Source: Amphiscolops sp. MND2022 (taxonomy: Eukaryota). Taken from it: a stretch of 64,000 nt of DNA. The position numbers were made by a program, and so were the translations under genes. The stretch lies in contig OZ076409.1 in NCBI GenBank assembly GCA_964187785.1, positions 63,118,001-63,182,000 of the forward strand, read 5' to 3'. The notes below the pieces were generated by a model, which had not been told where the DNA came from, ran no database searches, and saw nothing but the letters and a program-made list of their open reading frames with translations. Below are positions 1 through 64,000 of the stretch, piece by piece. Position 1 is the stretch's first letter; every line of letters begins with the position of its first letter.

Positions 1-3000
1 TTTACTCACGCAATATACTGCAGTAGTATGAATAAAAAACCTTGATGAATCTTAGTTTCAATAAATTGTATTAGATATTTCAGGAAGGTGAAATTATACT
101 ACATTACACTGCAAACCGGGTTCAGCATTTGTGCTAAGCGTCCAAAATCCACGTACAGTATCACTGTACTAACGCTTCGTACAGTTTGTTCTTTTCTCTA
201 TTAACTGCAGTAGGTGGTTATATGTAGTTGTCAGGCAAGTAATATGCACTCTACTCTCATACCTATGCATGAATAAAAATGTTGGTAAGTATTACATGAC
301 ATAATTAGTTTATGAAGGTCATCATGGCTGTTTTCAAGATATCATATATAAATTTACTTTTCTCAGTTACATATTGTAACACGTTTTGAATATAAATGGT
401 TTGAAGGTGGCTATAAGCCTTTTTGCTTTCGTCTCTGCTCTCCGGTTCCGACGCAATTTCTAGGCTGCTACCAAAAATTTTGAGACGTCAATCGATGAAA
501 ATCTTTTATTTACAGCAGCTAACACATTTTAGCTTACGCAGAAATATTACTGAAATCGAATTTTGTTTGTATAAGTTTTTTTTCATCAAGGACATACGTT
601 TGATTGTTCGAAGCTCACCAACGCATGTGTTCGATCAAATTACCATAACGATTAGCCGCGCGAATAGCAACGCTTCTCCTCTACTTCTAGTGCCGTGAAT
701 GCAGGGCTGAAGCCAAACGGAGTCACGTACCATCTGTGGTTCAGCGGTTGACTCTGACGAAGGCCGCCGTGTCGGAAAGAGGAAGGAGGTGTCACACAAT
801 AAGTTCTGCTGTGGAAACTTTAAATTTGTATGACAACTGAAACTCTTTTCATTTTAAGGTTATTTGCTCTTATGCTATTCGGTACGTAATCATGAATACG
901 TATGAACAGCACGGTCAATAGAAACGGATTGTTTTTTTTTCGTTTAGATAAATGACTTTCTCATCTGTGCTGGTTGTCCCATCAGATTCGTTTGCTCCAG
1001 TGATTGGGTCTGTAGTGTTCACTTCATCATTTGTCGCTTCGTCATCTTCAAAATGAAAATCCTACAGGGTTACTGTATCATAATAAAAAATCGTATACTG
1101 ACTGGTTCGCGTCTGATGGTAAAGGTTCCTTTCTAATTGTTTAGGATTGATAGTTTCGAGATTGCTGTTTTTGTTGCTTATTCTTATCATGTGGATTTTT
1201 CTGATTGTCTTCTTTGTGTCTTCCAATTGCGAACTGCCATGATTTTGACATCCCTTTTTAAGTTTTCAACAACTGGGGAGTCAGTTGCTTCTCTACTCCA
1301 GATTTTCTTTCTTCTCTCCTTTTGTGTGAATAGCTTGGTGTTTCCGAATGTCTCTCAAAGCTCCAGTCCAAATTGTTACCATCTGTTCTCTCATGTACAA
1401 GCTGTTTTTAGCATTTTTTCCTGACTTGTTTGATACTTCGTCTCTCTCCATCGAAGGTTTTGGCGGTCCACGTTGAACAATTTTTTCCTGTCTTTCTGTT
1501 CGCTGTAAAAATTAACCATCTAGTCCTCTTAGGTTCTCTTCGTTTTCTGGACAGAGGAGTATAACAAAAGCACTTTGGCAGGGAGATATTTTTCATTCAG
1601 GTTCAATGATTTTTCCCTAATTGGTAAAATCACAAACACAACATTGTATTTTTTTCAAAAATTTGTTTGTTTAAAAGAAGTAGCACAGTTGAAGTTATTC
1701 AAACGTGTCTTCGAAAAACGCGTTTCATAAAGTGAGAACATCAAAAAACCGAAGCAGCAAATCCAGAATGAAATAAGTCACACAGTCAAAAAAGACTCTA
1801 TTTTCCCACAATCCTTGAGAAAACGTTTATCAGTTTGACAAGACCGAAATTAACGAAAGACGTAACCCCTAAGACTCGGAAAACGGTTTCGCTTATTTCT
1901 TAAAGTAATATCCAGTTGTCAATACACACTAATTTGTTTACGATGTTTTTCGTGTTCGCTGCTATTATGTGGTTTCAGTTACAGCAATTCGTGACTTTGT
2001 TTCGTAAAACTGTGGAGTTGAAGTTTCGAATTAAACCAAGATTTGGGAGTTTAAACAGTTTCGCGTTTCTTCCGGTGCTATGGGCGGGCAGTAATAACGT
2101 CTATGGAATGACGTCTAAGTTCAAAAAGCGAATAATGTCTGAATGTCTGCTCATTCCCTACCTTTATGCATTGAATTTTGGACGTCCGAGGTTGCAGACT
2201 CGCAAACGTTGAATATTTCTGTTAGGATGGCCTTGTGGTTATGGACGTGCTTTTGGGTCTTGCGTTTGAAGACAGATCCCTGCAGGTATCAGTTTTGGCT
2301 ATTTAGAATTTTTGTCTGAAAAACTTGAAAAAACGAAAGCTTTTACGATTTCTTTATAACTTGTAGAATTATTTCATGTCCTCCTTCATATTTGGAGTAT
2401 TAAGAGCGGTGCTCATATCGTACTTTCTCCTTATTGCTGAAAAAATGGTAAATATTTTTGTTTTCTGTCCTTTATGACCAGTAATGTCTTGAGCCTACAT
2501 GTTAACTTGAAAATTACGACAGAAAACCAGGAATTATCAACATGATTTGTTCTTCTCAGTTGATCATTTTAGGGTAGTCAAAATTTCCTAGAAGGTTACT
2601 GGTTTTTGTTCTGTCAATGCAGCGTAATTGCAAATTTTTAAATAGTTAGTTCGTGTGACAGATAGTGCTAACGTCACCTTGTCACTTTTACATCTGTTTT
2701 TAAACTTCACTTCGTACGTCTACAACTTGTCAGTCGTACGCGTTTTAAACATTAGAAACAAGAAACATTGACAGATTTAGTTTTGGCTAATAATCCGATT
2801 GAGGCAATTATGTCTCAAAAAGTAAATGTATATCCAGGTTATCAATTTTGATTTCCCCTCTATAATTAGGTTCACTGATTATATCAACCCCCTATCCCGC
2901 TTTATATAATTATAAAACATTTATTTTAGGAAACAAAAACGTAAAGTTTCAATTTTAAAAAGTGTCAAATTGTTTCAAAAGCAGCTAAGAAGAAATGGGA

Positions 3001-3812
3001 TTGGAATTTGATGTATTTATTGACCCGATTTTTTCCGTCATCCAATAATTCACCGCTTAGGAACGGTGCTGCCATAATGCCGGTTGTTGCCTGCGCGCAG
3101 GTATTACGGAAGACTTTTGGGAGCAGCTTTTGTGCGGGAAAACAAAGAAATCTTTGTTGGATAGCAATCTGGATTGTTTGGGATTGAGCCAATACAAATA
3201 GTCTACAAGTGCGGCTTAAAAATCAACCAGGCGAAAAAATGATTGACGATCATTCTTTTTTTCATGTGCATTTTGCGTTACAGTGCCTGCTACATTTATT
3301 CTATATTTATTGTACTCCTTCTTTTGTAATTTGCGCCCCAAGTAGCGACGGTGGCCAATGAAGCATGACTTAAAATTCCCATTCCTTTCCACTGCTCTTT
3401 ATGAACATACGTCAAAAAGTCATCACGCAAAAACGCCAAAAGTGTGATCAAATCGATATCGGTTGGGCTGTTTCCGTGTAGTGATTAATCAATCAAGCTT
3501 AGCTTCTATAAAAAGACGTTAATTCTAGTCTTAAATCATGACATCCACTAAAAGCTGCGTGTGCAGAGGAGCCATCCTTTTTTCATTGTTAAGACCCCCT
3601 TCAAGAAATTATATTGTACATATATGATTTGATATGCATGCCCTTATAAGCTGCAAATCAGCTCTCATTTAAACCAAGCAGTTTATAGAACGCGTTTGTA
3701 AATGCAGTAATGAAATTCAACAAATTACCTGGTACTCCAATCGAAAGTTATAGTTTTTTTGTACAAAATGTTAAGTTTATTATATTTTGTCACGTTTTCT
3801 CTTCTTTTCCAG

Positions 3813-4234
3813 GGATTTCTGCAACCCGAATCCATGCGTGCATGGAAAATGCATCACCGATGGACCCAGTACTTACAAATGCACTTGCGATGACGGCTGG
3901 CTGGGAAGAAATTGCGAAATAAAGGATAAATGTAAGAGCGACATGCCATGTAAAAATAACGGAGAGTGTCACATGGACGTGGAGCAAAGAACGTACAACT
4001 GCGAGTGTCCCAAAAACAGCGGGTATTGGGGCAGAAACTGTGAATTTTTTAACGAGTGTGTCAACAACCCTTGTCAACACAACGGGGAGTGTCGAAATAT
4101 GACCTACAGTCGGAACGGGCATGAGGAATACACATGTACCTGTACGGGCAATTTCGTGGGCAAAAATTGCGAGTTCTGGGATAACTGCAAAACCGCTGGC
4201 TACTGCGAGTATCAGGGCGAATGCGAATTTAAAG
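3813..4234 (+). CDS. Exon of multi-EGF-repeat protein (first exon visible in window; 3 EGF repeats plus half of a fourth)
   Basis: Polypyrimidine+AG acceptor at 3811-3812 and GT donor at 4235. Translation DFCNPNPCVHGKC...YKCTCDDGWLGRNCE... shows canonical 6-Cys EGF spacing. Starts in phase 2, so upstream exons are outside the window or were not seen. Confidence 0.9.
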
Positions 4235-4557
4235 GTGAATATTCACTTCTAGGTTCTGGAAAATTAGTTATCATTGTTCGATGATGTAATTAGATACAGT
4301 TCTTGAAATATGGAAATAGGTTTTATCAGAGCCGGTCTAGTATTATTTACGACTAACTTTTGTAAAATGACATTTTATAAGAATGGTACTGAAAAAATGA
4401 AATTTTAATTTGAATGCGTCACAGAAAAGCCCGAACATCTACATAGTAATGATACACATCTGTTTAAAAACGTTTACGGTCAAGTGATTCAAGAACGAAG
4501 CCAAAGTTGAATCTCTCACAAATGGGCGGAATGAACTCTCTTTTCATGAAGCATTTG

Positions 4558-5015
4558 AACCAGCCGAGACCGGCCCAAGTCGGCGCCATATATAAGGCTC
4601 AAAAATAGCAAAAAGATTTCAAAATGGCAAGGTATTGGTGAATTGGGGACCCTTTTATGAAAAAAAACTTTTGAAAAAAAGTCTCACAATGCCGAAAAAA
4701 AAATGAAAAGGGGGACCCTTTGGGATTTTTCAACATCCATTCTGTCGCAAAACTCCAAAAAAATTGAACGGGAACCCTTTGGAGAAAAAATTTTTGCCGA
4801 AAAAATCTCGCAATGTCGAAAAAAACTGAAAGGGGGACCCTTTGGTCTCGTCCGGTTTTGTATGTTACTCGGGAAACCTTTTTGGTTCAGTTCCTTGGGC
4901 CAACGAGTACAATTTGGCGTCTTATTAAAATTTTGTAGAACTTTTGGGGTATAACTATTTTGGTCACTTCAGGTGTATCGAAATGAAAAATTCAAAAAAA
5001 GCGCCGACTAAAAAA
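4558..5015 (+). repeat. Dispersed non-autonomous element (HINE/DINE-1-like family), full-length-like copy
   Basis: Begins aaccagccgagaccggcccaAGTCGGCGC and ends GCGCCGACT (short subterminal inverted repeat). Internal AAGGGGGACCC repeats. Reverse-complement homolog at 43990-44485. Confidence 0.7.
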
Positions 5016-6789
5016 GAGTCTATTCCGTCCATTTGTGAGAGATTCAACTTTGGCTTCGTTCTTGAATCACTTGACCGTAAATCACTTTCCCATCGGTCAA
5101 AATTTTTATGGACTTTTTGGGAAAATTCTCAGAAGACGGTTATTTTTCCTCACAGTTGGTTATCGGTAGTCCTTTGGTGGCCAACCGTGAAAACTGAAAC
5201 TCTTCGTGGTTATCACAGGTTTCTGAGAAACGCAGATTCCCCAAACTTTGTAACCAATTCAACCCAGTTTTCCCGAATTTTAAAAACGAATTTTCTCGCA
5301 ATACTCTTAGGGCGGAGTCCAGAAAAATACAACAGGTCATAATGTAACGCTTTCAAACAGCTACTAGAGAAAAATACGTGCATCTCTTATTCAAACTGCT
5401 TGAACTTTTCAGTCTTTGATGGTTTCCCGCAAGTGTTTGTTTACTAAGAATGTTTAAAACTCTACAGAAAAGTCCATGGAATTTTAAGCCCTGAAGTTTC
5501 GCAGTTTTCGTATTGCATCAGTTGTTTTTAGTTGCTGCTGGTAATTCTTCATTTTATCGCTACTTTAATGCAAAATAATTCCAGTTACTTAATAAACTGC
5601 AAATAAGTGTCACATACAGCGTGCAATTTGAGAAATGGTGATGACAGTCTTGCGATTAAAGCCTGGAGTCAATGTTTGGAACACTTTATTTTTTGCCAAT
5701 ATCTCTGAAACTATTGATATTCAAAAAAATCCTTCAACAAAAGTTTCTCGAAATTTAATTTAATTTACCTTCGTGTTTGTTTGAAACTTCTATGACAAAC
5801 TTTAGCTCTGAATACCTCTCTATGTAAAATTTGGTAAACAAACCAAGCTTTTCGATTTTGTCAATTTACAAGTTTTGATTAGTTTTTGTTCATCAACCAG
5901 TTCATCACTGTCCAATGATTGCACTTTCAAACTTAGTATTTACACATCAGAAGAAAATCGCTAATCTCCACTGAATTAATTCCGGTACATATATGAAGAT
6001 TGGTAATAGAGTTAAAAGGTATAGATTGGTGAATATCTTCTTATATGTACGCTCCAGGTAACTAAAATGTTTGAGAGTAATTAGTGAATATTGGGCACTT
6101 TGAACAATATGAAAAAATAACAAATAACCAGCTCCTGATTTTCGACTCTGCAAGTGAATTTCCAAAGCTTTACATGCAAACTTGTCTCGTACTAGTCTTA
6201 AGACTTACAAAAGTAAAGGAATGTAAACTAGACTGTTTTTGAGAAATTCGTAACGTCTTTAGGCGTTCCAATTTTAATAACCAAACAGGGGTTCCATTCG
6301 TTTATCACAGGACTGTACATCAGATTACTAGTTGGAAAATCAAGGTGAATACAACGTGATTTGGTCAGCAACTTTTGTTTTTTTTTTGCAATAGTGGAAA
6401 CTGAAGAAGTAGTCTCACAATAAATACCACCGGATACTAACTCAATTTTTTAGGTTTCAAAGAGAAGTATCCTACATGTAGGATTTCAGCTTTCAGAAGG
6501 TTCCACCAGTCTCGACTAGGTATTACACTTCAATCGTCGTACGATCAATGGTATATGTAATTGTTGATTTAACTACCGCATTGATATTTTGTTGATATGG
6601 CATTTTGGAACGTTGGTGTCTTGGTGTTCAAACAAAGCCAGTACTCCAACATTGTTTTTTCACACGTTCAGTTCATTGTTATTTTCCGCCCACATAAATG
6701 GGGGAGTAAAATCATGATCTGTGTTGCGTTTTTTTTTACAAATTCTGCCAAATCTCCACTTTTGTTTTACTCCAATTAGTAAAACGATA

Positions 6790-6870
6790 AACTAGTCACA
6801 GTTTATGGTGCGTCTGCCTGTCAGGCACGAGGTCATGTGTTCGAATCCGGGCTCGAGCGTTACTTTTTTA
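6790..6870 (+). repeat. tRNA-derived (SINE-like) fragment
   Basis: B-box-like GTTCGAATCC preceded by a degenerate A-box and followed by a T-run; no convincing cloverleaf. Confidence 0.35.
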
Positions 6871-7763
6871 TAGCGGAAAATATCACGGTGCTTAGCGGGC
6901 GTCTTGTTGAAGATGTGGCGTTTTGACGTCCCTCTGTAGTTTGTGTAGAACGATTTAAACATCGTCCTAAAAGTTTGGAGAATATTTGATGAGATCTGGT
7001 AGAATTTTTCAAACTTTGCAGATTTCTAGTAATCTGAAGTGTGGAGTGTATTGTACATGAAAGAAGACCCACTACCTTACCGACATCCGACACTTATCTC
7101 CTTTTGTTGGGTGCCCTTCCGCTTTCATTTTCGATACTACTGAGTTAGCAGTGACAAACCTCTTAAAAATAACGCAACTTTAAGTGTCTGGGTGGAATTT
7201 AAGTACCTCCAAGTATATCGAGTTCTCTTTCTCTCAGCCGCCCTGCGAGAAATTTTCCCTCTTTGAGAGACTTCACATGTCAGTTGTAACTGTTTCATGC
7301 TTTCATTGCCAGGAAGGGAAGACTTGGTTATCAATTTTTAAAAGTGAAAATTTTGTAGAGGTAGTTTTTTGTCGACACATTTCGTATGTATTAATGACAG
7401 ACTCTCAGTGTGTGTGTCTTTTTCTTTTTTCTTATCAGGTAACAAATCTCACACTGAATTGTCCTTTAAGTATTTCTTAGATTTACTGTGTCCTCGACTC
7501 TATTGTGGACCAAAAGAAGGGTCCCCTTTGAGTTTTTTGGCCCAGTGTGACTGTCGAAAAAATACTTTACCAATCTTTTTGATTGCTTCTGTTAGAGAAA
7601 AGCGTTCGAAAGGGTATTTTTGTCGCTATGATATTTGTGAGATTTTCGTTGAAAACGCCCTGAGTATACTTTAGAAACTTTGCGCTTTTTGAGGGCCAAT
7701 TTTAGACGTTATCGTCTTATTAAATTTCAGTTTTTGAAAAGGTTATTGTTTTTTTTCCTGTAG

Positions 7764-8049
7764 AACACAACATATCTATCTGCAAATGCCGCACGGGGTA
7801 CTACGGAGAGAAATGCGAGAATTACAATGTATGTGAGATAAACGACCCGTGCAAGAATGGGGCTATATGCAAGCCAGTAGGGGATAATGGCTACAAGTGT
7901 TCCTGTGTGGGGGGATACTCGGGGCTGAACTGCGAGTTATTCGACCCCTGCCAGAATTCACCCTGTCAGAACGATGGCATTTGCACACCCACCGATGACG
8001 TGCTGGGCAAGTACAAGTGTGATTGCGCAACACCCTTTTATGGCGAGAG
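7764..8049 (+). CDS. Exon of multi-EGF-repeat protein (missed by ORF track)
   Basis: ttttcctgtag acceptor; phase 1 matches the donor at 4234. Translation EHNISICKCRTGYYGEKCENYNVCEINDPCKNGAIC...CATPFYGER completes the split EGF repeat. GTGAG donor at 8050. Confidence 0.9.
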
Positions 8050-8453
8050 GTGAGCAAAATGTTCACATTGTTCCATTCAAAGGTTTTCAAACGTTGCCAT
8101 TCCGGGACTCGAGCTATGAACCTACTGATTTCAACGTCCAGTTTCAATGGTTTTGCGTTGTAACTAACTTCGATGGAACTTTCAAATTACTTAAGCGTTT
8201 AGAAAAACTCATTTTCATTATAGTTCATTGAAATGTAAGGCCTTTTGCTTCACTTTTCAAAATTCTTCTCTCCTTAGTGTTTTAAAGAAGAAGATCTAAG
8301 CAATAACTTTGTACTGCTGAAAAACTGGAAAACTTCAAAAATATCTCTGCTTCTTGTTCATGTCAACATGAAGTTTTTAAATCTTTGTCATCTGAATTGC
8401 TCACTATTCTCATTGGTTAGAATTTTGGTTAGAATTAACTTTTCTTTCTTTAG

Positions 8454-8748
8454 GTGTGAAAGGCAGAACTACTGCGAGAAAAAGGGTGCAAGCATTTGCC
8501 CAGAAGGATACAACTGTAAAAACATGACTACCATGCATTTTGTGTGTGCCCCTACAAGCAGTAAAGTCTTAGAGGGACCCTGTTTGACCTCCTATGACTG
8601 CATGCATAATGGGGTCTGCCTTAAATCTGGCAAGTGTGACTGCAAGTCTCCCTATAAGGGATCCAGATGTCACGAGATCGAACCCTGCAAGGACCCAAGT
8701 GTTTGTTCGTCCAATGGCGAATGTATATCCAGGAGTGATACTTCTGAG
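8454..8748 (+). CDS. Exon of multi-EGF-repeat protein
   Basis: ttctttctttag acceptor; phase 2 matches. Translation RCERQNYCEKKG...CLTSYDCMHNGVC...CKDPSVCSSNGECISRSDTSE. GTTAG donor at 8749 (phase 0). Confidence 0.88.
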
Positions 8749-11159
8749 GTTAGCAACAAAACTCAAACTGATTATTGTTTTCCGTCCATATCCATATGAA
8801 AGAAAAATATTTAAATCTGCCGCGTTTTTTCCAAAATTTGCAATGTTTAAAAATTATACCAAGGGTGAAGGGTTTCAATCAGTGAATTCAACTGACGTAA
8901 ATTTACTTTCATGCAATGTGTGTTTGTGGATTTTTGGACTTTTATGATTTTACCCCCAAAGATCCCAGAATGGCACAAAATGATACCAAATGTCACCAAA
9001 ATTCCAAAAAGTTTCTAAATTTTGACTTTCAAGGTAATTTTTATCAAAATAATTATCGTAAATAACATAATAATTATCAAACTATTCAAAGTTTTCGTGG
9101 ATCAGAACTTTGCAACCCTCAACAATTAAATCTGTTGACCAGTAACCATCTGAATTGATAAATGCAATTTTTTGATAGAAATGTGCTCTAATTTGACCTC
9201 AAAAAAGTCAACAGAAGACAAATTTTTTTAGCTTTTGTCAGTTTGTCATGCAATTTATGAACAATGTTTGAAGGTTTCTGAGAGTTGGAGGTTCAAGACA
9301 TTTGAAGACGAACAAACCAGCAATGCAGTTTTCATTTTTCTTACAGAATTGTAGTGTTTTGCATCAAAAACAGTTCAGAATGACCACAATGAGTCGGAAA
9401 ATGAAGAAATTCATTTTTCGAAAGTTTTTTCTGCAAACTTGGTGGAAGGTTTCATACGTTTCTAGGGTGACATTGTGGAAAATAATCAAGAACGACTGCC
9501 GTTGATACCAAGGAGGCGTTTTGGTAGAGATATTCACCGAACTGTTGTTCGAAAAGACTCAAATTGACCAAAAAACCAAATTATCGAAATTTTCTATTTG
9601 TTGAAGAGTTTAGTGATTGTTTGTAAAAAAAATTGCAAGGTGCATGGTTCTAATAGCTCGAGACGAACTATGCAGTACGCCTTTTAAAAGAAAACTTTGT
9701 ATTTTTTCAGGTAGATCAGGATCTCAGAATGACCCCAAGAAGTCTATAGTCCCAAACTTTTCCGAATTTCGAGTTTTGTTAAATTTGAGGAAAAAAACTT
9801 TCAACAGCAAACAAACGCTTTATGAAAATTAATTGAAGCTTAACGTTAGACAAGAGCCTCAAAATAACGCCAAAATAGTTCTTACACCTAGTTTACACAT
9901 TGTTTCCACATTTTTACACATAGTTCACACATTTTGCAAATTTCAGAACAACTTTGAAACGTTTCGTGATTTATATTGTTTGAAAACGTTAAGAAAGAAG
10001 AGTAAGATATGTTATTTACTTTTTTGATGCAAAATTTGCAGCTCTGTGATGAAAAATTAGAAAAACTCAAAAAAGTCAAAAAACCGGAAACTATACATTC
10101 GACCTTTTTCTATCAAGTTTCTGTAGAACTTCAGAGAAACTTCGTAGTGTAGAATTTTTAAAAAACTGAACGACGAATGACGTAGTTCTCGAGTATATTT
10201 TTTGGTAGCGATACGTGCTATTTGTGTCGAAAACGTGCCTCAAAAAGATGCCCAGGTAACTTCAAAGTTATAATGAAGCGATCAGGCAGTTCAAAAATTC
10301 CTGTCAAAAAAAACTATTTATAAATTACCGTTTCTCAAAACACAAGCTTGGGAGTGGCGTAAACTTTTAACAGCTTTTCGTTCTCTGTTCTCCAATTTCT
10401 TTTGTGCGTTTGAAAGAAACGTAGCATAGCATGTTGAAATTGCTCAACGACGGTAACGAATTCATCCTGTACGCTTTTTCACAAGATACATGCAGTTTGT
10501 GTGAGGAAATAGTCTTATGAGTCGAAAGTTGTGATTTTTCAATTGCATTTACCGTAAGACACTCAAACCATTTCGTGTTTAAATAGTCAAGTTGTTCGCG
10601 GAGGAATAAACCAAAAATCAAGTAGGCTTTTTTGATAGAATAACTGCAGTTTTTTGTTACAGCAGGCCACAAAAACACGCTAAAGCAACAATTAACAGAG
10701 GGTTTTTTTGACAAGCTAGACACAATTTTTTTTATATTCATTATTTTTTTCAGAGTTGAACTTTCATCGACCTGAACGTTGAAACAATGGGCAATTCAAA
10801 ACGCTTTTCTGGAAATAATTTGTACGTAGTTCCTCGAACAGATTCTCAAAGAGTCAAAATTTTCTGAGTTTTCCATATTGGGACAAATTACTCCCAAATT
10901 TTCCGAACGTTTTTTAGAATTACAATCTTCTATAGAAGCTATATAATGTAGCTATCAGAGTACAGGTATAACATTAAAGTTGGACAAAATCGTTGTCGGA
11001 AAACTTTTTTTCCTTTTTCGAGACCATTGCTGCCAATTATTATTCACTAGCATCGGATTAAATAACTAGCAACAGTAGGCCTTTTGAAGGAACATTTGAC
11101 ATTTTCTAGGTAGAAAAATAATAACTGCAGAATGGACCAATGTCCAAAAACGTCTGACA

Positions 11160-11430
11160 ATTTCGGTCGACGCATTTTCCTCATGTAAAAAAACACGACT
11201 TTTACAAGGGCTAGTTTTTTTATTTTCGTCAGACCACAGAGCTCGCCCTGTGTATCACTTTTTAGTACAGAGAATAATCAGATCAGTGGGAAACCAGCGG
11301 GCACTGGTTCGAGTCCCCGCTTTAGCCTGAAACTTTTTCGTGCCTTTGCAAAATTGGACGAAACTAAAGGGTCCTCCATTTCGAGTTTTGTTGACACTGC
11401 CACACTTTTTATCAAAATTATTTTGTCTCA
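11160..11430 (-). repeat. HINE-like repeat, left part, split by the LTR element (continues at 29179-29660)
   Basis: GTCGACGC at 11166-11173 is the inverted complement of GCGTCGAC at 29632-29639. Joining the flanks restores the family motif tgtctca-aagggtcccc. Confidence 0.65.
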
Positions 11431-11831
11431 TGTGATGCCATGATGCATGTCCTCAAAGATTCTATAAATCTGAAATACTCTGAACTCTTAACCAAAGCAA
11501 TTAGTAAATATATTCTAATTTGGAAGCTAAGAAACTTCATTTAATATATCCTGTACCAAGCTTCCCCGATTCATCCTGTTGCTGTCACATTGTTAATTGA
11601 TGAAACCTACCCTAGTTAATAGAATATATCTACTCGGAGAAATTGAGAATTCTTCCTAACAATCGGTCTTCCTCCCGCAATTCGAGAACTGAGATCTCAA
11701 AAATAGATTGTACTCAGAACTAGCTAGCTACAAGATATAAGACAAGACGACTCCGCTGTTAAAATCTTAGACTTCTTATGTCAGTAATAAAACTTCTAAA
11801 AGAAACCACCACACAACTTTTTAACAGCTCA
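11431..11831 (+). repeat. 5' LTR of Gypsy element
   Basis: tgtgatgccatg...ttaacagctca; 3 substitutions versus the 3' LTR by eye; AATAAA near the end. Confidence 0.95.
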
Positions 11832-11833
11832 AT

Positions 11834-11846
11834 TGGTGCGACCAAG
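11834..11846 (+). promoter_or_regulatory. Putative primer-binding site
   Basis: TGGTGCGACC 2 nt after the 5' LTR (TGG pairs with tRNA CCA); the priming tRNA was not identified. Confidence 0.6.
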
Positions 11847-12902
11847 AAAATTCTTCTTTCTCTCCCATTCATTTCACACATTTACAATTGTTGTACACCT
11901 TTTCTCGACTTTCTCATTCGATATCTCTTTGTTCGACACACAGTTTTTCCACCTCTCAATATCGCATACCGTTACTAACTTCAACGTTGCAACCAATTTC
12001 TATTTGAAATTGATCCGTGTTGCTATGGTTCTGACTGCGTTTCTCAACGTAATTCCTGTCAGTCATATTTCTTGGTTCTGACTACGTGTCTTGACGTAAT
12101 TCCTGTCAGTAAATTTTTCGTTCCAACCACCTCCGAGTGAATTCGTGTTGGCTTTCTTTCTTCCGTTCCAACCGCAGACGTGCGATACGTGTTGGCCCTT
12201 CTACAGTGCTATCCAGCGATTCCTGCTAGTAGAAATCTCCTTGGTTCTAGCCGCTTGGATCAACTTTAAAGTTGGCACACCTATATAACACATATTTTCT
12301 ACATAACATAATTATAATACTTTTCTTGTTCTCTCTTCTATACTACACACAATATACAAAACTCTTTTAAAACTAGCTTACGGATCCAAATACATAACAA
12401 ATAAAATATATAACACATACATCACATATTTATTTATATAACTTTCATTTTTTCATACACCTATATAAAACAAATTCTAATACAACCTCTTGGACACATT
12501 CTTCATTGTTGATGCCGCCTTCAGTAGACACTGTAGTTAAACTCATTGTCTGCTTTTGGTTCTTTGTTGCTATCGTTGCCGGTCTTGCACTTTTTCTGGA
12601 CAAATTCTTAATTTCATTCATACCAAAATTTTGAAGTACAACCTTTTTCTTCTATGTTAACAAGCATAGTACTACCTCTTTTTGGACTACATAGTATTTA
12701 CCACACTTTCCATACACTTATCCAATATATACAAAACCCATTCCTTCTCTCTATAAGTATTGCACTTACTATTTTCTTACAAGTTGTTTTCATAGATCAA
12801 ATTTTACCATATAATTCACAATTCAATACAAAATATCTTCTTTTCCGATACATCTATCCTTTATGGCAATCTTATTGTACTAACCAAACTTAATATCATA
12901 TA

Positions 12903-15661
12903 ATGCTTCCCACTCCATTCACATTCACTACTGAAAAAAGACAAAATCGATCTCTTATACAAGATGTAACACCTTTTCTACATAACATTATCTTTCAGTA
13001 CACAAACCCACTTCCATTTGAAACAGAACCCCATATATTACATACTATTCCATTAGTACGAGAACATTGTGATTCTTATCTATATTATATCCACTATAAA
13101 ACACTTGACATTACACCATCACAAACCCCTTTTCAATTTCTTTTTAATCCTGTTAAAGGAATAAACCTTGGAACATTTTATAGAACTATACACCCAAAAT
13201 ATTACACTTTCTATACAAGATGTTTTTCATACATACATGCAAAAACTCATTGAATTCAATGAAAACCAAGACACACCACCTTATCGTCCTTCTCATTTAC
13301 AAGAACTAAAACACAGATCTGAATATTTCGAGGTCCCAGATCTTAACACGAAAGTCCAAAGACATGATAATCCTCATTATTGGTTACAACGAGATATTTT
13401 ACAAATAAAACATTTTCAGTACAGATTCTTTAACAACATTATCCTTACAGATGACACTATACCTCAAGTCAAAATTTTTACACAATTCTCATTAAAGTTT
13501 CTTAGATTTAACTATCAATTACTTTGGGAACAAAAGGACCAACAAGCTTATGTTAACTTCCCTCAAATATTAACACATATAGAACTCTTACCATACATCA
13601 TAAAAAATGAAAACAAACACTTACATTACAGAGATCTTACTTCAATAAATGTTACACATTTTGAACAAATAAACTTAGACCACAACTTTGTACTTGAACA
13701 CTCTGAAACATCAGATAACAGACCTTATATTACATCTGATACTTCTTATACAACAACTAGTGAAGAACAAACAACTAGTGTTGAACCTTCATATACAAGA
13801 CAACAATCAGAACAATCAGAACAATCAGAACAAGATTCCCCAATACAAGACGCACTTGTTAATCTTTTTCAAAATCCTGATCCCTCTCAAGAACAACCAC
13901 TATACCCACCACAATCACAAGTCTCTGATATACGACAACCGAATCCTTCTGAAACAAATACAATTCACAATACATCAGATTTTTCTGAAGAAACAGTACA
14001 AAATACACGAAGTTTTACAATAACCGATGATTCAAATCTTGTAATAATTCCTACCCATAATATCACACCAAACGAATTTACAAACCAAAACCAAGACAAC
14101 ACTTCAAATACAAACCCAGACAATACCTCTATTTTATCTACATCTAATACTAATATTACACAACCCTCTCAGACACAAATACTAAGTCCTCGAAATTATA
14201 ATCCACCTTCTGTTCCACCTCAATTCTCAACTCAGATAAACACTCATGACTCTCCTCACCAAAGCTCATCGAATACACCCTACACTGCACAGAACAATAT
14301 TACAGTACATTTTCAAACACCAACTCCACCATCATCTTCTGAAATACACACTTCGACTTATACTCCAGCTCAAACCAACTCAGTACAAACTACACAAACT
14401 TTAAACATTAACACCATCCATTCCAACCCATCTACAAATTATACCACTGCCAGACATCTTTCTCGACCTCCATTACAACCTATATTAACTAATCCATTAT
14501 CATACAGTCTCACCAGTACTAATCCAAGTCATACACAACAATCTCAGATAAATTACAACACACCCAACCCATTAAATACTCTTTTTTCTCAACATACATC
14601 CAATACAACCACTCCTACATTACAAACTTCTCAATTTCATATACCACACCCTCCTTCAACAACAATTAGAACTAACCCTCACTTTCATAGTACTTCAACT
14701 ACTTCTTTACCTAATATTTCAAATAATCCTACGTACAATACAACACCCCCATCTACTATATCTCAAAACACTATGTCACACCCAACATATATTAATTCTT
14801 CTACTTCTATATCAGAACCCATTAAACCTTTTGATGGACTCGATCACAACTATACACCTGAAGAATATTTACAACATATTGAGGCACGTGTTACATTTTC
14901 CTTAGGTTTACAACCTACATCGGAACATGAATATAAATTTTGGCACGCCCGTCGTATGGCTTTCATACAATGCTCTTTAACAGGTACAGCACTCAGCTGG
15001 TACATTCGTTTAAATGACACTTATAAACTTTATTGGCACGCTTTTGTACAAGCTTTCAAAAAACAATTTTCCTCACAAAAGAACGCTTACTATGCTCAAG
15101 TTGAAGTCCTTAATTTAACCAAAAAAGATAATGAAACAGTACGTCATTTTGCACTCAAAGTTCAACAGCTGGTTGAAAAAGGCTGGTGTAATGAGAATAT
15201 CCACTATAAACCTTAAATGTAATGAAATCTTCACAAAAGGACTTCCAAAAAATCTTAAAGACTTTGCAAATAAAAGGCAAGTAAAACACACCTCCACTGT
15301 TCTAGAACCTTCAATTCCTTTTCACACATTAGTAAAACTTGTTGACGCTGAAGATATAGCAAACGACAAAATCAGAACACATGATCTTGCACTTGAAATT
15401 AATAATATTACAAAACAATTGAACACTCAAACTCTTGATCACTCATCTCAAGAACAACTTATGTATACACAACCCAAAGACCCAAATAACAAAAATAAAC
15501 CTGCATATAAAAAATATTGCTCATACTGTCATAGAACAAATCACTCTATTTCTGCTTGTTTCAAAAAACAACGAGATGATGAAGATAAACGAGAAGCATA
15601 TGCTCGATCAAAATCGCCCACAAAAATCATTCGTTCAGTACTTTCGTTCTCCTTCCAATGA
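12903..15661 (+). pseudogene. gag: gag-like ORF (frameshifted): long N-terminal and S/T/P/N-rich extension, capsid domain, CCHC zinc knuckle
   Basis: PFDGLD...PEEYLQHIE...LTGTALSWY...WHAFVQAFKKQF capsid-like motif, and CSYCHRTNHSISAC knuckle in the next frame (15131-15661). Start position uncertain. Confidence 0.8.
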
Positions 15662-18600
15662 CAGAACAAAACACTATGATAATCGATACCGAAGTCGAAG
15701 TACCTCACAAGACAACTCTTACAATAAAAATTACTCACAAAACCGATACCGTTCTACATCTCGAGATAGAGACAGATTTCGTTATGACAAAAGTACTACT
15801 CCTCCACACTACTCTAGATCAAGATTTGATACATATAAACGTGATTCTCGGTCTTACCGTTCTCCTTATAGATCTTCTTATAGATCCCCATATCGACAAA
15901 ACTCTCGTCCTAGATACAGATCACGCTCCTATTCAAGAGATAACAAATTCACCAAGTACACAAATTCATATAGACCACCTTCAAGACCAAGAGATTCTAG
16001 ATTTTCTAGATCTCGCTCACACTCAAATTCCAGAAATAAAATCAATATGATACAACAACAAGACCAAACTGACCCTATCAAATTTGAAGTACACATGTAT
16101 CACCCAACAGCAATGGCAAATGCTGTCACACCTACAAGTTGGTTTTATACACTATATGTACATACCCCATCAAGTATCGTACAAAGAGACAACCCATCTA
16201 GATTAGAAATTGCATTCCTTCTAGATAGCGGTGCTTCCATTTCTGTACTCAATTACCCAACATACATAACTCTTACAAAACTTCTAGATATCAGATCAAA
16301 TCACACCTCTGATGTTGGACCAACTCGAAATTCCAAAACATTAACCGTTGCAAACCAAACTGAAGTTCCTATTTTACATTATACAAATATAATTTTGAAC
16401 ACCACTATTGATGAAAACTCTCGTTACTTTTCAGTACTTTTCGCAGTAGCTGATATCAAATACAATATCCTTGGCACACCATTCTTTGAAGACAATATAC
16501 AAAACATAAACATACAAGACTTTACACTCGAATTTAAATACCAATGAAAAACACACCCAAATTATGCAAAGTTCACAACACTCCTATCTAAAGATTATCC
16601 ATACTTCTCTTACATTTATAGAATTAACTCAAAAACTCAAATACGTCTAAAACCCAAGTCTTCAAAAATTGCACACTTTCCAATTAAAAATTATCATAAT
16701 CTTCATTTTACAACTACACCACAAAACCACTTCTTTCCTTCAGTACCTCATACCTATTTTGCTACCAAATTTCGTACAAATTTCAATTTCATTGAAGTAT
16801 TCACAGATGACAAGCCAGATATTTGTGCAACTTCCACAGACCAACTATATTGTACAATATGATGATCCTACAACCCCTCCTCCTCAATTCTCTCTACATC
16901 AAATATATATGACAAATAACGACATTCCAAATCAAACTTCTCCTATATATAACGTTCAGCCTACTTCTCATACTTCCGAAAAACGCATTTTCCCTTCTCT
17001 ACCATATACTTCTGAAAATTTGAAATTTATTAATAAATTTAACTTCCAGTTTTCTGACCTTACAGATTCAGAATACATTACTCTTTGCAATATGTTACTC
17101 AAGTATAAAACATGTTATGCAACTCATAAAAACGATGTTGGAAAAATTTCAACACCATTTCGTATACGACTTAAACCAAATGCTCAACTTATGACACAAC
17201 GTCCTTCCAAAGTCCCTACTCACTACCCAGACAAACTTAACGTACTTCTCAAAGAACTCGAAAAATATAACATTATCAAACAAATTGGTTCCTCTCCTCA
17301 AGACAAACCCGTTTATGGCACAACTTATTTAAACCCTCTTATTATAATCCCCAAGAGAGATACAATAAAATGTGTATTAGACGCTCGACACCTTAACTCC
17401 AATACAGAACAATCTGATGAATCTTGGCCTATTGAACTTCTTGCTCCACAACTAGCACGCGCAACTAAAAAGTACAAATTTGCTATTGACCTTATGTATG
17501 CCTATGCACATAGACCTCTTGACGAAGATAATATAAAATTTTCTAGTTTCTCTTCCGGAGATAAACTTTTTGCTTTTATCCGAGGCTTTTATGGTCTCAA
17601 AGGACTACCAAACTTCTTTACAAAACAAATGTCTACTTTCTTTAAAACTCTTATAGAACAAGGTTTCGCTCCTGTCTACATTGACGATATATTACTTTTA
17701 TCTGATTCCAAAGAACACATGTTCCAACTCGTAGAACCATTACACATTATTAGTACAAAAAACAATCTTAAAATAGCCCCTGAAAAATCCTTTTTCATGC
17801 TTCTTAAGGTCAAGTTCCTTGGACATGAAATTGGTTACAATACAATTAAACCAATCCATTCAAAAATTACAGCTATTCATAAGATCCCTTCTCCAACTGG
17901 CAAAGTTGCCCTAATGAGTTTCATTGGCGCACTCAACTTTTACACCAAATTTATTGAAAAACTACATATTAACCTCAAACCATTTTACGATCTTTTACAT
18001 GAGAACACTCCTTGGAAATGGACAGATGAACACGAAAGTCTATTCCAAAAACTTAAAATGTCTCTCACTTCTGAAACAGAATTAACAATACCAAATACAA
18101 AACATCCATTTTTCATTACAGTTGACGCTTCCTTTATTGGATTAGGCGCTGTCTTATTCCAGTTAAATGAACAGAACAAAATGAAAGTCATATCGTACAA
18201 CTCTCGTATACTTAATCCACAAGAACAAAAACTCTCCACACTCGATAGAGAACTTCTTGGTATAGTACACGCACTTCAAATCAATGAATTTCTCATCACA
18301 GGTTCTCCCCATCCAATACACATTTTTACTGATCACAAACCTTTATTACATTGTTTTACAAAGAAAGGTAACCTCAGTCCTCGTTTCTACAGAGCTCAAA
18401 TGCAATTGACAAAATGTTCAAAACTCAAAATAATTCACACTCCTGGAAAAAATCTCTCTGTTGCCGATATGTTGAGTCGCTCCTTTACAAAAGCTGAATT
18501 ACAACTAAACCAGTTAAAACATAAACACCTCCCACCACAAATCGATTTTGCACTTTTACAAGATAACACTCTTAAACCTGTACATTACTTAATAAAACAT

Positions 18601-20933
18601 GAAGAAATTTTACCTCATCAAAAACATGACTCTCATCCAATTCTCGCTGATTATGGCACAGATCAATTCTCTATTCGTATCAATGATAAAGGAAATGACA
18701 TTGTTGTCAAACCGTTACAATCCTTCTCATTCATATCCATAACTCCTTTTCAAACTAAGTTCAAGACACCTATAAAAAAGAACAATAAAACCCTCCATCA
18801 ACAATCTTTCTTACTTAATGATACTGACGTTACAAGTGATGACGAAGATCATATATACACCAGAATTCCAAAATCTGACTCTTCCTTCTTTCAAGACACA
18901 ACATTACAAACAGAAAATTATTCTACTTTTAACCAATCAACTCACACTACCTCACAAAAATCAGTTTCTGCAATAAATGTACAACCAAATTTACCATCTC
19001 TCACACACTGTCAACAAATCATACCTTTCTATGATACATCATTTTTTAAGTACAAAAACTATTTTCAAGGTTTCTTCCTTCCAGATGATTACTCATTAGA
19101 CATAAACACTCTTCAACAACAACAATCCCAAGATCCGGTTCTTAGAACTGTTTATTCTTGGTTATTAATCAATGAAAAACCCGAATTTATAACACCTCTT
19201 ATCACTGGTACTCCATTTCTACATGTATATTACAAAAGATTTTCACAACTTTTCATTGACGAATCTACAAACCTTATTAGTCTATATATTACCAACCCTA
19301 CTGTTATAAACCAACCCTCTACTCCAAATTTTATACAAGACACTATTCGTATATGTCTTCCTTTTCGACTGTTCAAAACTGTCTTTAACAAACTCCATGA
19401 ACACTCTCACACTGGTATGAAAATTACCTACAAAACATTCAAACAATATTACTACATTCCATTCCTTGAAAAATGGCTTTCCTTTTTCATACATGATTGT
19501 ATTGAATGCCAACGTAACAAACATTTCAAAATGAAAATTCAAACTGCTTCTACACAATCATTTTCAGAACATGCTCCATCCTTCAACTATCGAATTTCAA
19601 TGGACACTAAAGGACCTATTAATCCTCATTCTCACAACAAATCCTATATACACGTGATAATTGACGCTTTTAGTCACTTTGTTGTTACAGTACCCATCAA
19701 ATCAAACAACGCAAAGACTGCTATCAAAACTCTTCTACACCATTGGATTATTAAATTTGGACCACCCATATATCTTGTCACTGATCGTGGATCAGAATAT
19801 GTTAATAAAGAAATGGCACACCTTTGCACACTTATGGGAATTCGTCATTCTCCTCGAACAGCTTATTCTCCTTGGACAAACGGCCTTGTTGTAGTACAAA
19901 ATAGAAATCTTGGTACCCATCTACGAATGTTCTTACATGACACACCTAAAGATTGGGCATTCCAAGTCCATATGTGCTTATGCATATAATTCACAACCAC
20001 TTTCAGAACTCAACATTTCACCTCACGAAATTGTTTTCCACACCCGACTCAGAATACCTCTTACATTTGATTTGAACCTTAACCGAGACACCTCTAAAAC
20101 ATGTATTTCACGATATTGCTCTCAACTTCCAACACACTCCCATTATGATAAATCAGATTTAAACCCATTTTTCTATAAAACCCTTTCAAAACCCATTCCC
20201 CATTGGTTTCTCGCTGTAGAAACTGCTGTTACAAATTTATTCTACAGTATACGAAAACACTCTAAGAAAAGTCAATTCACACGCATACATTACAAAAAAG
20301 TACCATGAAGGTAAACCCCTTCCTATTGGTACCTTTGTTTTAAAACGCAATTTTACACACGTTCATTTTTCTGACAAACTAAAACCCCTTCGGATTGGAC
20401 CATACAAAATACTTGATAGATTATCAGATGTTACATATGAACTACTTGCACAAGATGGCTCTATAGTACACGTTCATAGAAATCATTTAATTCCATATTA
20501 TCCAAAAGAACCACTCTTATATCCACAATTGCGTAATTTTATGCGCTTTTCAGACACAACTCAATTCCAAATTCCACAACCTACCAAATATGCAAACTGT
20601 GATTCTTCTCCTTTTAACTCAGACGAATCGTTGTCAGAAGAAGATTCTCCAACATTTGTAACTCCATCATCATTTAGTACATCCAATCAGAATACACCAT
20701 CTATAACATCCAATGACAAGTCTTTGACTCCCTCAACCAATGACAACTCCTTATATAGACATATAATTAATACCCCTCACACTAATGTCTCTAGTGACAG
20801 ATCAAGACACTCATCTAATAACCAAACAACTTCACTTCCTCCTCTAATTGACAGAACCACAAAAACTACTTATAAACTACGACAACAACCCAAATTAGAT
20901 TATAGACTTTTTATTACACCCTCAAAACTGTAA
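15620..20933 (+). pseudogene. pol: pol: RS-rich linker, aspartic protease, reverse transcriptase, RNase H, integrase (several frameshifts/stops)
   Basis: LLDSGASIS (~16224); VYIDDILL (~17677); TVDASFIGLGAVL and FTDHKPL (RNase H); HEHSHTG...CIECQ, MDTKGP, TDRGSEY, and NGLVV where NGLVE is expected; GPY motif RIGPYKILDRLSDVTYEL at ~20391. Confidence 0.95.
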
Positions 20934-21019
20934 TCCTATCATTCTATCCGCTGGCTCACTCAAAACTAGTCACTCCATTTGAATGAAATATAACCCATAA
21001 CAAGTTATCTCAAAGATAA

Positions 21020-22258
21020 CCTTTTGAAAACACTTCAACAATCCTGGATCCTCCCTCTGATATATCTCTATCAGCTCCAAGTATCCCTTCCACACCTGAA
21101 TCTTCAGTATCTAGCACTACAAACTCTAGTAATGTAACTCCTACTACTCCTTCTAAAAGACCAAGATCATACATCTCTGAAACCACCTCTTCATCATTTC
21201 TTCACAGACCACCTATAACTGAAATCCCTATAAACCCTCGTCCTCAACAAACCCCTATTAACACTCCTATTATACACATACCAAACCCTGAAAGTGTTGA
21301 ACAATACGTAACATACAAACATCCTACAGCTATCAAAACTGTTAGACTACAACCTCAACTTAATCTTGTACAAATCCCTGATACTGAATATACAAAGCTA
21401 CCTTCACTGAAATTACCATCAGAACTTAGCACTACTTCTTCAAAACTTTATCCACCATTAAAACCTCTTAGAAAACTTTCTACATCACTCTCAAATCTCT
21501 TAGACAATACTTCAGACTACGCTCCATCACAAGACACAAGCTCACTTTTTGTACCTAAACATCGATATAATCTTCGTGACTTCCACTCACGTAGACTTAG
21601 TACAGACACTTCAACACTCAATTTTTCCACTCTTTCTAGCAATTCTGCACTACGACTTGTACGACAACACGCTCAACCATTGTCCTCTGACACACCATCT
21701 TCAGAACTCTTCCAATCTCCTTATTTTACTTCTGGTTTTGAAACCGCTTCATTACTCTCATCTAACCCTCAGACTGCATTTTTATCAGGAGACCTTTTTT
21801 CACAAGTAGTAATCCCTACTCCTGTTCCTGCACATCTTCGACAACCCGAATACTATACTGCAGAACACTCTAGACCCCCAACTCCAAATTTTGCTGACTA
21901 TCCACTTAGAGTCGATGGTATAACCATCTACGACCCACAAAACGATCCCCGATTTCCAATTCTTGCAGAACGTTTCATTAATAACAACGACCTTTTATCT
22001 CACAAACGCAAAGAAACAGAACTAAAACGCCTTCAGACATCAAACCTAGAAGTTAATTTTGAAGTCAAAGTCAAATTTCAAGGATTATATCCACACCCAA
22101 TATTTCACGTTTCTAAAATAGAACATAAAACCTCTCCTGCTCCTTTTGAAGTAGTACATATTGAATTTGAACGCGATCTTAATATACCCACTATCACATA
22201 TGGCAAAATTGTCTTCTGCAACCCATATTCCGGTCTTAAATATAAAACATCTTTTTAA
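21020..22258 (+). CDS. Unknown S/T/P-rich reading frame between pol and env (no ATG)
   Basis: Stop-free frame from after TAA at 21017-21019 to 22258 (~412 codons); the ORF track reports only its last 192 aa. Confidence 0.55.
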   Translation, partial: PFENTSTILDPPSDISLSAPSIPSTPESSVSSTTNSSNVTPTTPSKRPRSYISETTSSSFLHRPPITEIPINPRPQQTPINTPIIHIPNPESVEQYVTYKHPTAIKTVRLQPQLNLVQIPDTEYTKLPSLKLPSELSTTSSKLYPPLKPLRKLSTSLSNLLDNTSDYAPSQDTSSLFVPKHRYNLRDFHSRRLSTDTSTLNFSTLSSNSALRLVRQHAQPLSSDTPSSELFQSPYFTSGFETASLLSSNPQTAFLSGDLFSQVVIPTPVPAHLRQPEYYTAEHSRPPTPNFADYPLRVDGITIYDPQNDPRFPILAERFINNNDLLSHKRKETELKRLQTSNLEVNFEVKVKFQGLYPHPIFHVSKIEHKTSPAPFEVVHIEFERDLNIPTITYGKIVFCNPYSGLKYKTSF

Positions 22259-24912
22259 GCCCTACACAACCTTTTACATAACAAATCTAATACTTTATTT
22301 ACATTTCTTCAACTCTACCTTTTCTATACCCATAACACCCTCTGACACAGAAAACTATCTTCCATCGGATGACCCAAATATTACAAATCTCATGGTTTCT
22401 CATTATGACTGTGCAAAACAACACAATCTGAGACAATTTAATCTACTCAATGTAAAACAATGCACTGAAGCTCCTTCCGACATTAAGCATGCAAGTGTTA
22501 AAGCCCGTGTATATGTTCGAGCAAAAGCTAAACGCATCAAAGCTTTCAAATGTGTTGCTTATGCAAAGAAAGAAAGGAAAATATGCTTTCAAGGTTCCGT
22601 AAAATACCGTCGTGTTGATAGAACCGTATGGAATCATAATACATTACCGCTCCCTGTTACTCTTGATCCAGTAGAATGTAAAAACATTATAAGACATTTA
22701 AATGGTACAAATGATAAAATACTGAATAACCTTCAATACAACAAAACCTTTACACTCTTAGAAGATCATTATTTTCAAAAACGTTTAGAACAATATCAAA
22801 CTCCTTTCACTGTATATCAATTGAACAAGATGTATACAGGTACATTTACATTTATGCCTGCTGACAAAAACTGGATATATGATCCTACTCAAAACCCTTT
22901 TCATAACTGTCCCGCTCATCACCAATTTGAAGTCAACTTAGTTAGTTGGCGACTAGAAATTTCTGAAGTAGAACTTACATATGATGATACATCTAATGAC
23001 ATGATAATCGATGGACATACATTACCCTGCTACTTTGCAGATGGTTTCTGTAAACCAACTACAAAAACTCCTTTTACTCTTGTTTGGTTCAATGAAGATT
23101 TTCGTCTAATTTTTACCTTACAAGTCTTTATTGGACGTATGACTAACATTGAAGATAGATATTGGATTGAAACAGACTCTTTTGTACATTCTCCACATCC
23201 AATAAAATCTAAAACAGCTTCTGGTATCAAAGGCACAGAATATTCCTATGTTTATGCTCCTCATACACAACATCCAAATAATCCAAGTCTTTCAAGATTT
23301 GAAGTTTTTCCTACAGCACAAACCTTTTGTGGTAAACCAGACCCTCTCTATTCTACACAATATTCAGACCTTTTTGTTACATACACTGATGGTTTCAATA
23401 TGCATACAGGACAACCCAATTCTCATTCCATGATTGATGAATATATTTCTGGTAAAATAGTATTGGACACTTCAAATAACAAGTTTGTATTCCCTGCATT
23501 AAATGTATCAAACAATTTTGCTACCATTGATTATGATGTACATATAAACACCAAAATCGATTATACTATTAATCATGTTTTCCGATCAATGACAGTACAA
23601 GAACTAAATACTCTTCATACAATATGTGAACTAGAACGAAACCAACTTCTTACAATACTCGCAATGTCAGTACAAAACCCTCAACTTGCTGGTTTCCTTT
23701 TAACCGGTAATAGAAGTAACTTCTTATACGTTGAAGGCTCAACCGCCTGGCTTTACGACTGTCCTCATTTTTTATCTCCTTTATACAAAGCAGATAGATG
23801 CTTTGACCGTATACCCATACATTTAATTTAAAGATACTTTAATGTACGTTGATCCTATTACAAGACAAACTTATGATTATGCTACACCAATTACATGTGA
23901 TAATAATCCACGTAACATTATTGAACTAGATCCTGATTCAGACGACCAAGACTTTTACATTCTTGGACCTGAAACTATTAAACGCAAACCTCCACTAATG
24001 TTTACACCTTCACAAATCAAAACTACAATACGTCCTAATACTTTTACAGCCCTAGATGCTGGTATATATTCAAATGCAGAACTTGATCAACTTTGGAACC
24101 GTATTTTATTTTCCAAACATTCTGACTCTACACTCCAATTACTAGGCAAAGCTCTTAGTTATTCCTTCATTTCATCTAATACTCCAAATTACGATGCAGA
24201 TTCCCCTCAAGATTCTGGTAATCCTTACAATACATTACGTATAGGACTCCATGATAAACTCTTGAATTTAACTCCTTTTTTTACACCTACATGGTTTTCA
24301 GATGCTTTTATTGCACTTTTTGGATACCCTTGTTACATTCTCACACAATGTGGTATATACTTTTCTACATTTCTTTTCGTACAAGCTACCCTTACACTCA
24401 TTGTCAAACTTTACAAAACAATATCCATTAAATATAATCTCAAAAATAATATTACCTTATTTAGTTCTATAGCACATGGTTTTTTTAATGTTCTTACAGC
24501 ACGAATGGTCAGTGACTTCCATGAGACTCAAAACAAAAAACCCAAAAGTACACTTTTAAAATCCAAATCTATAGATAATTTTATTGACACTTCTCCAAAT
24601 CTAATTAATCATTCTACAGATGTTACTTCCCCTCCACCTTTCTATACTGAACGTCCTAACAAAATTCAATTTCCTAAATTCAACTTGTTTCCGAAACGAC
24701 ACCACAATTCTCACCATAAAACAGCTCCACTTCCTTTCTCTCCTGTTCAACATCCTCCACTTCCTAATTATACTCATGAAAACTTTCACTCGAATGACAA
24801 TCTAACTACTCAACATGACATTTTAATTAACAATCCTGCCACTTCTACTACGGATACACCAATTAAAATCTATTCACGGATAAACTATCCTTTTCCTCCT
24901 CCATCTTCTTGA
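22200..24912 (+). pseudogene. env: env-like membrane glycoprotein (resembles chuvirus G / herpes gB-type class III fusogens), split by a 4-bp insertion
   Basis: Signal-like FYITNLILYLHFFNSTFS; Cys-rich ectodomain (YDCAKQ...KQC; ICELERNQLLTILAMSVQNPQLAGFLLTG...VEGSTAWLYDC...CFDRIPI...VDPITRQ...PITC); N-glycosylation sequons; C-terminal hydrophobic FIALFGYPCYILTQCGIYFSTFLFVQATLTLIV. Removing TTAA at ~23823 fuses the two ORFs (IPIHFKDTLMYVDP). Confidence 0.78.
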
Positions 24913-25151
24913 ACACTCTCTCAGTTTTTCTGTAACTCTCTTTCAGCACACTTGCCTACTATCTCTTCACAATTGCTACTCCCCCACCGCTCGAAACTCT
25001 TGCAGAAGTTCATCTTTCTCAGCCCAATAATACTTCTCTAATATTAACAGTCTTCAAAAACTCTTCAACTAAAGTTGATAAATCCACTCGTTAGTGTAAT
25101 TTATAGTACTTTCACTTTAAAGGGCTAAGGCCTCCTGGAATAGATAACACT

Positions 25152-26519
25152 GTGACTGTTGATGTTTTTAAAACAATGACACAAGCACAAATTGATCTAC
25201 AAACACAGCTTGAACAAGCAACCCCAACAGATCTTATAACTAGACCTCTTTCAAATGATTCTCCTGTTCTCTATATTGAGACCCTAGAACAAACACCTCC
25301 AACTTTTCTTGAACCAATGGAACACACAAAAGTTGAAAACGAAAATTCAAAACCTACTCCTTCACAAGATGATACTGATCATACACAATCGACACCACCT
25401 CCTCCAAAAAAACGATATGAAATTATGAAAGATCCAATCTTTCTTTCATCACCAATATATCCTCCTTCAATACCTTCAAAAATCTCACTTTGTACGAATC
25501 GCGATGATCATTTGATCCCATTTCTTTCTACAGACGATTTCGTCTTCAAAGCACAACTAACTTCTCTATATATGCATCCTACTGACTATTCATTTCGCTT
25601 ATATGACAAAATTCAAGACTTCTTCACATCCATTGCTTCCAAAATAATGGGTCCATACCAATATTGGCTCGATAATGGAGTTAAAATTTTCTCTCTCCAA
25701 TTCAATTTTCTTCGACCATCTATCTACGATCTCAAAACAGATGAATCTGATCCATCTTTTCTCTCTATAGCACAAAAAGCTACTCATCATCAAACATACA
25801 CTAAATTTCTGCAATACACGAAACCACAAAATCACATTTTTGTCATTTACAAATATACATCACCGTTCACAATGACGAATATGTACACTCTGGACCACTC
25901 CTGTATAACAGGCTACCTTCGAAACTATGACCCTATAAAACAATACTTCTGTTTGCTTCCATACAATAATACTTCACGCCCACTTATTGTACCTCAAGAA
26001 TATCTCATACATTACGATGATTTTTTGTTGCCTTGCAACATTCCTACACAAATTGCCAAACCTCTTACTGTTATTAAACACCTAGTATCTTCTCCACTTG
26101 ACGATAAAGATAGAACGTACTATACAGCACTCTACAAACAAACGTATTCCTACAACGAACTTCTCTTTGTATCTGCCAAAACTATCTCTTTCATGGTACA
26201 AGATGAACAAAAAACTGAACATAAATCACACGTTTCACCTATAAAAAACGCTCCTGATAAACTTTCCTCAGTATTAAACAACCGAACACTTCGCGACATA
26301 ACAAATTTACTTGAACCCTATAAACGAAACTCCTCTGAAACACCTATCACAACACTCACACATATACTACACTGCTATGACAGAACACACAAACTCCTTC
26401 AAACACTCGACTTAGACTCTCAACGCATCACTCAATCATCCCAAGCAATTCAATCTGCTTTGGAAACTATAACTACTCTTTTAACTCAACTAATCTTCAA
26501 TAAACTCTTATACAGGTAA
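25152..26519 (+). CDS. Unknown accessory ORF (~450 aa) inside the LTR element
   Basis: Uninterrupted long ORF on the element's sense strand; basic PPPKKR motif; helical C-terminus; no recognised family. Confidence 0.7.
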   Translation: MTVDVFKTMTQAQIDLQTQLEQATPTDLITRPLSNDSPVLYIETLEQTPPTFLEPMEHTKVENENSKPTPSQDDTDHTQSTPPPPKKRYEIMKDPIFLSSPIYPPSIPSKISLCTNRDDHLIPFLSTDDFVFKAQLTSLYMHPTDYSFRLYDKIQDFFTSIASKIMGPYQYWLDNGVKIFSLQFNFLRPSIYDLKTDESDPSFLSIAQKATHHQTYTKFLQYTKPQNHIFVIYKYTSPFTMTNMYTLDHSCITGYLRNYDPIKQYFCLLPYNNTSRPLIVPQEYLIHYDDFLLPCNIPTQIAKPLTVIKHLVSSPLDDKDRTYYTALYKQTYSYNELLFVSAKTISFMVQDEQKTEHKSHVSPIKNAPDKLSSVLNNRTLRDITNLLEPYKRNSSETPITTLTHILHCYDRTHKLLQTLDLDSQRITQSSQAIQSALETITTLLTQLIFNKLLYR

Positions 26520-26922
26520 TATAAAGTTTTTAATTTTTCTTCTCTGGTACATTCTTTGATACATCTTTGGCACAATATCAAAGGTATTTTTACTTTTGCT
26601 TACTTTTTAAACTAAAATCTTCCTTCTGAATGAAATCTCAGGACTATCTTTCACGTCTAATATTCTTTCCTACAGTACATGTAAAACAGATAACTCCTTC
26701 TATCAAAAAACAAATACAATACAAGACATACAAAACAATATAGCACAACACCAAATATGATACATTCCAGCTCCAAATTTTGTTGTACATCTTTGACTTG
26801 ATATTGACATTTTTCTTACACTTCCTCTGTTTTAGAAACATCTATTCTTCTTCCTCCTCCATCCAAATTCTTTCAGAACATCCCAACTTCTCTTTCTTCG
26901 CATTCTTCCAACCCTCGTCATC

Positions 26923-27375
26923 ATGGCTCCAAATGCTGGAACAAACGATATTCTCACAATGACTTCAGAGTTTTCGAAAGGGCATAGTCTCAAAGCCGCC
27001 ATATTTCACACAATGGCATTCAAACTCTCGCTTGAAATTCACAAAAACAAAATTACGCCAAACTGTCTCATCGCTTTCTTAAAAGTACTCTACAATGTCA
27101 GGCTAATAAAGAAGAAAAAAATCACTTTTGAGCAATACTCGCGGATCCATCTTCAAGGACCTAAAATTGCCATTTGCGAAACGGCATCTAATGTTGTTTT
27201 CGTCCTAAATTCTTCCTTCACTTCAAGGGATCAGTACTTTCGTACTGCTCTCCAAGAAGCCACAGACGCTTTTAATAATATGCTGAAAGATTTCGGGTAT
27301 ACGCAAAAATTAGAACTCTATGACCCGATCCAACACCAAACTCATCCTCCATCACAAAATCCTCTCTTTCAATAA
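26923..27375 (+). CDS. Unknown accessory ORF (150 aa) inside the LTR element
   Basis: ATG-initiated ORF with a plausible globular composition; no recognised family. Confidence 0.5.
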   Translation: MAPNAGTNDILTMTSEFSKGHSLKAAIFHTMAFKLSLEIHKNKITPNCLIAFLKVLYNVRLIKKKKITFEQYSRIHLQGPKIAICETASNVVFVLNSSFTSRDQYFRTALQEATDAFNNMLKDFGYTQKLELYDPIQHQTHPPSQNPLFQ

Positions 27376-28777
27376 TCTCTATAACAAAAACTTCTACTTA
27401 CTTCTATTTCACTCTTCAACTGCATTTCGTCTCCAAATCCTTCATCTTCTTTCGATGATGCATTGAAATGTGGTTGCTGATCACTCCTCCAAAGAACTCC
27501 TACACATGCTGACACTCTTCACTCCACCCACACACGATGGTCAACAACATCCATCTACACTTTGGGTTCATCGACGTTGCCAAACTTTGTCCTCGTCACT
27601 GGTCTTCACACTCCACGATGACTTCTTGACTGGTCTTCACACCTCAAATGCTGACTTCTTGACTGGTCTTCATACTCCAATGGACTATACTCCAAATTTC
27701 AAACATTATAATCAAAACTTGAGTCAGTTTTCAAACTGAACTGTATAATCAATTTTAACCAATATAACTTGTAACTTATTTTAATCAAACTATAACTTTA
27801 ATATAGTATAGTGCTATATACCCTTATCTAATCTTTAGTGCTATATACTCTTATCTAATCTTAATCTTCTGTAATCGCATTATAATGACCCCTATATTGC
27901 AAAATCCCTTCAAAATTCTACCGATAATTATCTTGTAACCACAATATTAACTGATCCTATTGTCTTGAGTATAGTACATTGACGTAATCTTATCTAATTA
28001 TGTTGTTACATCTATAATACACTTCAAAAATATTTCTCCAATACCCATCTTTTACAGAACACAAGTCCTACCTACAGCACAAGAAATTTTCTAAGATTTT
28101 TGGACAAAAAGTTTTCTTTTACAAAATATCTTCTACACCTTTGTTTTAATCCCCAAAAGCATTCCCAAAAGTTTTCCAAATTTTTCTGTACAACTCCTAA
28201 AAAATGTCACTTCTCGTTTTCTAATGTTTGAAACTTGAAATTGCCAAAGTTTTTTTTTTCAACTTTTGCCTCTGCTCTACTCTTCACTTTCGTTGAAAAC
28301 TCTCACTCGAACCTTGACTTTTCGAAACTTCTTCACTTTTGGTTCACATACCCGCCAATGTTGGTTCACAAATCATTGACAACTTCACGCTTTAATTCTT
28401 CAACTTGAAAAGTTTTCAATGCTGACTAACTCATGTTGATGAAAGAATTTTTTCCAACAAGCCGATGGCTGATACGAAAAAGAAACATGAAATGATAAAT
28501 AGTTGTGAACAATAACTTCATAAGAACTTGTCAGTCAAAGAAACTGAAAGAACTTGAACCTTGCTTGAACCTTTTTGCACCAATTGAATCTTCTATGACG
28601 TAAGAAGTCAAATCGTCTTAGGTTGTTCTCACTCCTTAAGTATGGTACTCTACAAAACGAAACTCATGCAACCCTAGTACAACACATATGAAACAAATCC
28701 ATGCATATAACAAACTTCTAGAACTCCTCAAACCCAAAGTGCATATATGTAATTTTTATTTTAAATTCCCGGTTGAT

Positions 28778-29178
28778 TGTAATGCCATGATGCATGTCCT
28801 CAAAGATTCTATAAATCTGAAATACTCTGAACTCTTAACCAAAGCAATTAGTAAATATATTCTAATTTGGAAGCTAAGAAACTTCATTTAATATATCCTG
28901 TACCAAGCTTCCCCGATTCATCCTGTTGCTGTCACATTGTTAATTGATGAAACCTACCCTAGTTAATAGAATATATCTACTCGGAGAAATTGAGAATTCT
29001 TCCTAACAATCGGTCTTCCTCCCGCACTTCGAGAACTGAGATCTCAGAAATAGATTGTACTCAGAACTAGCTAGCTACAAGATATAAGACAAGACGACTC
29101 CGCTGTTAAAATCTTAGACTTCTTATGTCAGTAATAAAACTTCTAAAAGAAACCACCACACAACTTTTTAACAGCTCA
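28778..29178 (+). repeat. 3' LTR of Gypsy element
   Basis: tgtaatgccatg...ttaacagctca followed by the CTCA target duplication. Confidence 0.95.
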
Positions 29179-29660
29179 CTCAAAGGGTCCCCTTCTAGTT
29201 TTTCATATTTTGCAACAAATTAGATTTCAAAAACCCGAACGGTTCCCCTTTTACCTTTTTGGCACAATGAGACTGTTTCAAAATTCTTAAACGTTGTCTT
29301 AAATTAGTTTTTTTTCAATTTATACCCACAAATACTTTTTTTGAAACTATCCAAAATTTTGACGTAATATCCGGAGTAAAGCGCTATATTCGAACATTTG
29401 ACATTACATCCGAAGTATTTTGCGTTTTACTGAGGAGGAAGAGGGGTAGGATCCAAAAATAGCTCGCATTTGTCACGGTATATCCGAATTTCTGTTTTCC
29501 GAGCACGAAGGGACGGAGTGTTCAATTTTTTTCCGAGTTTTTCATGAAAACGTCCAGGGCATATTTGAAAAACTGCGCGTTTTGAAGAAGAAAGCAGAAA
29601 AACGTTTCTTCATTTTTAAGCCTTAGATATAGCGTCGACTTTAGACGTTCCCGTCTTGTT
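29179..29660 (-). repeat. HINE-like repeat, right part
   Basis: aagggtcccc motifs; family terminus gccttagatatagcgtcgactttagacgttcccgtcttgtt. Confidence 0.65.
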
Positions 29661-30734
29661 TTGTACTTTTTTGAGCGATTTTGTGGGTTAGGCATAAACA
29701 TTCAACAGCGACGGAAGACGGTGTCCAGTAGGAATTCCGAAAGACTTGCAGTTTCTTGATCAAAAAGTTCCTCAAAATGATACCCAAAGTTGTTTAAAAC
29801 ATCAATTTTTTTCATAATTCGACGTTTTCAGTTACTTTTCGGGCAAAATTACAAAAATTTGGTAGTTTAATTTCTGGTGTCCACACAGTTCGACAACAAA
29901 ACAATAAGGTATTTATCGTGTTCTTGAAGTAAATGTTTCCTTTCAAAATGCGATGACGTTATTAAAAAGTGTCAAAACTTTTTTCTTCCAACTTGTATTC
30001 ATTTTCATGGTGCACGCGTTACTCTTAAGCTTCAAAATTTTGTCGTTGCTAGAACAGTTTGAACCTATAGTATCCTGCTGGTCAGTGGGCATCTTGTTTT
30101 GAAACCGAAACTCCATCGAGAATGTTTCGCACTATTTATTTTCCCAAATTCTGTTATCTACTCTACATTCATACTGATATGGATGAAAATTAACAGTTTC
30201 GTGAGAATATATTGAATCAAATTAATCCGTGGACAGTGAACAGTGATGTCGAATTCACCCAGTGGTGAAACATTGCGTTAAAGACAATTAAATTGTCTAT
30301 GTTATTACCTGATCGGTTAACCAATTAGGCTCAATGTTAATTGATCAATACGCACTGTGGATAGGCAATAAATATGATACAAAGTTAAGAAAACGGTAAT
30401 TCGGGAAATATCAACAGCTCCAAATTGCAAATTTTCAACTTTTTTTCACACTTTTCAATTTTTTCGTTGAACATTCCTCACATTCTCCAATTCCAAATTA
30501 CGCTTTAGTGGGAGTTTTCAGGAACTTCGGAGGTAATTATTGATCAATATTCAGTTACGTTTGTTGTTCTGTTCTTCCAAAAAGAAGAAAACCTCTTTCC
30601 CCAATTCCGCGGGGTGGACGCTGAAGAAGTAGCTCTGCTTTTCTAAGTCTGCGTCCTTTCGGATACTATCTCCCCATAACAATCTATAGCACCAGCCTAG
30701 ATGTCAAGCAACAGTGAGCTTGAAGTTATGGTTT

Positions 30735-30946
30735 CAAAGTGACTTGCTCGAGGTCACAAAGGTCTGACTACTCACCGTCGTTTTTTTGTTTCGTTTTTAT
30801 CGCCCAATTGTGTTTTTTTTGTCATTGACTACTAAAGTGGGGACTAAGGACTTGCTAAAGGCCTCATAATGGTGAGATGAGAGAGATTCGAACCTGATAC
30901 CGCCCCAGTAAACGCCGAATACTCTACCCACTACACCATGCTCCCC
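30735..30946 (-). repeat. tRNA-derived SINE-like element
   Basis: On the minus strand: A-box TGGTGTAGTGG (30928-30938), B-box GGTTCGAATC (30885-30894), 77-nt head ending TCACCA, then TGTGACCTCGAGCAAGTCACTT, which resembles the CORE-SINE motif. Acceptor stem is poor, so not a functional tRNA. Confidence 0.55.
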
Positions 30947-30991
30947 TTGCATCCCAAAAATCTATTTAACTGATTCGGTGAAAAGCATTTT

Positions 30992-31764
30992 TGTAACGGC
31001 AAGCAGTTATCGGTCGCTTAACGCGTTAACAGAGGTGGAGGAACCTGCAGGAATGGGTGAATCGCTCGGAACAGGCGCCCATCGCCACAGATCCATTTTG
31101 CCTCCAGGGGTGAAATACGTCCCGGGGCCGCGGGTGCTTCGACGAATACTGTCCAACCGGTCCTAGTCTTTGATTGCTAATAGTAACGGGCATCTTTCTG
31201 ACTCTCTAAAGACCACCGCTTAACTAGCATATAAAAACAATGCCAAGAATAAGGTAAATTTCCAGTTCCAGGGTGACATGTGAATAAGATCTAAAATTGG
31301 GGAATAAGATCTAAACTAGCGCTAGCGCTACTGAATACAGCCAAAATCACTGAAAATACATGAAAACAGGCACGAATATGGCAAACCACACAGCTAAAAA
31401 GCTGGGGCGCAGGGGCTCCAAGCACCAAACAAGGATCTTTAGGCGAAAAGACTCATTTTTACGGTTTCCGCTACATAGGGTAGGATAATGCTGAAAATCG
31501 ATAAAACCGGTGTTAGCACCTCAAAAAGAGTCTATTTTTGGATGTTCTTGCCGTCTCTGGCTTCTGTCATGGCGGCGCGCCCGTGTTTTTGCTCGTTCTT
31601 GCTCTTTGTTGTCGAAGTACCTGCCAATTTCGTGGAAACAGCGAAAAGAGCAATCACATGCTCAGTGCCACGTCACACATCGAATTAGAATTTTTGACAA
31701 AATTTCTGAACATGTCAAAGTTGCAAAATCGGTTGATATTGCTGTACCAGAGCTTGCCGTTACA
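30992..31764 (-). repeat. 3' LTR of non-autonomous element
   Basis: 4 substitutions versus 37599-38371 by eye; preceded on the minus strand by purine-rich GGGGAGTGA (31765-31773). Confidence 0.92.
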
Positions 31765-32765
31765 TCACTCCCCGGGCTTTATGCATGACGTCCCTGTCAT
31801 GCGGAGAGGCTGGCATTGAATACATCGCCACATCATGAGTGCAATCCACGGGGGTCTCAAACTGGTGATGTTGCAACGGTCCAGTGACACTGTCATCTTT
31901 TGCTGATTGGGCAACCATGAGGTCTTGCTTCTTGCCATCCAGAGAACCTGCATCGTCCAGAAACTGTTGAAAAGAGCTAGCTCGAGAGCTAGAAAACCAG
32001 TACTCAAAATGCACCTTGAAATTGATCAAATCCAAGATTCCATACATCAATCAAAAAAGCACCACTTTTTTAGCACGAGTTTTCTGCAAAAGTCTGAATG
32101 GGATCCTGCTAGCACTTTGGTTTTTGGACGTCTAAAATTTCTTTTACGGAGCGCTCACGCTCCAAAGCGCACGTGGTTTTCAGGAAAAACATCTTTTCCA
32201 CGGCAATAAAACTTCAGTTTGCAGCACAGTTAAAAGTTCTTTTCGCTAAAACTTCTTTTCAGTGGAAAACCACTGTTTAAAAGGAAAACAAGCTGTTTCT
32301 TCGATACTTTTTTTACAGTTCGGCTTGGTTTGGGCAACACGCACTGATGTGCAGCTCCATACCTGTGTAGAGTTCAGTAGCATCTGTCAAGGAGCGCATC
32401 AGAAGCAAACTACGAACTGCTCATAAGCATAAGCGCTGGAGTAAAGCAGACAAAGGTAGATCAAATCTTGCCATTTGCAGATCAGGAGCGCGCGCGCTCC
32501 TTATTTTTCCGGATATCACGTTGGAATCTGGAGGAAACTTCTGGAAATCTTGGAAAAGAAAAACAAAAATAGCACCTTTCGGGCGCAGCAATACATGTAG
32601 AGTTTTTGGGTTATTTATTGAATTAACAGAAGTATTTGAATTCAAACATCTCAAATAAAACTAAAACAAAAATGTCGCGACGTACGTTTACATGACTACT
32701 AAAATTACGAAACAAAGTTGCAGAAAAAACTGCTCCAACAAAAACATCACGCTGCAAGGTATCCA

Positions 32766-33740
32766 TTACCAAACGTAGTGATATCCTCCGGGCGTTATCC
32801 AATTGAGTTGATGAGTGTAGGGGTGTTTGTCTTCAAATGGGGCTCCCGGGGCCTTAGTTGACTCCCCGGGCCTTAGTCGTTGAGCACCCTCTTTCACATG
32901 AGGACAAAATTGAATGCCTGACATAAAAATGCAGCAGGAAAGATTAAGCGTTGACGACACCTCCTCCCCCTTTGAAAAGAAGTGGAGTGTGGTTTGGACT
33001 GGATAGACATCACCATCCAATAGCAGCAGGACATGCAACAAGCATGAAGCATCAGGAAATCCGATAAAGAAAATCTTGGAGACTGGGTCTGTCCCAAGAC
33101 TGGAATAGTTGTTCGGAGGACGGCCACGCCTATGTCCCTTCGGTCGAAGCGACCATGGTAGAACTTGGCGTGGTGGACGGCCACGGCGACGTCCATCGTA
33201 AAGGGACAAGAGAACTTTTTTCCATGAGTGCTCACAGTCTGTGCGGGGTGGTCGACCACGTCTATGACCAGTTGGTCGAGTTTTAGCTGAACCACCAGGC
33301 AACCAATTGATGAAGACTGGCGGGTCCACCTGAATAAAATCCTGTAGCACACGTTTAGCAGAATGTGGCTCAAAGGAGTCTTTCCGCAAATTCGGCAGCA
33401 ACTTCGTAGTTGATGTTAGGGACTTTGTTCCAGGGAAGTGAGAGTTGCTTACAGAATCTTGCGATAAGGAAGTGGAGGGTGAGATTGATATTCGTTCATT
33501 CTTCGTATCACTTGAGTGGAGGTTGCGCTCGCGCAACCCATTATCACCGGCGTGATATTCAGCCAAAGTCTCAGCAATACACAAAGCAATACATATGGTT
33601 GTGGTGTCCAAAGATATTGGGTCCACCCCCATGTCTTTTGTTGGCGGTGTCAATGGTTCTGATTCGACAGCGTCTGAAATATTGATCTGCATTTGTGCTA
33701 GCGCTCGCGCTATCGCTCGCGTAGCAGTTTCTCCTGGCAA
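32766..33740 (-). CDS. Hypothetical protein with three AT-hook-like (RRGRPP) motifs
   Basis: 324-codon frame on the element's sense strand containing GHRRGRPPR, GRRRGRPPR and GHRRGRPPN; start codon is non-ATG and uncertain. Confidence 0.5.
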   Translation of the reverse strand: MPGETATRAIARALAQMQINISDAVESEPLTPPTKDMGVDPISLDTTTICIALCIAETLAEYHAGDNGLRERNLHSSDTKNERISISPSTSLSQDSVSNSHFPGTKSLTSTTKLLPNLRKDSFEPHSAKRVLQDFIQVDPPVFINWLPGGSAKTRPTGHRRGRPPRTDCEHSWKKVLLSLYDGRRRGRPPRQVLPWSLRPKGHRRGRPPNNYSSLGTDPVSKIFFIGFPDASCLLHVLLLLDGDVYPVQTTLHFFSKGEEVSSTLNLSCCIFMSGIQFCPHVKEGAQRLRPGESTKAPGAPFEDKHPYTHQLNWITPGGYHYVW

Positions 33741-36700
33741 AGCGTGCTTTGTTCCAAAAAGTCTGATATCTCATCCACATAGAGTCCCGTAGTCGAGAGT
33801 GCGTCCCAGGCACGCAACGCTGCTGACTTGAGCTGTTCAGAATCAAACTTCGAAGTCCCATAGGAGTCCATAATTTATGACCCCTGCCGGCAATTTTTTT
33901 TAACCGTGGGATTTGCCTCGTTTGCACCCAGGAAGGTCTACTGGGCCCCTTCCGTTGAAAAATGAAGGCTTTTTGTGTCCGCCTCTTGTACAGCGGAAGT
34001 ATTGAGGATTTACAATGATAGTTTTTTGATGGATTCTTGGGATTTTCGTTCAAAACGTGTGTCTGAACAGAGTCAAATTCAGTTTTATTATTCGTGCTGG
34101 GTAAAAAATGACACAGCACAATTTGTCAGCTACACAAGTCAGAAAAACAACTTTCCGTAGCTGATAATTGCCTCCAGCTCCAAGCTAGAGCCGTTTTCAA
34201 CGAATTTTTGATTTTTCAACTTTTTTGAAAATCACTCAGATGGCTTTTACAAGTGCTGGAAACGTGGTATGGGGCTCAAAATTGGTCACGCGATCACACG
34301 TATAGCCAGCTACACTACAGTAACAACCAATGAAAATTCAGACCACTGGGCAAGATTTAGATCTGATACTGACGTTCCGTATCACCGTGTCTCGATTGAC
34401 ACGATTTTTCACATGCAATCAAAGACTCTCGTCCACAGTGCTGAGCTCTCGAGCTCACTTTTTCAGCAACGGTGCACCAAATGACACTAATAAGAATAGT
34501 CCAGGGCAATGTAATCCCAACTTCCCAATAAGGTGCGCCGACAATTCCGAAAAAATGGTCCAACTCGTTACAATACACAGGATATCACAACTTCAAGTAA
34601 CAAAATGCTATGATCCAGCAAGGCAGCCCACTCGATACTGATCAAACATTACACGCACAGCAATGAACGAACTTCTGGAAGTTCAAACTAGGGATTTCTA
34701 CAGGTTTCCAACACGTAGAAATGACTTTTTTCTCACTTTCCCAGTTTTCGTCTCGGTGAAACCTTAAACTGATACAATGACCATGCACGTCCAGGAAGAG
34801 TCAAAACTAGTTCCAAGGGTCGGAGTGTGCTGAAACGTATACAGCACTTCCGGATTGATGTACTGACCTAAAAATGAGTCCAGAATCGGGGTATTAGGAT
34901 CCAGTCACAGGTCAGAGGTTTTCCAGATGTTTGTTGGGTTTTTCAGCTTCACTTGAAAAAAAACTCCAGAGGCTAGCGCTAACGCTAGAAACGCAGGATC
35001 GGCTTCAAAATCAACCACACAATCCCACGTAAGTTGAGATACACGGGAATAATAGCTGATTTGTGCTGAGATGACTAGGTGAAATTTCAACACAGTACAG
35101 ACGTTCGGTATCACCGTGTTCCATTATGCAGTGTTCTTCACGTGTCAGAGTAGTGAAATAGACGGTGGTAGGCTTGCAGGGGGTCTTCTCAAGGATTTGG
35201 ACCTTTGCTCGTCTCGGTGAGGACTTGAGAAAATTGATGTTTTTTCAACGTCCAAGACTTCTCAAAACACGTTCTAAGGCTCGTAGGCTGTTCAAACTTG
35301 CACAACGCTTTCCCACAAGCTCACTGGGCCAGAAAATCAACCTGGTCTAGGGCAAAAAGTCTCCAGTCACCTACAGGAAGAATTTCAAAGAATTTTTGGA
35401 TTTTCCAAAAATCGCACCACAACACTCAAGAGGCTCGTGTGTGTGCTGGAAGCGCCGTATCAAGCCCAAAATTGACCAGCAGATCTTAGCTACACGTAGG
35501 TTTACGAAAATGAACACAGTTTTGAGCTGCGCCCCTTCTACACAGTTTCACCTAGGTACAGACGTGCGGTATCACTATGTACCGAAATGCACTGTTTCTA
35601 ACGTCTTTTTCAAGATTGCGGTCCACTGGAAGGAGCTAGCCAGCTCAAAATCTCTGCAGCAACGTAGGAACTAGCACAGGTTACGATGATGGGCTGCAAT
35701 ATAGCCCCACCCGTCGGCTAAGGTACCCGGGTTTTTTGGAAAAATTAAGAAAAAACTGCCTTTTTGCGCACTTTTTTGGGCACCGCGTTTTTCCTATTTT
35801 CTCAACAAGTATCACACAAATCGGCACCAAACTTGGTAGTTTATGCCAGTGGGCACCTACAGTGCCACTAAAAGGGTCGAATTGAAGCGCGAGCGCTTAT
35901 TTAAGGTTTCGATTCCTTATGGACGTTACACGCGAAAAAACACTGTTTTTGACGACTTTTTTTACAAATTGACCAAGAGGATCACCTCAGAAAGTGATAC
36001 GGCGGTCAAAATGGGACCAACGTGTTGCCCCACTATCCGTAGCACTGGGATAAACCCTCAATTGGTGGTGCCCACTAGGTGTAAGGCACTGACAGTCTTG
36101 CAGTTTTGGATTTTTTCGGTCCTTTTACGGTTCTCTGAAGTCGAAACGTCAGAGAGCTTTTCTCGACTTTGGTGAGCGATACGCCCACTAAATTTTCGGC
36201 ACCAACGTTAATTTTTGTGGTGGTTACGAAAATGCAACCACTTTGTGGCTAGGGTTCAGAAATCGATGATCCGACCCTAGCTCAGAGACAGTCCGGTTTT
36301 GTGGAAAATTGATCAAATTCAGTGCTTTTTTCCACTTTCCTCAGCACTGAATGGGAGTTTTTACACGCGGTTTTCACCACCACGCGTTATTTTTACTATA
36401 AAAACAGAAAATGAGAGCGCGCGGGCTCCCAGGTCTCGAAAACACTGAGTGCCCCATAGGTTTTAATGATGCACTCTGGCACTCCTGAAACTGGCCAAAA
36501 ATCAAGGTTTTTCGACCTGTTCTCACCAAGAAAACGTTACAAACTCTCTTAAATCCTATTTTCGGTACTGTGGAGTGTGCCCCAAACTAATAGCAGCACG
36601 GAAGAGGCAATTACATCACAATCCAGCACTCTCCCAGTGGCATTTCGTAGTGGTTTTTTGCCAATTTCGCCAAAAACCGGGTTTTTTCATGCCAAATGTG

Positions 36701-37564
36701 TCTCAAAAAGGACTCCAACGGCCTTTCTGGTTGTCGTTACATTATGTAGCATAACCCTCGAGGTTTTGGGCTGCTTTCTATTCATTTTTGCAACTGCTGT
36801 GGCTAATACTTCGAGCGCTCGCGCTCGTACCAAGAAAAGTACTCAAAAATGCCAAAAATCACGTTTTTGCGACTTTTGCACTAAAAATCGCACTTTTTTC
36901 ACTGAAAACGGGTGCAAAAGCAACACTTAGTTGCAACAGGGTAAAACTACAATACACAATCTAAAAATTTTTTCATACCATACTCCGAAAAACTGATACT
37001 TCTGAAATGAGGGGTGGTACTTTCGTCGTCTTTTTTCTCAACACCCAGACCAGCTAGAGAGAAACAGTTTGGACCGTCGGCAACGTCAGCACTTGTTCTA
37101 CCTTTCCACCAAAAACCATCCCTCTAGCACGTCTCCACGAGAAATGGGAAAGGAGAGTCGGGAACACTCGTTTCAGCTCATCTATCAGTCGGATGGAATA
37201 TGGTTCAACCATCAACTTCACCTCTCGTACATAGCCAAAAACGCTGAAATGAGCTGTAAAACACCTGTTATAACATGCGTAACGGCTTTCTAGCGGTTCG
37301 CTAAGCCATTACAAAGGTACCCGCTGATGGGAACGTGCAATTTTAGACGATACCTGTCAACAAATACCTGTTATCAAAACATACCATAGGTATTCGGAAA
37401 ATCCCCCGAACTACAGGAAAAATACCAAAATATAATGTCATATCATCTAAAAAATTTGGAAAAACTCTGGGTAAACGTCTCCTTCCAGAGTCCAATCGCT
37501 CTTGGCGTCCAATACCAGGGGGTCGGAAATTTCAAAACCATATAATAGGGCAGTAATCGGAAGC

Positions 37565-37583
37565 GATCCCTCTGTGGTCGCCA
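37565..37583 (-). promoter_or_regulatory. Primer-binding site, tRNA-Arg-like
   Basis: Minus strand TGGCGACCACAGAGGGATC resembles the complement of the eukaryotic tRNA-Arg 3' end (...GTGGTCGCCA); lies 15 nt inside the LTR boundary. Confidence 0.7.
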
Positions 37584-37598
37584 AAAAATGAGGTCTCA

Positions 37599-38371
37599 TG
37601 TAACGGCAAGCAGTTATCGGTCGCTTAACGCGTTAACAGAGGTGGAGGAACCTGCAGGAATGGGTGAATCGCTCGGGACAGGCGCCCATCGCCTCAGATC
37701 CTTTTTGCCTCCAGGGGTGAAATACGTCCCGGGGCCGCGGGTGCTTCGACGAATACTGTCCAACCGGTCCTAGTCTTTGATTGCTAATAGTAACGGGCAT
37801 CTTTCTGACTCTCTAAAGACCACCGCTTAACTAGCATATAAAAACAATGCCAAGAATAAGGTAAATTTCCAGTTCCAGGGTGACATGTGAATAAGATCTA
37901 AAATTGGGGAATAAGATCTAAACTAGCGCTAGCGCTACTGAATACAGCCAAAATCACTGAAAATACATGAAAACAGGCACGAATATGGCAAACCACACAG
38001 CTAAAAAGCTGGGGCGCAGGGGCTCCAAGCACCAAACAAGGATCTTTAGGCGAAAAGACTCATTTTTACGGTTTCCGCTACATAGGGTAGGATAATGCTG
38101 AAAATCGATAAAACCGGTGTTAGCACCTCAAAAAGAGTCTATTTTCGGATGTTCTTGCCGTCTCTGGCTTCTGTCATGGCGGCGCGCCCGTGTTTTTGCT
38201 CGTTCTTGCTCTTTGTTGTCGAAGTACCTGCCAATTTCGTGGAAACAGCGAAAAGAGCAATCACATGCTCAGTGCCACGTCACACATCGAATTAGAATTT
38301 TTGACAAAATTTCTGAACATGTCAAAGTTGCAAAATCGGTTGATATTGCTGTACCAGAGCTTGCCGTTACA
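37599..38371 (-). repeat. 5' LTR of non-autonomous element
   Basis: Direct repeat of 30992-31764. Confidence 0.92.
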
Positions 38372-39388
38372 TTTAATTGGTTTCCCTTGAAAAATTGGGT
38401 AAACTGTATTGACCTGTGCCTCACAGTTGGTGAATCATATGCCATAAAATATCGTCAACTTAATTTGGACTGCGAGAAATGTTGAATCATGTATGGACTA
38501 TTTCACTAGAACTGATATCAAACCATTCTAATGTATTCAAAAACTACCTTACGTATTACATAGAGCTTGGGGAAAAATCCATCTTCCCAATTTTCAAATC
38601 GAGTATGTTAGAGGAAAAACCTTAAATGAAGCTTTTTGTCAATCAAAATATAAAAAAGTGCGGTTCACTTTTAAAGGCTTGTCCGATTTTAGGATTCAGG
38701 GCAAATGTTTTCTCTGGTCGTCGAATTCTTTCTTAATTGTCTCTTCTTATCACCCTGCAACGTTTTAGGGGATGATTTGAAGACAAAGGGCGCAGCTTAG
38801 CTTTTTGTAGATATTCAGTAGACAACAAAAAAGTTTCCGTATTCCGCTTTCGCTGATTGTTATTCTCTCCGAAAAGCACTTTAGCAAAGTGCTCTACTAG
38901 AGATTTTGCGAGCTTAAACATTTTCAAGACGCTTAAAATGATAATTTTAAGCAAGTGTTTCTTTTGGATTTATGACGCAACTAAGGCGATTTGGAATAAA
39001 CAAACTACAATAGTAAATTGCGTGCAAATTTCAGTCACATAAGTGTTTTCCATTACAAAAAAAAAGATGTGAATAGCAATTGAACAACAAAATTAACGTA
39101 GTTTTAATGAGAATTCATCAAAAATTACAACATATGTGAAACTTCAAAACATCAACTTGCTCTAAAATACTTCGTTGAGTGAATCGAAATCAAGTCACTG
39201 TCAAATCAACAGACTCTAAATGAAAGAATTATTCAACTATGGCAAAATTTAGGACTTCTATAACTTCTAGCCGAACAAGTTTGATAAAATCAGTCCCGAT
39301 TACATTCAGCTATCCTAAATTTATATTATATGACATGTCTCATATGTGTTATACTTGTTCGCTTTCGATGTCGCTGATTTAAAAAAAT

Positions 39389-40121
39389 GGGAGGCGGAAA
39401 TTTCGTCGCCAGAAATTTCGTCGTCAGAAATTTCGTCGTAAGAAATTTCGTCGTATTAGCAAATCCAGAAATTTCGTCGTCAGAAAATTCGTCGTCAGAA
39501 ATTTCGTCGTATTGATTAGAATAACAGCGTTCACCAAAAGATATCATTTGAATTATACAATTACTTAATTATAAAAATGAGATCTTAAAAACAAGTTTCA
39601 TTTTGACACCAAAATTGAGTCAAAAAGTTAATTGCATTCAATCAACTCATCAAGACGCTTATTAAGCAATGGTATATTTTCAGTCCTACCGGTGGAACTA
39701 CTTACAGGGGCTTCACAATACAATTCAAGCTTGCTCCAGGGGGAATTTTTGCTTTTTTGTCAGAAAATTATCAAAAACTCCTTTGGTAATGGAAATTTTT
39801 GCTTTAAGTGTCGAAACAACTTCGTGTTGGGGGGATAAGAAACAAGGTGTATATGGGGAGTTATTATGTCCGAAACTTTTTCAAAACCATAGCAAAAAGT
39901 AGTCAATGATAGTAATTATTGCACAATTATCGATAATTATTAAGACTCAATAATAAGACGATTCCTAATAGAATAAAGAAAATGCGATGTTTTATAGAAC
40001 GTAATCACCGACGACGAAATTTCCGACGACGAAATTTCTGACGACGAAATTTCCGACGACGAAATTTCTTGCGACGAAACTTCTGACGACGAAATTTCCG
40101 ACGACGAAATTTCTGGTAATC
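39389..40121. mobile_element. Foldback/MITE-like element with inverted arrays of a 15-bp unit
   Basis: (AGAAATTTCGTCGTC)n at ~39396-39511 and its reverse complement at ~40008-40115; flanked by the 8-bp direct repeat AAAAAAAT (39381-39388, 40122-40129). Confidence 0.8.
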
Positions 40122-40179
40122 AAAAAAATATATAAAATCTTACAACAGCAAGTTTCTTTTTGTCAAGTTTTCCGTTTTT

Positions 40180-41510
40180 TAGTTAGCGCTTTTTGTGTAA
40201 ACAAAAAATGCACGACTCGTACAGTGATTCTCTTTTTTCTCCAGACCACAGAACTCACACTGAAAGGTCCACTTTCTACAGAACTTCTCTAGACCTTCCT
40301 ACTTTACTAGCGAGCAATCTCTGGTGCTTCCAAAGGGTACCACCGTTGGTTACCATAGTTTAAAAAGCTTTTGTTGTTACTATACAGACAACTCGGAAAG
40401 TTTTATTGGTTATTTTGATTTTCTGCAACTAACTGGATGATAAAAACCCAAAGGCTCCCCTCTTTTGTGTTTTTCGGCACCGTGCAATTTTTTTTCGGAA
40501 TCCTGTGGAATTGATGAGTTTCCTCAATGATTGTGGAAAAGACCTACGGTTTTTTCGACGCTGTGCAACTTTTTCTCTGTTTTGTTTGCATTTGGTCAAA
40601 GGGTACCTTTTTCATTTTTATAAATGTTCGTGGCCTGAAAAAGCGTTTGGCGAGCCTGAAAATCCTTGTTCGGCTCTATGAGACTTTTGCCCGAAAAAAA
40701 TTTTCAGCTTTTTGATGTTTCAAGGTTGGGAAAAGTGGTTTTCGAGTCGTATGCGTATCCCTTCAGGTATTTTTGGCACGGTAAAATTGACGAAAATTTA
40801 ACAATAGTGTCTTTTTTGCATATTTGAAAAACATTTAATTTCCTGAGCCTTAGCGGGCGCCGACTTGGGCCGTTCCCGGCTTGTTCTCTTCTGTACCTCT
40901 GATCCGATTACTTTTACGTAGAATAGATGGACCAAATCTCCGTGCTTTGAATGAATGAAACTTTTGAGAAAAACAGTTTTAATTGGTTTTAAACGCATAA
41001 AAACGTATTTTTGTGCATTATGCACTTTTAACATAAGTACTTAGCTTCATTTTGAACGCATCCAAAGCCTCTAAAAAACCATTCTTATACAGAAGGGTCC
41101 CCCTTTCCCCCTTTCGGCGCTATGAGATTTCCTCGCACCTTTTTTGGCTTTGTGAGACTTTTTGAAAAATTTTTAATGTCTCCAAAGGGTCACCCTTCAA
41201 TTTGTTGTTTATTCTGCAACTGAAGGGATGTTGTAAACCCCCTTTACATTTTTCGGCACTATGAGACAGTTCAAAATTCTCATTTTTCGTTTTTTTTTCG
41301 AAATCTTGAAATCTTTTCAATGTCTCCAAAGGGTCCCCTTCAATTTGTTGATATTTTCCAACAAACTAAATTTTCAAAAACCCAAAGGGACCCTTTCACA
41401 ATTTTGAAAACTTTGCGACTTTTGAACCTTAGATATAGTACCGACTTTAGACGTTCCTGTCTTGTTTAATCTTGAGCGGGGCATCGGCTTGGACTGTTCC
41501 CGGCTTGATC
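40180..41510 (-). repeat. Cluster of HINE-like family copies
   Basis: Family termini at ~40845-40885, ~41425-41466 and ~41475-41508; multiple aagggtcccc motifs; similarity of 40187-40262 to 11170-11250. Confidence 0.6.
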
Positions 41511-41799
41511 CGCCAGACAACAGACCTTACATAAACTGATTGGCTACAAACTTAGCTTAAGATCTTGAAAAACCCAAGGGTCCCTCGCCTTTTGATTAGT
41601 TTACATTTCCGTTTGAATTACTAAATTGCATGGCACTTAAGGGCTCCCTCTTTGCTTCGAAGCATCTCAAAGTGCTTCTAAAGAACGCTTCCGTGAATCA
41701 AGTAATCGAATGACCTTGCTCTATTCAGCATAAACCGGTTGTCGACTTAGGCTGTTCCCGACTAGTTTCTCCTTCCATCGAAATTGGTTTTGGTTTCAG

Positions 41800-41956
41800 T
41801 GTCGGTGCAAGCGTGGCTTTTATGGTGCCAAGTGTGAACTGCATGACCCCTGTTTGACCCGCAGTTGTTACAACGGTGGCAACTGCGTGGAGTTGAGACG
41901 CTCTTCCCACCAACAGGCCCCTACAACCACTTGCCACTGCCAACCAGGATACAAAG
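41800..41956 (+). CDS. Exon of multi-EGF-repeat protein (after 33-kb intron; missed by ORF track)
   Basis: ggtttcag acceptor, phase 0. Translation CRCKRGFYGAKCELHDPCLTRSCYNGGNC...TCHCQPGYKG supplies the 3 Cys missing from the EGF repeat begun in the previous exon. GTCAGT donor at 41957. Confidence 0.87.
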
Positions 41957-43989
41957 GTCAGTACAATGATCTCGACAAGGTCATGACCTCGAGGTTAAAA
42001 GGTCATGCTAAGCTCAGAAAACCACCCCTTTAGCAATAAATTTCCTAGCTCGATTGCAAAACTGCAATTCTTCCTGCAAAACTAGAATTTGAGCTTGGAA
42101 ACCCAAAACTTTGTTAATAAAAAATGATATCCTCTATCAGCTTAGAATATTTTTGTCTCGGCAATTAACATTTTTAATTTTTCATTCTGACGTTACATAT
42201 AACATCTTCTACACTCTCCCTTTTTAAATATGCTAGAGGAGAGTTGTGCTGAAAATACAGCCGTGTACTTAAATCCACAAACTTCTACTTTGAGATTCTT
42301 ACAAAGTTCAAATTGATATGACTCCTCCGAACCAGTATATACTTCAATGTTGCTTTAATTGAATCGTAGATATATCAAACATTATTGCACTCAAAAATCA
42401 ATTGTTTTTTGCCGCCACCCTTCGATACTGAATTCTTGGGGAAATTGTCTATTTAAAGGCGTACTTTTTTAAAATTACAGCAAGCTTAGCGTTTTGCGTT
42501 GGAAATTCAGTCTTTTCCATTTTCTTACAAAAATTCCATAAATTTTAAAAACTGTGCAGGATTAGTTACCTTGATCTTTGTTTATTCAGACGGTACTCTG
42601 TTTGAAACGGCCGGAGACCCCCAGACGCGAGAAGCCAAACACTGAGAAGTTCCGTTGATTGTATTTGCATAAAACAACATAGCGAACTGAATGACACTGA
42701 CATCAACATGATTAGCTATATTTGCATCATTATCGAATTTTTAGTCAACATTTTTGGGCGGGGTTGTTTGGATTTCAATAAAGGGCGGACCTCCTAGCGT
42801 TCAATTTAATAAGTCTCAGCGGTTCTAAGCTGCTTAGAAAGCTAACAAAACATTTCAGCCTTGAAGCGATTGCTTTAGGACGAACTTGTATTTCAACTAT
42901 CGATTTTTAGCACGACGTGGTTGGACGGACCTACATGGCGGTGTACACGAGTGATTTGGTGAAATGTTTTGTTAAACAAGGAATTAAAAAGTCGTTTCTT
43001 GATGGAAATGGAAACAGATATTTTGAACTTTTATTTTGAACCATACGGGGAACATAAATTCCGTAACAAATAGTCTTTACTGTTACAGTCGTTTGTGAAG
43101 ATGAAATTCCTTTGCGAAGATGAAATTACTTTTTGTTTTCTGTTGGTAGAATGCCATAAACCTTCAGTTTCAGTCTCGAGCAAAGCGAGATGCCTTATTG
43201 CTGGCTTTCGATTTCAATTTTTGAACCATTTCCATTTGTTTTCAATTTCGCGGCATTCGTGATACCTAGTCAAAAGTTTTTCTGTAAACCCAACAAATAC
43301 CTCTAAAAATGCGGTTTGGTTTTTTCGTAAAAAGTTCGACAGAATACTTCAGAAATTGAAATTTCGAGTCATTTTTTGGCCTCTTGCGGTCCTGTAACAA
43401 CCTCTTCAGGATGAATTTTTATACGTTGCACGTGAACATGCCTCTGTGTTATTGGCCAAAACCAAAGTTGAAAATTTTCAATCATCGAAGTTGAGTGAGA
43501 CAGTCCTGCTGTGTGTGTCTTTTAAGGCCATTTTTCAGGCTGTATCGGATGGAATGAAATTGGTAGCATCTAATAAATTCTCTGCAGTACTTTTAGTGAT
43601 AATTCGAGGAATTTTTCAAAAATGTCTTTTTGGGTTTCAAACTAGTTCTCTCAACTGATCAGTTAAAGGCAAACCGAACCTAGTATTTCGGTCGTTAAGT
43701 TCTGTGAGAAGAACTCAATCTATTGAGTTTAAAAACGTAGTACGACAATCTTCAGAGACAAATGCTTGGAGAAATGAAAACCAGAAACTTACTGAGCACC
43801 ATGTTGTTGTACGTCCTGAATCATTATAGCGGCAGCAATTTTTAAATTTCCAAAAACTTTTTTTGGTTCATTTCATGCATTTTCTTTCCATCAAAGGAAC
43901 ATCAGATGTCTCCCTAAAACATTCAGAAACTATTTCATATTTTTTTCTCGTCCTTTTCAGGAATCTTAAGGCACTTTATATTTAAGGCG

Positions 43990-44485
43990 TTTTTTAGTCG
44001 GCGCTTTTCTTTAGAAAAGAGTCGACTATAGTCATGGCTTTTCGTCAGTGTTTTTTTAAAGACCACCTGAACTGACCAAAATAGTTCTACAAAAGTTCTA
44101 CAAAATATTATTGCACCAAATTGCACCATTTGGCCTAGCGAACTGAACCAAAAAGGTTTTTCCTATTTTCCCGCGTAACATACCATACCGGGCGAGACCA
44201 AAGGGTCCCCCCTCTAGTTTTTTCGGCATTGTGAGATTTTTTCCGGAAAAAAATTTTTCCCCAAAGGGTCCCCCCTTCAATTTTTTTGCTGTTTTGCGAC
44301 AGAATGGATGCTGGAAAATCCCAAAGGGTCCCCCTTTCAGTTTTTTTTCGGCACTGTGAGATTTTTTTCCGAAATTTTTTTTTCATAAAAGGGTCCCCAA
44401 CTCACCAACACTTTGACATATTGAAGTCCTTTTGCTATTTTTGAGCCTTAGATATGGCGCCGACTTGGGCCGTTCCCGGCTTGTT
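43990..44485 (-). repeat. HINE-like family copy
   Basis: AGTCGGCGC (~43996) ... GCGCCGACT (~44457), then tgggccgttcccggcttgtt; reverse complement of 4558-5015. Confidence 0.75.
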
Positions 44486-45153
44486 TCACCATGCTGCGAA
44501 CTTAATTTTCCGTCGTAGAATTCTGTGCAAATGTTAAAAGTTTTTCTAAAGTCAACTTGAAGCTGGCACAAAAGCGACTCCATTCTATCACTTTGTCTGT
44601 CGGAGAAAAGTGTAAGAAAATCGAATGCCTCAAATTAATGCTCCTGTTCTGGCAAAATGCTTTCATTGGGTAGAAACTTTTTATTGAGTATATTTCGCTC
44701 TCCGGCTCTCATATGGCTATTGTGTGTATCAGCGTGTTTTTTTCTGGATTAAAATCGAAACCCATTTGGGAACCCATTATAAAATCCACATAAAAAATTC
44801 AGAAAAAATGATCACACGCCATTTTCATACGAGGTTGATATGGTATCATTGATGAAATCGTATGAAATCGCGCTGATTGTGTGTATTCATAAACAGAAAT
44901 GTATCTCTTAGAAACTTATAGAGGTCATACTAAATGCGGCCCGAGTGTAAAACTATCCTGATACCCATCGACCATTTTCTTTTTTTTCATGATGTTTTCA
45001 TTCCTTCTGTCCTTTTTTTGTATGTGGCTACATGTCGGGAATCATAATGCGACATGTCTTATGAATTCGGATGTGAGCATATAACTGTTCGACTATCCTG
45101 CCAATATGACAGTTATATTTTTCTCCTTTCTACTCCTTCTGTTTCTTATCCAG

Positions 45154-45377
45154 GTGACGATTGCAGTGTGATGAACCAGGAATGTGTAACGAACGAGTGT
45201 CTCAATGGGGGCACGTGTCTTCAGGCGGTCTCCTCCAACTTCTCCCCGGGCAAGAAAGAGCGCATGGAAGGGGGCGTGTCTCCACTCATCGCCAAAAGTT
45301 ACCTCCCCTCAGACAACTTCATCTGCAAGTGCACCGAGAAGTACAAGGGCAAACGCTGCGAGACACTCAGTGCGTAA
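45154..45377 (+). CDS. Probable terminal exon of multi-EGF-repeat protein
   Basis: Long polypyrimidine tract + CAG; phase 1 matches. Translation GDDCSVMNQECVTNECLNGGTC...FICKCTEKYKGKRCETLSA-stop, with AATAAA at 45457-45462. A GT donor just before the stop cannot be excluded. Confidence 0.82.
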
Positions 45378-46980
45378 CTTACAAAGTATTACGTAATACT
45401 AAAGTGGTCCATTACGGTTCTTTTCTGTTGACCCCCCCCCCCACTTGAAAAACTATAATAAAAAGACTTGAAACTAAATGAGAAACATTCAATTTTAAAT
45501 TTATTCCCATGGTTACAGTTTAGGATCCAAATACGAACTTTGTTGACACTATTTTTCGCCGCACTCTTTAAATACCTCTTTACATGAACTACACCAATGG
45601 CATTTTCTGATATAACGCATAAAACGTGGAAAAATATGACATATGAAACTAGGATATAATGTATTCAGTTATTGCTGGCTTTTACTAATTCCGGGTCAAT
45701 GTACAGAATGCAATCTTAGTATTTTACCGGTTTCACTGAACAAGAAGAGAAAAATATTTGCAAAAATTTTCGGTGTTTCAAGTGGGTCTTTTTAAAAATT
45801 CATTGATATTTTGCGCAACACGGAATTAGAAAGAACCCAGAGAGTCCGCACGATTATTTCGGAACTGCGATTTTTCAACTTTTTCAAACAAAAAAGTGGC
45901 CAGCTTCGAATACTGATATAATGAGTAACAAAATTTTCATCTTAAAGTTCAGTGCTATTAAAGACATTTGCGCTCCTCCGAGACTAAATTTTTCAACATT
46001 ACTGTTTGTTTCTTCGTTGAAGTAGTGGGCTGCCGTTTGCATTCAAGAGGTTCTTTTTGTTTGACAATTTGCTTGCATCTTTCAAGTTGAACATTTTTGT
46101 GCTGCTTCTTTTTCGTTAAATCTTTGATAGTATTCAAACAAAAAATTGATGAAAAAAGAAAAACGAAATCTGAAATTCGTTGTTCTATGGGAAATACTTC
46201 ACCGTTTTGTTGAAAAGATTACAAACCTTTTTGCTAAATACAAATTTTGAATTCATTTTTCATATGGATTGACGCTGTCTTCATTAATTTAAGTCGATTT
46301 GACCGAATTCGCATTTTATTATAATGTCGGCATTCAGAAAAAAATGTGCCTTTTCAAAATGAGTGTAAATATGCATCACACCTATCATGGAAAAAATTCT
46401 CTCTTTTCAAGAAAACTCTGTATGGTTCTAAAGTCCTCTCTGAAAAACTCCTAAGGGAGATTTACTGAGTAAGTGGTTATATAGAAATTACATTTCGAAT
46501 ATTTCTTTTTCTAAAAACTGGAAAATGCTGACAATAGGTAAAAGTGAGCAAATTAATGTTTATCAGAGCACTGCCTCTGTGACGTAGCTTCAATAAGACG
46601 TGCTAATAAAATAATTGGCTATTTAATGAGATTCAAAAAGTTTTTCACAAAAATTCGGTCGAAAAAATCAACGAAAAACAAGTTTTGAATCAAAACATGA
46701 GCAAAAATGAAGCATAGCTTCCCCTGTGGTTTGACAATGCTTTCTATGGTTATAATCTATGCAGCCGATAATGTAAGCATTTAACTAAGTTCATATCAGA
46801 AACCCAATGTAAAAACACTTTTTGTAGAAATTTTTTTGTGCATTATTTTGTGCATTAGTTTGTGCATTATTTTGACGCATAGTCTCTACATACCAACTTG
46901 ACGTTTCTTTGAAATTAACAAAATACGTGTTTTGGAAAAAATTCAACAATGAACATGAAAGAAAATTCGCAACTGTTATA

Positions 46981-48199
46981 CACTATGGTATCAAAAAGCT
47001 ACGTACACCAACTTTTTTAAAAAAACACAGAACAGAGTAAAATTTGAAACAACTGTTGAAACGAATAATAAACCAATATCCCGTCAAACTACCATGGTTT
47101 TTGGTTACCTTCACCAGACGATTCTCATACGATGAGTGTAAGTTGCGAACAACATCAGGGTTATGTTGTTCCACACTTCCATAACCTTTTCTTCTAAATT
47201 CTCCCAAATAACAATCTGACATCGCAAGCTTTTTTCTAGAAATGGCCCAAATATTTTCAATAGGATTCAGGTCAGGACTGTAAGCTGGCCAATCCAGCAC
47301 CTCCCATTGCTTTTGGGCCAGAAAATTGAGAACAACTTCACTTTTGTGTACTGGGGCGTTGTCTTGCTGGAACACAAAATCCGGTATAATCAAATGTCGA
47401 TCGCTTTTTGCGCTTTTTGAGCCTTAGGTTTAGCGCCGACTTTAGATGTTCTCGTCTTGTATCATTGAGAGCACCATCGAAAGCGCTATTAGTTCACTCT
47501 ATGAAAGTGATTGATTTGATATAATTTTTTATTTCGTTTTGGGTTTTTCGGCACATTGAGATTTTTCTCAAATATTTTTTCTTTCAAAAAATTCCAAAAC
47601 TTTTTCCCATTTTTGGTGGAAAATTGACGCTGGATAAAAACCAAGAGGTTTTTTTTAACATTCTCGAGCACCAGCGCTTTCTGATCAGTCTCCGTGTTTT
47701 GTTCAAGTTGAACTTTTTTGCGACTTTTCTAAAAACAATTCCGTACTTCTTCAGGATTCTTCGAATATTACATTTAGAAACTGTCTTTGACGTTGAAAAA
47801 GAGGTTTGCAGTACTCTTACTCGTTCTAATGTTGTTTCTGGGTCTTTTTCCACTCTTCGAACTATTAGTCTTTGCTCTTTTTCGCTGAGCTTTTCTGGCC
47901 GGCCTGGAGGTTTTTTCGCCACATAAGAGTTCGTTCTCAAAAAACGCTGATAAGCTGTTTGAGCTGTCGGTCGAGTTTTAAGACCCAACTTTTCTTTAAT
48001 TTCTTCGTATGATAAACTCATTTCGCGAAGTGTAACGATTTTGCAAACAACGTATGAATCCAAAGGTTTGGCCATTTTCAACAATGTTTAATTCAAGAGT
48101 GATTGATTTCACTTCCGGTTGAGAATGAAAATGAAAAGTTCTTCACAAACTGAATGAGATTTAATTTTCAGCTGTACGTCGCTTTTTGCTACCGTAGTG
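46981..48199 (-). mobile_element. Defective Tc1-family (DD34E) DNA transposon
   Basis: ~29-bp imperfect TIRs (CACTATGGTATCAAAAAGCTACGTACA / CACTACGGTAGCAAAAAGCGACGTACA) with TA on both sides. N-terminal HTH region with GRPEKLS (47584-48084) and C-terminal QQDNAPVH...WPAYSPDLNPIENIW with 34 residues between D and E. The middle is replaced by unrelated repeat sequence. Confidence 0.92.
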
Positions 48200-48381
48200 T
48201 ATTATGTGGAAACAATACAGTTCTTAGGTTTTTCTTTTTGATGGGAATTCCGAACAGAAATTGACGTTGTTTGAATGGAGGTATTATTCGGATATATCCG
48301 AATGGTACCGAAGAGTATCCGAATGTCAAATTTTAGTTTCTTGCTTTTCTGGTATTGTTTATGAAGACAATTTTTGCTACG

Positions 48382-50537
48382 TCAGAATTCTGACAGACGT
48401 TTTCCATGAAAATACGCTTTTAAAATTTCCAATACGCCATGATGGAACTATTAATGCATATATCCATGAACTAATCCTTTAAATTGTACAGGCAATTAAT
48501 TTAGTTGACCTTTTCCGATACTTTTTCTTTGACAAACCGTCAAGTCCGGAAAATGTTCAATTTTTCGTGAAGTTCTATTGTGACAGTTTATGACAAAGAC
48601 CGCAATGCCACTTGTTGGACAGTCATTCCGTACCCTATTTTTCCAGTCATGAATTTTCATCTAGGGTTCATGCATCCATCTCAGGAACGTGCATTCCTTA
48701 TTAACAAGTCTCGCATCAGCTATTGGCCCTGTATTGGCAATTTATTTAATGTTGCTTCGGAGAAAATTCATCCAAAACCCATGGATGTTCTTGGATATAC
48801 ACTCATGACTCATACATGTTCCTGAAATGAATGCATGAGCTCTAGATGGAAAGTCATGACTGGGAAGAACAGGGTACTGAATGCATGTCCAATAAGTCAC
48901 GCAGTGGCACTGTGGTCTTTGTCATAAACTGTCACAAAACTTCACGAAAATTGAACATTTTCCATGCTTAACGGTTTGTCAACCCAGGTTGACCAAACAT
49001 ACTCACCATACTATGATCATAGTATGATCATACTACGATCATGGTCATTTCATGATCATGATCTTGCCAAGATCTTACAATGGCGACCATGTTTCATAGT
49101 ATGATCATACTATGACCATCATGTTTCATACCATGTTTCAAGAGAAAAAATGTAGTAAGAATGTCGGACATGGCAGCTACCTGTGCACATTGTTCACAGA
49201 AATTGCTTGCCGAAGTCCTTATGCTGTATTTTTAGGGAGGCTCTCAGCTCGTGAGATACATAGTATCACACTTGACGAGACCCACGACGAGAACGTGGCC
49301 TCCTTCGGGTCTCAAAACTGGAAAAGTATAAAACCAAAACTGTTTGAAAACAATTCAGATCTGTATTTAGATACACTATACCATAATAACACTAGACCAT
49401 AAGAACACTATAATGATACACTAGACCAAAATATCTAGTCATCGAAAACTCTGTGAAGACAGCGAATAGTATCTAAATTATGCATAATTTTGTCTTTAAA
49501 TCGAGAACAATATGTGAAACTTGGGCAAAATAGCTGCTAAATTTTGGAAATCAGCTATTGAAAAAGGAATCAGATCTAAAATCTGAGTCAATTTGATCTA
49601 AAAACGAAAACTAAGACAACGAAGGGTAACTAAATTATGCATAATTTGCGCCTCTATATTGAGAATATCTAAAATTTTGGCAAAATTGCTGCAAAATTAT
49701 GGAACTCAGCAACTGAAATAGGAATCAGATGTGCACAGGTAGCTGCCATGTCCGACATTCTTACTACATTTTTTCTCTTGAAACATGGTTTTCATACTAT
49801 GTTCATGATATGAAACATGATGGTCATAGTATGATCATACTATGAAACATGGTCGCCATGGTAAGATCTTGGCAAGATCATGATCATAGTATGATCATAC
49901 TATGATCATAGTATGGTGAGTATGTTTGGTCAACCTGGGTTGACAAACCGTTAAGCATGGAAAATGTTCAATTTTCGTGAAGTTTTGTGACAGTTTATGA
50001 CAAAGACCACAGTGCCACTGCGTGACTTATTGGACATGCATTCAGTACCCTGTTCTTCCCAGTCATGACTTTCCATCTAGAGCTCATGCATTCATTTCAG
50101 GAACATGTATGAGTCATGAGTGTATATCCAAGAACATCCATGGGTTTTGGATGAATTTTCTCCAAGTCAACATTAAATAAATTGCCAATAAAGGCCAATA
50201 GCTGATGCGAGACTTGTTAATAAGGAATGCATGTTCCTGAGATGGATGCATGAACCCTAGATGAAAATTCATGACTGGAAAAACAGGGTACGGAATGGCT
50301 GTCCAACAAGACGCGCAGTGGCATTGCGGTCTTTGTCACAAACGGTCACAATAGAACTTCACGAAAAATTGAACGTTTTCCGGACTTGACGGTTTGTCAA
50401 AGAAAAAGTATGGGAAAAGTTCAAATAATTAAATGCCCGTACAGTTTTGAAGATTACTTCATGCATATATACATTTATGTTTTCAGCATGACAAATTTAA
50501 AAGCGTATTCTCATGGAAAACGTCTGTCACATTTCAA
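48382..50537. repeat. Large inverted repeat (~800-bp arms, ~540-bp spacer) containing nested palindromes
   Basis: 48382-49188 is the reverse complement of 49729-50537. Each arm contains a ~450-bp imperfect palindrome (e.g. 48529-48980) and CATACTATGATCATAGTATG palindromes. Confidence 0.85.
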
Positions 50538-53500
50538 TTTTTTTTGAGAAACAATGCCAGAAAAGGAAGAAGCTGAAATTTCACCTTAATTATAGTTTCG
50601 AAAAAAAACCTCACCCAGTGTCATGAACATTTAGCTCAGGGTAATCATCGTTCGATTGATTCTCATATTGTCCATTCCTTGAGTTATTTTTTGTATTTAA
50701 GTTTCTCTGAACTTCGGAATTTAGTTCCGGTCTCTCGGGTCGAACGTCCCATCCTTTTTTGGTCTCGTGTCCCGATCCGGCCATAATAACGTTTTGGATT
50801 TGGGGAAGTACCTGAGTACTTATTGCATCACTTATGGCCCTTTGAATCTGAACACTCACAGAATTCATCATCTCGTCCATTTCCCGTGAAATTGCTTGCC
50901 GAAGTCCTTATGCTGTATTTTTAGGGAGGCTCTCAGCTCGTGAGATACATAGTATCACACTTGACGAGACCCACGACGAGAACGTGGCCTCCTTCGGGTC
51001 TCAAAACTGGAAAAGTATAAAACCAAAACTGTTTGAAAACAATTCAGATCTGTATTTGGATACACTATACCATAATAACACTAGACCATAAGAACACTAT
51101 AATGATACACTAGACCAAAATATCTAGTCATCGAAAACTCTGTGAAGACAACGAATAGTATCTAAATTATGCATAATTTTGTCTTTAAATCGAGAACAAT
51201 ATGTGAAACTTGGGCAAAATAGCTGCTAAATTTTGGAAATCAGCTATTGAAAAAGGAATCAGATTTAAATTCTGAGTCAATTTGATCTAAAAACGAAAAC
51301 TAAGACAACGAAGGGTAACTAAATAATGCATAATTTGCGCCTCTATATTGAGAATATCTAAAATTTTGGCAAAATTGCTGCAAAATTATGGAACTCAGCA
51401 ACTGAAATAGGAATCAGATGTGCACAGGTAGCTGCCATGTCCGACATTCTTACTACATTTTTTCTCTTGAAACATGGTTTTCATACTATGTTCATGATAT
51501 GAAACATGATGGTCATAGTATGATCATACTATGAAACATGGTCGCCATGGTAAGATCTTGGCAAGATCATGATCATGAAATGACCATGATCATAGTATGA
51601 TCATACTATGATCATAGTATGGTGAGTATGTTTGGTCAACCTGGGTTGACAAACCGTTAAGCATGGAATATGTTCAATTTTCGTGAAGTTTTGTGACAGT
51701 TTATGACAAAGACCACAGTGCCACTGCGTGACTTATTGGACAAGCATTCAGTACCCTGTTCTTCCCAGTCATGACTTTCCATCTAGAGCTCATGCATTCA
51801 TTTCAGGAACATGTATGAGTCATGAGTGTATATCCAAGAACATCCATGGGTTTTGGATGAATTTTCTCCAAGTCAACATTAAATAAATTGCCAATAAAGG
51901 CCAATAGCTGATGCGAGACTTGTTAATAAGGAATGCATGTTCCTGAGATGGATGCATGAACCCTAGATGAAAATTCATGACTGGAAAAACAGGGTACGGA
52001 ATGGCTGTCCAACAAGACGCGCAGTGGCATTGCGGTCTTTGTCACAAACGGTCACAATAGAACTTCACGAAAAATTGAACGTTTTCCGGACTTGACGGTT
52101 TGTCAAAGAAAAAGTATGGGAAAAGTTCAAATAATTAAATGCCCGTACAGTTTTGAAGATTACTTCATGCATATATACATTTATGTTTTCAGCATGACAA
52201 ATTTAAAAGCGTATTCTCATGGAAAACGTCTGTCACATTTCAATTTTTTTTGAGAAACAATGCCAGAAAAGGAAGAAGCTGAAATTTCACCTTAATTATA
52301 GTTTCGAAAAAAAACCTCACCCAGTGTCATGAACATTTAGCTCAGGGTAATCATCGTTCGATTGATTCTCATATTGTCCATTCCTTGAGTTATTTTTTGT
52401 ATTTAAGTTTCTCTGAACTTCGGAATTTAGTTCCGGTCTCTCGGGTCGAACGTCCCATCCTTTTTTGGTCTCGTGTCCCGATCCGGCCATAATAACGTTT
52501 TGGATTTGGGGAAGTACCTGAGTACTTATTGCATCACTTATGGCCCTTTGAATCTGAACACTCACAGAATTCATCATCTCGTCCATTTCCCGTGAAATTG
52601 CTTGCCGAAGTCCTTATGCTGTATTTTTAGGGAGGCTCTCAGCTCGTGAGATACATAGTATCACACTTGACGAGACCCACGACGAGAACGTGGCCTCCTT
52701 CGGGTCTCAAAACTGGAAAAGTATAAAACCAAAACTGTTTGAAAACAATTCAGATCTGTATTTGGATACACTATACCATAATAACACTAGACCATAAGAA
52801 CACTATAATGATACACTAGACCAAAATATCTAGTCATCGAAAACTCTGTGAAGACAGCGAATAGTATCTAAATTATGCATAATTTTGTCTTTAAATCGAG
52901 AACAATATGTGAAACTTGGGCAAAATAGCTGCTAAATTTTGGAAATCAGCTATTGAAAAAGGAATCAGATTTAAATTCTGAGTCAATTTGATCTAAAAAC
53001 GAAAACTAAGACAACGAAGGGTAACTAAATTATGCATAATTTGCGCCTCTATATTGAGAATATCTAAAATTTTGGCAAAATTGCTGCAAAATTATGAAAC
53101 TCAGCAACTGAAATAGGAATCAGATGTGCACAGGTAGCTGCCATGTCCGACATTCTTACTACATTTTTTCTCTTGAAACATGGTTTTCATACTATGTTCA
53201 TGATATGAAACATGATGGTCATAGTATGATCATACTATGAAACATGGTCGCCATGGTAAGATCTTGGCAAGATCATGATCATGAAATGACCATGATCATA
53301 GTATGATCATACTATGATCATAGTATGGTGAGTATGTTTGGTCAACCTGGGTTGACAAACCGTTAAGCATGGAAAATGTTCAATTTTCGTGAAGTTTTGT
53401 GACAGTTTATGACAAAGACCACAGTGCCACTGCGTGACTTATTGGACAAGCATTCAGTACCCTGTTCTTCCCAGTCATGACTTTCCATCTAGAGCTCATG

Positions 53501-56011
53501 CACTCATTTCAGGAACATGTATGAGTCATGAGTGTATATCCAAGAACATCCATGGGTTTTGGATGAATTTTCTCCAAGTCAACATTAAATAAATTGCCAA
53601 TACAGGGCCAATAGCTGATGCGAGACTTGTTAATAAGGAATGCATGTTCCTGAGATGGATGCATGAACCCTAGATGAAAATTCATGACTGGAAAAACAGG
53701 GTACGGAATGGCTGTCCAACAAGACGCGCAGTGGCATTGCGGTCTTTGTCACAAACGGTCACAATAGAACTTCACGAAAAATTGAACGTTTTCCGGACTT
53801 GACGGTTTGTCAAAGAAAAAGTATGGGAAAAGTTCAAATAATTAAATGCCCGTACAGTTTTGAAGATTACTTCATGCATATATACATTTATGTTTTCAGC
53901 ATGACAAATTTAAAAGCGTATTCTCATGGAAAACGTCTGTCACATTTCAATTTTTTTTGAGAAACAATGCCCGAAAAGGAAGAAGCTGAAATTTCACCTT
54001 AATTATAGTTTCGAAAAAAAACCTCACCCAGTGTCATGAACATTTAGCTCAGGGTAATCATCGTTCGATTGATTCTCATATTGTCCATTCCTTGAGTTAT
54101 TTTTTGTATTTAGGTTTCTCTGATCTTCGGAATTTAGTTCCGGTCTCTCGGGTGGAACGTCCCATCCTTTTCTGGTCTCGTGTCCCGATCCGGCCATAAT
54201 AACGTTTTGGATTTGGGGAAGTACCTGAGTACTTATTGCATCACTTATGGCTCTTTGAATCTGAACACTCACAGAATTCATCATCTCGTCCATTTCCCGT
54301 GAAATTGCTTGCCGAAGTCCTTATGCTGTATTTTTAGGGAGGCTCTCAGCTCGTGAGATACATAGTATCACACTTGACGAGACCCACGACGAGAACGTGG
54401 CCTCCTTCGGGTCTCAAAACTGGAAAAGTATAAAACCAAAACTGTTTGAAAACAATTCAGATCTGTATTTAGATACACTATACCAAAATAACACTAGACC
54501 ATAAGAACACTATAAGGATACACTAGACCAAAATATCTAGTCATCGAAAACTCTGTGAAGACAGCGAATAGTATCTAAATTATGCATAATTTTGTCTTTA
54601 AATCGAGAACAATATGTGAAACTTGGGCAAAATAGCTGCTAAATTTTGGAAATCAGCTATTGAAAAAGGAATCAGATTTAAATTCTGAGTCAATTTGATC
54701 TAAAAACGAAAACTAAGACAACGAAGGGTAACTAAATTATGCATAATTTGCGCCTCTATATTGAGAATATCTAAAATTTTGGCAAAATTGCTGCAAAATT
54801 ATGGAACTCAGCAACTGAAATAGGAATCAGATGTGCACAGGTAGCTGCCATGTCCGACATTCTTACTACATTTTTTCTCTTGAAACATGGTTTTCATTCT
54901 ATGTTCATGATATGAAACATGATGGTCATAGTATGATCATACTATGAAACATGGTCGCCAATGTAAGATCTTGGCAAGATCATGATCATGAAATGACCAT
55001 GATCATAGTATGATCATACTATGATCATAGTATGGTGAGTATGTTTGGTCAACCTGGGTTGACAAACCGTTAAGCATGGAAAATGTTCAATTTTCGTGAA
55101 GTTTTGTGACAGTTTATGACAAAGACCACAGTGCCACTGCGTGACTTATTGGACATGCATTCAGTACCCTGTTCTTCCCAGTCATGACTTTCCATCTAGA
55201 GCTCATGCATTCATTTCAGGAACATGTATGAGTCATGAGTGTATATCCAAGAACATCCATGGGTATTGGATGAATTTTCTCCAAGTCAACATTAAATAAA
55301 TTGCCAATACAGGGCCAATAGCTGATGCGAGACTTGTTAATAAGGAATGCATGTTCCTGAGATGGATGCATGAACCCTAGATGAAAATTCATGACTGGAA
55401 AAACAGGGTACGGAATGGCTGTCCAACAAGACGCGCAGTGGCATTGCGGTCTTTGTCACAAACGGTCACAATAGAACTTCACGAAAAATTGAACGTTTTC
55501 TGGACTTGACGGTTTGTCAAAGAAAAAGTATGGGAAAAGTTCAAATAATTAAATGCCCGTACAGTTTTGAAGATTACTTCATGCATATATACATTTATGT
55601 TTTCAGCATGACAAATTTAAAAGCGTATTCTCATGGAAAACGTCTGTCACATTTCAATTTTTTTTGAGAAACAATGCCAGAAAAGGAAGAAGTTGAAATT
55701 TCACCTTAATTATAGTTTCGAAAAAAACCTCACCCAGTGTCATGAACATTTAGCTCAGGGTAATCATCGTTCGATTGATTCTCATATTGTCCATTCCTTG
55801 AGTTATTTTTTGTATTTAAGTTTCTCTGAACTTCAGAATTTAGTTCCGGTCTCTCGGGTGGAACGTCCCATCCTTTTCTGGTCTCGTGTCCCGATCCGGC
55901 CATAATAACTTTTTGGATTTGGGGAAGTACCTGAGTACTTATTGCATCACTTATGGCCCTTTGAATCTGAACACTCACAGAATTCATCATCTCGTCCATT
56001 TCCCGTGAAAT
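49199..56011 (+). repeat. Tandem array of four ~1.7-kb near-identical units
   Basis: Units start at 49199, 50888, 52594 and 54301 (1689, 1706, 1707, 1706 bp); the same 89-aa ORF fragment recurs; junction microhomology GAAAT. Confidence 0.95.
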
Positions 56012-56325
56012 GCGAGAATTCAATTCACTTGACAACCTGTTGATCTCAGCACTAGAGTTGGCTGTAACTGAATTTTGATCATATTCGGTATTTGTTCTAA
56101 AGTGATCATTTCTCTGATTTCTACTTACATTTGCGTTTTCATTCACAGACTCATTGCTTGCAAAGCTTCTAGACCATCTAGGCAAGTTACTGTTCAAGCT
56201 ACCTTCTCTCTCTCTCTTGCGCTAAAATGATTTTCTCCTAACATAATGTCTATGTTCTCGATGTCTGACAGCATCTCGAGTCCTCTTGACTTTCTTGCCT
56301 TTTTCTGTTTTCTAGTAGTAGGCAT
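55730..56325 (-). pseudogene. Frameshifted ORF MPTTRKQKKARKSRGLEMLSDIEN...ISREMDEMMNSVSVQIQRAISDAISTQVLPQIQ; probable gag N-terminus within an LTR
   Basis: ATG at 56323-56325 (minus), frameshift in the (GA)n run near 56210, helical segment, and stop 8 nt after a TGACA terminus at 55738. Confidence 0.5.
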
Positions 56326-57389
56326 AGAAACAGTTCCAAATTACCAATGAATTATTCAATACGGAAAATAACAGCGTAGCTGTTTGTACTTCAATCGTTA
56401 CTAGTAGTGTCTCAAATGAATTGTGTCCCACTCAGGCCGAGTATCGGTATATATACTCGTGAGGGGATGACATTCACATACTTTACATTACTAGTCAAGA
56501 AAAATGGGGTCATGTGATATATTACTTCACAGGGAATGTCCCGACAACCGCATATTATTAGGGGACATTTAGGGAATGGCATTCAAAAGTCGTTTGATCA
56601 AGACAGAAATATCAAATCAGTTATTAACTAAGGCATCATATCAAAGCGTCAACAAATGTCTCCGCTCACATTCTTTACAGCGGAGTGCAGTGGAGGCACG
56701 TGCCGACACGAGTTATTGAGAATGGAATGTATCATCGCGTGTATATTGCTTCAATACAAACTAAATATATGTGAGAATACAATTTCATGTTAGGGCCAGA
56801 ATAGGCTCAAAATCATAAATTACACAGCTTTCAAAGAGACATGGTAAGATGGCCTTAATTGTCCACTCTTTTAGGTTAAGGTTATACAGACATTAAAGCG
56901 CTACAAATGCTTTAATTTAGTTTCAAATCATGGAAAGTTAGCTCCGAGTAATTACTTGCTAATTTAGGCAACAAAATACTATAATGCATGAACTGGCCGG
57001 AACCGGCCATTTGACGTGAGTACCAGTAAGCATGCACTGCGTTAAGTCAAAAGGCCTTATTCGGCCATTATGTAATAAAAGCGCCAATATTTCAAAAGGA
57101 ACGATGTGATTGGTTATCGATGTACAGCAAGTTACGTCGCCGAGAAAGGACGATTCCGCACTTGAACACGTTTCCTCCTCGCGGTTAATTTGCTTGTTGT
57201 TTATTATTGCATCAAATCAACCTTGCATTTTAATTCTATCTTACAACAAATACATCATCAAATTGATTTGGCCTGTCCCAAATCGTTAAATTAACAGACT
57301 AATATAAACTGCAACGTATTGGAAAATGTAATAGTTTGAGAGCAAATATTGTTACTAAAAATAAGTTTTGAAATACAAGATATACTTGT

Positions 57390-58271
57390 TTAAAATGTAG
57401 GCAAAGTTCCGGGCAATGTCTCCTGGCTGGTCGCTGTTGTCGTTATTAAGGTACCGTCACAGGCGGCAGCCTGCGACACTGCGGGTGTTATGAAGAGAAA
57501 AGCGCCTGCGTTTAGTCCATTTTCGTACGCTTCCCTTCTGATCTTCGTTATGTATTCGGGTTCTCCTCTAGGCTTGGACCTTTCGACGTACCATTCCACC
57601 TTCTCCTTCTTGATAGCCTCTGAGGATCTGCCACAGACCATGCATGCTGAATATAATTTCGTGCTAATATTTTCGTAGGGCCTGGTGTTTTGCACGTGGT
57701 AGGAGGCGTGAAAACCTCCCATAACCGGCTGCATCAGGAGAGTGTCCATACTCGGCCCTCTTTCGTGATCAGGCGGTGACATAGGCGACTCTGGCACGGG
57801 CATTAGAGTTTTGCAAATTTCAATCCGAGATTTGCCTGCTTTCTTTGGGGGAGCGTAACACATCTCCTCGTCAAAGTACTTGTGGTCAAACTTCGGAGTC
57901 ACGTCCGTTCGCATCTGGGAAGAACTGGGGCCAGCTTCTGGTTCGTCTTCTGAAGATTCCTCCATAGTCATTATGCGGCCACCAATTAGCACGGGGCTGG
58001 AGATGACCTCCCTTTCGATTCTTGCGACAAGCTGCTCCGTGTCTGTAGAACAGTCGGTCTCCCAATCCGATGACTCTCCCTCGCTGCTCGATATATATAT
58101 AACTGATCTCTCAGAATCATCAGAGTCAGATTCTTCTATACCGAATAGTTTCCTTGCGAGGTTATATTTGCTCATGATGACTTTCTTTGCTATTTTTGAA
58201 GCTACTGAGGCAACTGAGTTGAGATGGAGTTTTAGGTAGAATGAATTCGTCTGAACCAAGAAACTAGCCAA
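57390..58271 (-). CDS. Hypothetical protein (acidic Ser-rich N-terminus, CxxC motif)
   Basis: 293-codon open frame, probable ATG at MSKYNLARKLFG; contains SACMVCGRS; no recognised family. Confidence 0.65.
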   Translation of the reverse strand: MASFLVQTNSFYLKLHLNSVASVASKIAKKVIMSKYNLARKLFGIEESDSDDSERSVIYISSSEGESSDWETDCSTDTEQLVARIEREVISSPVLIGGRIMTMEESSEDEPEAGPSSSQMRTDVTPKFDHKYFDEEMCYAPPKKAGKSRIEICKTLMPVPESPMSPPDHERGPSMDTLLMQPVMGGFHASYHVQNTRPYENISTKLYSACMVCGRSSEAIKKEKVEWYVERSKPRGEPEYITKIRREAYENGLNAGAFLFITPAVSQAAACDGTLITTTATSQETLPGTLPTF

Positions 58272-59226
58272 GTTAGGCTATTTCCCGAAGTTTCAGTTTG
58301 GCGGTTAAAACTTTGGTCAATAGCCCCGATTCGTCACAAACATTCTTGAATGGAATTTCATAATTAGTCGGCTCCCTTTGATAACCTGATGTTTACCTCT
58401 CATCAGTGTCATCACTAGAAGAGGTGTGAATGACGCTCGACTTATGAATATCAACTACACTCGTCTCAAGTGGGTAATTAACGGGTCGCTTGTAAGCAAT
58501 TAGCGGCACGCGTCACCAAAATTTCTCGTAATGGCTCCAGCCAATCAGCGCTAAGCTTCGATAAGTTGTAAAAATAAATAATAAAAATGGCGAAAATAAT
58601 AAATCTAAACACTCCAAGATGGCGAAAATTCTACCTAAGTGTAACTGGACAAAACGGCAAAACAAAACGGGACAAACGGCCATAACTGGCCTCTAACTAA
58701 ATAAGTTGTAAATAACAAAGTTCATTGTACACTTCACTGGCAGACTCCATGTACAGAATAAATATGTAGATAATCAAATAATATTAGTCTGGTAATTTCT
58801 TCAGCCACGAACTCCAACTTTCCAATTTCTTCAATTCTTTACCCAATTTTAATTCCATTTCAATTCTATTTATATTTCATTTGTTCCTTTCACTTTGGAT
58901 TTGCTTCATCGGCATTTACCCCATTCTTATCCCCGTCCTAGCTGTATTTCTCTCTTCGTCGGGATAATCTCTTCCTTTCTTGCCGTACTCGGCCATTTCC
59001 CCAGCTTCCAGCAATCGTTCCCGCTTGGACCAGCGTTTGGCAGATCAGTCCCCCAGCGACATGTCTTCTGACTCATGTTGGTTTGGATTTTCATTTTAGA
59101 ACTCATTTAACTTGATCAGGGTCAAATTTGTTCAAAATACACTTCCTGTTTCCATCACTAAACACGTGATAACACGTTTCATTCAAATTTGTCATACACT
59201 TCCGGAAGGTTTCTAATCGCGGTAAA

Positions 59227-62200
59227 ATGGATTCGTATCAAGGAAGTACACCGCTAAATTTCATTCCCTTTTGTTTAGAGATTCCGCCAAAAGAGAATGC
59301 TTCTGCACCAACCTTACCCCAAGTCAACAGTCCTGTTAATGCCGAGGACTTGCCAACACTGATAGAGGGACACAAGCGAGGCGAGGCTGGTACTTCTGAG
59401 CCTCAACACGAAGCAAAACATGGTGGCTCAGCCGGTAGCCAAGACAGCGACACCGACATTACTGTTTACGCTGATTTTATGGTCCAACGGATGGAGCAAA
59501 CTCAATCCCCTGCCACGAAAGATAGTAGCCTTCCACCATCTGCCTCATCTCAAGGCCAAGAACTGACCTCTGGCACTCAGGAATTGATGCTCACTGTACT
59601 CGAAGAGCGTAGATCGAGTACTCCTATCCAGTCTGAGGAGGAGGGGAGACAAGGTGCAAATCTGTCAGCTTTGGAATCTGCCTTAGAAGTTGTCATGACC
59701 TCTGGGTCTCAGTTGCCTGCACTAAGGGATAGGGAAGATCCAAACCAATCAGAAGCAAGTGGCATTCAATCTAAGACTGACGAAGACAATGCCTCAAAAG
59801 TCTGTGATGTGCCCGCACTCCCAGGAGGCGACCTCAAGGTACGCTTCGCGTTAAGTCGCAGTGAGGAAGAAGAGTCCACAGAGGAGGCGAGCCGACTTGT
59901 CCCGGTGGAATTGTACGGGTATCCTCCTTTTGCCCCGGAAACCGAAACCGAGTGTGAAGGGGAAACCAGCTCTGAAAAGCAGCCTTTGGGGCCAGGTAAC
60001 ACGTGCGGGACCAGTGGAAGCCTTAACCAGGACAGGCTTCCGGACCTTTCAGGACGTAGCAGAGCCATCCTAAAAAAATATTTTGAGGAAGCATCCCCGA
60101 TTAGACTCCCTGTCGGACACACTACTGTCGCCTTCACTGAGCCCCAGGTGTACCATACTCTCCGTAGGTCCTTCAGTACCATGGAAAGAATGGTGCTTGA
60201 TGCTGTACGTGGATCTCCGACCGCCCTGCCATCACGAACGTCTCACTTTCAGCTTAGGGGACGAGCGCAAACCCCCGGACCTAGGCCTCAGAGCGATTCT
60301 GAAACCGACAGCGATCATCCTGGATCGGCTTCAGACCGACCAGGATCAAGTGCAGAGGACACCGGTGGGTCGTCCTTTTACGAAGAGACCGACAGTGCCA
60401 CTGAGATGGACTTAATATCGAAGTCCTTCAAGCAAGCCCCTGTAATTCCTCAAAGCAGAGAGATCCGGGAAGAAGCAGGAGACACCCAGCAACAGACAGA
60501 ACTCGGGGCAGAAGGGTACAGCAGCCAGGACACTACCTTGCATGAGATGCGTGAACAGGCGCAGAAAAACTTGGACGCGGGACCTTCCAAATCCAAAAAG
60601 AAGAAAGGCAATAAGAGACTTTCCCGGAGGGGTGTTCCCATGCGAGAAGAATTTTTCTCAAAAATAGGATGGACGAGGTCATTCATATCCGGTCCGGCAG
60701 ACCCTCTTCACAATCCCCATATGGTCTGGTGCCATATTTGTAAGAAAAACTTTTCTATAAAGTCAAAAGGGCCTTATGAGATCTTAAGACATCACCGGAC
60801 AGACCGACATTTGAGACGCGACCAAAGATGGCGGTACGAACATCTACGCAGCGTAGATCCTGTTAGCGGCAAGGTGCAACATCGGGTCAGGGGCGCCAAT
60901 GGCAAAATCCTGACAAAAATTGAGCTGGCCAGTCAACTGCACAAGTTCATCAACGTGGAATTAGTGGACTTCGGGGAGAGGTTCCCCTTCTATGAAGATT
61001 TCTTGCGCGGAACCACTACTGCCTTGGTCACCCAAGAAGCGCGTGTTAAAACCCAACTCTGTCTGGTGGGCGACTTCATAAAGACGATAGGAGACCTCAC
61101 TGTCTTGAGTAACTTGTGGTCCAGGATGGGTGCCTACACCAACCACCAGGCTACAGTCTGCGATTTTGACTGGGGCGAAGAGCGCATAAGTGTAAGGGTA
61201 TTTCCGTTCTCTTGTTCATAATCTTGAGTATTTCTTGTCCTAAGTAGTTTTGTTTCCTTTTCAGGCCATATTCCAGCATTTTTTCATAAGTGCTTTGAGT
61301 GACATTGCCGAACACGTCACTACCCAACAATGCTTTGCCGTAGAGTTCGAGACTGTAGGAGTTTATCGCTACATGACTGTCAAATTCTGGAAGGGCCATG
61401 AACTCTGTCGAGTTCTCATCTGTCGAAGCTCCCTTCCCGCAACTGATGTGACGGGTGAACTTGGATCTCTGGTCGGTTCTTGTCGGCAGTATCGACGCAA
61501 CCTGATGTGGTGGCGTGTTCCGGTTGCCATGTTGACCTGGTGAAGACGATTGACCATTCGGACTACTTCCCGCAAGGGTTCAAAGCTGTTTCCGCTTCGA
61601 GCAGCTATCCTTGCCCACCCTGATGCATAAGTCCAAGTATTCTGTCTTTGGCCAGATAGACTTCTTCTCTGTGCTCCAGGCTCTGATGGTGTCCTTAGGT
61701 GGTTCCCTCACAGAAGAATGGGCGCTGCGTAGCCCAGAACTCACTAAAGTAAGTACACCCTTCTCGTCTTCCTTCCTCTTAGTTGTAGAATGAGTAGTGT
61801 TGGTACAGTGTGAATTCCTCAACATTGAAATGGGTTTTTGCAGGCAGTTACCAGTTGCAAGCTTGACGTCCGGACACTTCCAATTCTCTGTACAGAGCTT
61901 GTCAAGGAATGGAGACTCATCCTCCGGTACTTGACTGAACATGCCTCTATACAAGGAGGTCAAGGGGTTCGCAGCAGGGTTAGACCTTATCTTATCCCTT
62001 TAATAGTACTCTTAGGTGGTTCCAGAGGGGGGCGGGTTTGGCTTCTTTTCTTGCTTGGAGACTGATAATCATTCACGTATGTGTTCTGCTTAAGGTACAG
62101 AGCTTCGAATGGTCCCTGATCTGTGACGAGTTTTTCGTTGTCAAGCTGGAGTTCTTTAACAGGCTCACGAGTGACTGTAAGTATCTCACTTTAAGGTGAA

Positions 62201-63409
62201 AAGCCACGGTTTTATTCCACTTTAGACACCAGACGTATGTTTCCAGACGTGTCCAGTTTCCCTGTGAACCTCCAGCATAGACGTGATGCCTCCTTTTACC
62301 TTTGTGGGGAAGTCTGTCGGTTTTTGAGCCTGCTCAGTTCCCGCGTCTATACTCCTGATACTGCCCCCTTGGCGAATGCTTGGTTCCTGTTGCTACGCTT
62401 CCAGACTAGTGAGGCCACTTTCCTGGTTGAGGAGGAGTATTTGGTGCGACTGAAGCTCACCAACAAGGTGTCGTCTGCTAGCAAAGCAAAGGCCGAAGGG
62501 ATGCACTTTGGTAAGAAGTCGGAGCGCCCAGCAATCCTGGCGACTACTGAGACTGTAAAGTCTGATTTCGTCAAGGACAGTCAGCAGTACGTGCAGTACC
62601 TTATTAATGAAGTTCTTCGGCAAACTGGGCTAACCACCAACATCGTGAAAGGGATGGCTACTTTTGACCCTTTCATACTATTCAAGCGCCCTATGGACGT
62701 GGCCCTACGCCACTTCGACATCTTGTAAAGTACCTTTTCCCTCCGCTCCTGGGTATCCAGTACTAATGAGTCCTTGTGCCGGGATCAGTACATGCAGCTT
62801 CTCGATCATCTGCGTACAGCTTATAGCCCAGATTTCGATATTACCAGCGTCTCCCGTGATTTAATTGAGTTCTTGTCTGAGCTGGAGTTCCTTCGAGATC
62901 GTAGCTGTTTGTTCTACCTGTTCAAATTGTGTTGTTTGTGTGCCACCACTGTCAGTCCTACATATCCTGATGTTACTTTCGGGACAGTTTCTACCGCTGG
63001 ACGCCATAGCAGGTTAACTGACGTCATTCTTCCTGTTCAAAGTTATATGTCTAACGTGCGAGATGCAGTTGCTTTCTGTAGTGATGACAGAAATCTTGCC
63101 AGATTCATTGACTTCTCTTCTTCTTTCGGGCGTTCAGCATTTGCTCCTGATTATGATCCTTGGAGCTACATGGACACTTTTGGCCGTTCAAAAATTTACA
63201 AGTCACTGCTTGCTTCTTGCCGTGTGGCTCTTTCTTCCCCTCAAAAGGCTCTGGTCTGGATTGCACCTGATGATGTACATTCTGTAGCTGACACATCCGC
63301 CGTGAAGGCCCCTTCCAGCACTAAACGGAGGAAGATGGAGCGTCGCGCTTCCCGTTCATCTTCATCATCTGCCGTCGAGGCTGACGAACCTAGTTCTTCT
63401 AAAAACTAA
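59227..63409 (+). pseudogene. Spliced gene for a large protein with a BED-type zinc finger; frameshifts and one premature stop
   Basis: VWCHICKKNFSIKSKGPYEILRHHRTDRH finger. Phase-compatible GT-AG introns at 61192-61264, 61749-61843, 61979-62094 and 62177-62225. In-frame TAA at 62726-62728 separates two same-frame ORFs. 5' end uncertain. Confidence 0.75.
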
Positions 63410-63643
63410 CTGTACATATGTATGTGTGTACTTTCAAGTTGTAAACTTTGTTAATTTCTTTGCCGATTTGCTTATTTATTCTTTGTTGTTTGTATCTCTC
63501 GATCCCTGTATTTATTCTTTTGTAAGGGGTCTCTCATACGTCCCATCATTTATTCAAAAGATACTGACTTTCATGGGACTAAAAAGATAAAAGAAAAGAA
63601 AATCCAATTCGGGACTCATCTCCTGAACTGAATTCAGTCTTCC

Positions 63644-64000
63644 CTAGTATCTGAAGTCTTCTGAGTAGTTTGGGTTAGGGTTAGGTCTGAGGTTATATTT
63701 CCCTCCTCTTGGACTCAGGCTTTCATTTCTAGCATCGTTTTCGGATATTTCGGGCACGATAATATCATCCCCCCTATTTGGAGAATCTTGTGTATCGTTT
63801 TCATTCGTCAAGTTTCTTTCTGAAAAATTTTCATCGTTTTCCGGTCTACCTGCCGTATTCGGCAAGGATTTTTCTTGGTTTTTTGGGGAAACGGCCGGAT
63901 TCGTCCAATCAGATTTGTCATTGCTAGCCGCTTCACTAGCTTCATTCCTTTTTGTGACGTCATGATTTAATCTTTCATTCCGGTTCCGCGCCGCGTGGTC
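63644..64000 (-). CDS. C-terminal tail of an ORF entering from outside the window, like Gypsy integrase tails
   Basis: Low-complexity acidic tail ending GGKYNLRPNPNPNYSEDFRY-stop; compare the tail TTYKLRQQPKLDYR ending pol of the first element at ~20870. Confidence 0.55.
   Translation of the reverse strand, partial: DHAARNRNERLNHDVTKRNEASEAASNDKSDWTNPAVSPKNQEKSLPNTAGRPENDENFSERNLTNENDTQDSPNRGDDIIVPEISENDARNESLSPRGGKYNLRPNPNPNYSEDFRY

Follow-up and report, generated by a model that had tools for sequence, protein, structure and literature searches.

A giant Ty3/gypsy-type element of Amphiscolops with a class III envelope gene, accessory genes under selection and a likely CUG-started protein

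The 64,000-nucleotide stretch of the Amphiscolops sp. MND2022 genome analysed here (the window; contig OZ076409.1, positions 63,118,001 to 63,182,000, forward strand) contains a broken copy of an 18-kb Ty3/gypsy-type element that combines a class III env with accessory genes under selection. From our point of view, the element likely spreads in enveloped form and one of its accessory proteins, X, is likely started at a CUG codon on the env mRNA, with a predicted role in recruiting the budding machinery and tethering the genome to nucleosomes; to this reading as a whole we assign a probability of roughly 0.58.

The copy in the window is a damaged, frameshifted representative of family A, 17,748 bp in length and located on the plus strand at 11431..29178 (Table 1), of an element that is highly repeated in the host genome. 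The complete LTR, primer-binding-site (PBS) and target-site-duplication (TSD) boundaries claimed by the sequence-only reading proved exact, and the two LTRs differ by 3 mismatches in 401. An exact 4-bp TSD flanks 28 of the 40 copies examined, which were drawn from families A, B, C and E and include the window copy. With regard to the primer, the tRNA-Met(CAT) gene of the same genome has the 3' end CTCACTGGTCGCA, the PBS of family C matches tRNA-Met over 16 nt, and at one genomic locus an LTR end is fused to the 3' half of the same tRNA-Met; tRNA-Arg(TCG) was dropped as a candidate and tRNA-Met preferred. A classical polypurine tract was not found just 5' of the 3' LTR, and no conserved ORF lies between Z and this LTR. 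All long frames, at least six ORFs, are on the plus strand, and Pfam matches in the window copy comprise Retrotrans_gag, RT, RNase H, integrase and a class III fusion protein. As had been proposed, X, Y and Z are present as sense-strand frames other than gag, pol and env. The proposed order gag-pol-ORFx-env-ORFy-ORFz is likewise present; gag-pol is, however, broken into seven pieces and env into two, two uORFs had been missed, X has no ATG, and Z is not common to all families. Features typical of Ty3/gypsy elements are found, namely TG...CA LTRs, a 4-6 bp TSD, a tRNA primer site and the succession of domains gag, PR, RT, RNase H, IN (by Pfam in families A and B).

Table 1. Features of the element copy in the window (positions in the window).
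Feature	Position	Strand	Remarks
5' TSD	11427..11430		CTCA, exact 4 bp
5' LTR	11431..11831	+	401 bp, TG...CA
PBS	11834-11844	+	TGGTGCGACCA; 11-nt complement to 3' end (with CCA) of host tRNA-Met(CAT)
uORF1	12512..12634	+	40-aa single-pass membrane peptide
uORF2	12654..12893	+	79-aa hydrophobic peptide, stop 9 nt 5' of gag ATG
gag-pol	12903..20933	+	7 pieces in window copy
ORF X	21044..22258	+	404 codons from conserved CTG, strong Kozak context
LYPPL in X	21446..21460	+	YPXnL-type late-domain motif
YNLR in X	21566..21577	+	core of foamy-virus Gag chromatin-binding sequence
env	22200..24912	+	class III fusion glycoprotein, PF24664; frame break near 23.8 kb
ORF Y	25176..26519	+	447 aa, soluble; conserved ~250-aa core, C-terminal long helices
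ORF Z	26923..27375	+	150 aa, soluble; common to A and B only
3' LTR	28778..29178	+	TG...CA
3' TSD	29179..29182		CTCA

The genome carries no fewer than four families (A, B, D and E) of 17.7-18.8 kb with a common layout of small uORFs for membrane peptides, gag-pol as a single frame, X, class III env, Y and then the 3'-most ORF(s), which is Z in A and B. RT is 72-90% identical between these families, the gag-pol of the sister families B, D and E is one intact frame of 2,640-2,695 codons, and the LTRs of family D end in TG...TA. All eight copies that were chosen by LTR alone are colinear with the window element. The extra ORFs are retained in nearly all family-A copies (X in 17/18, Y in 18/18, Z in 17/18) and in all ten family-B copies, and homologues of X and Y occupy the same position in families D and E, where the slot of Z holds different ORFs. 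A further family, C, has a MATH/TRAF domain, and the profiles of the Gag N-domain, X and Y gave no match in it.

Comparison of families A and B establishes, at the level of sequence, that X, Y, Z and env are under purifying selection: dN/dS amounts to 0.04 for RT, 0.08 for env, 0.13 for Y, 0.15 for X and <0.11 for Z, and an alignment of the DNA alone reveals an excess of third-position differences in X (P 6e-8 and 3e-10), Y (1e-17) and Z (1e-7) that is not found in the LTR, leader or spacers. These results bear on the view that the element belongs to an ordinary, already catalogued Gypsy family and that passenger DNA or nested insertions account for its size. Other LTR elements are indeed known to possess additional ORFs, located between pol and env or behind them (PMC6431247, PMC5408684; both as far as covered here), but the selection on X, Y and Z and the gene order shared by four families refute the passenger-DNA part, the window element contains no inner terminal repeats, and the clade includes no named protein, so that we judge this explanation very unlikely. 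Two of the outcomes that the sequence-only reading had named against itself, extra ORFs absent from other copies or nested insertions, were not what the genomic copies revealed.

Upstream of gag, uORF1 is open in 15/18 A and 10/10 B copies, with a homologue in D and a peptide resembling it in E, and uORF2 in 12/18 A and 10/10 B copies. Both align without gaps between A and B, uORF1 with a dN/dS of 0.43 and a weak second-position deficit (P=0.08) and uORF2 with a clearer one (P=0.009). The last uORF stops at most 12 nt from the gag ATG in all four families; readthrough of uORF2 into gag, which would be in frame in A and B, is not supported, as family D is out of frame (TAATG overlap). In families B, D and E, the gag-pol product consists of a 285-aa N-domain, a T/S/P-rich linker, capsid, one CCHC knuckle, an RS-rich tract, and the pol part with protease, RT, RNase H, integrase and a tail that ends with Y-x-L/F-R in all four families. 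The Gag N-domain is 39-63% identical between families and remained without match in Pfam and PHROGs searches, and the protease lies below the Pfam cut-off (E 0.06) with a visible LDSGAS motif. Within gag, a +1 frame of 200 codons that is open in A, B and E was rejected as a gene, as its dN/dS is 1.03 and its divergence tracks the gag frame.

X lacks an ATG start. Its conserved part begins with A-N-N-CTG-G (A at -3, G at +4) in all 37 copies examined, which comprise 17/17 aligned A copies (of 18), 10/10 B, 5/5 D and 5/5 E copies, and this in an element whose long frames use CTG for 0-1.5% of Leu codons. Between this codon and the env ATG the four families contain 2, 3, 0 and 1 ATGs, compared to about 20 expected from other ORFs and 5-8 from codon shuffles. 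This near absence of ATGs points to leaky scanning; the corresponding codon-shuffle fractions are 0.07, 0.03, 0 and 0.003, of which that of family A (0.07) is not significant alone, and an S/T/P-rich control, the family D gag linker, is likewise ATG-poor (3.3 per kb). Judged by these sequence patterns, X likely starts at the CUG codon. One could alternatively imagine that X has no CUG start and is produced by splicing, as a 3' exon, or by recoding, with the conserved CTGGAT serving as an RNA or DNA signal. The missing ATG would fit this, as would an ATG-less ORF in family C that directly follows a pyrimidine-rich, splice-acceptor-like TTTAG. However, in A, B and D the interval from the preceding in-frame stop to the CTG contains no AG, the first AG within family-B X lies 3' of the PSAP motif, the distance and relative frame between pol and X vary by family, and protein conservation begins exactly at the CTG codon, which together make this alternative quite improbable.

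The putatively CUG-started protein consists of a disordered S/P/T-rich N-terminal part with linear motifs, followed by a folded domain of about 130 aa (predicted model pLDDT 73.8), for which a fold search returned a best Z of 3.1 and Foldseek found no match in PDB or BFVD at E<=0.001. In the N-terminal part, an LYPxL of the YPXnL late-domain class (PMC8402826) is found in all four families, although this region is only ~40% identical between them; a match is present somewhere in the translation of 19/19 family-A copies, window included, compared to one match in three gag-pol frames of ~2,650 aa each. PSAP, likewise a budding motif, occurs in 14/19 A copies and is absent from the window copy and family D. 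YNLR, which is part of the chromatin-binding peptide of PFV Gag (PMC12125541), is found in X of all four families. It should be mentioned that short motifs in disordered regions can occur by chance.

When X residues 168-203 were modelled with the host H2A-H2B, the complex scored 0.80, whereas the best of three controls, none of them basic peptides, reached 0.01. Runs agreed in at least 78% of contacts with a partner pLDDT of at least 51, and YNLR was placed on the acidic patch (H2A E60/E65/E68/D94/E96). The mark used for such models is reached by 51/78 solved and 2/108 mismatched pairs, in a calibration that excludes peptides and host-element pairs. The structure of a foamy Gag-nucleosome complex is already solved, and the model may merely reproduce it; the YNLR of X may further be redundant with the Pol-terminal Y-x-L/F-R.

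It is also conceivable that X is a true CUG-started protein with a purely nuclear role as chromatin tether or regulator, that its late motifs are incidental, and that Gag or the Env tail drives budding. The invariant YNLR modelled on the acidic patch, PPxY-like motifs in the env tails of A, B, D and E and the loss of PSAP in family D speak for such a role, but LYPxL is kept in four families within a poorly conserved region and Gag has neither PSAP nor LYPxL of its own. We therefore regard a nuclear-only X as unlikely and favour a protein with both functions.

The pol stop (20933) and the env ATG (22200) are 1.27 kb apart, with X in between, and the 5' end of env overlaps the 3' end of X by 59 nt. 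Families A to E all have PF24664 matches above cut-off, in the window copy in two pieces (E 5.5e-11 and 3.1e-7) and in family B with E 8.8e-23. The family B env has an N-terminal hydrophobic segment and 16 Cys; an R-x-K/R-R site was not found in it, and the env profile had no match among PDB sequences. Y is 38-73% identical across A, B, D and E and matched nothing in Pfam, PHROGs, PDB sequences or Atlas; among the best 150 of 674 profile matches (E<=0.001), the 149 newly listed ones all align to Y proteins of the element family itself. Its AlphaFold model is of low confidence (pLDDT 52.5), the fold search yielded generic coiled coils only (best Z 6.6), and a Tudor-like look of the core is unsupported. 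Z of A and B shares 61% identity (E 1.7e-60), with no similarity to D, a marginal one to E and no Atlas, Pfam or PHROGs match of note. In the collections searched, X, Y and Z gave no match to a known family or fold.

The RT is at most 35% identical to matches outside its own clade, which formed with an SH-aLRT of 100 and a stem of 1.22 in a rapidly built tree that used 58 of the 119 eligible rows and no GyDB or Repbase references. BEL/Pao elements with a chuvirus glycoprotein (PMC7642597, PMC10084718) carry an env of the same broad type and represent another retrotransposon superfamily. Troyka elements have a 3-bp TSD and CG...CG ends (PMC12440569, in the part consulted), and membership is ruled out by the 4-bp TSD and TG...CA ends. 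The literature searched contains no description of a gag-pol-X-env-Y-Z layout, and the proposal of an undescribed lineage is supported relative to this literature and the protein collections searched; the env type alone is not new, as env-bearing Ty3/gypsy elements are known across animals (PMC13524379). Among these, the "ancient errantiviruses" whose env is of the HSV/gB type (Chary and Hayashi, eLife 2026; PMC13524379) resemble the present element in their Ty3/gypsy pol followed by a chuvirus/herpes gB-related class III env, multiple copies, LTRs and tRNA primer site, but are described as three-ORF elements. The screen in that work allowed POL-ENV gaps of <=1,000 nt, which the present gap exceeds, and regions of <=10 kb; LTR-to-LTR spans reach ~12.9 kb among 30/221 ENV_HSV rows. 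The word "accessory" does not occur in its main text, nor do Xenacoelomorpha or Acoela in its supplements.

Burro/GYPSM1 of planarians is similarly a giant gypsy-like element with thousands of copies, env homology and accessory domains that include the MATH/TRAF domain seen here in family C (PMC6431247, in part). It exceeds 30 kb, however, and its env lies in frame between gag and pol inside a ~4,900-aa polyprotein, whereas the present element has a separate env ORF, a smaller size, and X, Y and Z without any known match. Foamy viruses and foamy-like fish ERVs reach up to 17 kb and carry accessory ORFs (PMC6431247, PMC12125541, PMC8402826, PMC6042332), and PFV Gag contains both PSAP and the YNLR nucleosome anchor (PMC12125541, PMC8402826). 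They are, however, members of the Retroviridae with these motifs inside Gag, in contrast to the separate, likely CUG-started ORF, the Ty3-type Gag, RT and RNase H profiles and the class III env found here. Two small ORFs 5' of gag, one with a membrane segment, are also known as FAST-like sORF1/sORF2 in the MDG1 group, whose elements lack env (bioRxiv 10.1101/2025.03.14.642691, in part). An MGxxxS/T motif for myristoylation is present in none of eight uORF peptides, and in families A and B the membrane segment is followed, by reading, by fewer than three K/R.

Taken together, we propose that full-length RNA, primed by tRNA-Met, would give rise to one Gag-Pol polyprotein, with ribosomes probably reinitiating at the gag ATG once they have translated the last uORF, and that a subgenomic RNA, produced by splicing or by an internal promoter, would serve for both X, started at a weak CUG, and Env, reached by leaky scanning. 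Late domains and a chromatin anchor, which MLV p12 and foamy Gag provide within Gag, would be united in X as a free-standing protein, which would engage the budding machinery of the host and anchor the incoming genome on nucleosomes. Y and Z may represent non-membrane accessory factors acting on the host, with Y likely oligomerising via its C-terminal helices. More tentatively, the families could constitute a lineage of complex invertebrate retrovirus-like viruses independent of Retroviridae, with ~18-kb genomes at a packaging limit (suggested by the 17.7-18.8 kb found for all five families, whose gene sets differ), a herpes/chuvirus-type env, accessory genes that can be swapped, among them a captured TRAF-domain gene, and a CUG-started protein convergent on the motifs of MLV p12 and foamy Gag; we consider this possible rather than probable.

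Env-bearing Ty3/gypsy elements have been described as simple gag-pol-env units (PMC13524379, in the part consulted), whereas the whole clade described here retains four to five further genes under selection. Because of their large size and pol-env gap, such elements are missed by size- and gap-limited screens. The Gag N-domain, the X domain and Y would add three protein families without known fold, and with young families that have near-identical LTRs, expression and motif function can be tested directly in the host. If our reading is true, a complex-virus organisation arose again outside Retroviridae, and host-binding motifs of the retrovirus type moved into a separate protein.

The boundaries that the sequence-only reading had assigned to the Ty3/gypsy element were borne out (see table): its primer site, TGGTGCGACCA, lies two bases past the 5' LTR and complements the 3' end, CCA included, of a tRNA-Met(CAT) gene found in this genome. 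The claim that the extra frames are confined to the sense strand stands as well, since every long frame of the element is on the + strand. At another locus (L110:1480-1560), an LTR end like that of family A, to which the window copy belongs, is fused to the tRNA-Met 3' half; the junction apparently arose by accident during reverse transcription and records the primer. Pfam matches comprise Retrotrans_gag, RT, RNase H, integrase and PF24664 (class III viral fusion protein), while a conserved 285-aa domain at the N-terminus of Gag has no known match. The window copy is dead, as gag-pol, which bears a deletion of ~165 bp near 16.8 kb, lies in 7 pieces and env in 2. Between 11431 and 29178, the sense strand has a strong composition bias (A 34.5%, C 24.2%, G 10.2%, T 31.0%).

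Features of the window (positions in window coordinates)
Feature	Position	Description
LTR pair of the element	11431-11831 / 28778-29178	401-bp direct repeat, 3 mismatches, TG...CA ends; self-comparison of the window
Target duplication	both flanks of the element	CTCA
Second LTR element	30992-38372	774-bp LTRs, 99.5% identical, TG...CA
Tandem array	48322-56011	about four 1.7-kb units, 98-99% identical, inverted-repeat arms
GC-richer block	57390-63409	682-codon frame with C2H2-like zinc finger (CHICKK...H...H)

Among the neighbouring features, the second LTR element has a minus-strand site, TGGCGACCACAG, that matches tRNA-Arg(TCG); it is likely non-autonomous, with no RT found by tblastn and no frame above 334 codons. 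The 682-codon frame has no Pfam match, and the block around it is probably part of a DNA transposon. On the minus strand, 46983-48087 holds what we take to be a Tc1/mariner-like transposase remnant.

In the genome searched (1.07 Gb), the LTR and ORF Y each gave ~2,900 first-look candidates, which are not copy numbers; the proteins of Y form a cluster of 1,036 members, with a sister cluster of 502. Family A was sampled with 18 copies (8 chosen by LTR, 10 by Y), in which the extra ORFs are kept: Y in 18/18, X and Z in 17/18 each, and both uORFs in 16/18. All eight copies chosen by LTR alone are colinear with the window, two with internal deletions and two with internal duplications. Families B, D, E and C were reached via searches with divergent relatives. 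A, B, D and E have one layout of 17.7-18.8 kb, indel copies aside, and in B, D and E the LTR pairs are 98.4-100% identical. In 0/18 copies of A, 5/10 of B, 5/5 of D and 5/5 of E, gag-pol forms an open frame of 2,600 codons or more; the shares for B, D and E are biased upward because these copies were taken as best protein matches. Exact 4-bp duplications surround 28 of the 40 copies tested. The giant gag-pol-X-env-Y-Z element of the sequence-only reading is real and richer than first read, with uORFs in addition and four families in one layout.

Judged by the selection acting on them, X, Y and Z are genes. In the A-B comparison, where synonymous sites are almost saturated, RT-RNase H has a dN/dS of 0.04, env of 0.08, Y of 0.13, X of 0.15 and Z of <0.11; for the upstream peptides the values are 0.43 (uORF1) and <0.18 (uORF2). 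A DNA-only A-B alignment, made without protein guidance, agrees with this picture: X, Y and Z each show a third-position excess (P 6e-8 to 1e-17) that the LTR, leader and spacers lack, and uORF2 has a second-position deficit (P 0.009) that in uORF1 is only a trend (P 0.08). The +1 frame inside gag was rejected as a gene (A vs B dN/dS 1.03). Homologues of X and Y occur in D and E at 38-46% identity; Z is limited to A and B. Neither Y nor Z matched a known family or has a membrane segment, and the C-terminal end of Y is modelled as long helices.

No family has an ATG start for X. Its conservation starts at a CTG flanked by A (-3) and G (+4) in all 17 aligned copies (of 18) of A, 10/10 of B, 5/5 of D and 5/5 of E; in the long frames, 0-1.5% of Leu codons are CTG. 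Exon fusion or readthrough could also be imagined, but the lack of an AG between the upstream in-frame stop and the CTG in A, B and D, together with the variable pol-to-X distance and frame among families, speaks against both. From this CTG to the env ATG (1.2-1.4 kb), the four families hold 2, 3, 0 and 1 ATGs, against ~20 expected from the other ORFs and 5-8 under codon shuffling; for A alone the scarcity does not reach significance versus the shuffle (0.07), and ATGs are likewise sparse in one low-complexity control region. Under established translation rules, the simplest reading is one putative RNA that carries X, started at CUG, with env then reached by leaky scanning. We infer the CUG initiation, which is well supported.

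The roles of X are predicted from motifs and models. Its disordered part retains LYPxL and YNLR in four of four families; PSAP is retained there in B, E and 14/19 A copies and lost in D and the window copy. Two of the three late-domain classes are PT/SAP and YPXnL (PMC8402826). The peptide with which foamy virus Gag binds chromatin has YNLR at its core and contacts the acidic patch of H2A-H2B through its Tyr and Arg (PMC12125541). A complex model of family B X residues 168-203 with H2A/H2B of the same genome scored 0.80, while the best of 3 controls scored 0.01 (shared contacts at least 78%, partner pLDDT at least 51), placing YNLR on H2A residues 60-68, 94 and 96. The mark for such models was reached by 51/78 solved and 2/108 mismatched pairs, a calibration outside which peptides and host-element pairs lie. 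Since, moreover, a like complex has already been solved, the model is evidence of likeness rather than of binding: X resembles a nucleosome-anchor peptide, and its binding is predicted. The C-terminal domain of X (model pLDDT 73.8) gave no fold match.

RT-RNase H matched 177 long polyproteins; among the 120 listed, unnamed ENA proteins form a block at 99% to 42% identity, the remaining broad-cover matches reaching at most 35%. A quick tree of 58 of the 119 eligible matches, without reference elements, unites A-E and the unnamed ENA proteins in one clade (SH-aLRT 100, stem 1.22). The clade is likely present in other genomes, as the best matches of two members in the searched genome are only 67% and 35%. 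Two unnamed ENA proteins of the clade, P0526 and P0529, have a single-frame gag-pol (2,575 aa) with a different N-terminal extension; they are apparently from another genome, since the related protein P0257 has a best match of 35% here.

Family C (loci L058-L075; e.g. L062:9474-10000 with L063:1-457) belongs to the same clade (RT ~45% identical) and has a similar length (17.8-18.2 kb, LTRs 1.4-1.6 kb) and the same env type. Its gag and pol are in separate frames, and its accessory ORFs, located on both strands, differ from the A/B/D/E set: a coiled-coil and MATH/TRAF gene (PF21355, E 2.8e-11) follows env, and an ATG-less ORF opens directly after a splice-acceptor-like TTTAG.

The envelope itself is already known, as Ty3/gypsy elements that carry an F-type or gB-type env occur widely among animals (Chary and Hayashi, PMC13524379). 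The elements of that study are three-ORF units, whereas the present element also has uORFs, X, Y and Z, and the study's screen (pol-env gap up to 1 kb, region up to 10 kb) would likely miss the A/B/D/E layout. Burro exceeds the present element in size, has env as part of a single polyprotein and carries a MATH domain, and foamy-like fish ERVs reach up to 17 kb via accessory ORFs (PMC6431247). The uORFs resemble MDG1 sORFs in position, but both failed the FAST-type motif test. No description of the A/B/D/E layout was found in the searched literature. Infectious spread would be a candidate trait of the element. Overall, with its architecture and the selection on its extra genes established at the sequence level, the element works like an env-carrying Ty3/gypsy element, yet does not simply fall within the group of three-ORF elements already described.

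Follow-up and report, generated by a model that had tools for sequence, protein, structure and literature searches.

Ty3/gypsy retrotransposons that carry an envelope gene (env) of the HSV/gB type have been reported across animal phyla, and 114 gypsy elements were recovered with chuvirus-like glycoproteins of BEL/Pao elements as baits (Chary and Hayashi, eLife 2026, PMC13524379; this and the other papers cited here are drawn on in part). The non-insect screen of that study allowed up to 1 kb, and its later steps up to 3 kb, downstream (PMC13524379). In insects, gypsy fragments have been described near chuvirus-like glycoproteins without clear capture (PMC10084718), and the foamy-like ERVs reach 17 kb (PMC6431247). 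An earlier note on the DNA studied here named BEL/Pao elements as known captors of chuvirus-type glycoproteins, in contrast to insect errantiviruses with their baculovirus F-like env; a restriction of the pairing to BEL/Pao is not supported, given the published gB-type env of Ty3/gypsy elements (PMC13524379). Because gypsy elements with a class III env are already on record, what the note first proposed is not novel. Here, we describe such a gene in the window, i.e., the whole 64,000-nucleotide stretch of the Amphiscolops sp. MND2022 contig OZ076409.1 that was analysed. The reading that we favor, with a probability of roughly two in three (0.68), is that of a frameshifted env of a young 18-kb Ty3/gypsy insertion, coding for a predicted class III fusogen that was likely inherited together with pol, likely serves entry into new cells, and is likely reached by leaky scanning past a CUG-started gene.

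The insertion is young, and its parts are listed in Table 1. Beyond it, the ORFs listed for 29,200-64,000 include no evident host gene. Sequence comparisons support the assignment of the carrying element to Ty3/gypsy and not to BEL/Pao, and on this point the earlier note was right. Its RT-RNase H region matches Ty3 chains best, with E 2e-36 and 6e-36 across 449 aa, followed by weaker matches (next 2e-24; foamy 1e-16; HIV 1e-4); the Pfam models in the element are all of gypsy type (RT_RNaseH, Integrase_H2C2, SH3_Tf2-1, Retrotrans_gag), and Pfam scans give a domain order of gag capsid, then PR-RT-RNase H-integrase, between the two LTRs. Peptidase_A17 and DUF1759 are BEL-type families, and neither was reported in the Pfam scans of the element ORFs, which also revealed no viral N or L gene family in any of them. 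The gag-pol motifs comprise the protease LLDSGAS at 16218, the RT YIDD and an H2C2 + rve integrase, and a ~300-aa bridge between RNase H and integrase has no Pfam match. The window gag-pol is disrupted by eight frame-changing indels; in some other copies it forms a single frame of ~2,600 aa. The primer-binding-site-like TGGTGCGAC follows the LTR in 9/9 copies (the window copy and all eight others, from four subfamilies), and one tight search pattern found no cognate tRNA for it. A purine-rich tract before the 3′ LTR is absent in subfamilies A, B, and D (C is purine-richer there), in which a conserved A/T run with a CCGG word precedes this LTR. Identity with Troyka was rejected, as Troyka has CG...CG ends and 3-bp target-site duplications (PMC12440569).

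Table 1. Features of the Ty3/gypsy insertion in the window (positions counted from the first nucleotide of the window).
Feature	Positions	Strand	Details
Ty3/gypsy element, 17.7 kb	11431-29178		carries frameshifted env 22200-24912
Target-site duplication CTCA, 4 bp	11427-11430 and 29179-29182		flanks the element
5′ LTR	11431..11831	+	401 bp, TG...CA ends; 3 mismatches vs 3′ LTR (99.25%)
Primer-binding-site-like 9-mer TGGTGCGAC	11834..11842	+	2 nt past 5′ LTR
gag-pol	12894..20933	+	Retrotrans_gag, zinc-knuckle-like, protease, RT, RNase H, bridge, integrase, SH3 tail
ORF X	21044..22258	+	start likely the conserved CTG 21044-21046
env, class III (chuvirus-G/gB-like) fusion glycoprotein (predicted)	22200..24912	+	single frameshift near 23,821
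Central helix of env (predicted)	23532..23666	+	45 residues, model residues 403-447; includes CELERNQLL
env membrane-proximal and transmembrane segment	24307..24414	+	followed by tail with PPxY motif
ORF Y, ~450-aa accessory protein	25176..26519	+	found in all four subfamilies
ORF Z, ~150-aa accessory ORF	26923..27375	+	homologous between subfamilies A and B
3′ LTR	28778..29178	+	no purine-rich tract immediately upstream

The window copy belongs to a large family, in which at least four subfamilies (A–D) of 17.7–18.8 kb share one layout, gag-pol/X/env/Y plus a last ORF. A degenerate env motif has 3,175 exact matches in the genome and 0 in the control, and, supposing each to be a full-length element, env-bearing copies would make up as much as ~5% of the assembly. 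LTR pairs are 98–100% identical in all eight other copies, seven of which show a 4-bp target-site duplication, a size within the 4–6 bp of Ty3/gypsy (Metaviridae) elements; the LTRs of subfamily D end in TA.

The window env opens at ATG 22200 and is split between two frames (22155-23831 and 23827-24912). Compared with unbroken natural copies (94% DNA identity), it shows a single indel, namely an insertion near 23,821 that shifts the frame (3/3 copies tested), which confirms in length and place the 4-bp insertion previously put at ~23823; the window copy itself is unable to make full-length env or gag-pol. Unbroken copies have a 908-codon frame, or 902 aa counted from the Met. Both window halves score above the threshold that Pfam sets for PF24664 Monjiviricetes_fusion (E 5.5e-11 and 3.1e-7), a family matched at E 1e-22 to 2e-27 by unbroken envs of the four subfamilies. 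The cysteine-bearing motif pattern quoted in the earlier note is present (CELERNQLL 23625-23651, EGSTAWLYDC 23733-23762, VDPITRQ 23848-23868), and the spacing of the 14 ectodomain cysteines is kept in 4/4 subfamilies. That note had also described a ~900-aa protein with a signal, a Cys-rich ectodomain and a C-terminal hydrophobic segment, encoded after pol. The length, the cysteines and the transmembrane segment, which is followed by a ~165-aa Pro/Ser/Thr-rich tail, are as described; the signal-like stretch is weak in the window copy's subfamily, where it begins ~27 residues past the Met (KD 1.42), and a 412-codon ORF X lies between pol and env. Across subfamilies, the signal peptide is weak in A and C (none above threshold in C) and clear in D. 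None of the five envs scanned has an R-x-K/R-R furin site.

A class III fold in a post-fusion-like hairpin is predicted for env. The model, built on an unbroken natural copy (pLDDT 76.5, pTM 0.56, about 100 residues with pLDDT under 50), shows features in the order of gB and G, namely a long central helix, a PH-like domain and an elongated beta-rich fusion domain, with long strands at residues 53-87 and 201-220; the predicted helix spans the CELERNQLL segment, where one had been anticipated. Among viral models (BFVD), the top structural matches are the G of a dermapteran chu-related virus (8.6e-28) and of Tacheng tick virus 4 (6.2e-27), then a xinmovirus G (1.8e-26), the first herpes gB appearing only at rank 35. 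Foldseek against the PDB returns herpes gB in all 36 of the matches listed (best E 1.1e-12), and in VIA (48,161 chains) Z reaches 8 or more only for the gB of HCMV, HSV-1, and MHV68 (9.1, 9.0, and 8.9; 414–436 residues aligned, rmsd 10–13 Å), rabies and Chandipura G coming next. Partial VIA matches include the PH and fusion domains of rabies G (Z 6.7), gB domain IV (Z 6.2), and PH domains across residues 52-363, and the ESM Atlas matches of env listed are throughout PF24664, gB or rhabdovirus G clusters. In these comparisons, the viral models nearest to env are chuvirus-like G and the nearest solved structures are herpes gB, with moderate scores (TM 0.40–0.47 against the best viral models, about 0.3 against gB). 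No class I or II fusogen or host protein is a top match, which supports the fold class first proposed; by sequence, env has no real match in the PDB (one chance match, E 1.3). The predicted fusion-loop tips vary between subfamilies and bear basic residues.

ORF X overlaps the env start by 59 nt. Its N-part lacks Met, is rich in Ser, Pro and Thr and contains an RYNLR motif, and its C-part of ~150 aa is conserved. The sequence of ORF X is almost free of AUG in all three frames. In frame, 1 of 1,569 codons is Met, vs. 1–2% in the other frames; off frame, ATG falls under the codon-shuffle expectation in 4/4 subfamilies (P 0.032, 0.026, 0.0025, and 0.002) and in 0/7 control stretches. Of all trinucleotides in ORF X, only GGG is more depleted than ATG; 1–3 short upstream AUG frames persist within this ORF, and elsewhere in the element a comparable AUG depletion occurs only in A and B, in their 5′ leader (4 vs. 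11–13 expected). At 23 of the 26 loci scanned (1 CTA, 2 not found), ORF X is opened by CTG-GAT in strong context (A at -3, G at +4), while CTG accounts for 1 of the 229 Leu codons in gag-pol. CTGGAT is common to all four subfamilies, and such a word arose in 0/1,000 shuffles; the CTG motif had been spotted before it was put to the test. The distant relative at locus L057 has neither ORF X nor such a CTG. Between the pol stop and the env ATG lie 1.27 kb. The AUG depletion and the conserved rare CTG point to CUG initiation of X, with env probably reached by leaky scanning. It is rather doubtful that CTGGAT instead acts in cis at the level of DNA or RNA (as part of a promoter, in splicing or in packaging), with X spliced onto an exon further upstream and env expressed from its own RNA. 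An AG-TC word does lie between the pol stop and ORF X in subfamilies A, B, and D, and insect errantiviruses generally express env from a spliced RNA; however, such a signal leaves unexplained why AUG is depleted in all three frames across 1.0–1.4 kb and why four subfamilies preserve a purine at -3 and a G at +4 next to the CTG, and no AG precedes this CTG.

If env is reached past a CUG-started X, full-length RNA would give gag-pol, and a subgenomic RNA beginning just after the pol stop would be scanned by ribosomes, a fraction of which would initiate ORF X at the CUG, the remainder reaching the env AUG 1.2 kb downstream. Env would be membrane-anchored via its one transmembrane segment. PPxY motifs engage WW-domain ubiquitin ligases during budding, and the env tail may do likewise. 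Uncleaved, as expected from the lack of a furin site in the envs scanned, env would fuse via internal loops like other class III proteins, and would likely let element particles enter new cells, e.g., germ cells. Y and Z would be accessory proteins made from their own RNAs. We infer this course of translation, particle formation and fusion from sequence.

Coding constraint bears on the role of env. Between copies of A and B, dN/dS is 0.062 (CI 0.042–0.080) for the env ectodomain, 0.045 for RT-RH, 0.18 for ORF X and 0.15 for ORF Y at dS ~1.2, each value coming from one pair of copies with dS near saturation. By these ratios, env, X and Y are all under strong purifying selection, and the env ectodomain is constrained almost like RT. 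The env frame is stop-free over 900 codons in about 31 of the best 80 subfamily-A matches and in 48/50 subfamily-B matches, both lists being biased to the best copies. Purifying selection shows function and not which function, thousands of copies are possible through intracellular transposition, and the fusion-loop tips differ among subfamilies, all of which would suit selection of env for a non-particle role such as cell-cell fusion or syncytium spread of the element, or host co-option. We nevertheless consider such a role unlikely: in all four subfamilies env remains within mobile elements with young LTRs, it keeps its transmembrane segment, tail and all 14 cysteines, and a constraint about equal to that of RT fits selection on the replication cycle of the element.

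As to origin, the nearest sequence relatives of env are unnamed proteins, 26–37% identical to it, and viral G proteins are 9–15% identical in structural alignments. At L057, outside this genome, gag stands together with a gypsy pol (35.5% over 960 aa), two accessory ORFs and an env (29%) in which 13 of the 14 cysteines are kept. Env and pol were probably passed down jointly from an old gypsy clade that already had env, a co-descent that rests on this one context because, of the seven outside loci, a single one extends far enough to reveal pol. By eye, the env relatives resemble the flatworm “C1a” errantivirus env in their domain I-II pattern (PMC13524379, supplement). A motif search of the supplements found no near copy of env among the sequences there, which are domain I-II stretches only (PMC13524379), and two scans of viral_contigs returned no relative. 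With no N or L family, a gypsy element as nearest contextual relative and such distant viral G, the locus does not qualify as an endogenous chuvirus fragment. The independent capture of a Jingchuvirales glycoprotein by this lineage, apart from other env-bearing gypsy elements, as the earlier note proposed, could draw on the lead of chu-related virus G over herpes gB among structural matches, on the mostly viral membership of PF24664 and on the single long-branch clade formed by the genome's own envs (SH-aLRT 100, in a quick tree without viral sequences), but it is very improbable given the closer unnamed relatives, the gypsy env adjoining a related pol, the lack of viral N and L genes and the C1a-like pattern.

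The ORFs downstream of env are less readily placed. ORF Y has no Pfam family and no ESM Atlas match, its AlphaFold model has a pLDDT of 39, and of its 568 homologue matches the best 120 are all unnamed ENA proteins. Signs of kinship between ORF Y and the post-env ORFs of loci L057–L059 are weak (profile-profile probability 1.1%, E 0.05, 28 columns; hmmsearch not above shuffles), and we make no claim of it. ORF Z is 60% identical between subfamilies A and B, and C and D have an ORF at its position with no detectable similarity to it. We advance only tentatively the wider view of an active, complex invertebrate-type Ty3/gypsy retrovirus of 18 kb, with a class III fusogen, three accessory genes, CUG/leaky-scanning control and thousands of env-bearing copies, within a wider uncatalogued clade that shares a post-env accessory family. 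If true, gypsy elements independently attained the “complex retrovirus” grade of organization, and X, Y and Z would be candidate factors that export RNA, target chromatin or evade defences. The expression of gB-type errantivirus env and its role in entry are questions raised in the published discussion (PMC13524379). For these, the family offers thousands of young copies, four diverged subfamilies that filter naturally for conserved sequence, and a sharp, testable prediction for env expression, namely leaky scanning past an ORF X that starts at CUG.

The HSV/gB-type errantiviruses share with the element described here a Ty3/gypsy pol, the gag-pol-env order, a separate env in one LTR-bounded unit, an env with signal, ectodomain and transmembrane segment and a gB-like fold (predicted in our case), a furin site that is not always kept, multiple copies and an env diverging with pol (PMC13524379). 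The published group is further characterized by one of the cysteine-bridge configurations C1–C3 in domains I-II and, in its ancient members, by RNase H plus a “mini” domain in the bridge region (PMC13524379). The present element differs from them in its 17.7–18.8 kb, its ORF X between pol and env and the pair of ORFs downstream of env; neither “accessory” nor “extra” appears as a word in the main text of that report, none of its 1,512 elements has a primer-binding site ending in GTCGCACCA, and CUG or leaky-scanning expression of env was not seen in the parts drawn on (PMC13524379). Copy numbers there reach hundreds, counted at >98% identity, and are not directly comparable with the 3,175 motif matches reported here. 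In the literature searched, we did not find the layout of at least four subfamilies, the 3,175 env motifs, the RT-like constraint or the AUG-poor, CTG-opened ORF X. Anakin of mosquitoes is likewise an LTR retrotransposon that amplifies a chuvirus-like class III glycoprotein, but with a BEL/Pao pol where the window element has a Ty3/gypsy one (Dezordi 2020, PMC7642597; Dezordi 2023, PMC10084718). With the G of Jingchuvirales/Monjiviricetes (PF24664) and herpesvirus gB, env shares the predicted fold, the central helix, a Cys-rich ectodomain and a single transmembrane anchor; it differs in its 9–15% identity, its retroelement context, its ~165-aa cytoplasmic tail and the absence of an N or L gene. 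HIV-1 vpu-env is expressed by leaky scanning, and MLV glyco-Gag and Sendai C′ have CUG starts. The likeness, inferred here from sequence, is that a weak upstream start would let ribosomes reach the downstream gene, the proteins being unrelated to those of the window element; searches of titles and abstract openings found neither a gypsy env behind a CUG-started ORF nor this layout. The planarian giant gypsy Burro and the foamy-like fish ERVs are also very large LTR elements with thousands of copies, env homology and accessory ORFs, and Burro, at over 30 kb, carries env in frame between gag and pol in one polyprotein (PMC6431247). In the window element, by contrast, env follows pol as an ORF of its own, with three accessory ORFs on its flanks.

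The env gene of this Amphiscolops genome encodes a glycoprotein of predicted class III fold, carried by a Ty3/gypsy LTR retrotransposon. Against three natural copies of this genome whose env is unbroken, the window env shows 94% identity and a single indel, the frame break itself. The stretch described in the earlier note is real, read in two frames. Each half clears the Pfam threshold for PF24664 (Monjiviricetes fusion glycoprotein), which the unbroken copies match at E 1e-22 to 2e-27. Its ectodomain holds 14 cysteines, and the protein further has a signal-like stretch, which is weak, a TM segment and a tail of ~165 aa; a motif scan of the protein found no furin motif. In pol, protease, RT, RNase H and integrase follow in that order, with gypsy-type Pfam models, and Ty3 is nearest to the RT-RNase H among solved structures. 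The gag-pol of the window copy bears eight frame-changing indels, which together with the env break leave this copy dead by itself.

Features of the window (positions in the window)
Feature	Position	Description
LTR element	11431-29178	17,748 bp, env inside; GC skew on coding strand strongly negative throughout (-0.3 to -0.55), flanks ~0
LTRs		401 bp each, 3 differing sites; TG...CA ends; 4-bp target duplication
PBS	11834-11846	read as tRNA 3' end
Stretch of ~300 aa	~18420-19350	RNase H to integrase zinc finger; no Pfam match
Y-[K/N]-L-R, pol	~20870-20905	closes pol
ORF X		412 codons, between pol and env
Y-[K/N]-L-R, ORF X	~21560-21580	recurrence of the pol-end motif
env (+)	22200-24912	ATG 22200, break near 23,821, other frame thereafter until stop at 24912
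PPxY	24633-24647	in env tail
ORF Y		470 codons, downstream of env
ORF Z		179 codons, downstream of env
Edge before 3' LTR	28740-28777	no polypurine tract
Second LTR-bounded unit	30992-38372	7.4 kb, 774-bp repeats 99.5% identical; no long ORF on + strand in ORF listing
Broken frames (-)	46983-48087	motifs presumably of Tc1/mariner-type transposase
Tandem array	48495-56011	four near-identical 1.7-kb units, inverted partial copy in front
682-codon frame (+)	59173-63409	C2H2/BED-finger-like motif towards the end, more frames after it; GC 0.48-0.50; by resemblance, possibly a DNA transposon

The fold was predicted from an unbroken natural copy (698 residues, 52-row alignment; pLDDT 76.5, pTM 0.56). 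Its best matches among predicted viral structures are glycoproteins of a chu-related virus, Tacheng tick virus 4, a xinmovirus and other Monjiviricetes (E 9e-28 to 1e-20, TM 0.3-0.47, identity 11-15%), herpes gB appearing from rank 35. Among solved structures, herpes gB accounts for all 36 of the Foldseek matches listed, and VIA-align against 48,161 chains places gB first (Z 9.1, 9.0 and 8.9, no other score reaching 8), followed by rhabdovirus G and, lower, Bourbon virus Gp. A predicted helix of 45 residues spans CELERNQLL, where the check proposed in the earlier note called for a trimeric central helix. Chuvirus-like G and gB top these searches, and no fusogen of class I or II and no host protein does, so the model bears out the class III fold that the earlier note proposed. 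The note was right on the element type as well.

That note had also proposed a separate capture of a class III fusogen by this lineage, a claim left unsupported because the nearest kin with readable context is itself a gypsy env. Scanning 1.84 billion representatives with env returned 2,082 relatives at E<=0.001, about twenty of them long proteins without a name that are 26-37% identical, and a metagenome scan gave seven loci, of which L057 (13 kb) alone had readable context: gag, gypsy pol, env, then two paralogous ORFs. Its pol is 35.5% identical to that of the element over 960 aa and its env 29% identical, with 13 of the 14 cysteines present. Given these unnamed relatives and the context of L057, the nearest kin of env appear by sequence to be other gypsy envs, far nearer than any virus G. 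Inheritance of env together with pol would fit, rather than recent capture. In a quick tree without viral rows, the genome's own envs form a single long-branch clade. The distant elements share a post-env protein (L057 9651-12092; metagenome loci L058, 2541-3137, and L059, 2318-4060) with a disordered N-part, a conserved core of ~80 aa and a coiled coil, and with no Pfam or PDB match; these ORFs are mutually similar at E 2e-4 and 1e-3 (best shuffle 0.03). Kinship of ORF Y with them is not claimed, the similarity being too weak.

Homologues cluster at 94, 78, 62 and 54% identity, each cluster mapping to many near-identical places in this genome, which defines subfamilies A-D. In two copies read per subfamily, gag-pol, X, env and Y keep the same order (8/8), LTR pairs are 98-100% identical and elements measure 17.7-18.8 kb; A and B share a homologous last ORF, with no such homology detectable in C and D. 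The genome matches a degenerate 23-nt env motif exactly at 3,175 places (control 0) and a subfamily-A 23-mer at 730; many copies are probably partial, and haplotype duplicates are possible in both counts. When a single A copy is set against a single B copy (dS near 1.2), the ectodomain has a dN/dS of 0.062 and RT-RNase H one of 0.045, with 0.18 in X and 0.15 in Y; pairings that involve C and D point the same way but are more saturated. Selection has thus kept env and the accessory ORFs over long divergence. PPxY is a WW-domain/late-domain motif, found as PPFY in A and B and PPKY in C and D; the env tail is otherwise poorly conserved (48% A vs B), yet PPxY is retained, and several distant relatives likewise carry Pro-Pro-x-Tyr or Pro-Pro-Tyr in their tails.

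No polypurine tract lies at the upstream edge of the 3' LTR in the window, and a T/A run with a CC(C)GG word behind it is conserved there across the four subfamilies, so plus-strand priming may be unusual. The PBS, TCGTGGTCGCACCA in other A copies, resembles the tRNA-Arg(UCG/UCU) end TCGTGGTCGCCA of PMC13524379, plus two extra bases; none like it stands in that paper's table of elements, as far as available.

A Pfam scan found no family for ORF X, Y or Z. The ORF X version of the pol-end motif is RYNLR/NYNLR in 4/4 subfamilies, and a Ser/Pro/Thr-rich stretch precedes the motif in both places; a duplication of the pol tail may have given rise to ORF X. The motif is reminiscent of the arginine anchors with which foamy virus Gag binds chromatin.

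ORF X is nearly devoid of methionine (zero in A, B and D and a single one in the copy examined from C; 1/1,569 codons, vs 1-2% in other frames). Off-frame ATGs number 2, 3, 0 and 1 in the four subfamilies, vs 6.3, 7.8, 5.3 and 7.0 when codons are shuffled (P 0.032, 0.026, 0.0025 and 0.002), and no depletion shows in any of seven control stretches, among them the gag N-terminus, which is just as poor in G. Near the ORF X start, CTG-GAT with A at -3 occurs in all subfamilies and in 23 of 26 loci scanned; CTG makes up 1/229 Leu codons of gag-pol. CTGGAT is one of two 6-mers common to all four subfamilies, and no comparable word arose in 1,000 shuffles, on a pattern already noticed. At its end, ORF X either adjoins the env ATG or runs past it. 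X and env would share one bicistronic RNA, on which CUG would serve as an inefficient start for X and ribosomes that pass it would scan on to the env AUG. This simplest reading, noticed first and tested afterwards, has a probability of roughly 0.6; the distant L057 lacks the CTG arrangement.

Chary & Hayashi (PMC13524379) describe HSV/gB-type env in Ty3/gypsy elements of many animal phyla, 114 gypsy elements having been recovered with chuvirus-like BEL/Pao glycoprotein baits, and argue for an ancient env-pol association. The pairing is therefore already known, and the novelty seen in it earlier does not hold. The literature searched, in the portions available, yielded no gypsy layout in which accessory ORFs flank env both before and after it, and no report of CUG/leaky-scanning control of gypsy env. 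The giant Burro gypsy elements likewise combine env with accessory ORFs, but their layout differs (PMC6431247). What is new here is the size, the accessory genes, the copy number and the likely translational control; in the features tested, the element matches an HSV/gB-type errantivirus and, judged by sequence and predicted fold, works like one.

Follow-up and report, generated by a model that had tools for sequence, protein, structure and literature searches.

The gene at 59227..63409 of the window, the stretch of 64,000 nucleotides from Amphiscolops sp. MND2022 analysed here, is a real, ancient and selected gene of an LTR retrotransposon, whose function we infer. The reading that we favour, with about as much belief as doubt, is that this gene, hereafter the cargo, is an accessory gene of a Ty3/gypsy-type lineage, carried antisense with four introns and coding for a likely catalysis-dead hAT scaffold that likely serves as a nuclear DNA-binding activator or anti-silencing factor. 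This gives an antisense extra ORF a recognisable likely source, a hAT transposase, whereas the origin of such ORFs elsewhere is stated to be unknown, and the cargo moreover keeps spliceosomal introns through reverse transcription.

Anatomy of the host element

A sequence-only reading of the window had placed the gene between a pol-like tail at 63644 and a putative 3' LTR. Both are real: extension past 64000 into the adjoining 10 kb (L001) recovers gag, protease, RT, RNase H and integrase on the minus strand (window numbering 64001-70345), with pol continuing into this stretch, and the 5' LTR that completes the pair. The element is laid out as follows.

55733..55737, unstranded: 5-bp target-site duplication (TSD), its partner just past the 5' LTR, outside the window
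55738..57478, minus strand: 3' LTR, 1741 bp, TG...CA, 98.2% identical to the 5' LTR
57390..58175, minus strand: ORF-B, a second accessory ORF of 261 aa in gag-pol sense, with CxxC and an acidic N-terminus
58176..59226, unstranded: intergenic stretch of 1.05 kb between the divergent ORF-B and cargo
59227..63409, plus strand: cargo frame, ATG 59227, stop 63407-63409, antisense to gag-pol
63644..64000, minus strand: 3' end of pol; RT, RNase H, integrase, protease and gag come next in L001
L001:5946-7684 (window numbering 69946-71684): 5' LTR, direct repeat of the 3' LTR

The whole element measures 15,947 bp, with TG...CA ends and a 5-bp TSD. Seventeen of 21 elements built from neighbouring stretches could be resolved (15.9-16.5 kb, LTRs 1.7-1.95 kb), all 17 with a 5-bp TSD, while for three others no LTR pair lay within range and the remaining one had an end that was masked. 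Within elements the two LTRs are 97.6-99.9% identical, which marks the sampled subfamilies as recent insertions, and gag and the 1736-1738-codon pol frame are both open in 6 of 17. The domain order is gag then PR-RT-RH-IN with an LTR-group RT, and the solved structures that match the RT best are, judging partly by their entry codes, those of foamy-virus, caulimovirus-type and Ty3 enzymes. Judged on these features, the host is an LTR retrotransposon of what we take to be Ty3/gypsy type, an assignment that rests on RT motifs, the domain order being the same in BEL/Pao and gag matching DUF1759.

A conserved sequence starting with TGG directly follows the 5' LTR and is a candidate primer-binding site (PBS). 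In most resolved elements the gag frame starts more than 100 codons inside the LTR and continues through this site (L001:5946-6345 and window 55738-56221, minus strand), and an ATG is created at the LTR/PBS junction. No polypurine tract (PPT) was found at the 3' LTR in any of the 17 elements, the preceding 20 nt being only 25-40% purine; at 57479-57500, within ORF-B before the 3' LTR, there is a pyrimidine-rich, acceptor-like stretch, likewise present in 17/17.

ORF-B, which extends 29 codons into the 3' LTR, has no match in Pfam; 12 of 17 elements have it at full length (256-263 aa). Between it and the cargo, a block at about 58485-58884 is conserved at 77% identity, above either gene (cargo 47-65%). 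CCAATCA, at 58541, is found in all 17 elements, and two CGCCATNTT motifs (58584 and 58616), which we take to be YY1-like, are found in 15 of 17 against a shuffle mean of 0.01-0.04. By its conserved sequence, 58176..59226 is likely an internal bidirectional promoter.

The window holds further repeats. A tandem array at 49199-56011 comprises four copies of a unit of about 1706 bp (98-100% identity), each holding the end of the element's 3' LTR and the TSD junction, so the array was amplified after insertion; an inverted partial copy is at 48495-49190. Another LTR element (11431-29178, plus strand, 17.7 kb, 401-bp LTRs at 99%) combines a strong GC skew with gag, RT-RH-IN, an ORF for a fusion glycoprotein of Monjiviricetes type (PF24664; 22155-24909, in two frames) and further ORFs at 21020-22255 and 25107-26516. 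A 7.4-kb element at 30992-38372 has 774-bp direct repeats (99.5%) and a 334-aa frame (32769-33770, minus strand), and 15-bp tandem repeats at 39379-40143, in two inverted arrays about 550 bp apart, resemble small DNA transposon ends.

The cargo gene and its introns

The cargo reads through five exons, all on the plus strand.

59227..61191, plus: exon 1, with acidic/Ser-rich N-terminus, NLS-like stretch, finger and helical region
start of exon 1, plus: low-complexity acidic/Ser-rich N-terminus, about 470 aa
60589-60618, plus: basic NLS-like stretch KSKKKKGNKR, in exon 1
60727-60810, plus: C2H2 BED/TTF-like finger, in exon 1
61192..61264, plus: intron 1, 73 bp (relatives 69-249 bp), phase 0
61265..61748, plus: exon 2, predicted RNase H-fold core with Hermes 153-264 as its best solved match
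61749..61843, plus: intron 2, 95 bp, phase 0, precisely missing from L119
61844..61978, plus: exon 3, 45 codons
61979..62094, plus: intron 3, 116 bp, phase 0, precisely missing from 9/54 loci
62095..62176, plus: exon 4
62177..62246, plus: intron 4, 70 bp, phase 1; alternative acceptor 62225 (49 bp) in a subfamily only
62247..63409, plus: exon 5, helical, with a lead to a hAT C-terminal domain; tail basic and disordered

The first reading overlooked ORF-B, a better acceptor for intron 4 and the fact that the window copy is broken. This copy has 1-nt gaps near 61472 and 61575 (both in exon 2), a premature stop at 62727-62729 (exon 5) and an in-frame 24-nt gap near 60156, and its spliced frame meets a first stop at codon 747. 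The protein of more than 1200 aa that had been stitched together from it is thus not coded by the window copy, but 19 of 54 other copies would code for one, their spliced frames being open over 1268-1341 aa, these 54 having been picked by top score and so being biased to intact copies. Among 15 close relatives aligned with the window copy, three have an open spliced frame.

Exon borders in other loci were extrapolated from the protein alignment alone, and GT and AG were then counted there. Across 54 loci (the 58 nearer stretches minus L005, L006, L009 and L040), GT stands at donors 1-4 in 53/54, 51/53, 44/45 and 51/54, while acceptors 1-3 have AG in 52/54, 51/53 and 45/45; in 20 far more distant loci the corresponding counts are 20/20, 17/19, 19/19 and 17/19 for donors, and 17/20, 18/19 and 18/19 for acceptors. 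That GT and AG are kept at alignment-derived borders argues that these splice sites are not chance, and the length and sequence of the introns vary freely among loci. Of the four GT-AG introns originally proposed (73, 95, 116 and 49 bp; phases 0, 0, 0 and 1), the first three, the donor at 62177 and all phases are upheld, but the 49-bp acceptor at 62225 is AG in only 15/54 loci, against 53/54 for an in-phase acceptor 21 nt downstream at 62246, which gives the conserved length of 70 bp. Intron 3 is precisely missing in nine of the 54 loci (L038, L041-L048) and intron 2 in L119; L042 is also without intron 2, with two codons gone as well. The conservation of these borders suggests that the cargo is transcribed and spliced.

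Abundance, linkage and selection

Protein searches of the genome returned 5,565-7,957 first-look candidates each, which are not copy numbers and of which only 102-150 were scored per search. With thousands of candidate loci, the gene is multicopy and not a single-copy host gene, and the element family is very abundant and recently active. We fetched 77 cargo loci, all selected by cargo and chosen to span subfamilies (27-100% identity), and in 77/77 the cargo is part of the element and in the identical position. At an unchanged distance, RT or integrase is antisense to the cargo in 55/57 nearer and 18/20 distant loci. In one exception (L009) an internal duplication pushes pol out of range, and three others (L027, L114, L118) are derivatives that lack the RT and IN cores and retain the cargo exons together with pieces of LTR or gag; the spliced cargo frame of L027 is open. 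The same 4.8-kb internal duplication, over ORF-B and the first part of the cargo, is shared by L005/L006 and L009, 95 kb apart on contig C6.

Among 16 close copies, changes shared by at least two copies have pN/pS values of 0.15 in the N-terminus, 0.04 in the core and 0.12 in the tail, and private changes 0.88, 0.65 and 0.62, respectively. Low values in shared and high values in private changes indicate that selection works via replicating copies rather than on every inserted one; the cargo is under purifying selection through element replication. It evolves fast: in 41 distant pairs drawn from 10 copies whose cargo, RT and IN are all intact, pN is 0.19-0.46 for the cargo, where most synonymous sites are saturated, against 0.015 for RT and 0.022 for IN, and between the distant clade and the window RT is mostly 88-92% identical, exon 5 only 27-34%.

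The same two-clade split is recovered in IN and cargo trees, and overall 3 of 12-14 supported splits are common (34 of 46 rows). In 17 elements the three parts of the cargo co-vary (Spearman 0.78-0.88), cargo and LTR give 0.30-0.49, the cargo does not travel with gag, pol or ORF-B either, and no lock-and-key co-evolution of cargo and LTR was seen. Taken together, the shared deep split, the co-varying parts and the few common splits indicate that the cargo is ancient in the lineage and has been reshuffled as one block, with recombination as the most likely means.

Fold and likely origin of the cargo protein

The basic stretch KSKKKKGNKR is present as first described. For the finger, described as W-C-x2-C...H-x4-H, the W-C-x2-C...H part is in the sequence, but the H of that H-x4-H is Y in 4/28 and the invariant spacing is H-x5-H; the zinc ligands C, C and H-x5-H are each invariant in 28/28. 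The zf-BED profile matched one of 67 members (E 0.11).

The exon-2 core model superposes 109 model residues on 112 chain residues of Hermes (rmsd 2.9 A), near-colinearly and taking in the helix before strand 1, but every hAT score is sub-significant, and other RNase H-like folds tie with Hermes. PF05699, the hAT C-terminal dimerisation domain, is an Atlas lead at 0.87; the exon-5 model is poor (pLDDT 59, no meaningful fold match), and two separate cargo regions both lead to hAT families in Atlas. Pfam gave no PF05699 match in 78 + 34 proteins, and no family above chance on cargo exon frames and alignments; PF04195 (TRP28) has no match in cargo proteins; PDB sequence searches with three cargo alignments gave 0 matches at E up to 10; and a PF14291 search of the genome gave 0, its control likewise matching nowhere, and yielded no autonomous hAT donor. 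Comparison with a viral fold library gave weak RNase H-like matches only, and no cargo was found in viral contigs. Homologue searches returned only unnamed ENA proteins; for P0203 the highest identity to this genome is 55-56%, which hints that a relative exists elsewhere. The sole metagenome candidate (L121) was discarded, its match being out of frame and its contig GC-rich and bacterial-looking.

The catalytic triad of Hermes is D180, D248 and E572 (PMC2533014). In the cargo, with positions inferred from aligned ranges rather than residue-level superposition, the strand-4 end position is S, T, L or R in 46/46 rows and never Asp, the strand-1 position is E and not D in 45/46 (register ambiguous by 2), and the His of CxxH is F in 44/46. 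Motif comparison with the hAT consensus showed that the C-terminal helix region keeps no acidic residue. The D-D-E triad of an active hAT transposase, which it had been proposed to look for, and CxxH are apparently missing; E27, G87 and R111 of the RNase H core are invariant. The earlier claim that a retroelement lineage captured a hAT-like gene stands as regards capture (multicopy, linked, selected), with scores pointing weakly to hAT; the cargo likely descends from a hAT transposase that lost catalysis. It is not a nested hAT insertion: the best flanking inverted pair is AT-rich and only 73% complementary, there is neither a TIR pair nor an 8-bp TSD, and the flanks are common to all copies.

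Proposed role and alternatives

Beyond element anatomy, linkage, conserved splice sites and purifying selection, we infer the following steps. Before the lineage split at its deepest node, a hAT gene would have inserted in reverse in the stretch from pol to the 3' LTR and would have lost its TIRs, and its introns would survive because the genomic RNA carries their reverse complement. Integrated copies may transcribe the cargo from the internal promoter that it would have in common with ORF-B, and then splice it. The protein would enter the nucleus, where zinc finger and transposase scaffold could bind element DNA and the acidic disordered N-terminus could recruit transcription or chromatin factors, such that elements with an intact gene leave more copies. 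A strict VANC-like version of this model is weakened by the lack of cargo-LTR co-divergence.

That lack fits a hAT-derived tether, which needs no match to LTR sequence and would act after reverse transcription, binding element cDNA or integrase and aiding nuclear entry or target choice. The NLS-like stretch and finger agree with such a role, the strength of selection through replication suggests that the protein works near the element's own offspring, and nuclear import is among the roles proposed for plant antisense ORFs (PMC7264820). We nevertheless consider a tether unlikely, as the 17 TSDs have no obvious common motif, copies are spread over contigs C1-C13, and the cargo is freely shuffled relative to integrase inside clades, with so few splits in common. 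Less likely again is a self-limiting repressor, copy-number control factor, or decoy against host or hAT factors. Transposases that have lost catalysis can act as repressors, but selfish variants should shed a pure repressor, and here the copies leaving progeny kept the gene intact in a family that is very abundant and, from its LTR pairs, recently active; antisense transcription could all the same feed dsRNA silencing (PMC7264820).

The invariant E27, G87 and R111, and the purine-poor 20 nt before the 3' LTR in 17/17 elements, might instead speak for a protein that is still an enzyme, with a rewired active site used in element replication, for example in plus-strand priming given the missing PPT. 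This seems to us very unlikely, since Asp is never found at the strand-4 position, conserved acidic residues are absent from the C-terminal helix region on motif comparison, pol has its own RNase H and the position of a PPT is constrained by ORF-B coding. We give equally little credence to an origin from another RNase H-fold or host zinc-finger gene: the sub-significant, tied scores would allow it, but the near-colinear Hermes match, which takes in the helix before strand 1, and the two regions leading separately to hAT families argue against it. The broken window copy would be expected of a nested hAT insertion, a functionless passenger or a single host gene, readings that are already refuted by the absent TIR pair, the same position in 77 loci and purifying selection, and to which we attach next to no weight. 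Returning to the favoured accessory gene, a bolder form of it, which we offer tentatively and with more doubt than belief, is that an element of class I has taken up, for good, a full-length transposase of class II (hAT) in the form of a spliced antisense gene on which its replication depends, either as a dedicated DNA-binding regulator or, in the boldest version, as a rewired RNase H-fold enzyme replacing the missing PPT.

Significance and comparison with known systems

If true, one transposon class would have domesticated another class's enzyme, an RNA-replicated element would be gaining or losing introns exactly, and cargo and divergent ORF-B would constitute a two-gene accessory module like that of complex retroviruses. 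The retrotransposon may form a large part of the host genome, and thousands of candidate loci and many recently active subfamilies open the question to population genomics and to binding and knockdown assays. The literature, with subscription papers, Repbase and supplements outside the scope of the search, yielded no LTR element with a spliced hAT-like antisense gene, and in the accessible part of PMC13317346 neither 'antisense' nor 'intron' appears.

Retand/Tat (TRP28, PF04195), maize Grande gene23, RIRE2 and fungal Boty have an antisense ORF flanked by pol and the 3' LTR in most copies, the Grande protein being nuclear and with its own promoter, and DNA binding is predicted; origin and function of these extra ORFs are stated to be unknown (PMC7264820, PMC11963269, both as far as accessible). 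Introns are unmentioned for the Retand TRP28 ORFs in the accessible text of PMC11963269. The cargo has the same orientation and place as the plant gypsy ORFs, but differs in its length of about 1,285 aa, four introns, likely hAT-like fold, divergent sense ORF and lack of a PF04195 match. With hAT proteins (Hermes; Buster/ZBED5, ZNF862, GTF2IRD2, EPM2AIP1) it shares a putative C2H2 finger, a predicted core with Hermes 153-264 as best match and the PF05699 lead; unlike them, it is without TIRs or 8-bp TSD, has apparently lost the second Asp and the CxxH His, has a 470-aa acidic N-terminus and is retrotransposon-borne rather than host-domesticated.

HTLV-1 HBZ is a spliced, small bZIP protein, from which the cargo differs in a promoter that is likely internal and a protein that would be a transposase scaffold. 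HBZ and HTLV-2 APH-2 are antisense nuclear regulatory proteins of an LTR element (PMC11963269, accessible text), and HBZ is transcribed from a 3' LTR promoter (PMC7264820). VANC, of the VANDAL DNA transposons, is a fast-evolving accessory protein serving its own element (PMC6719617, in the part accessible), DNA transposon-borne and with a MAIN-like fold (PMC13547354, likewise). The cargo has another fold, shows no co-divergence with its LTR and resides in a retrotransposon but, like VANC, it is a fast-evolving accessory protein of its own element.
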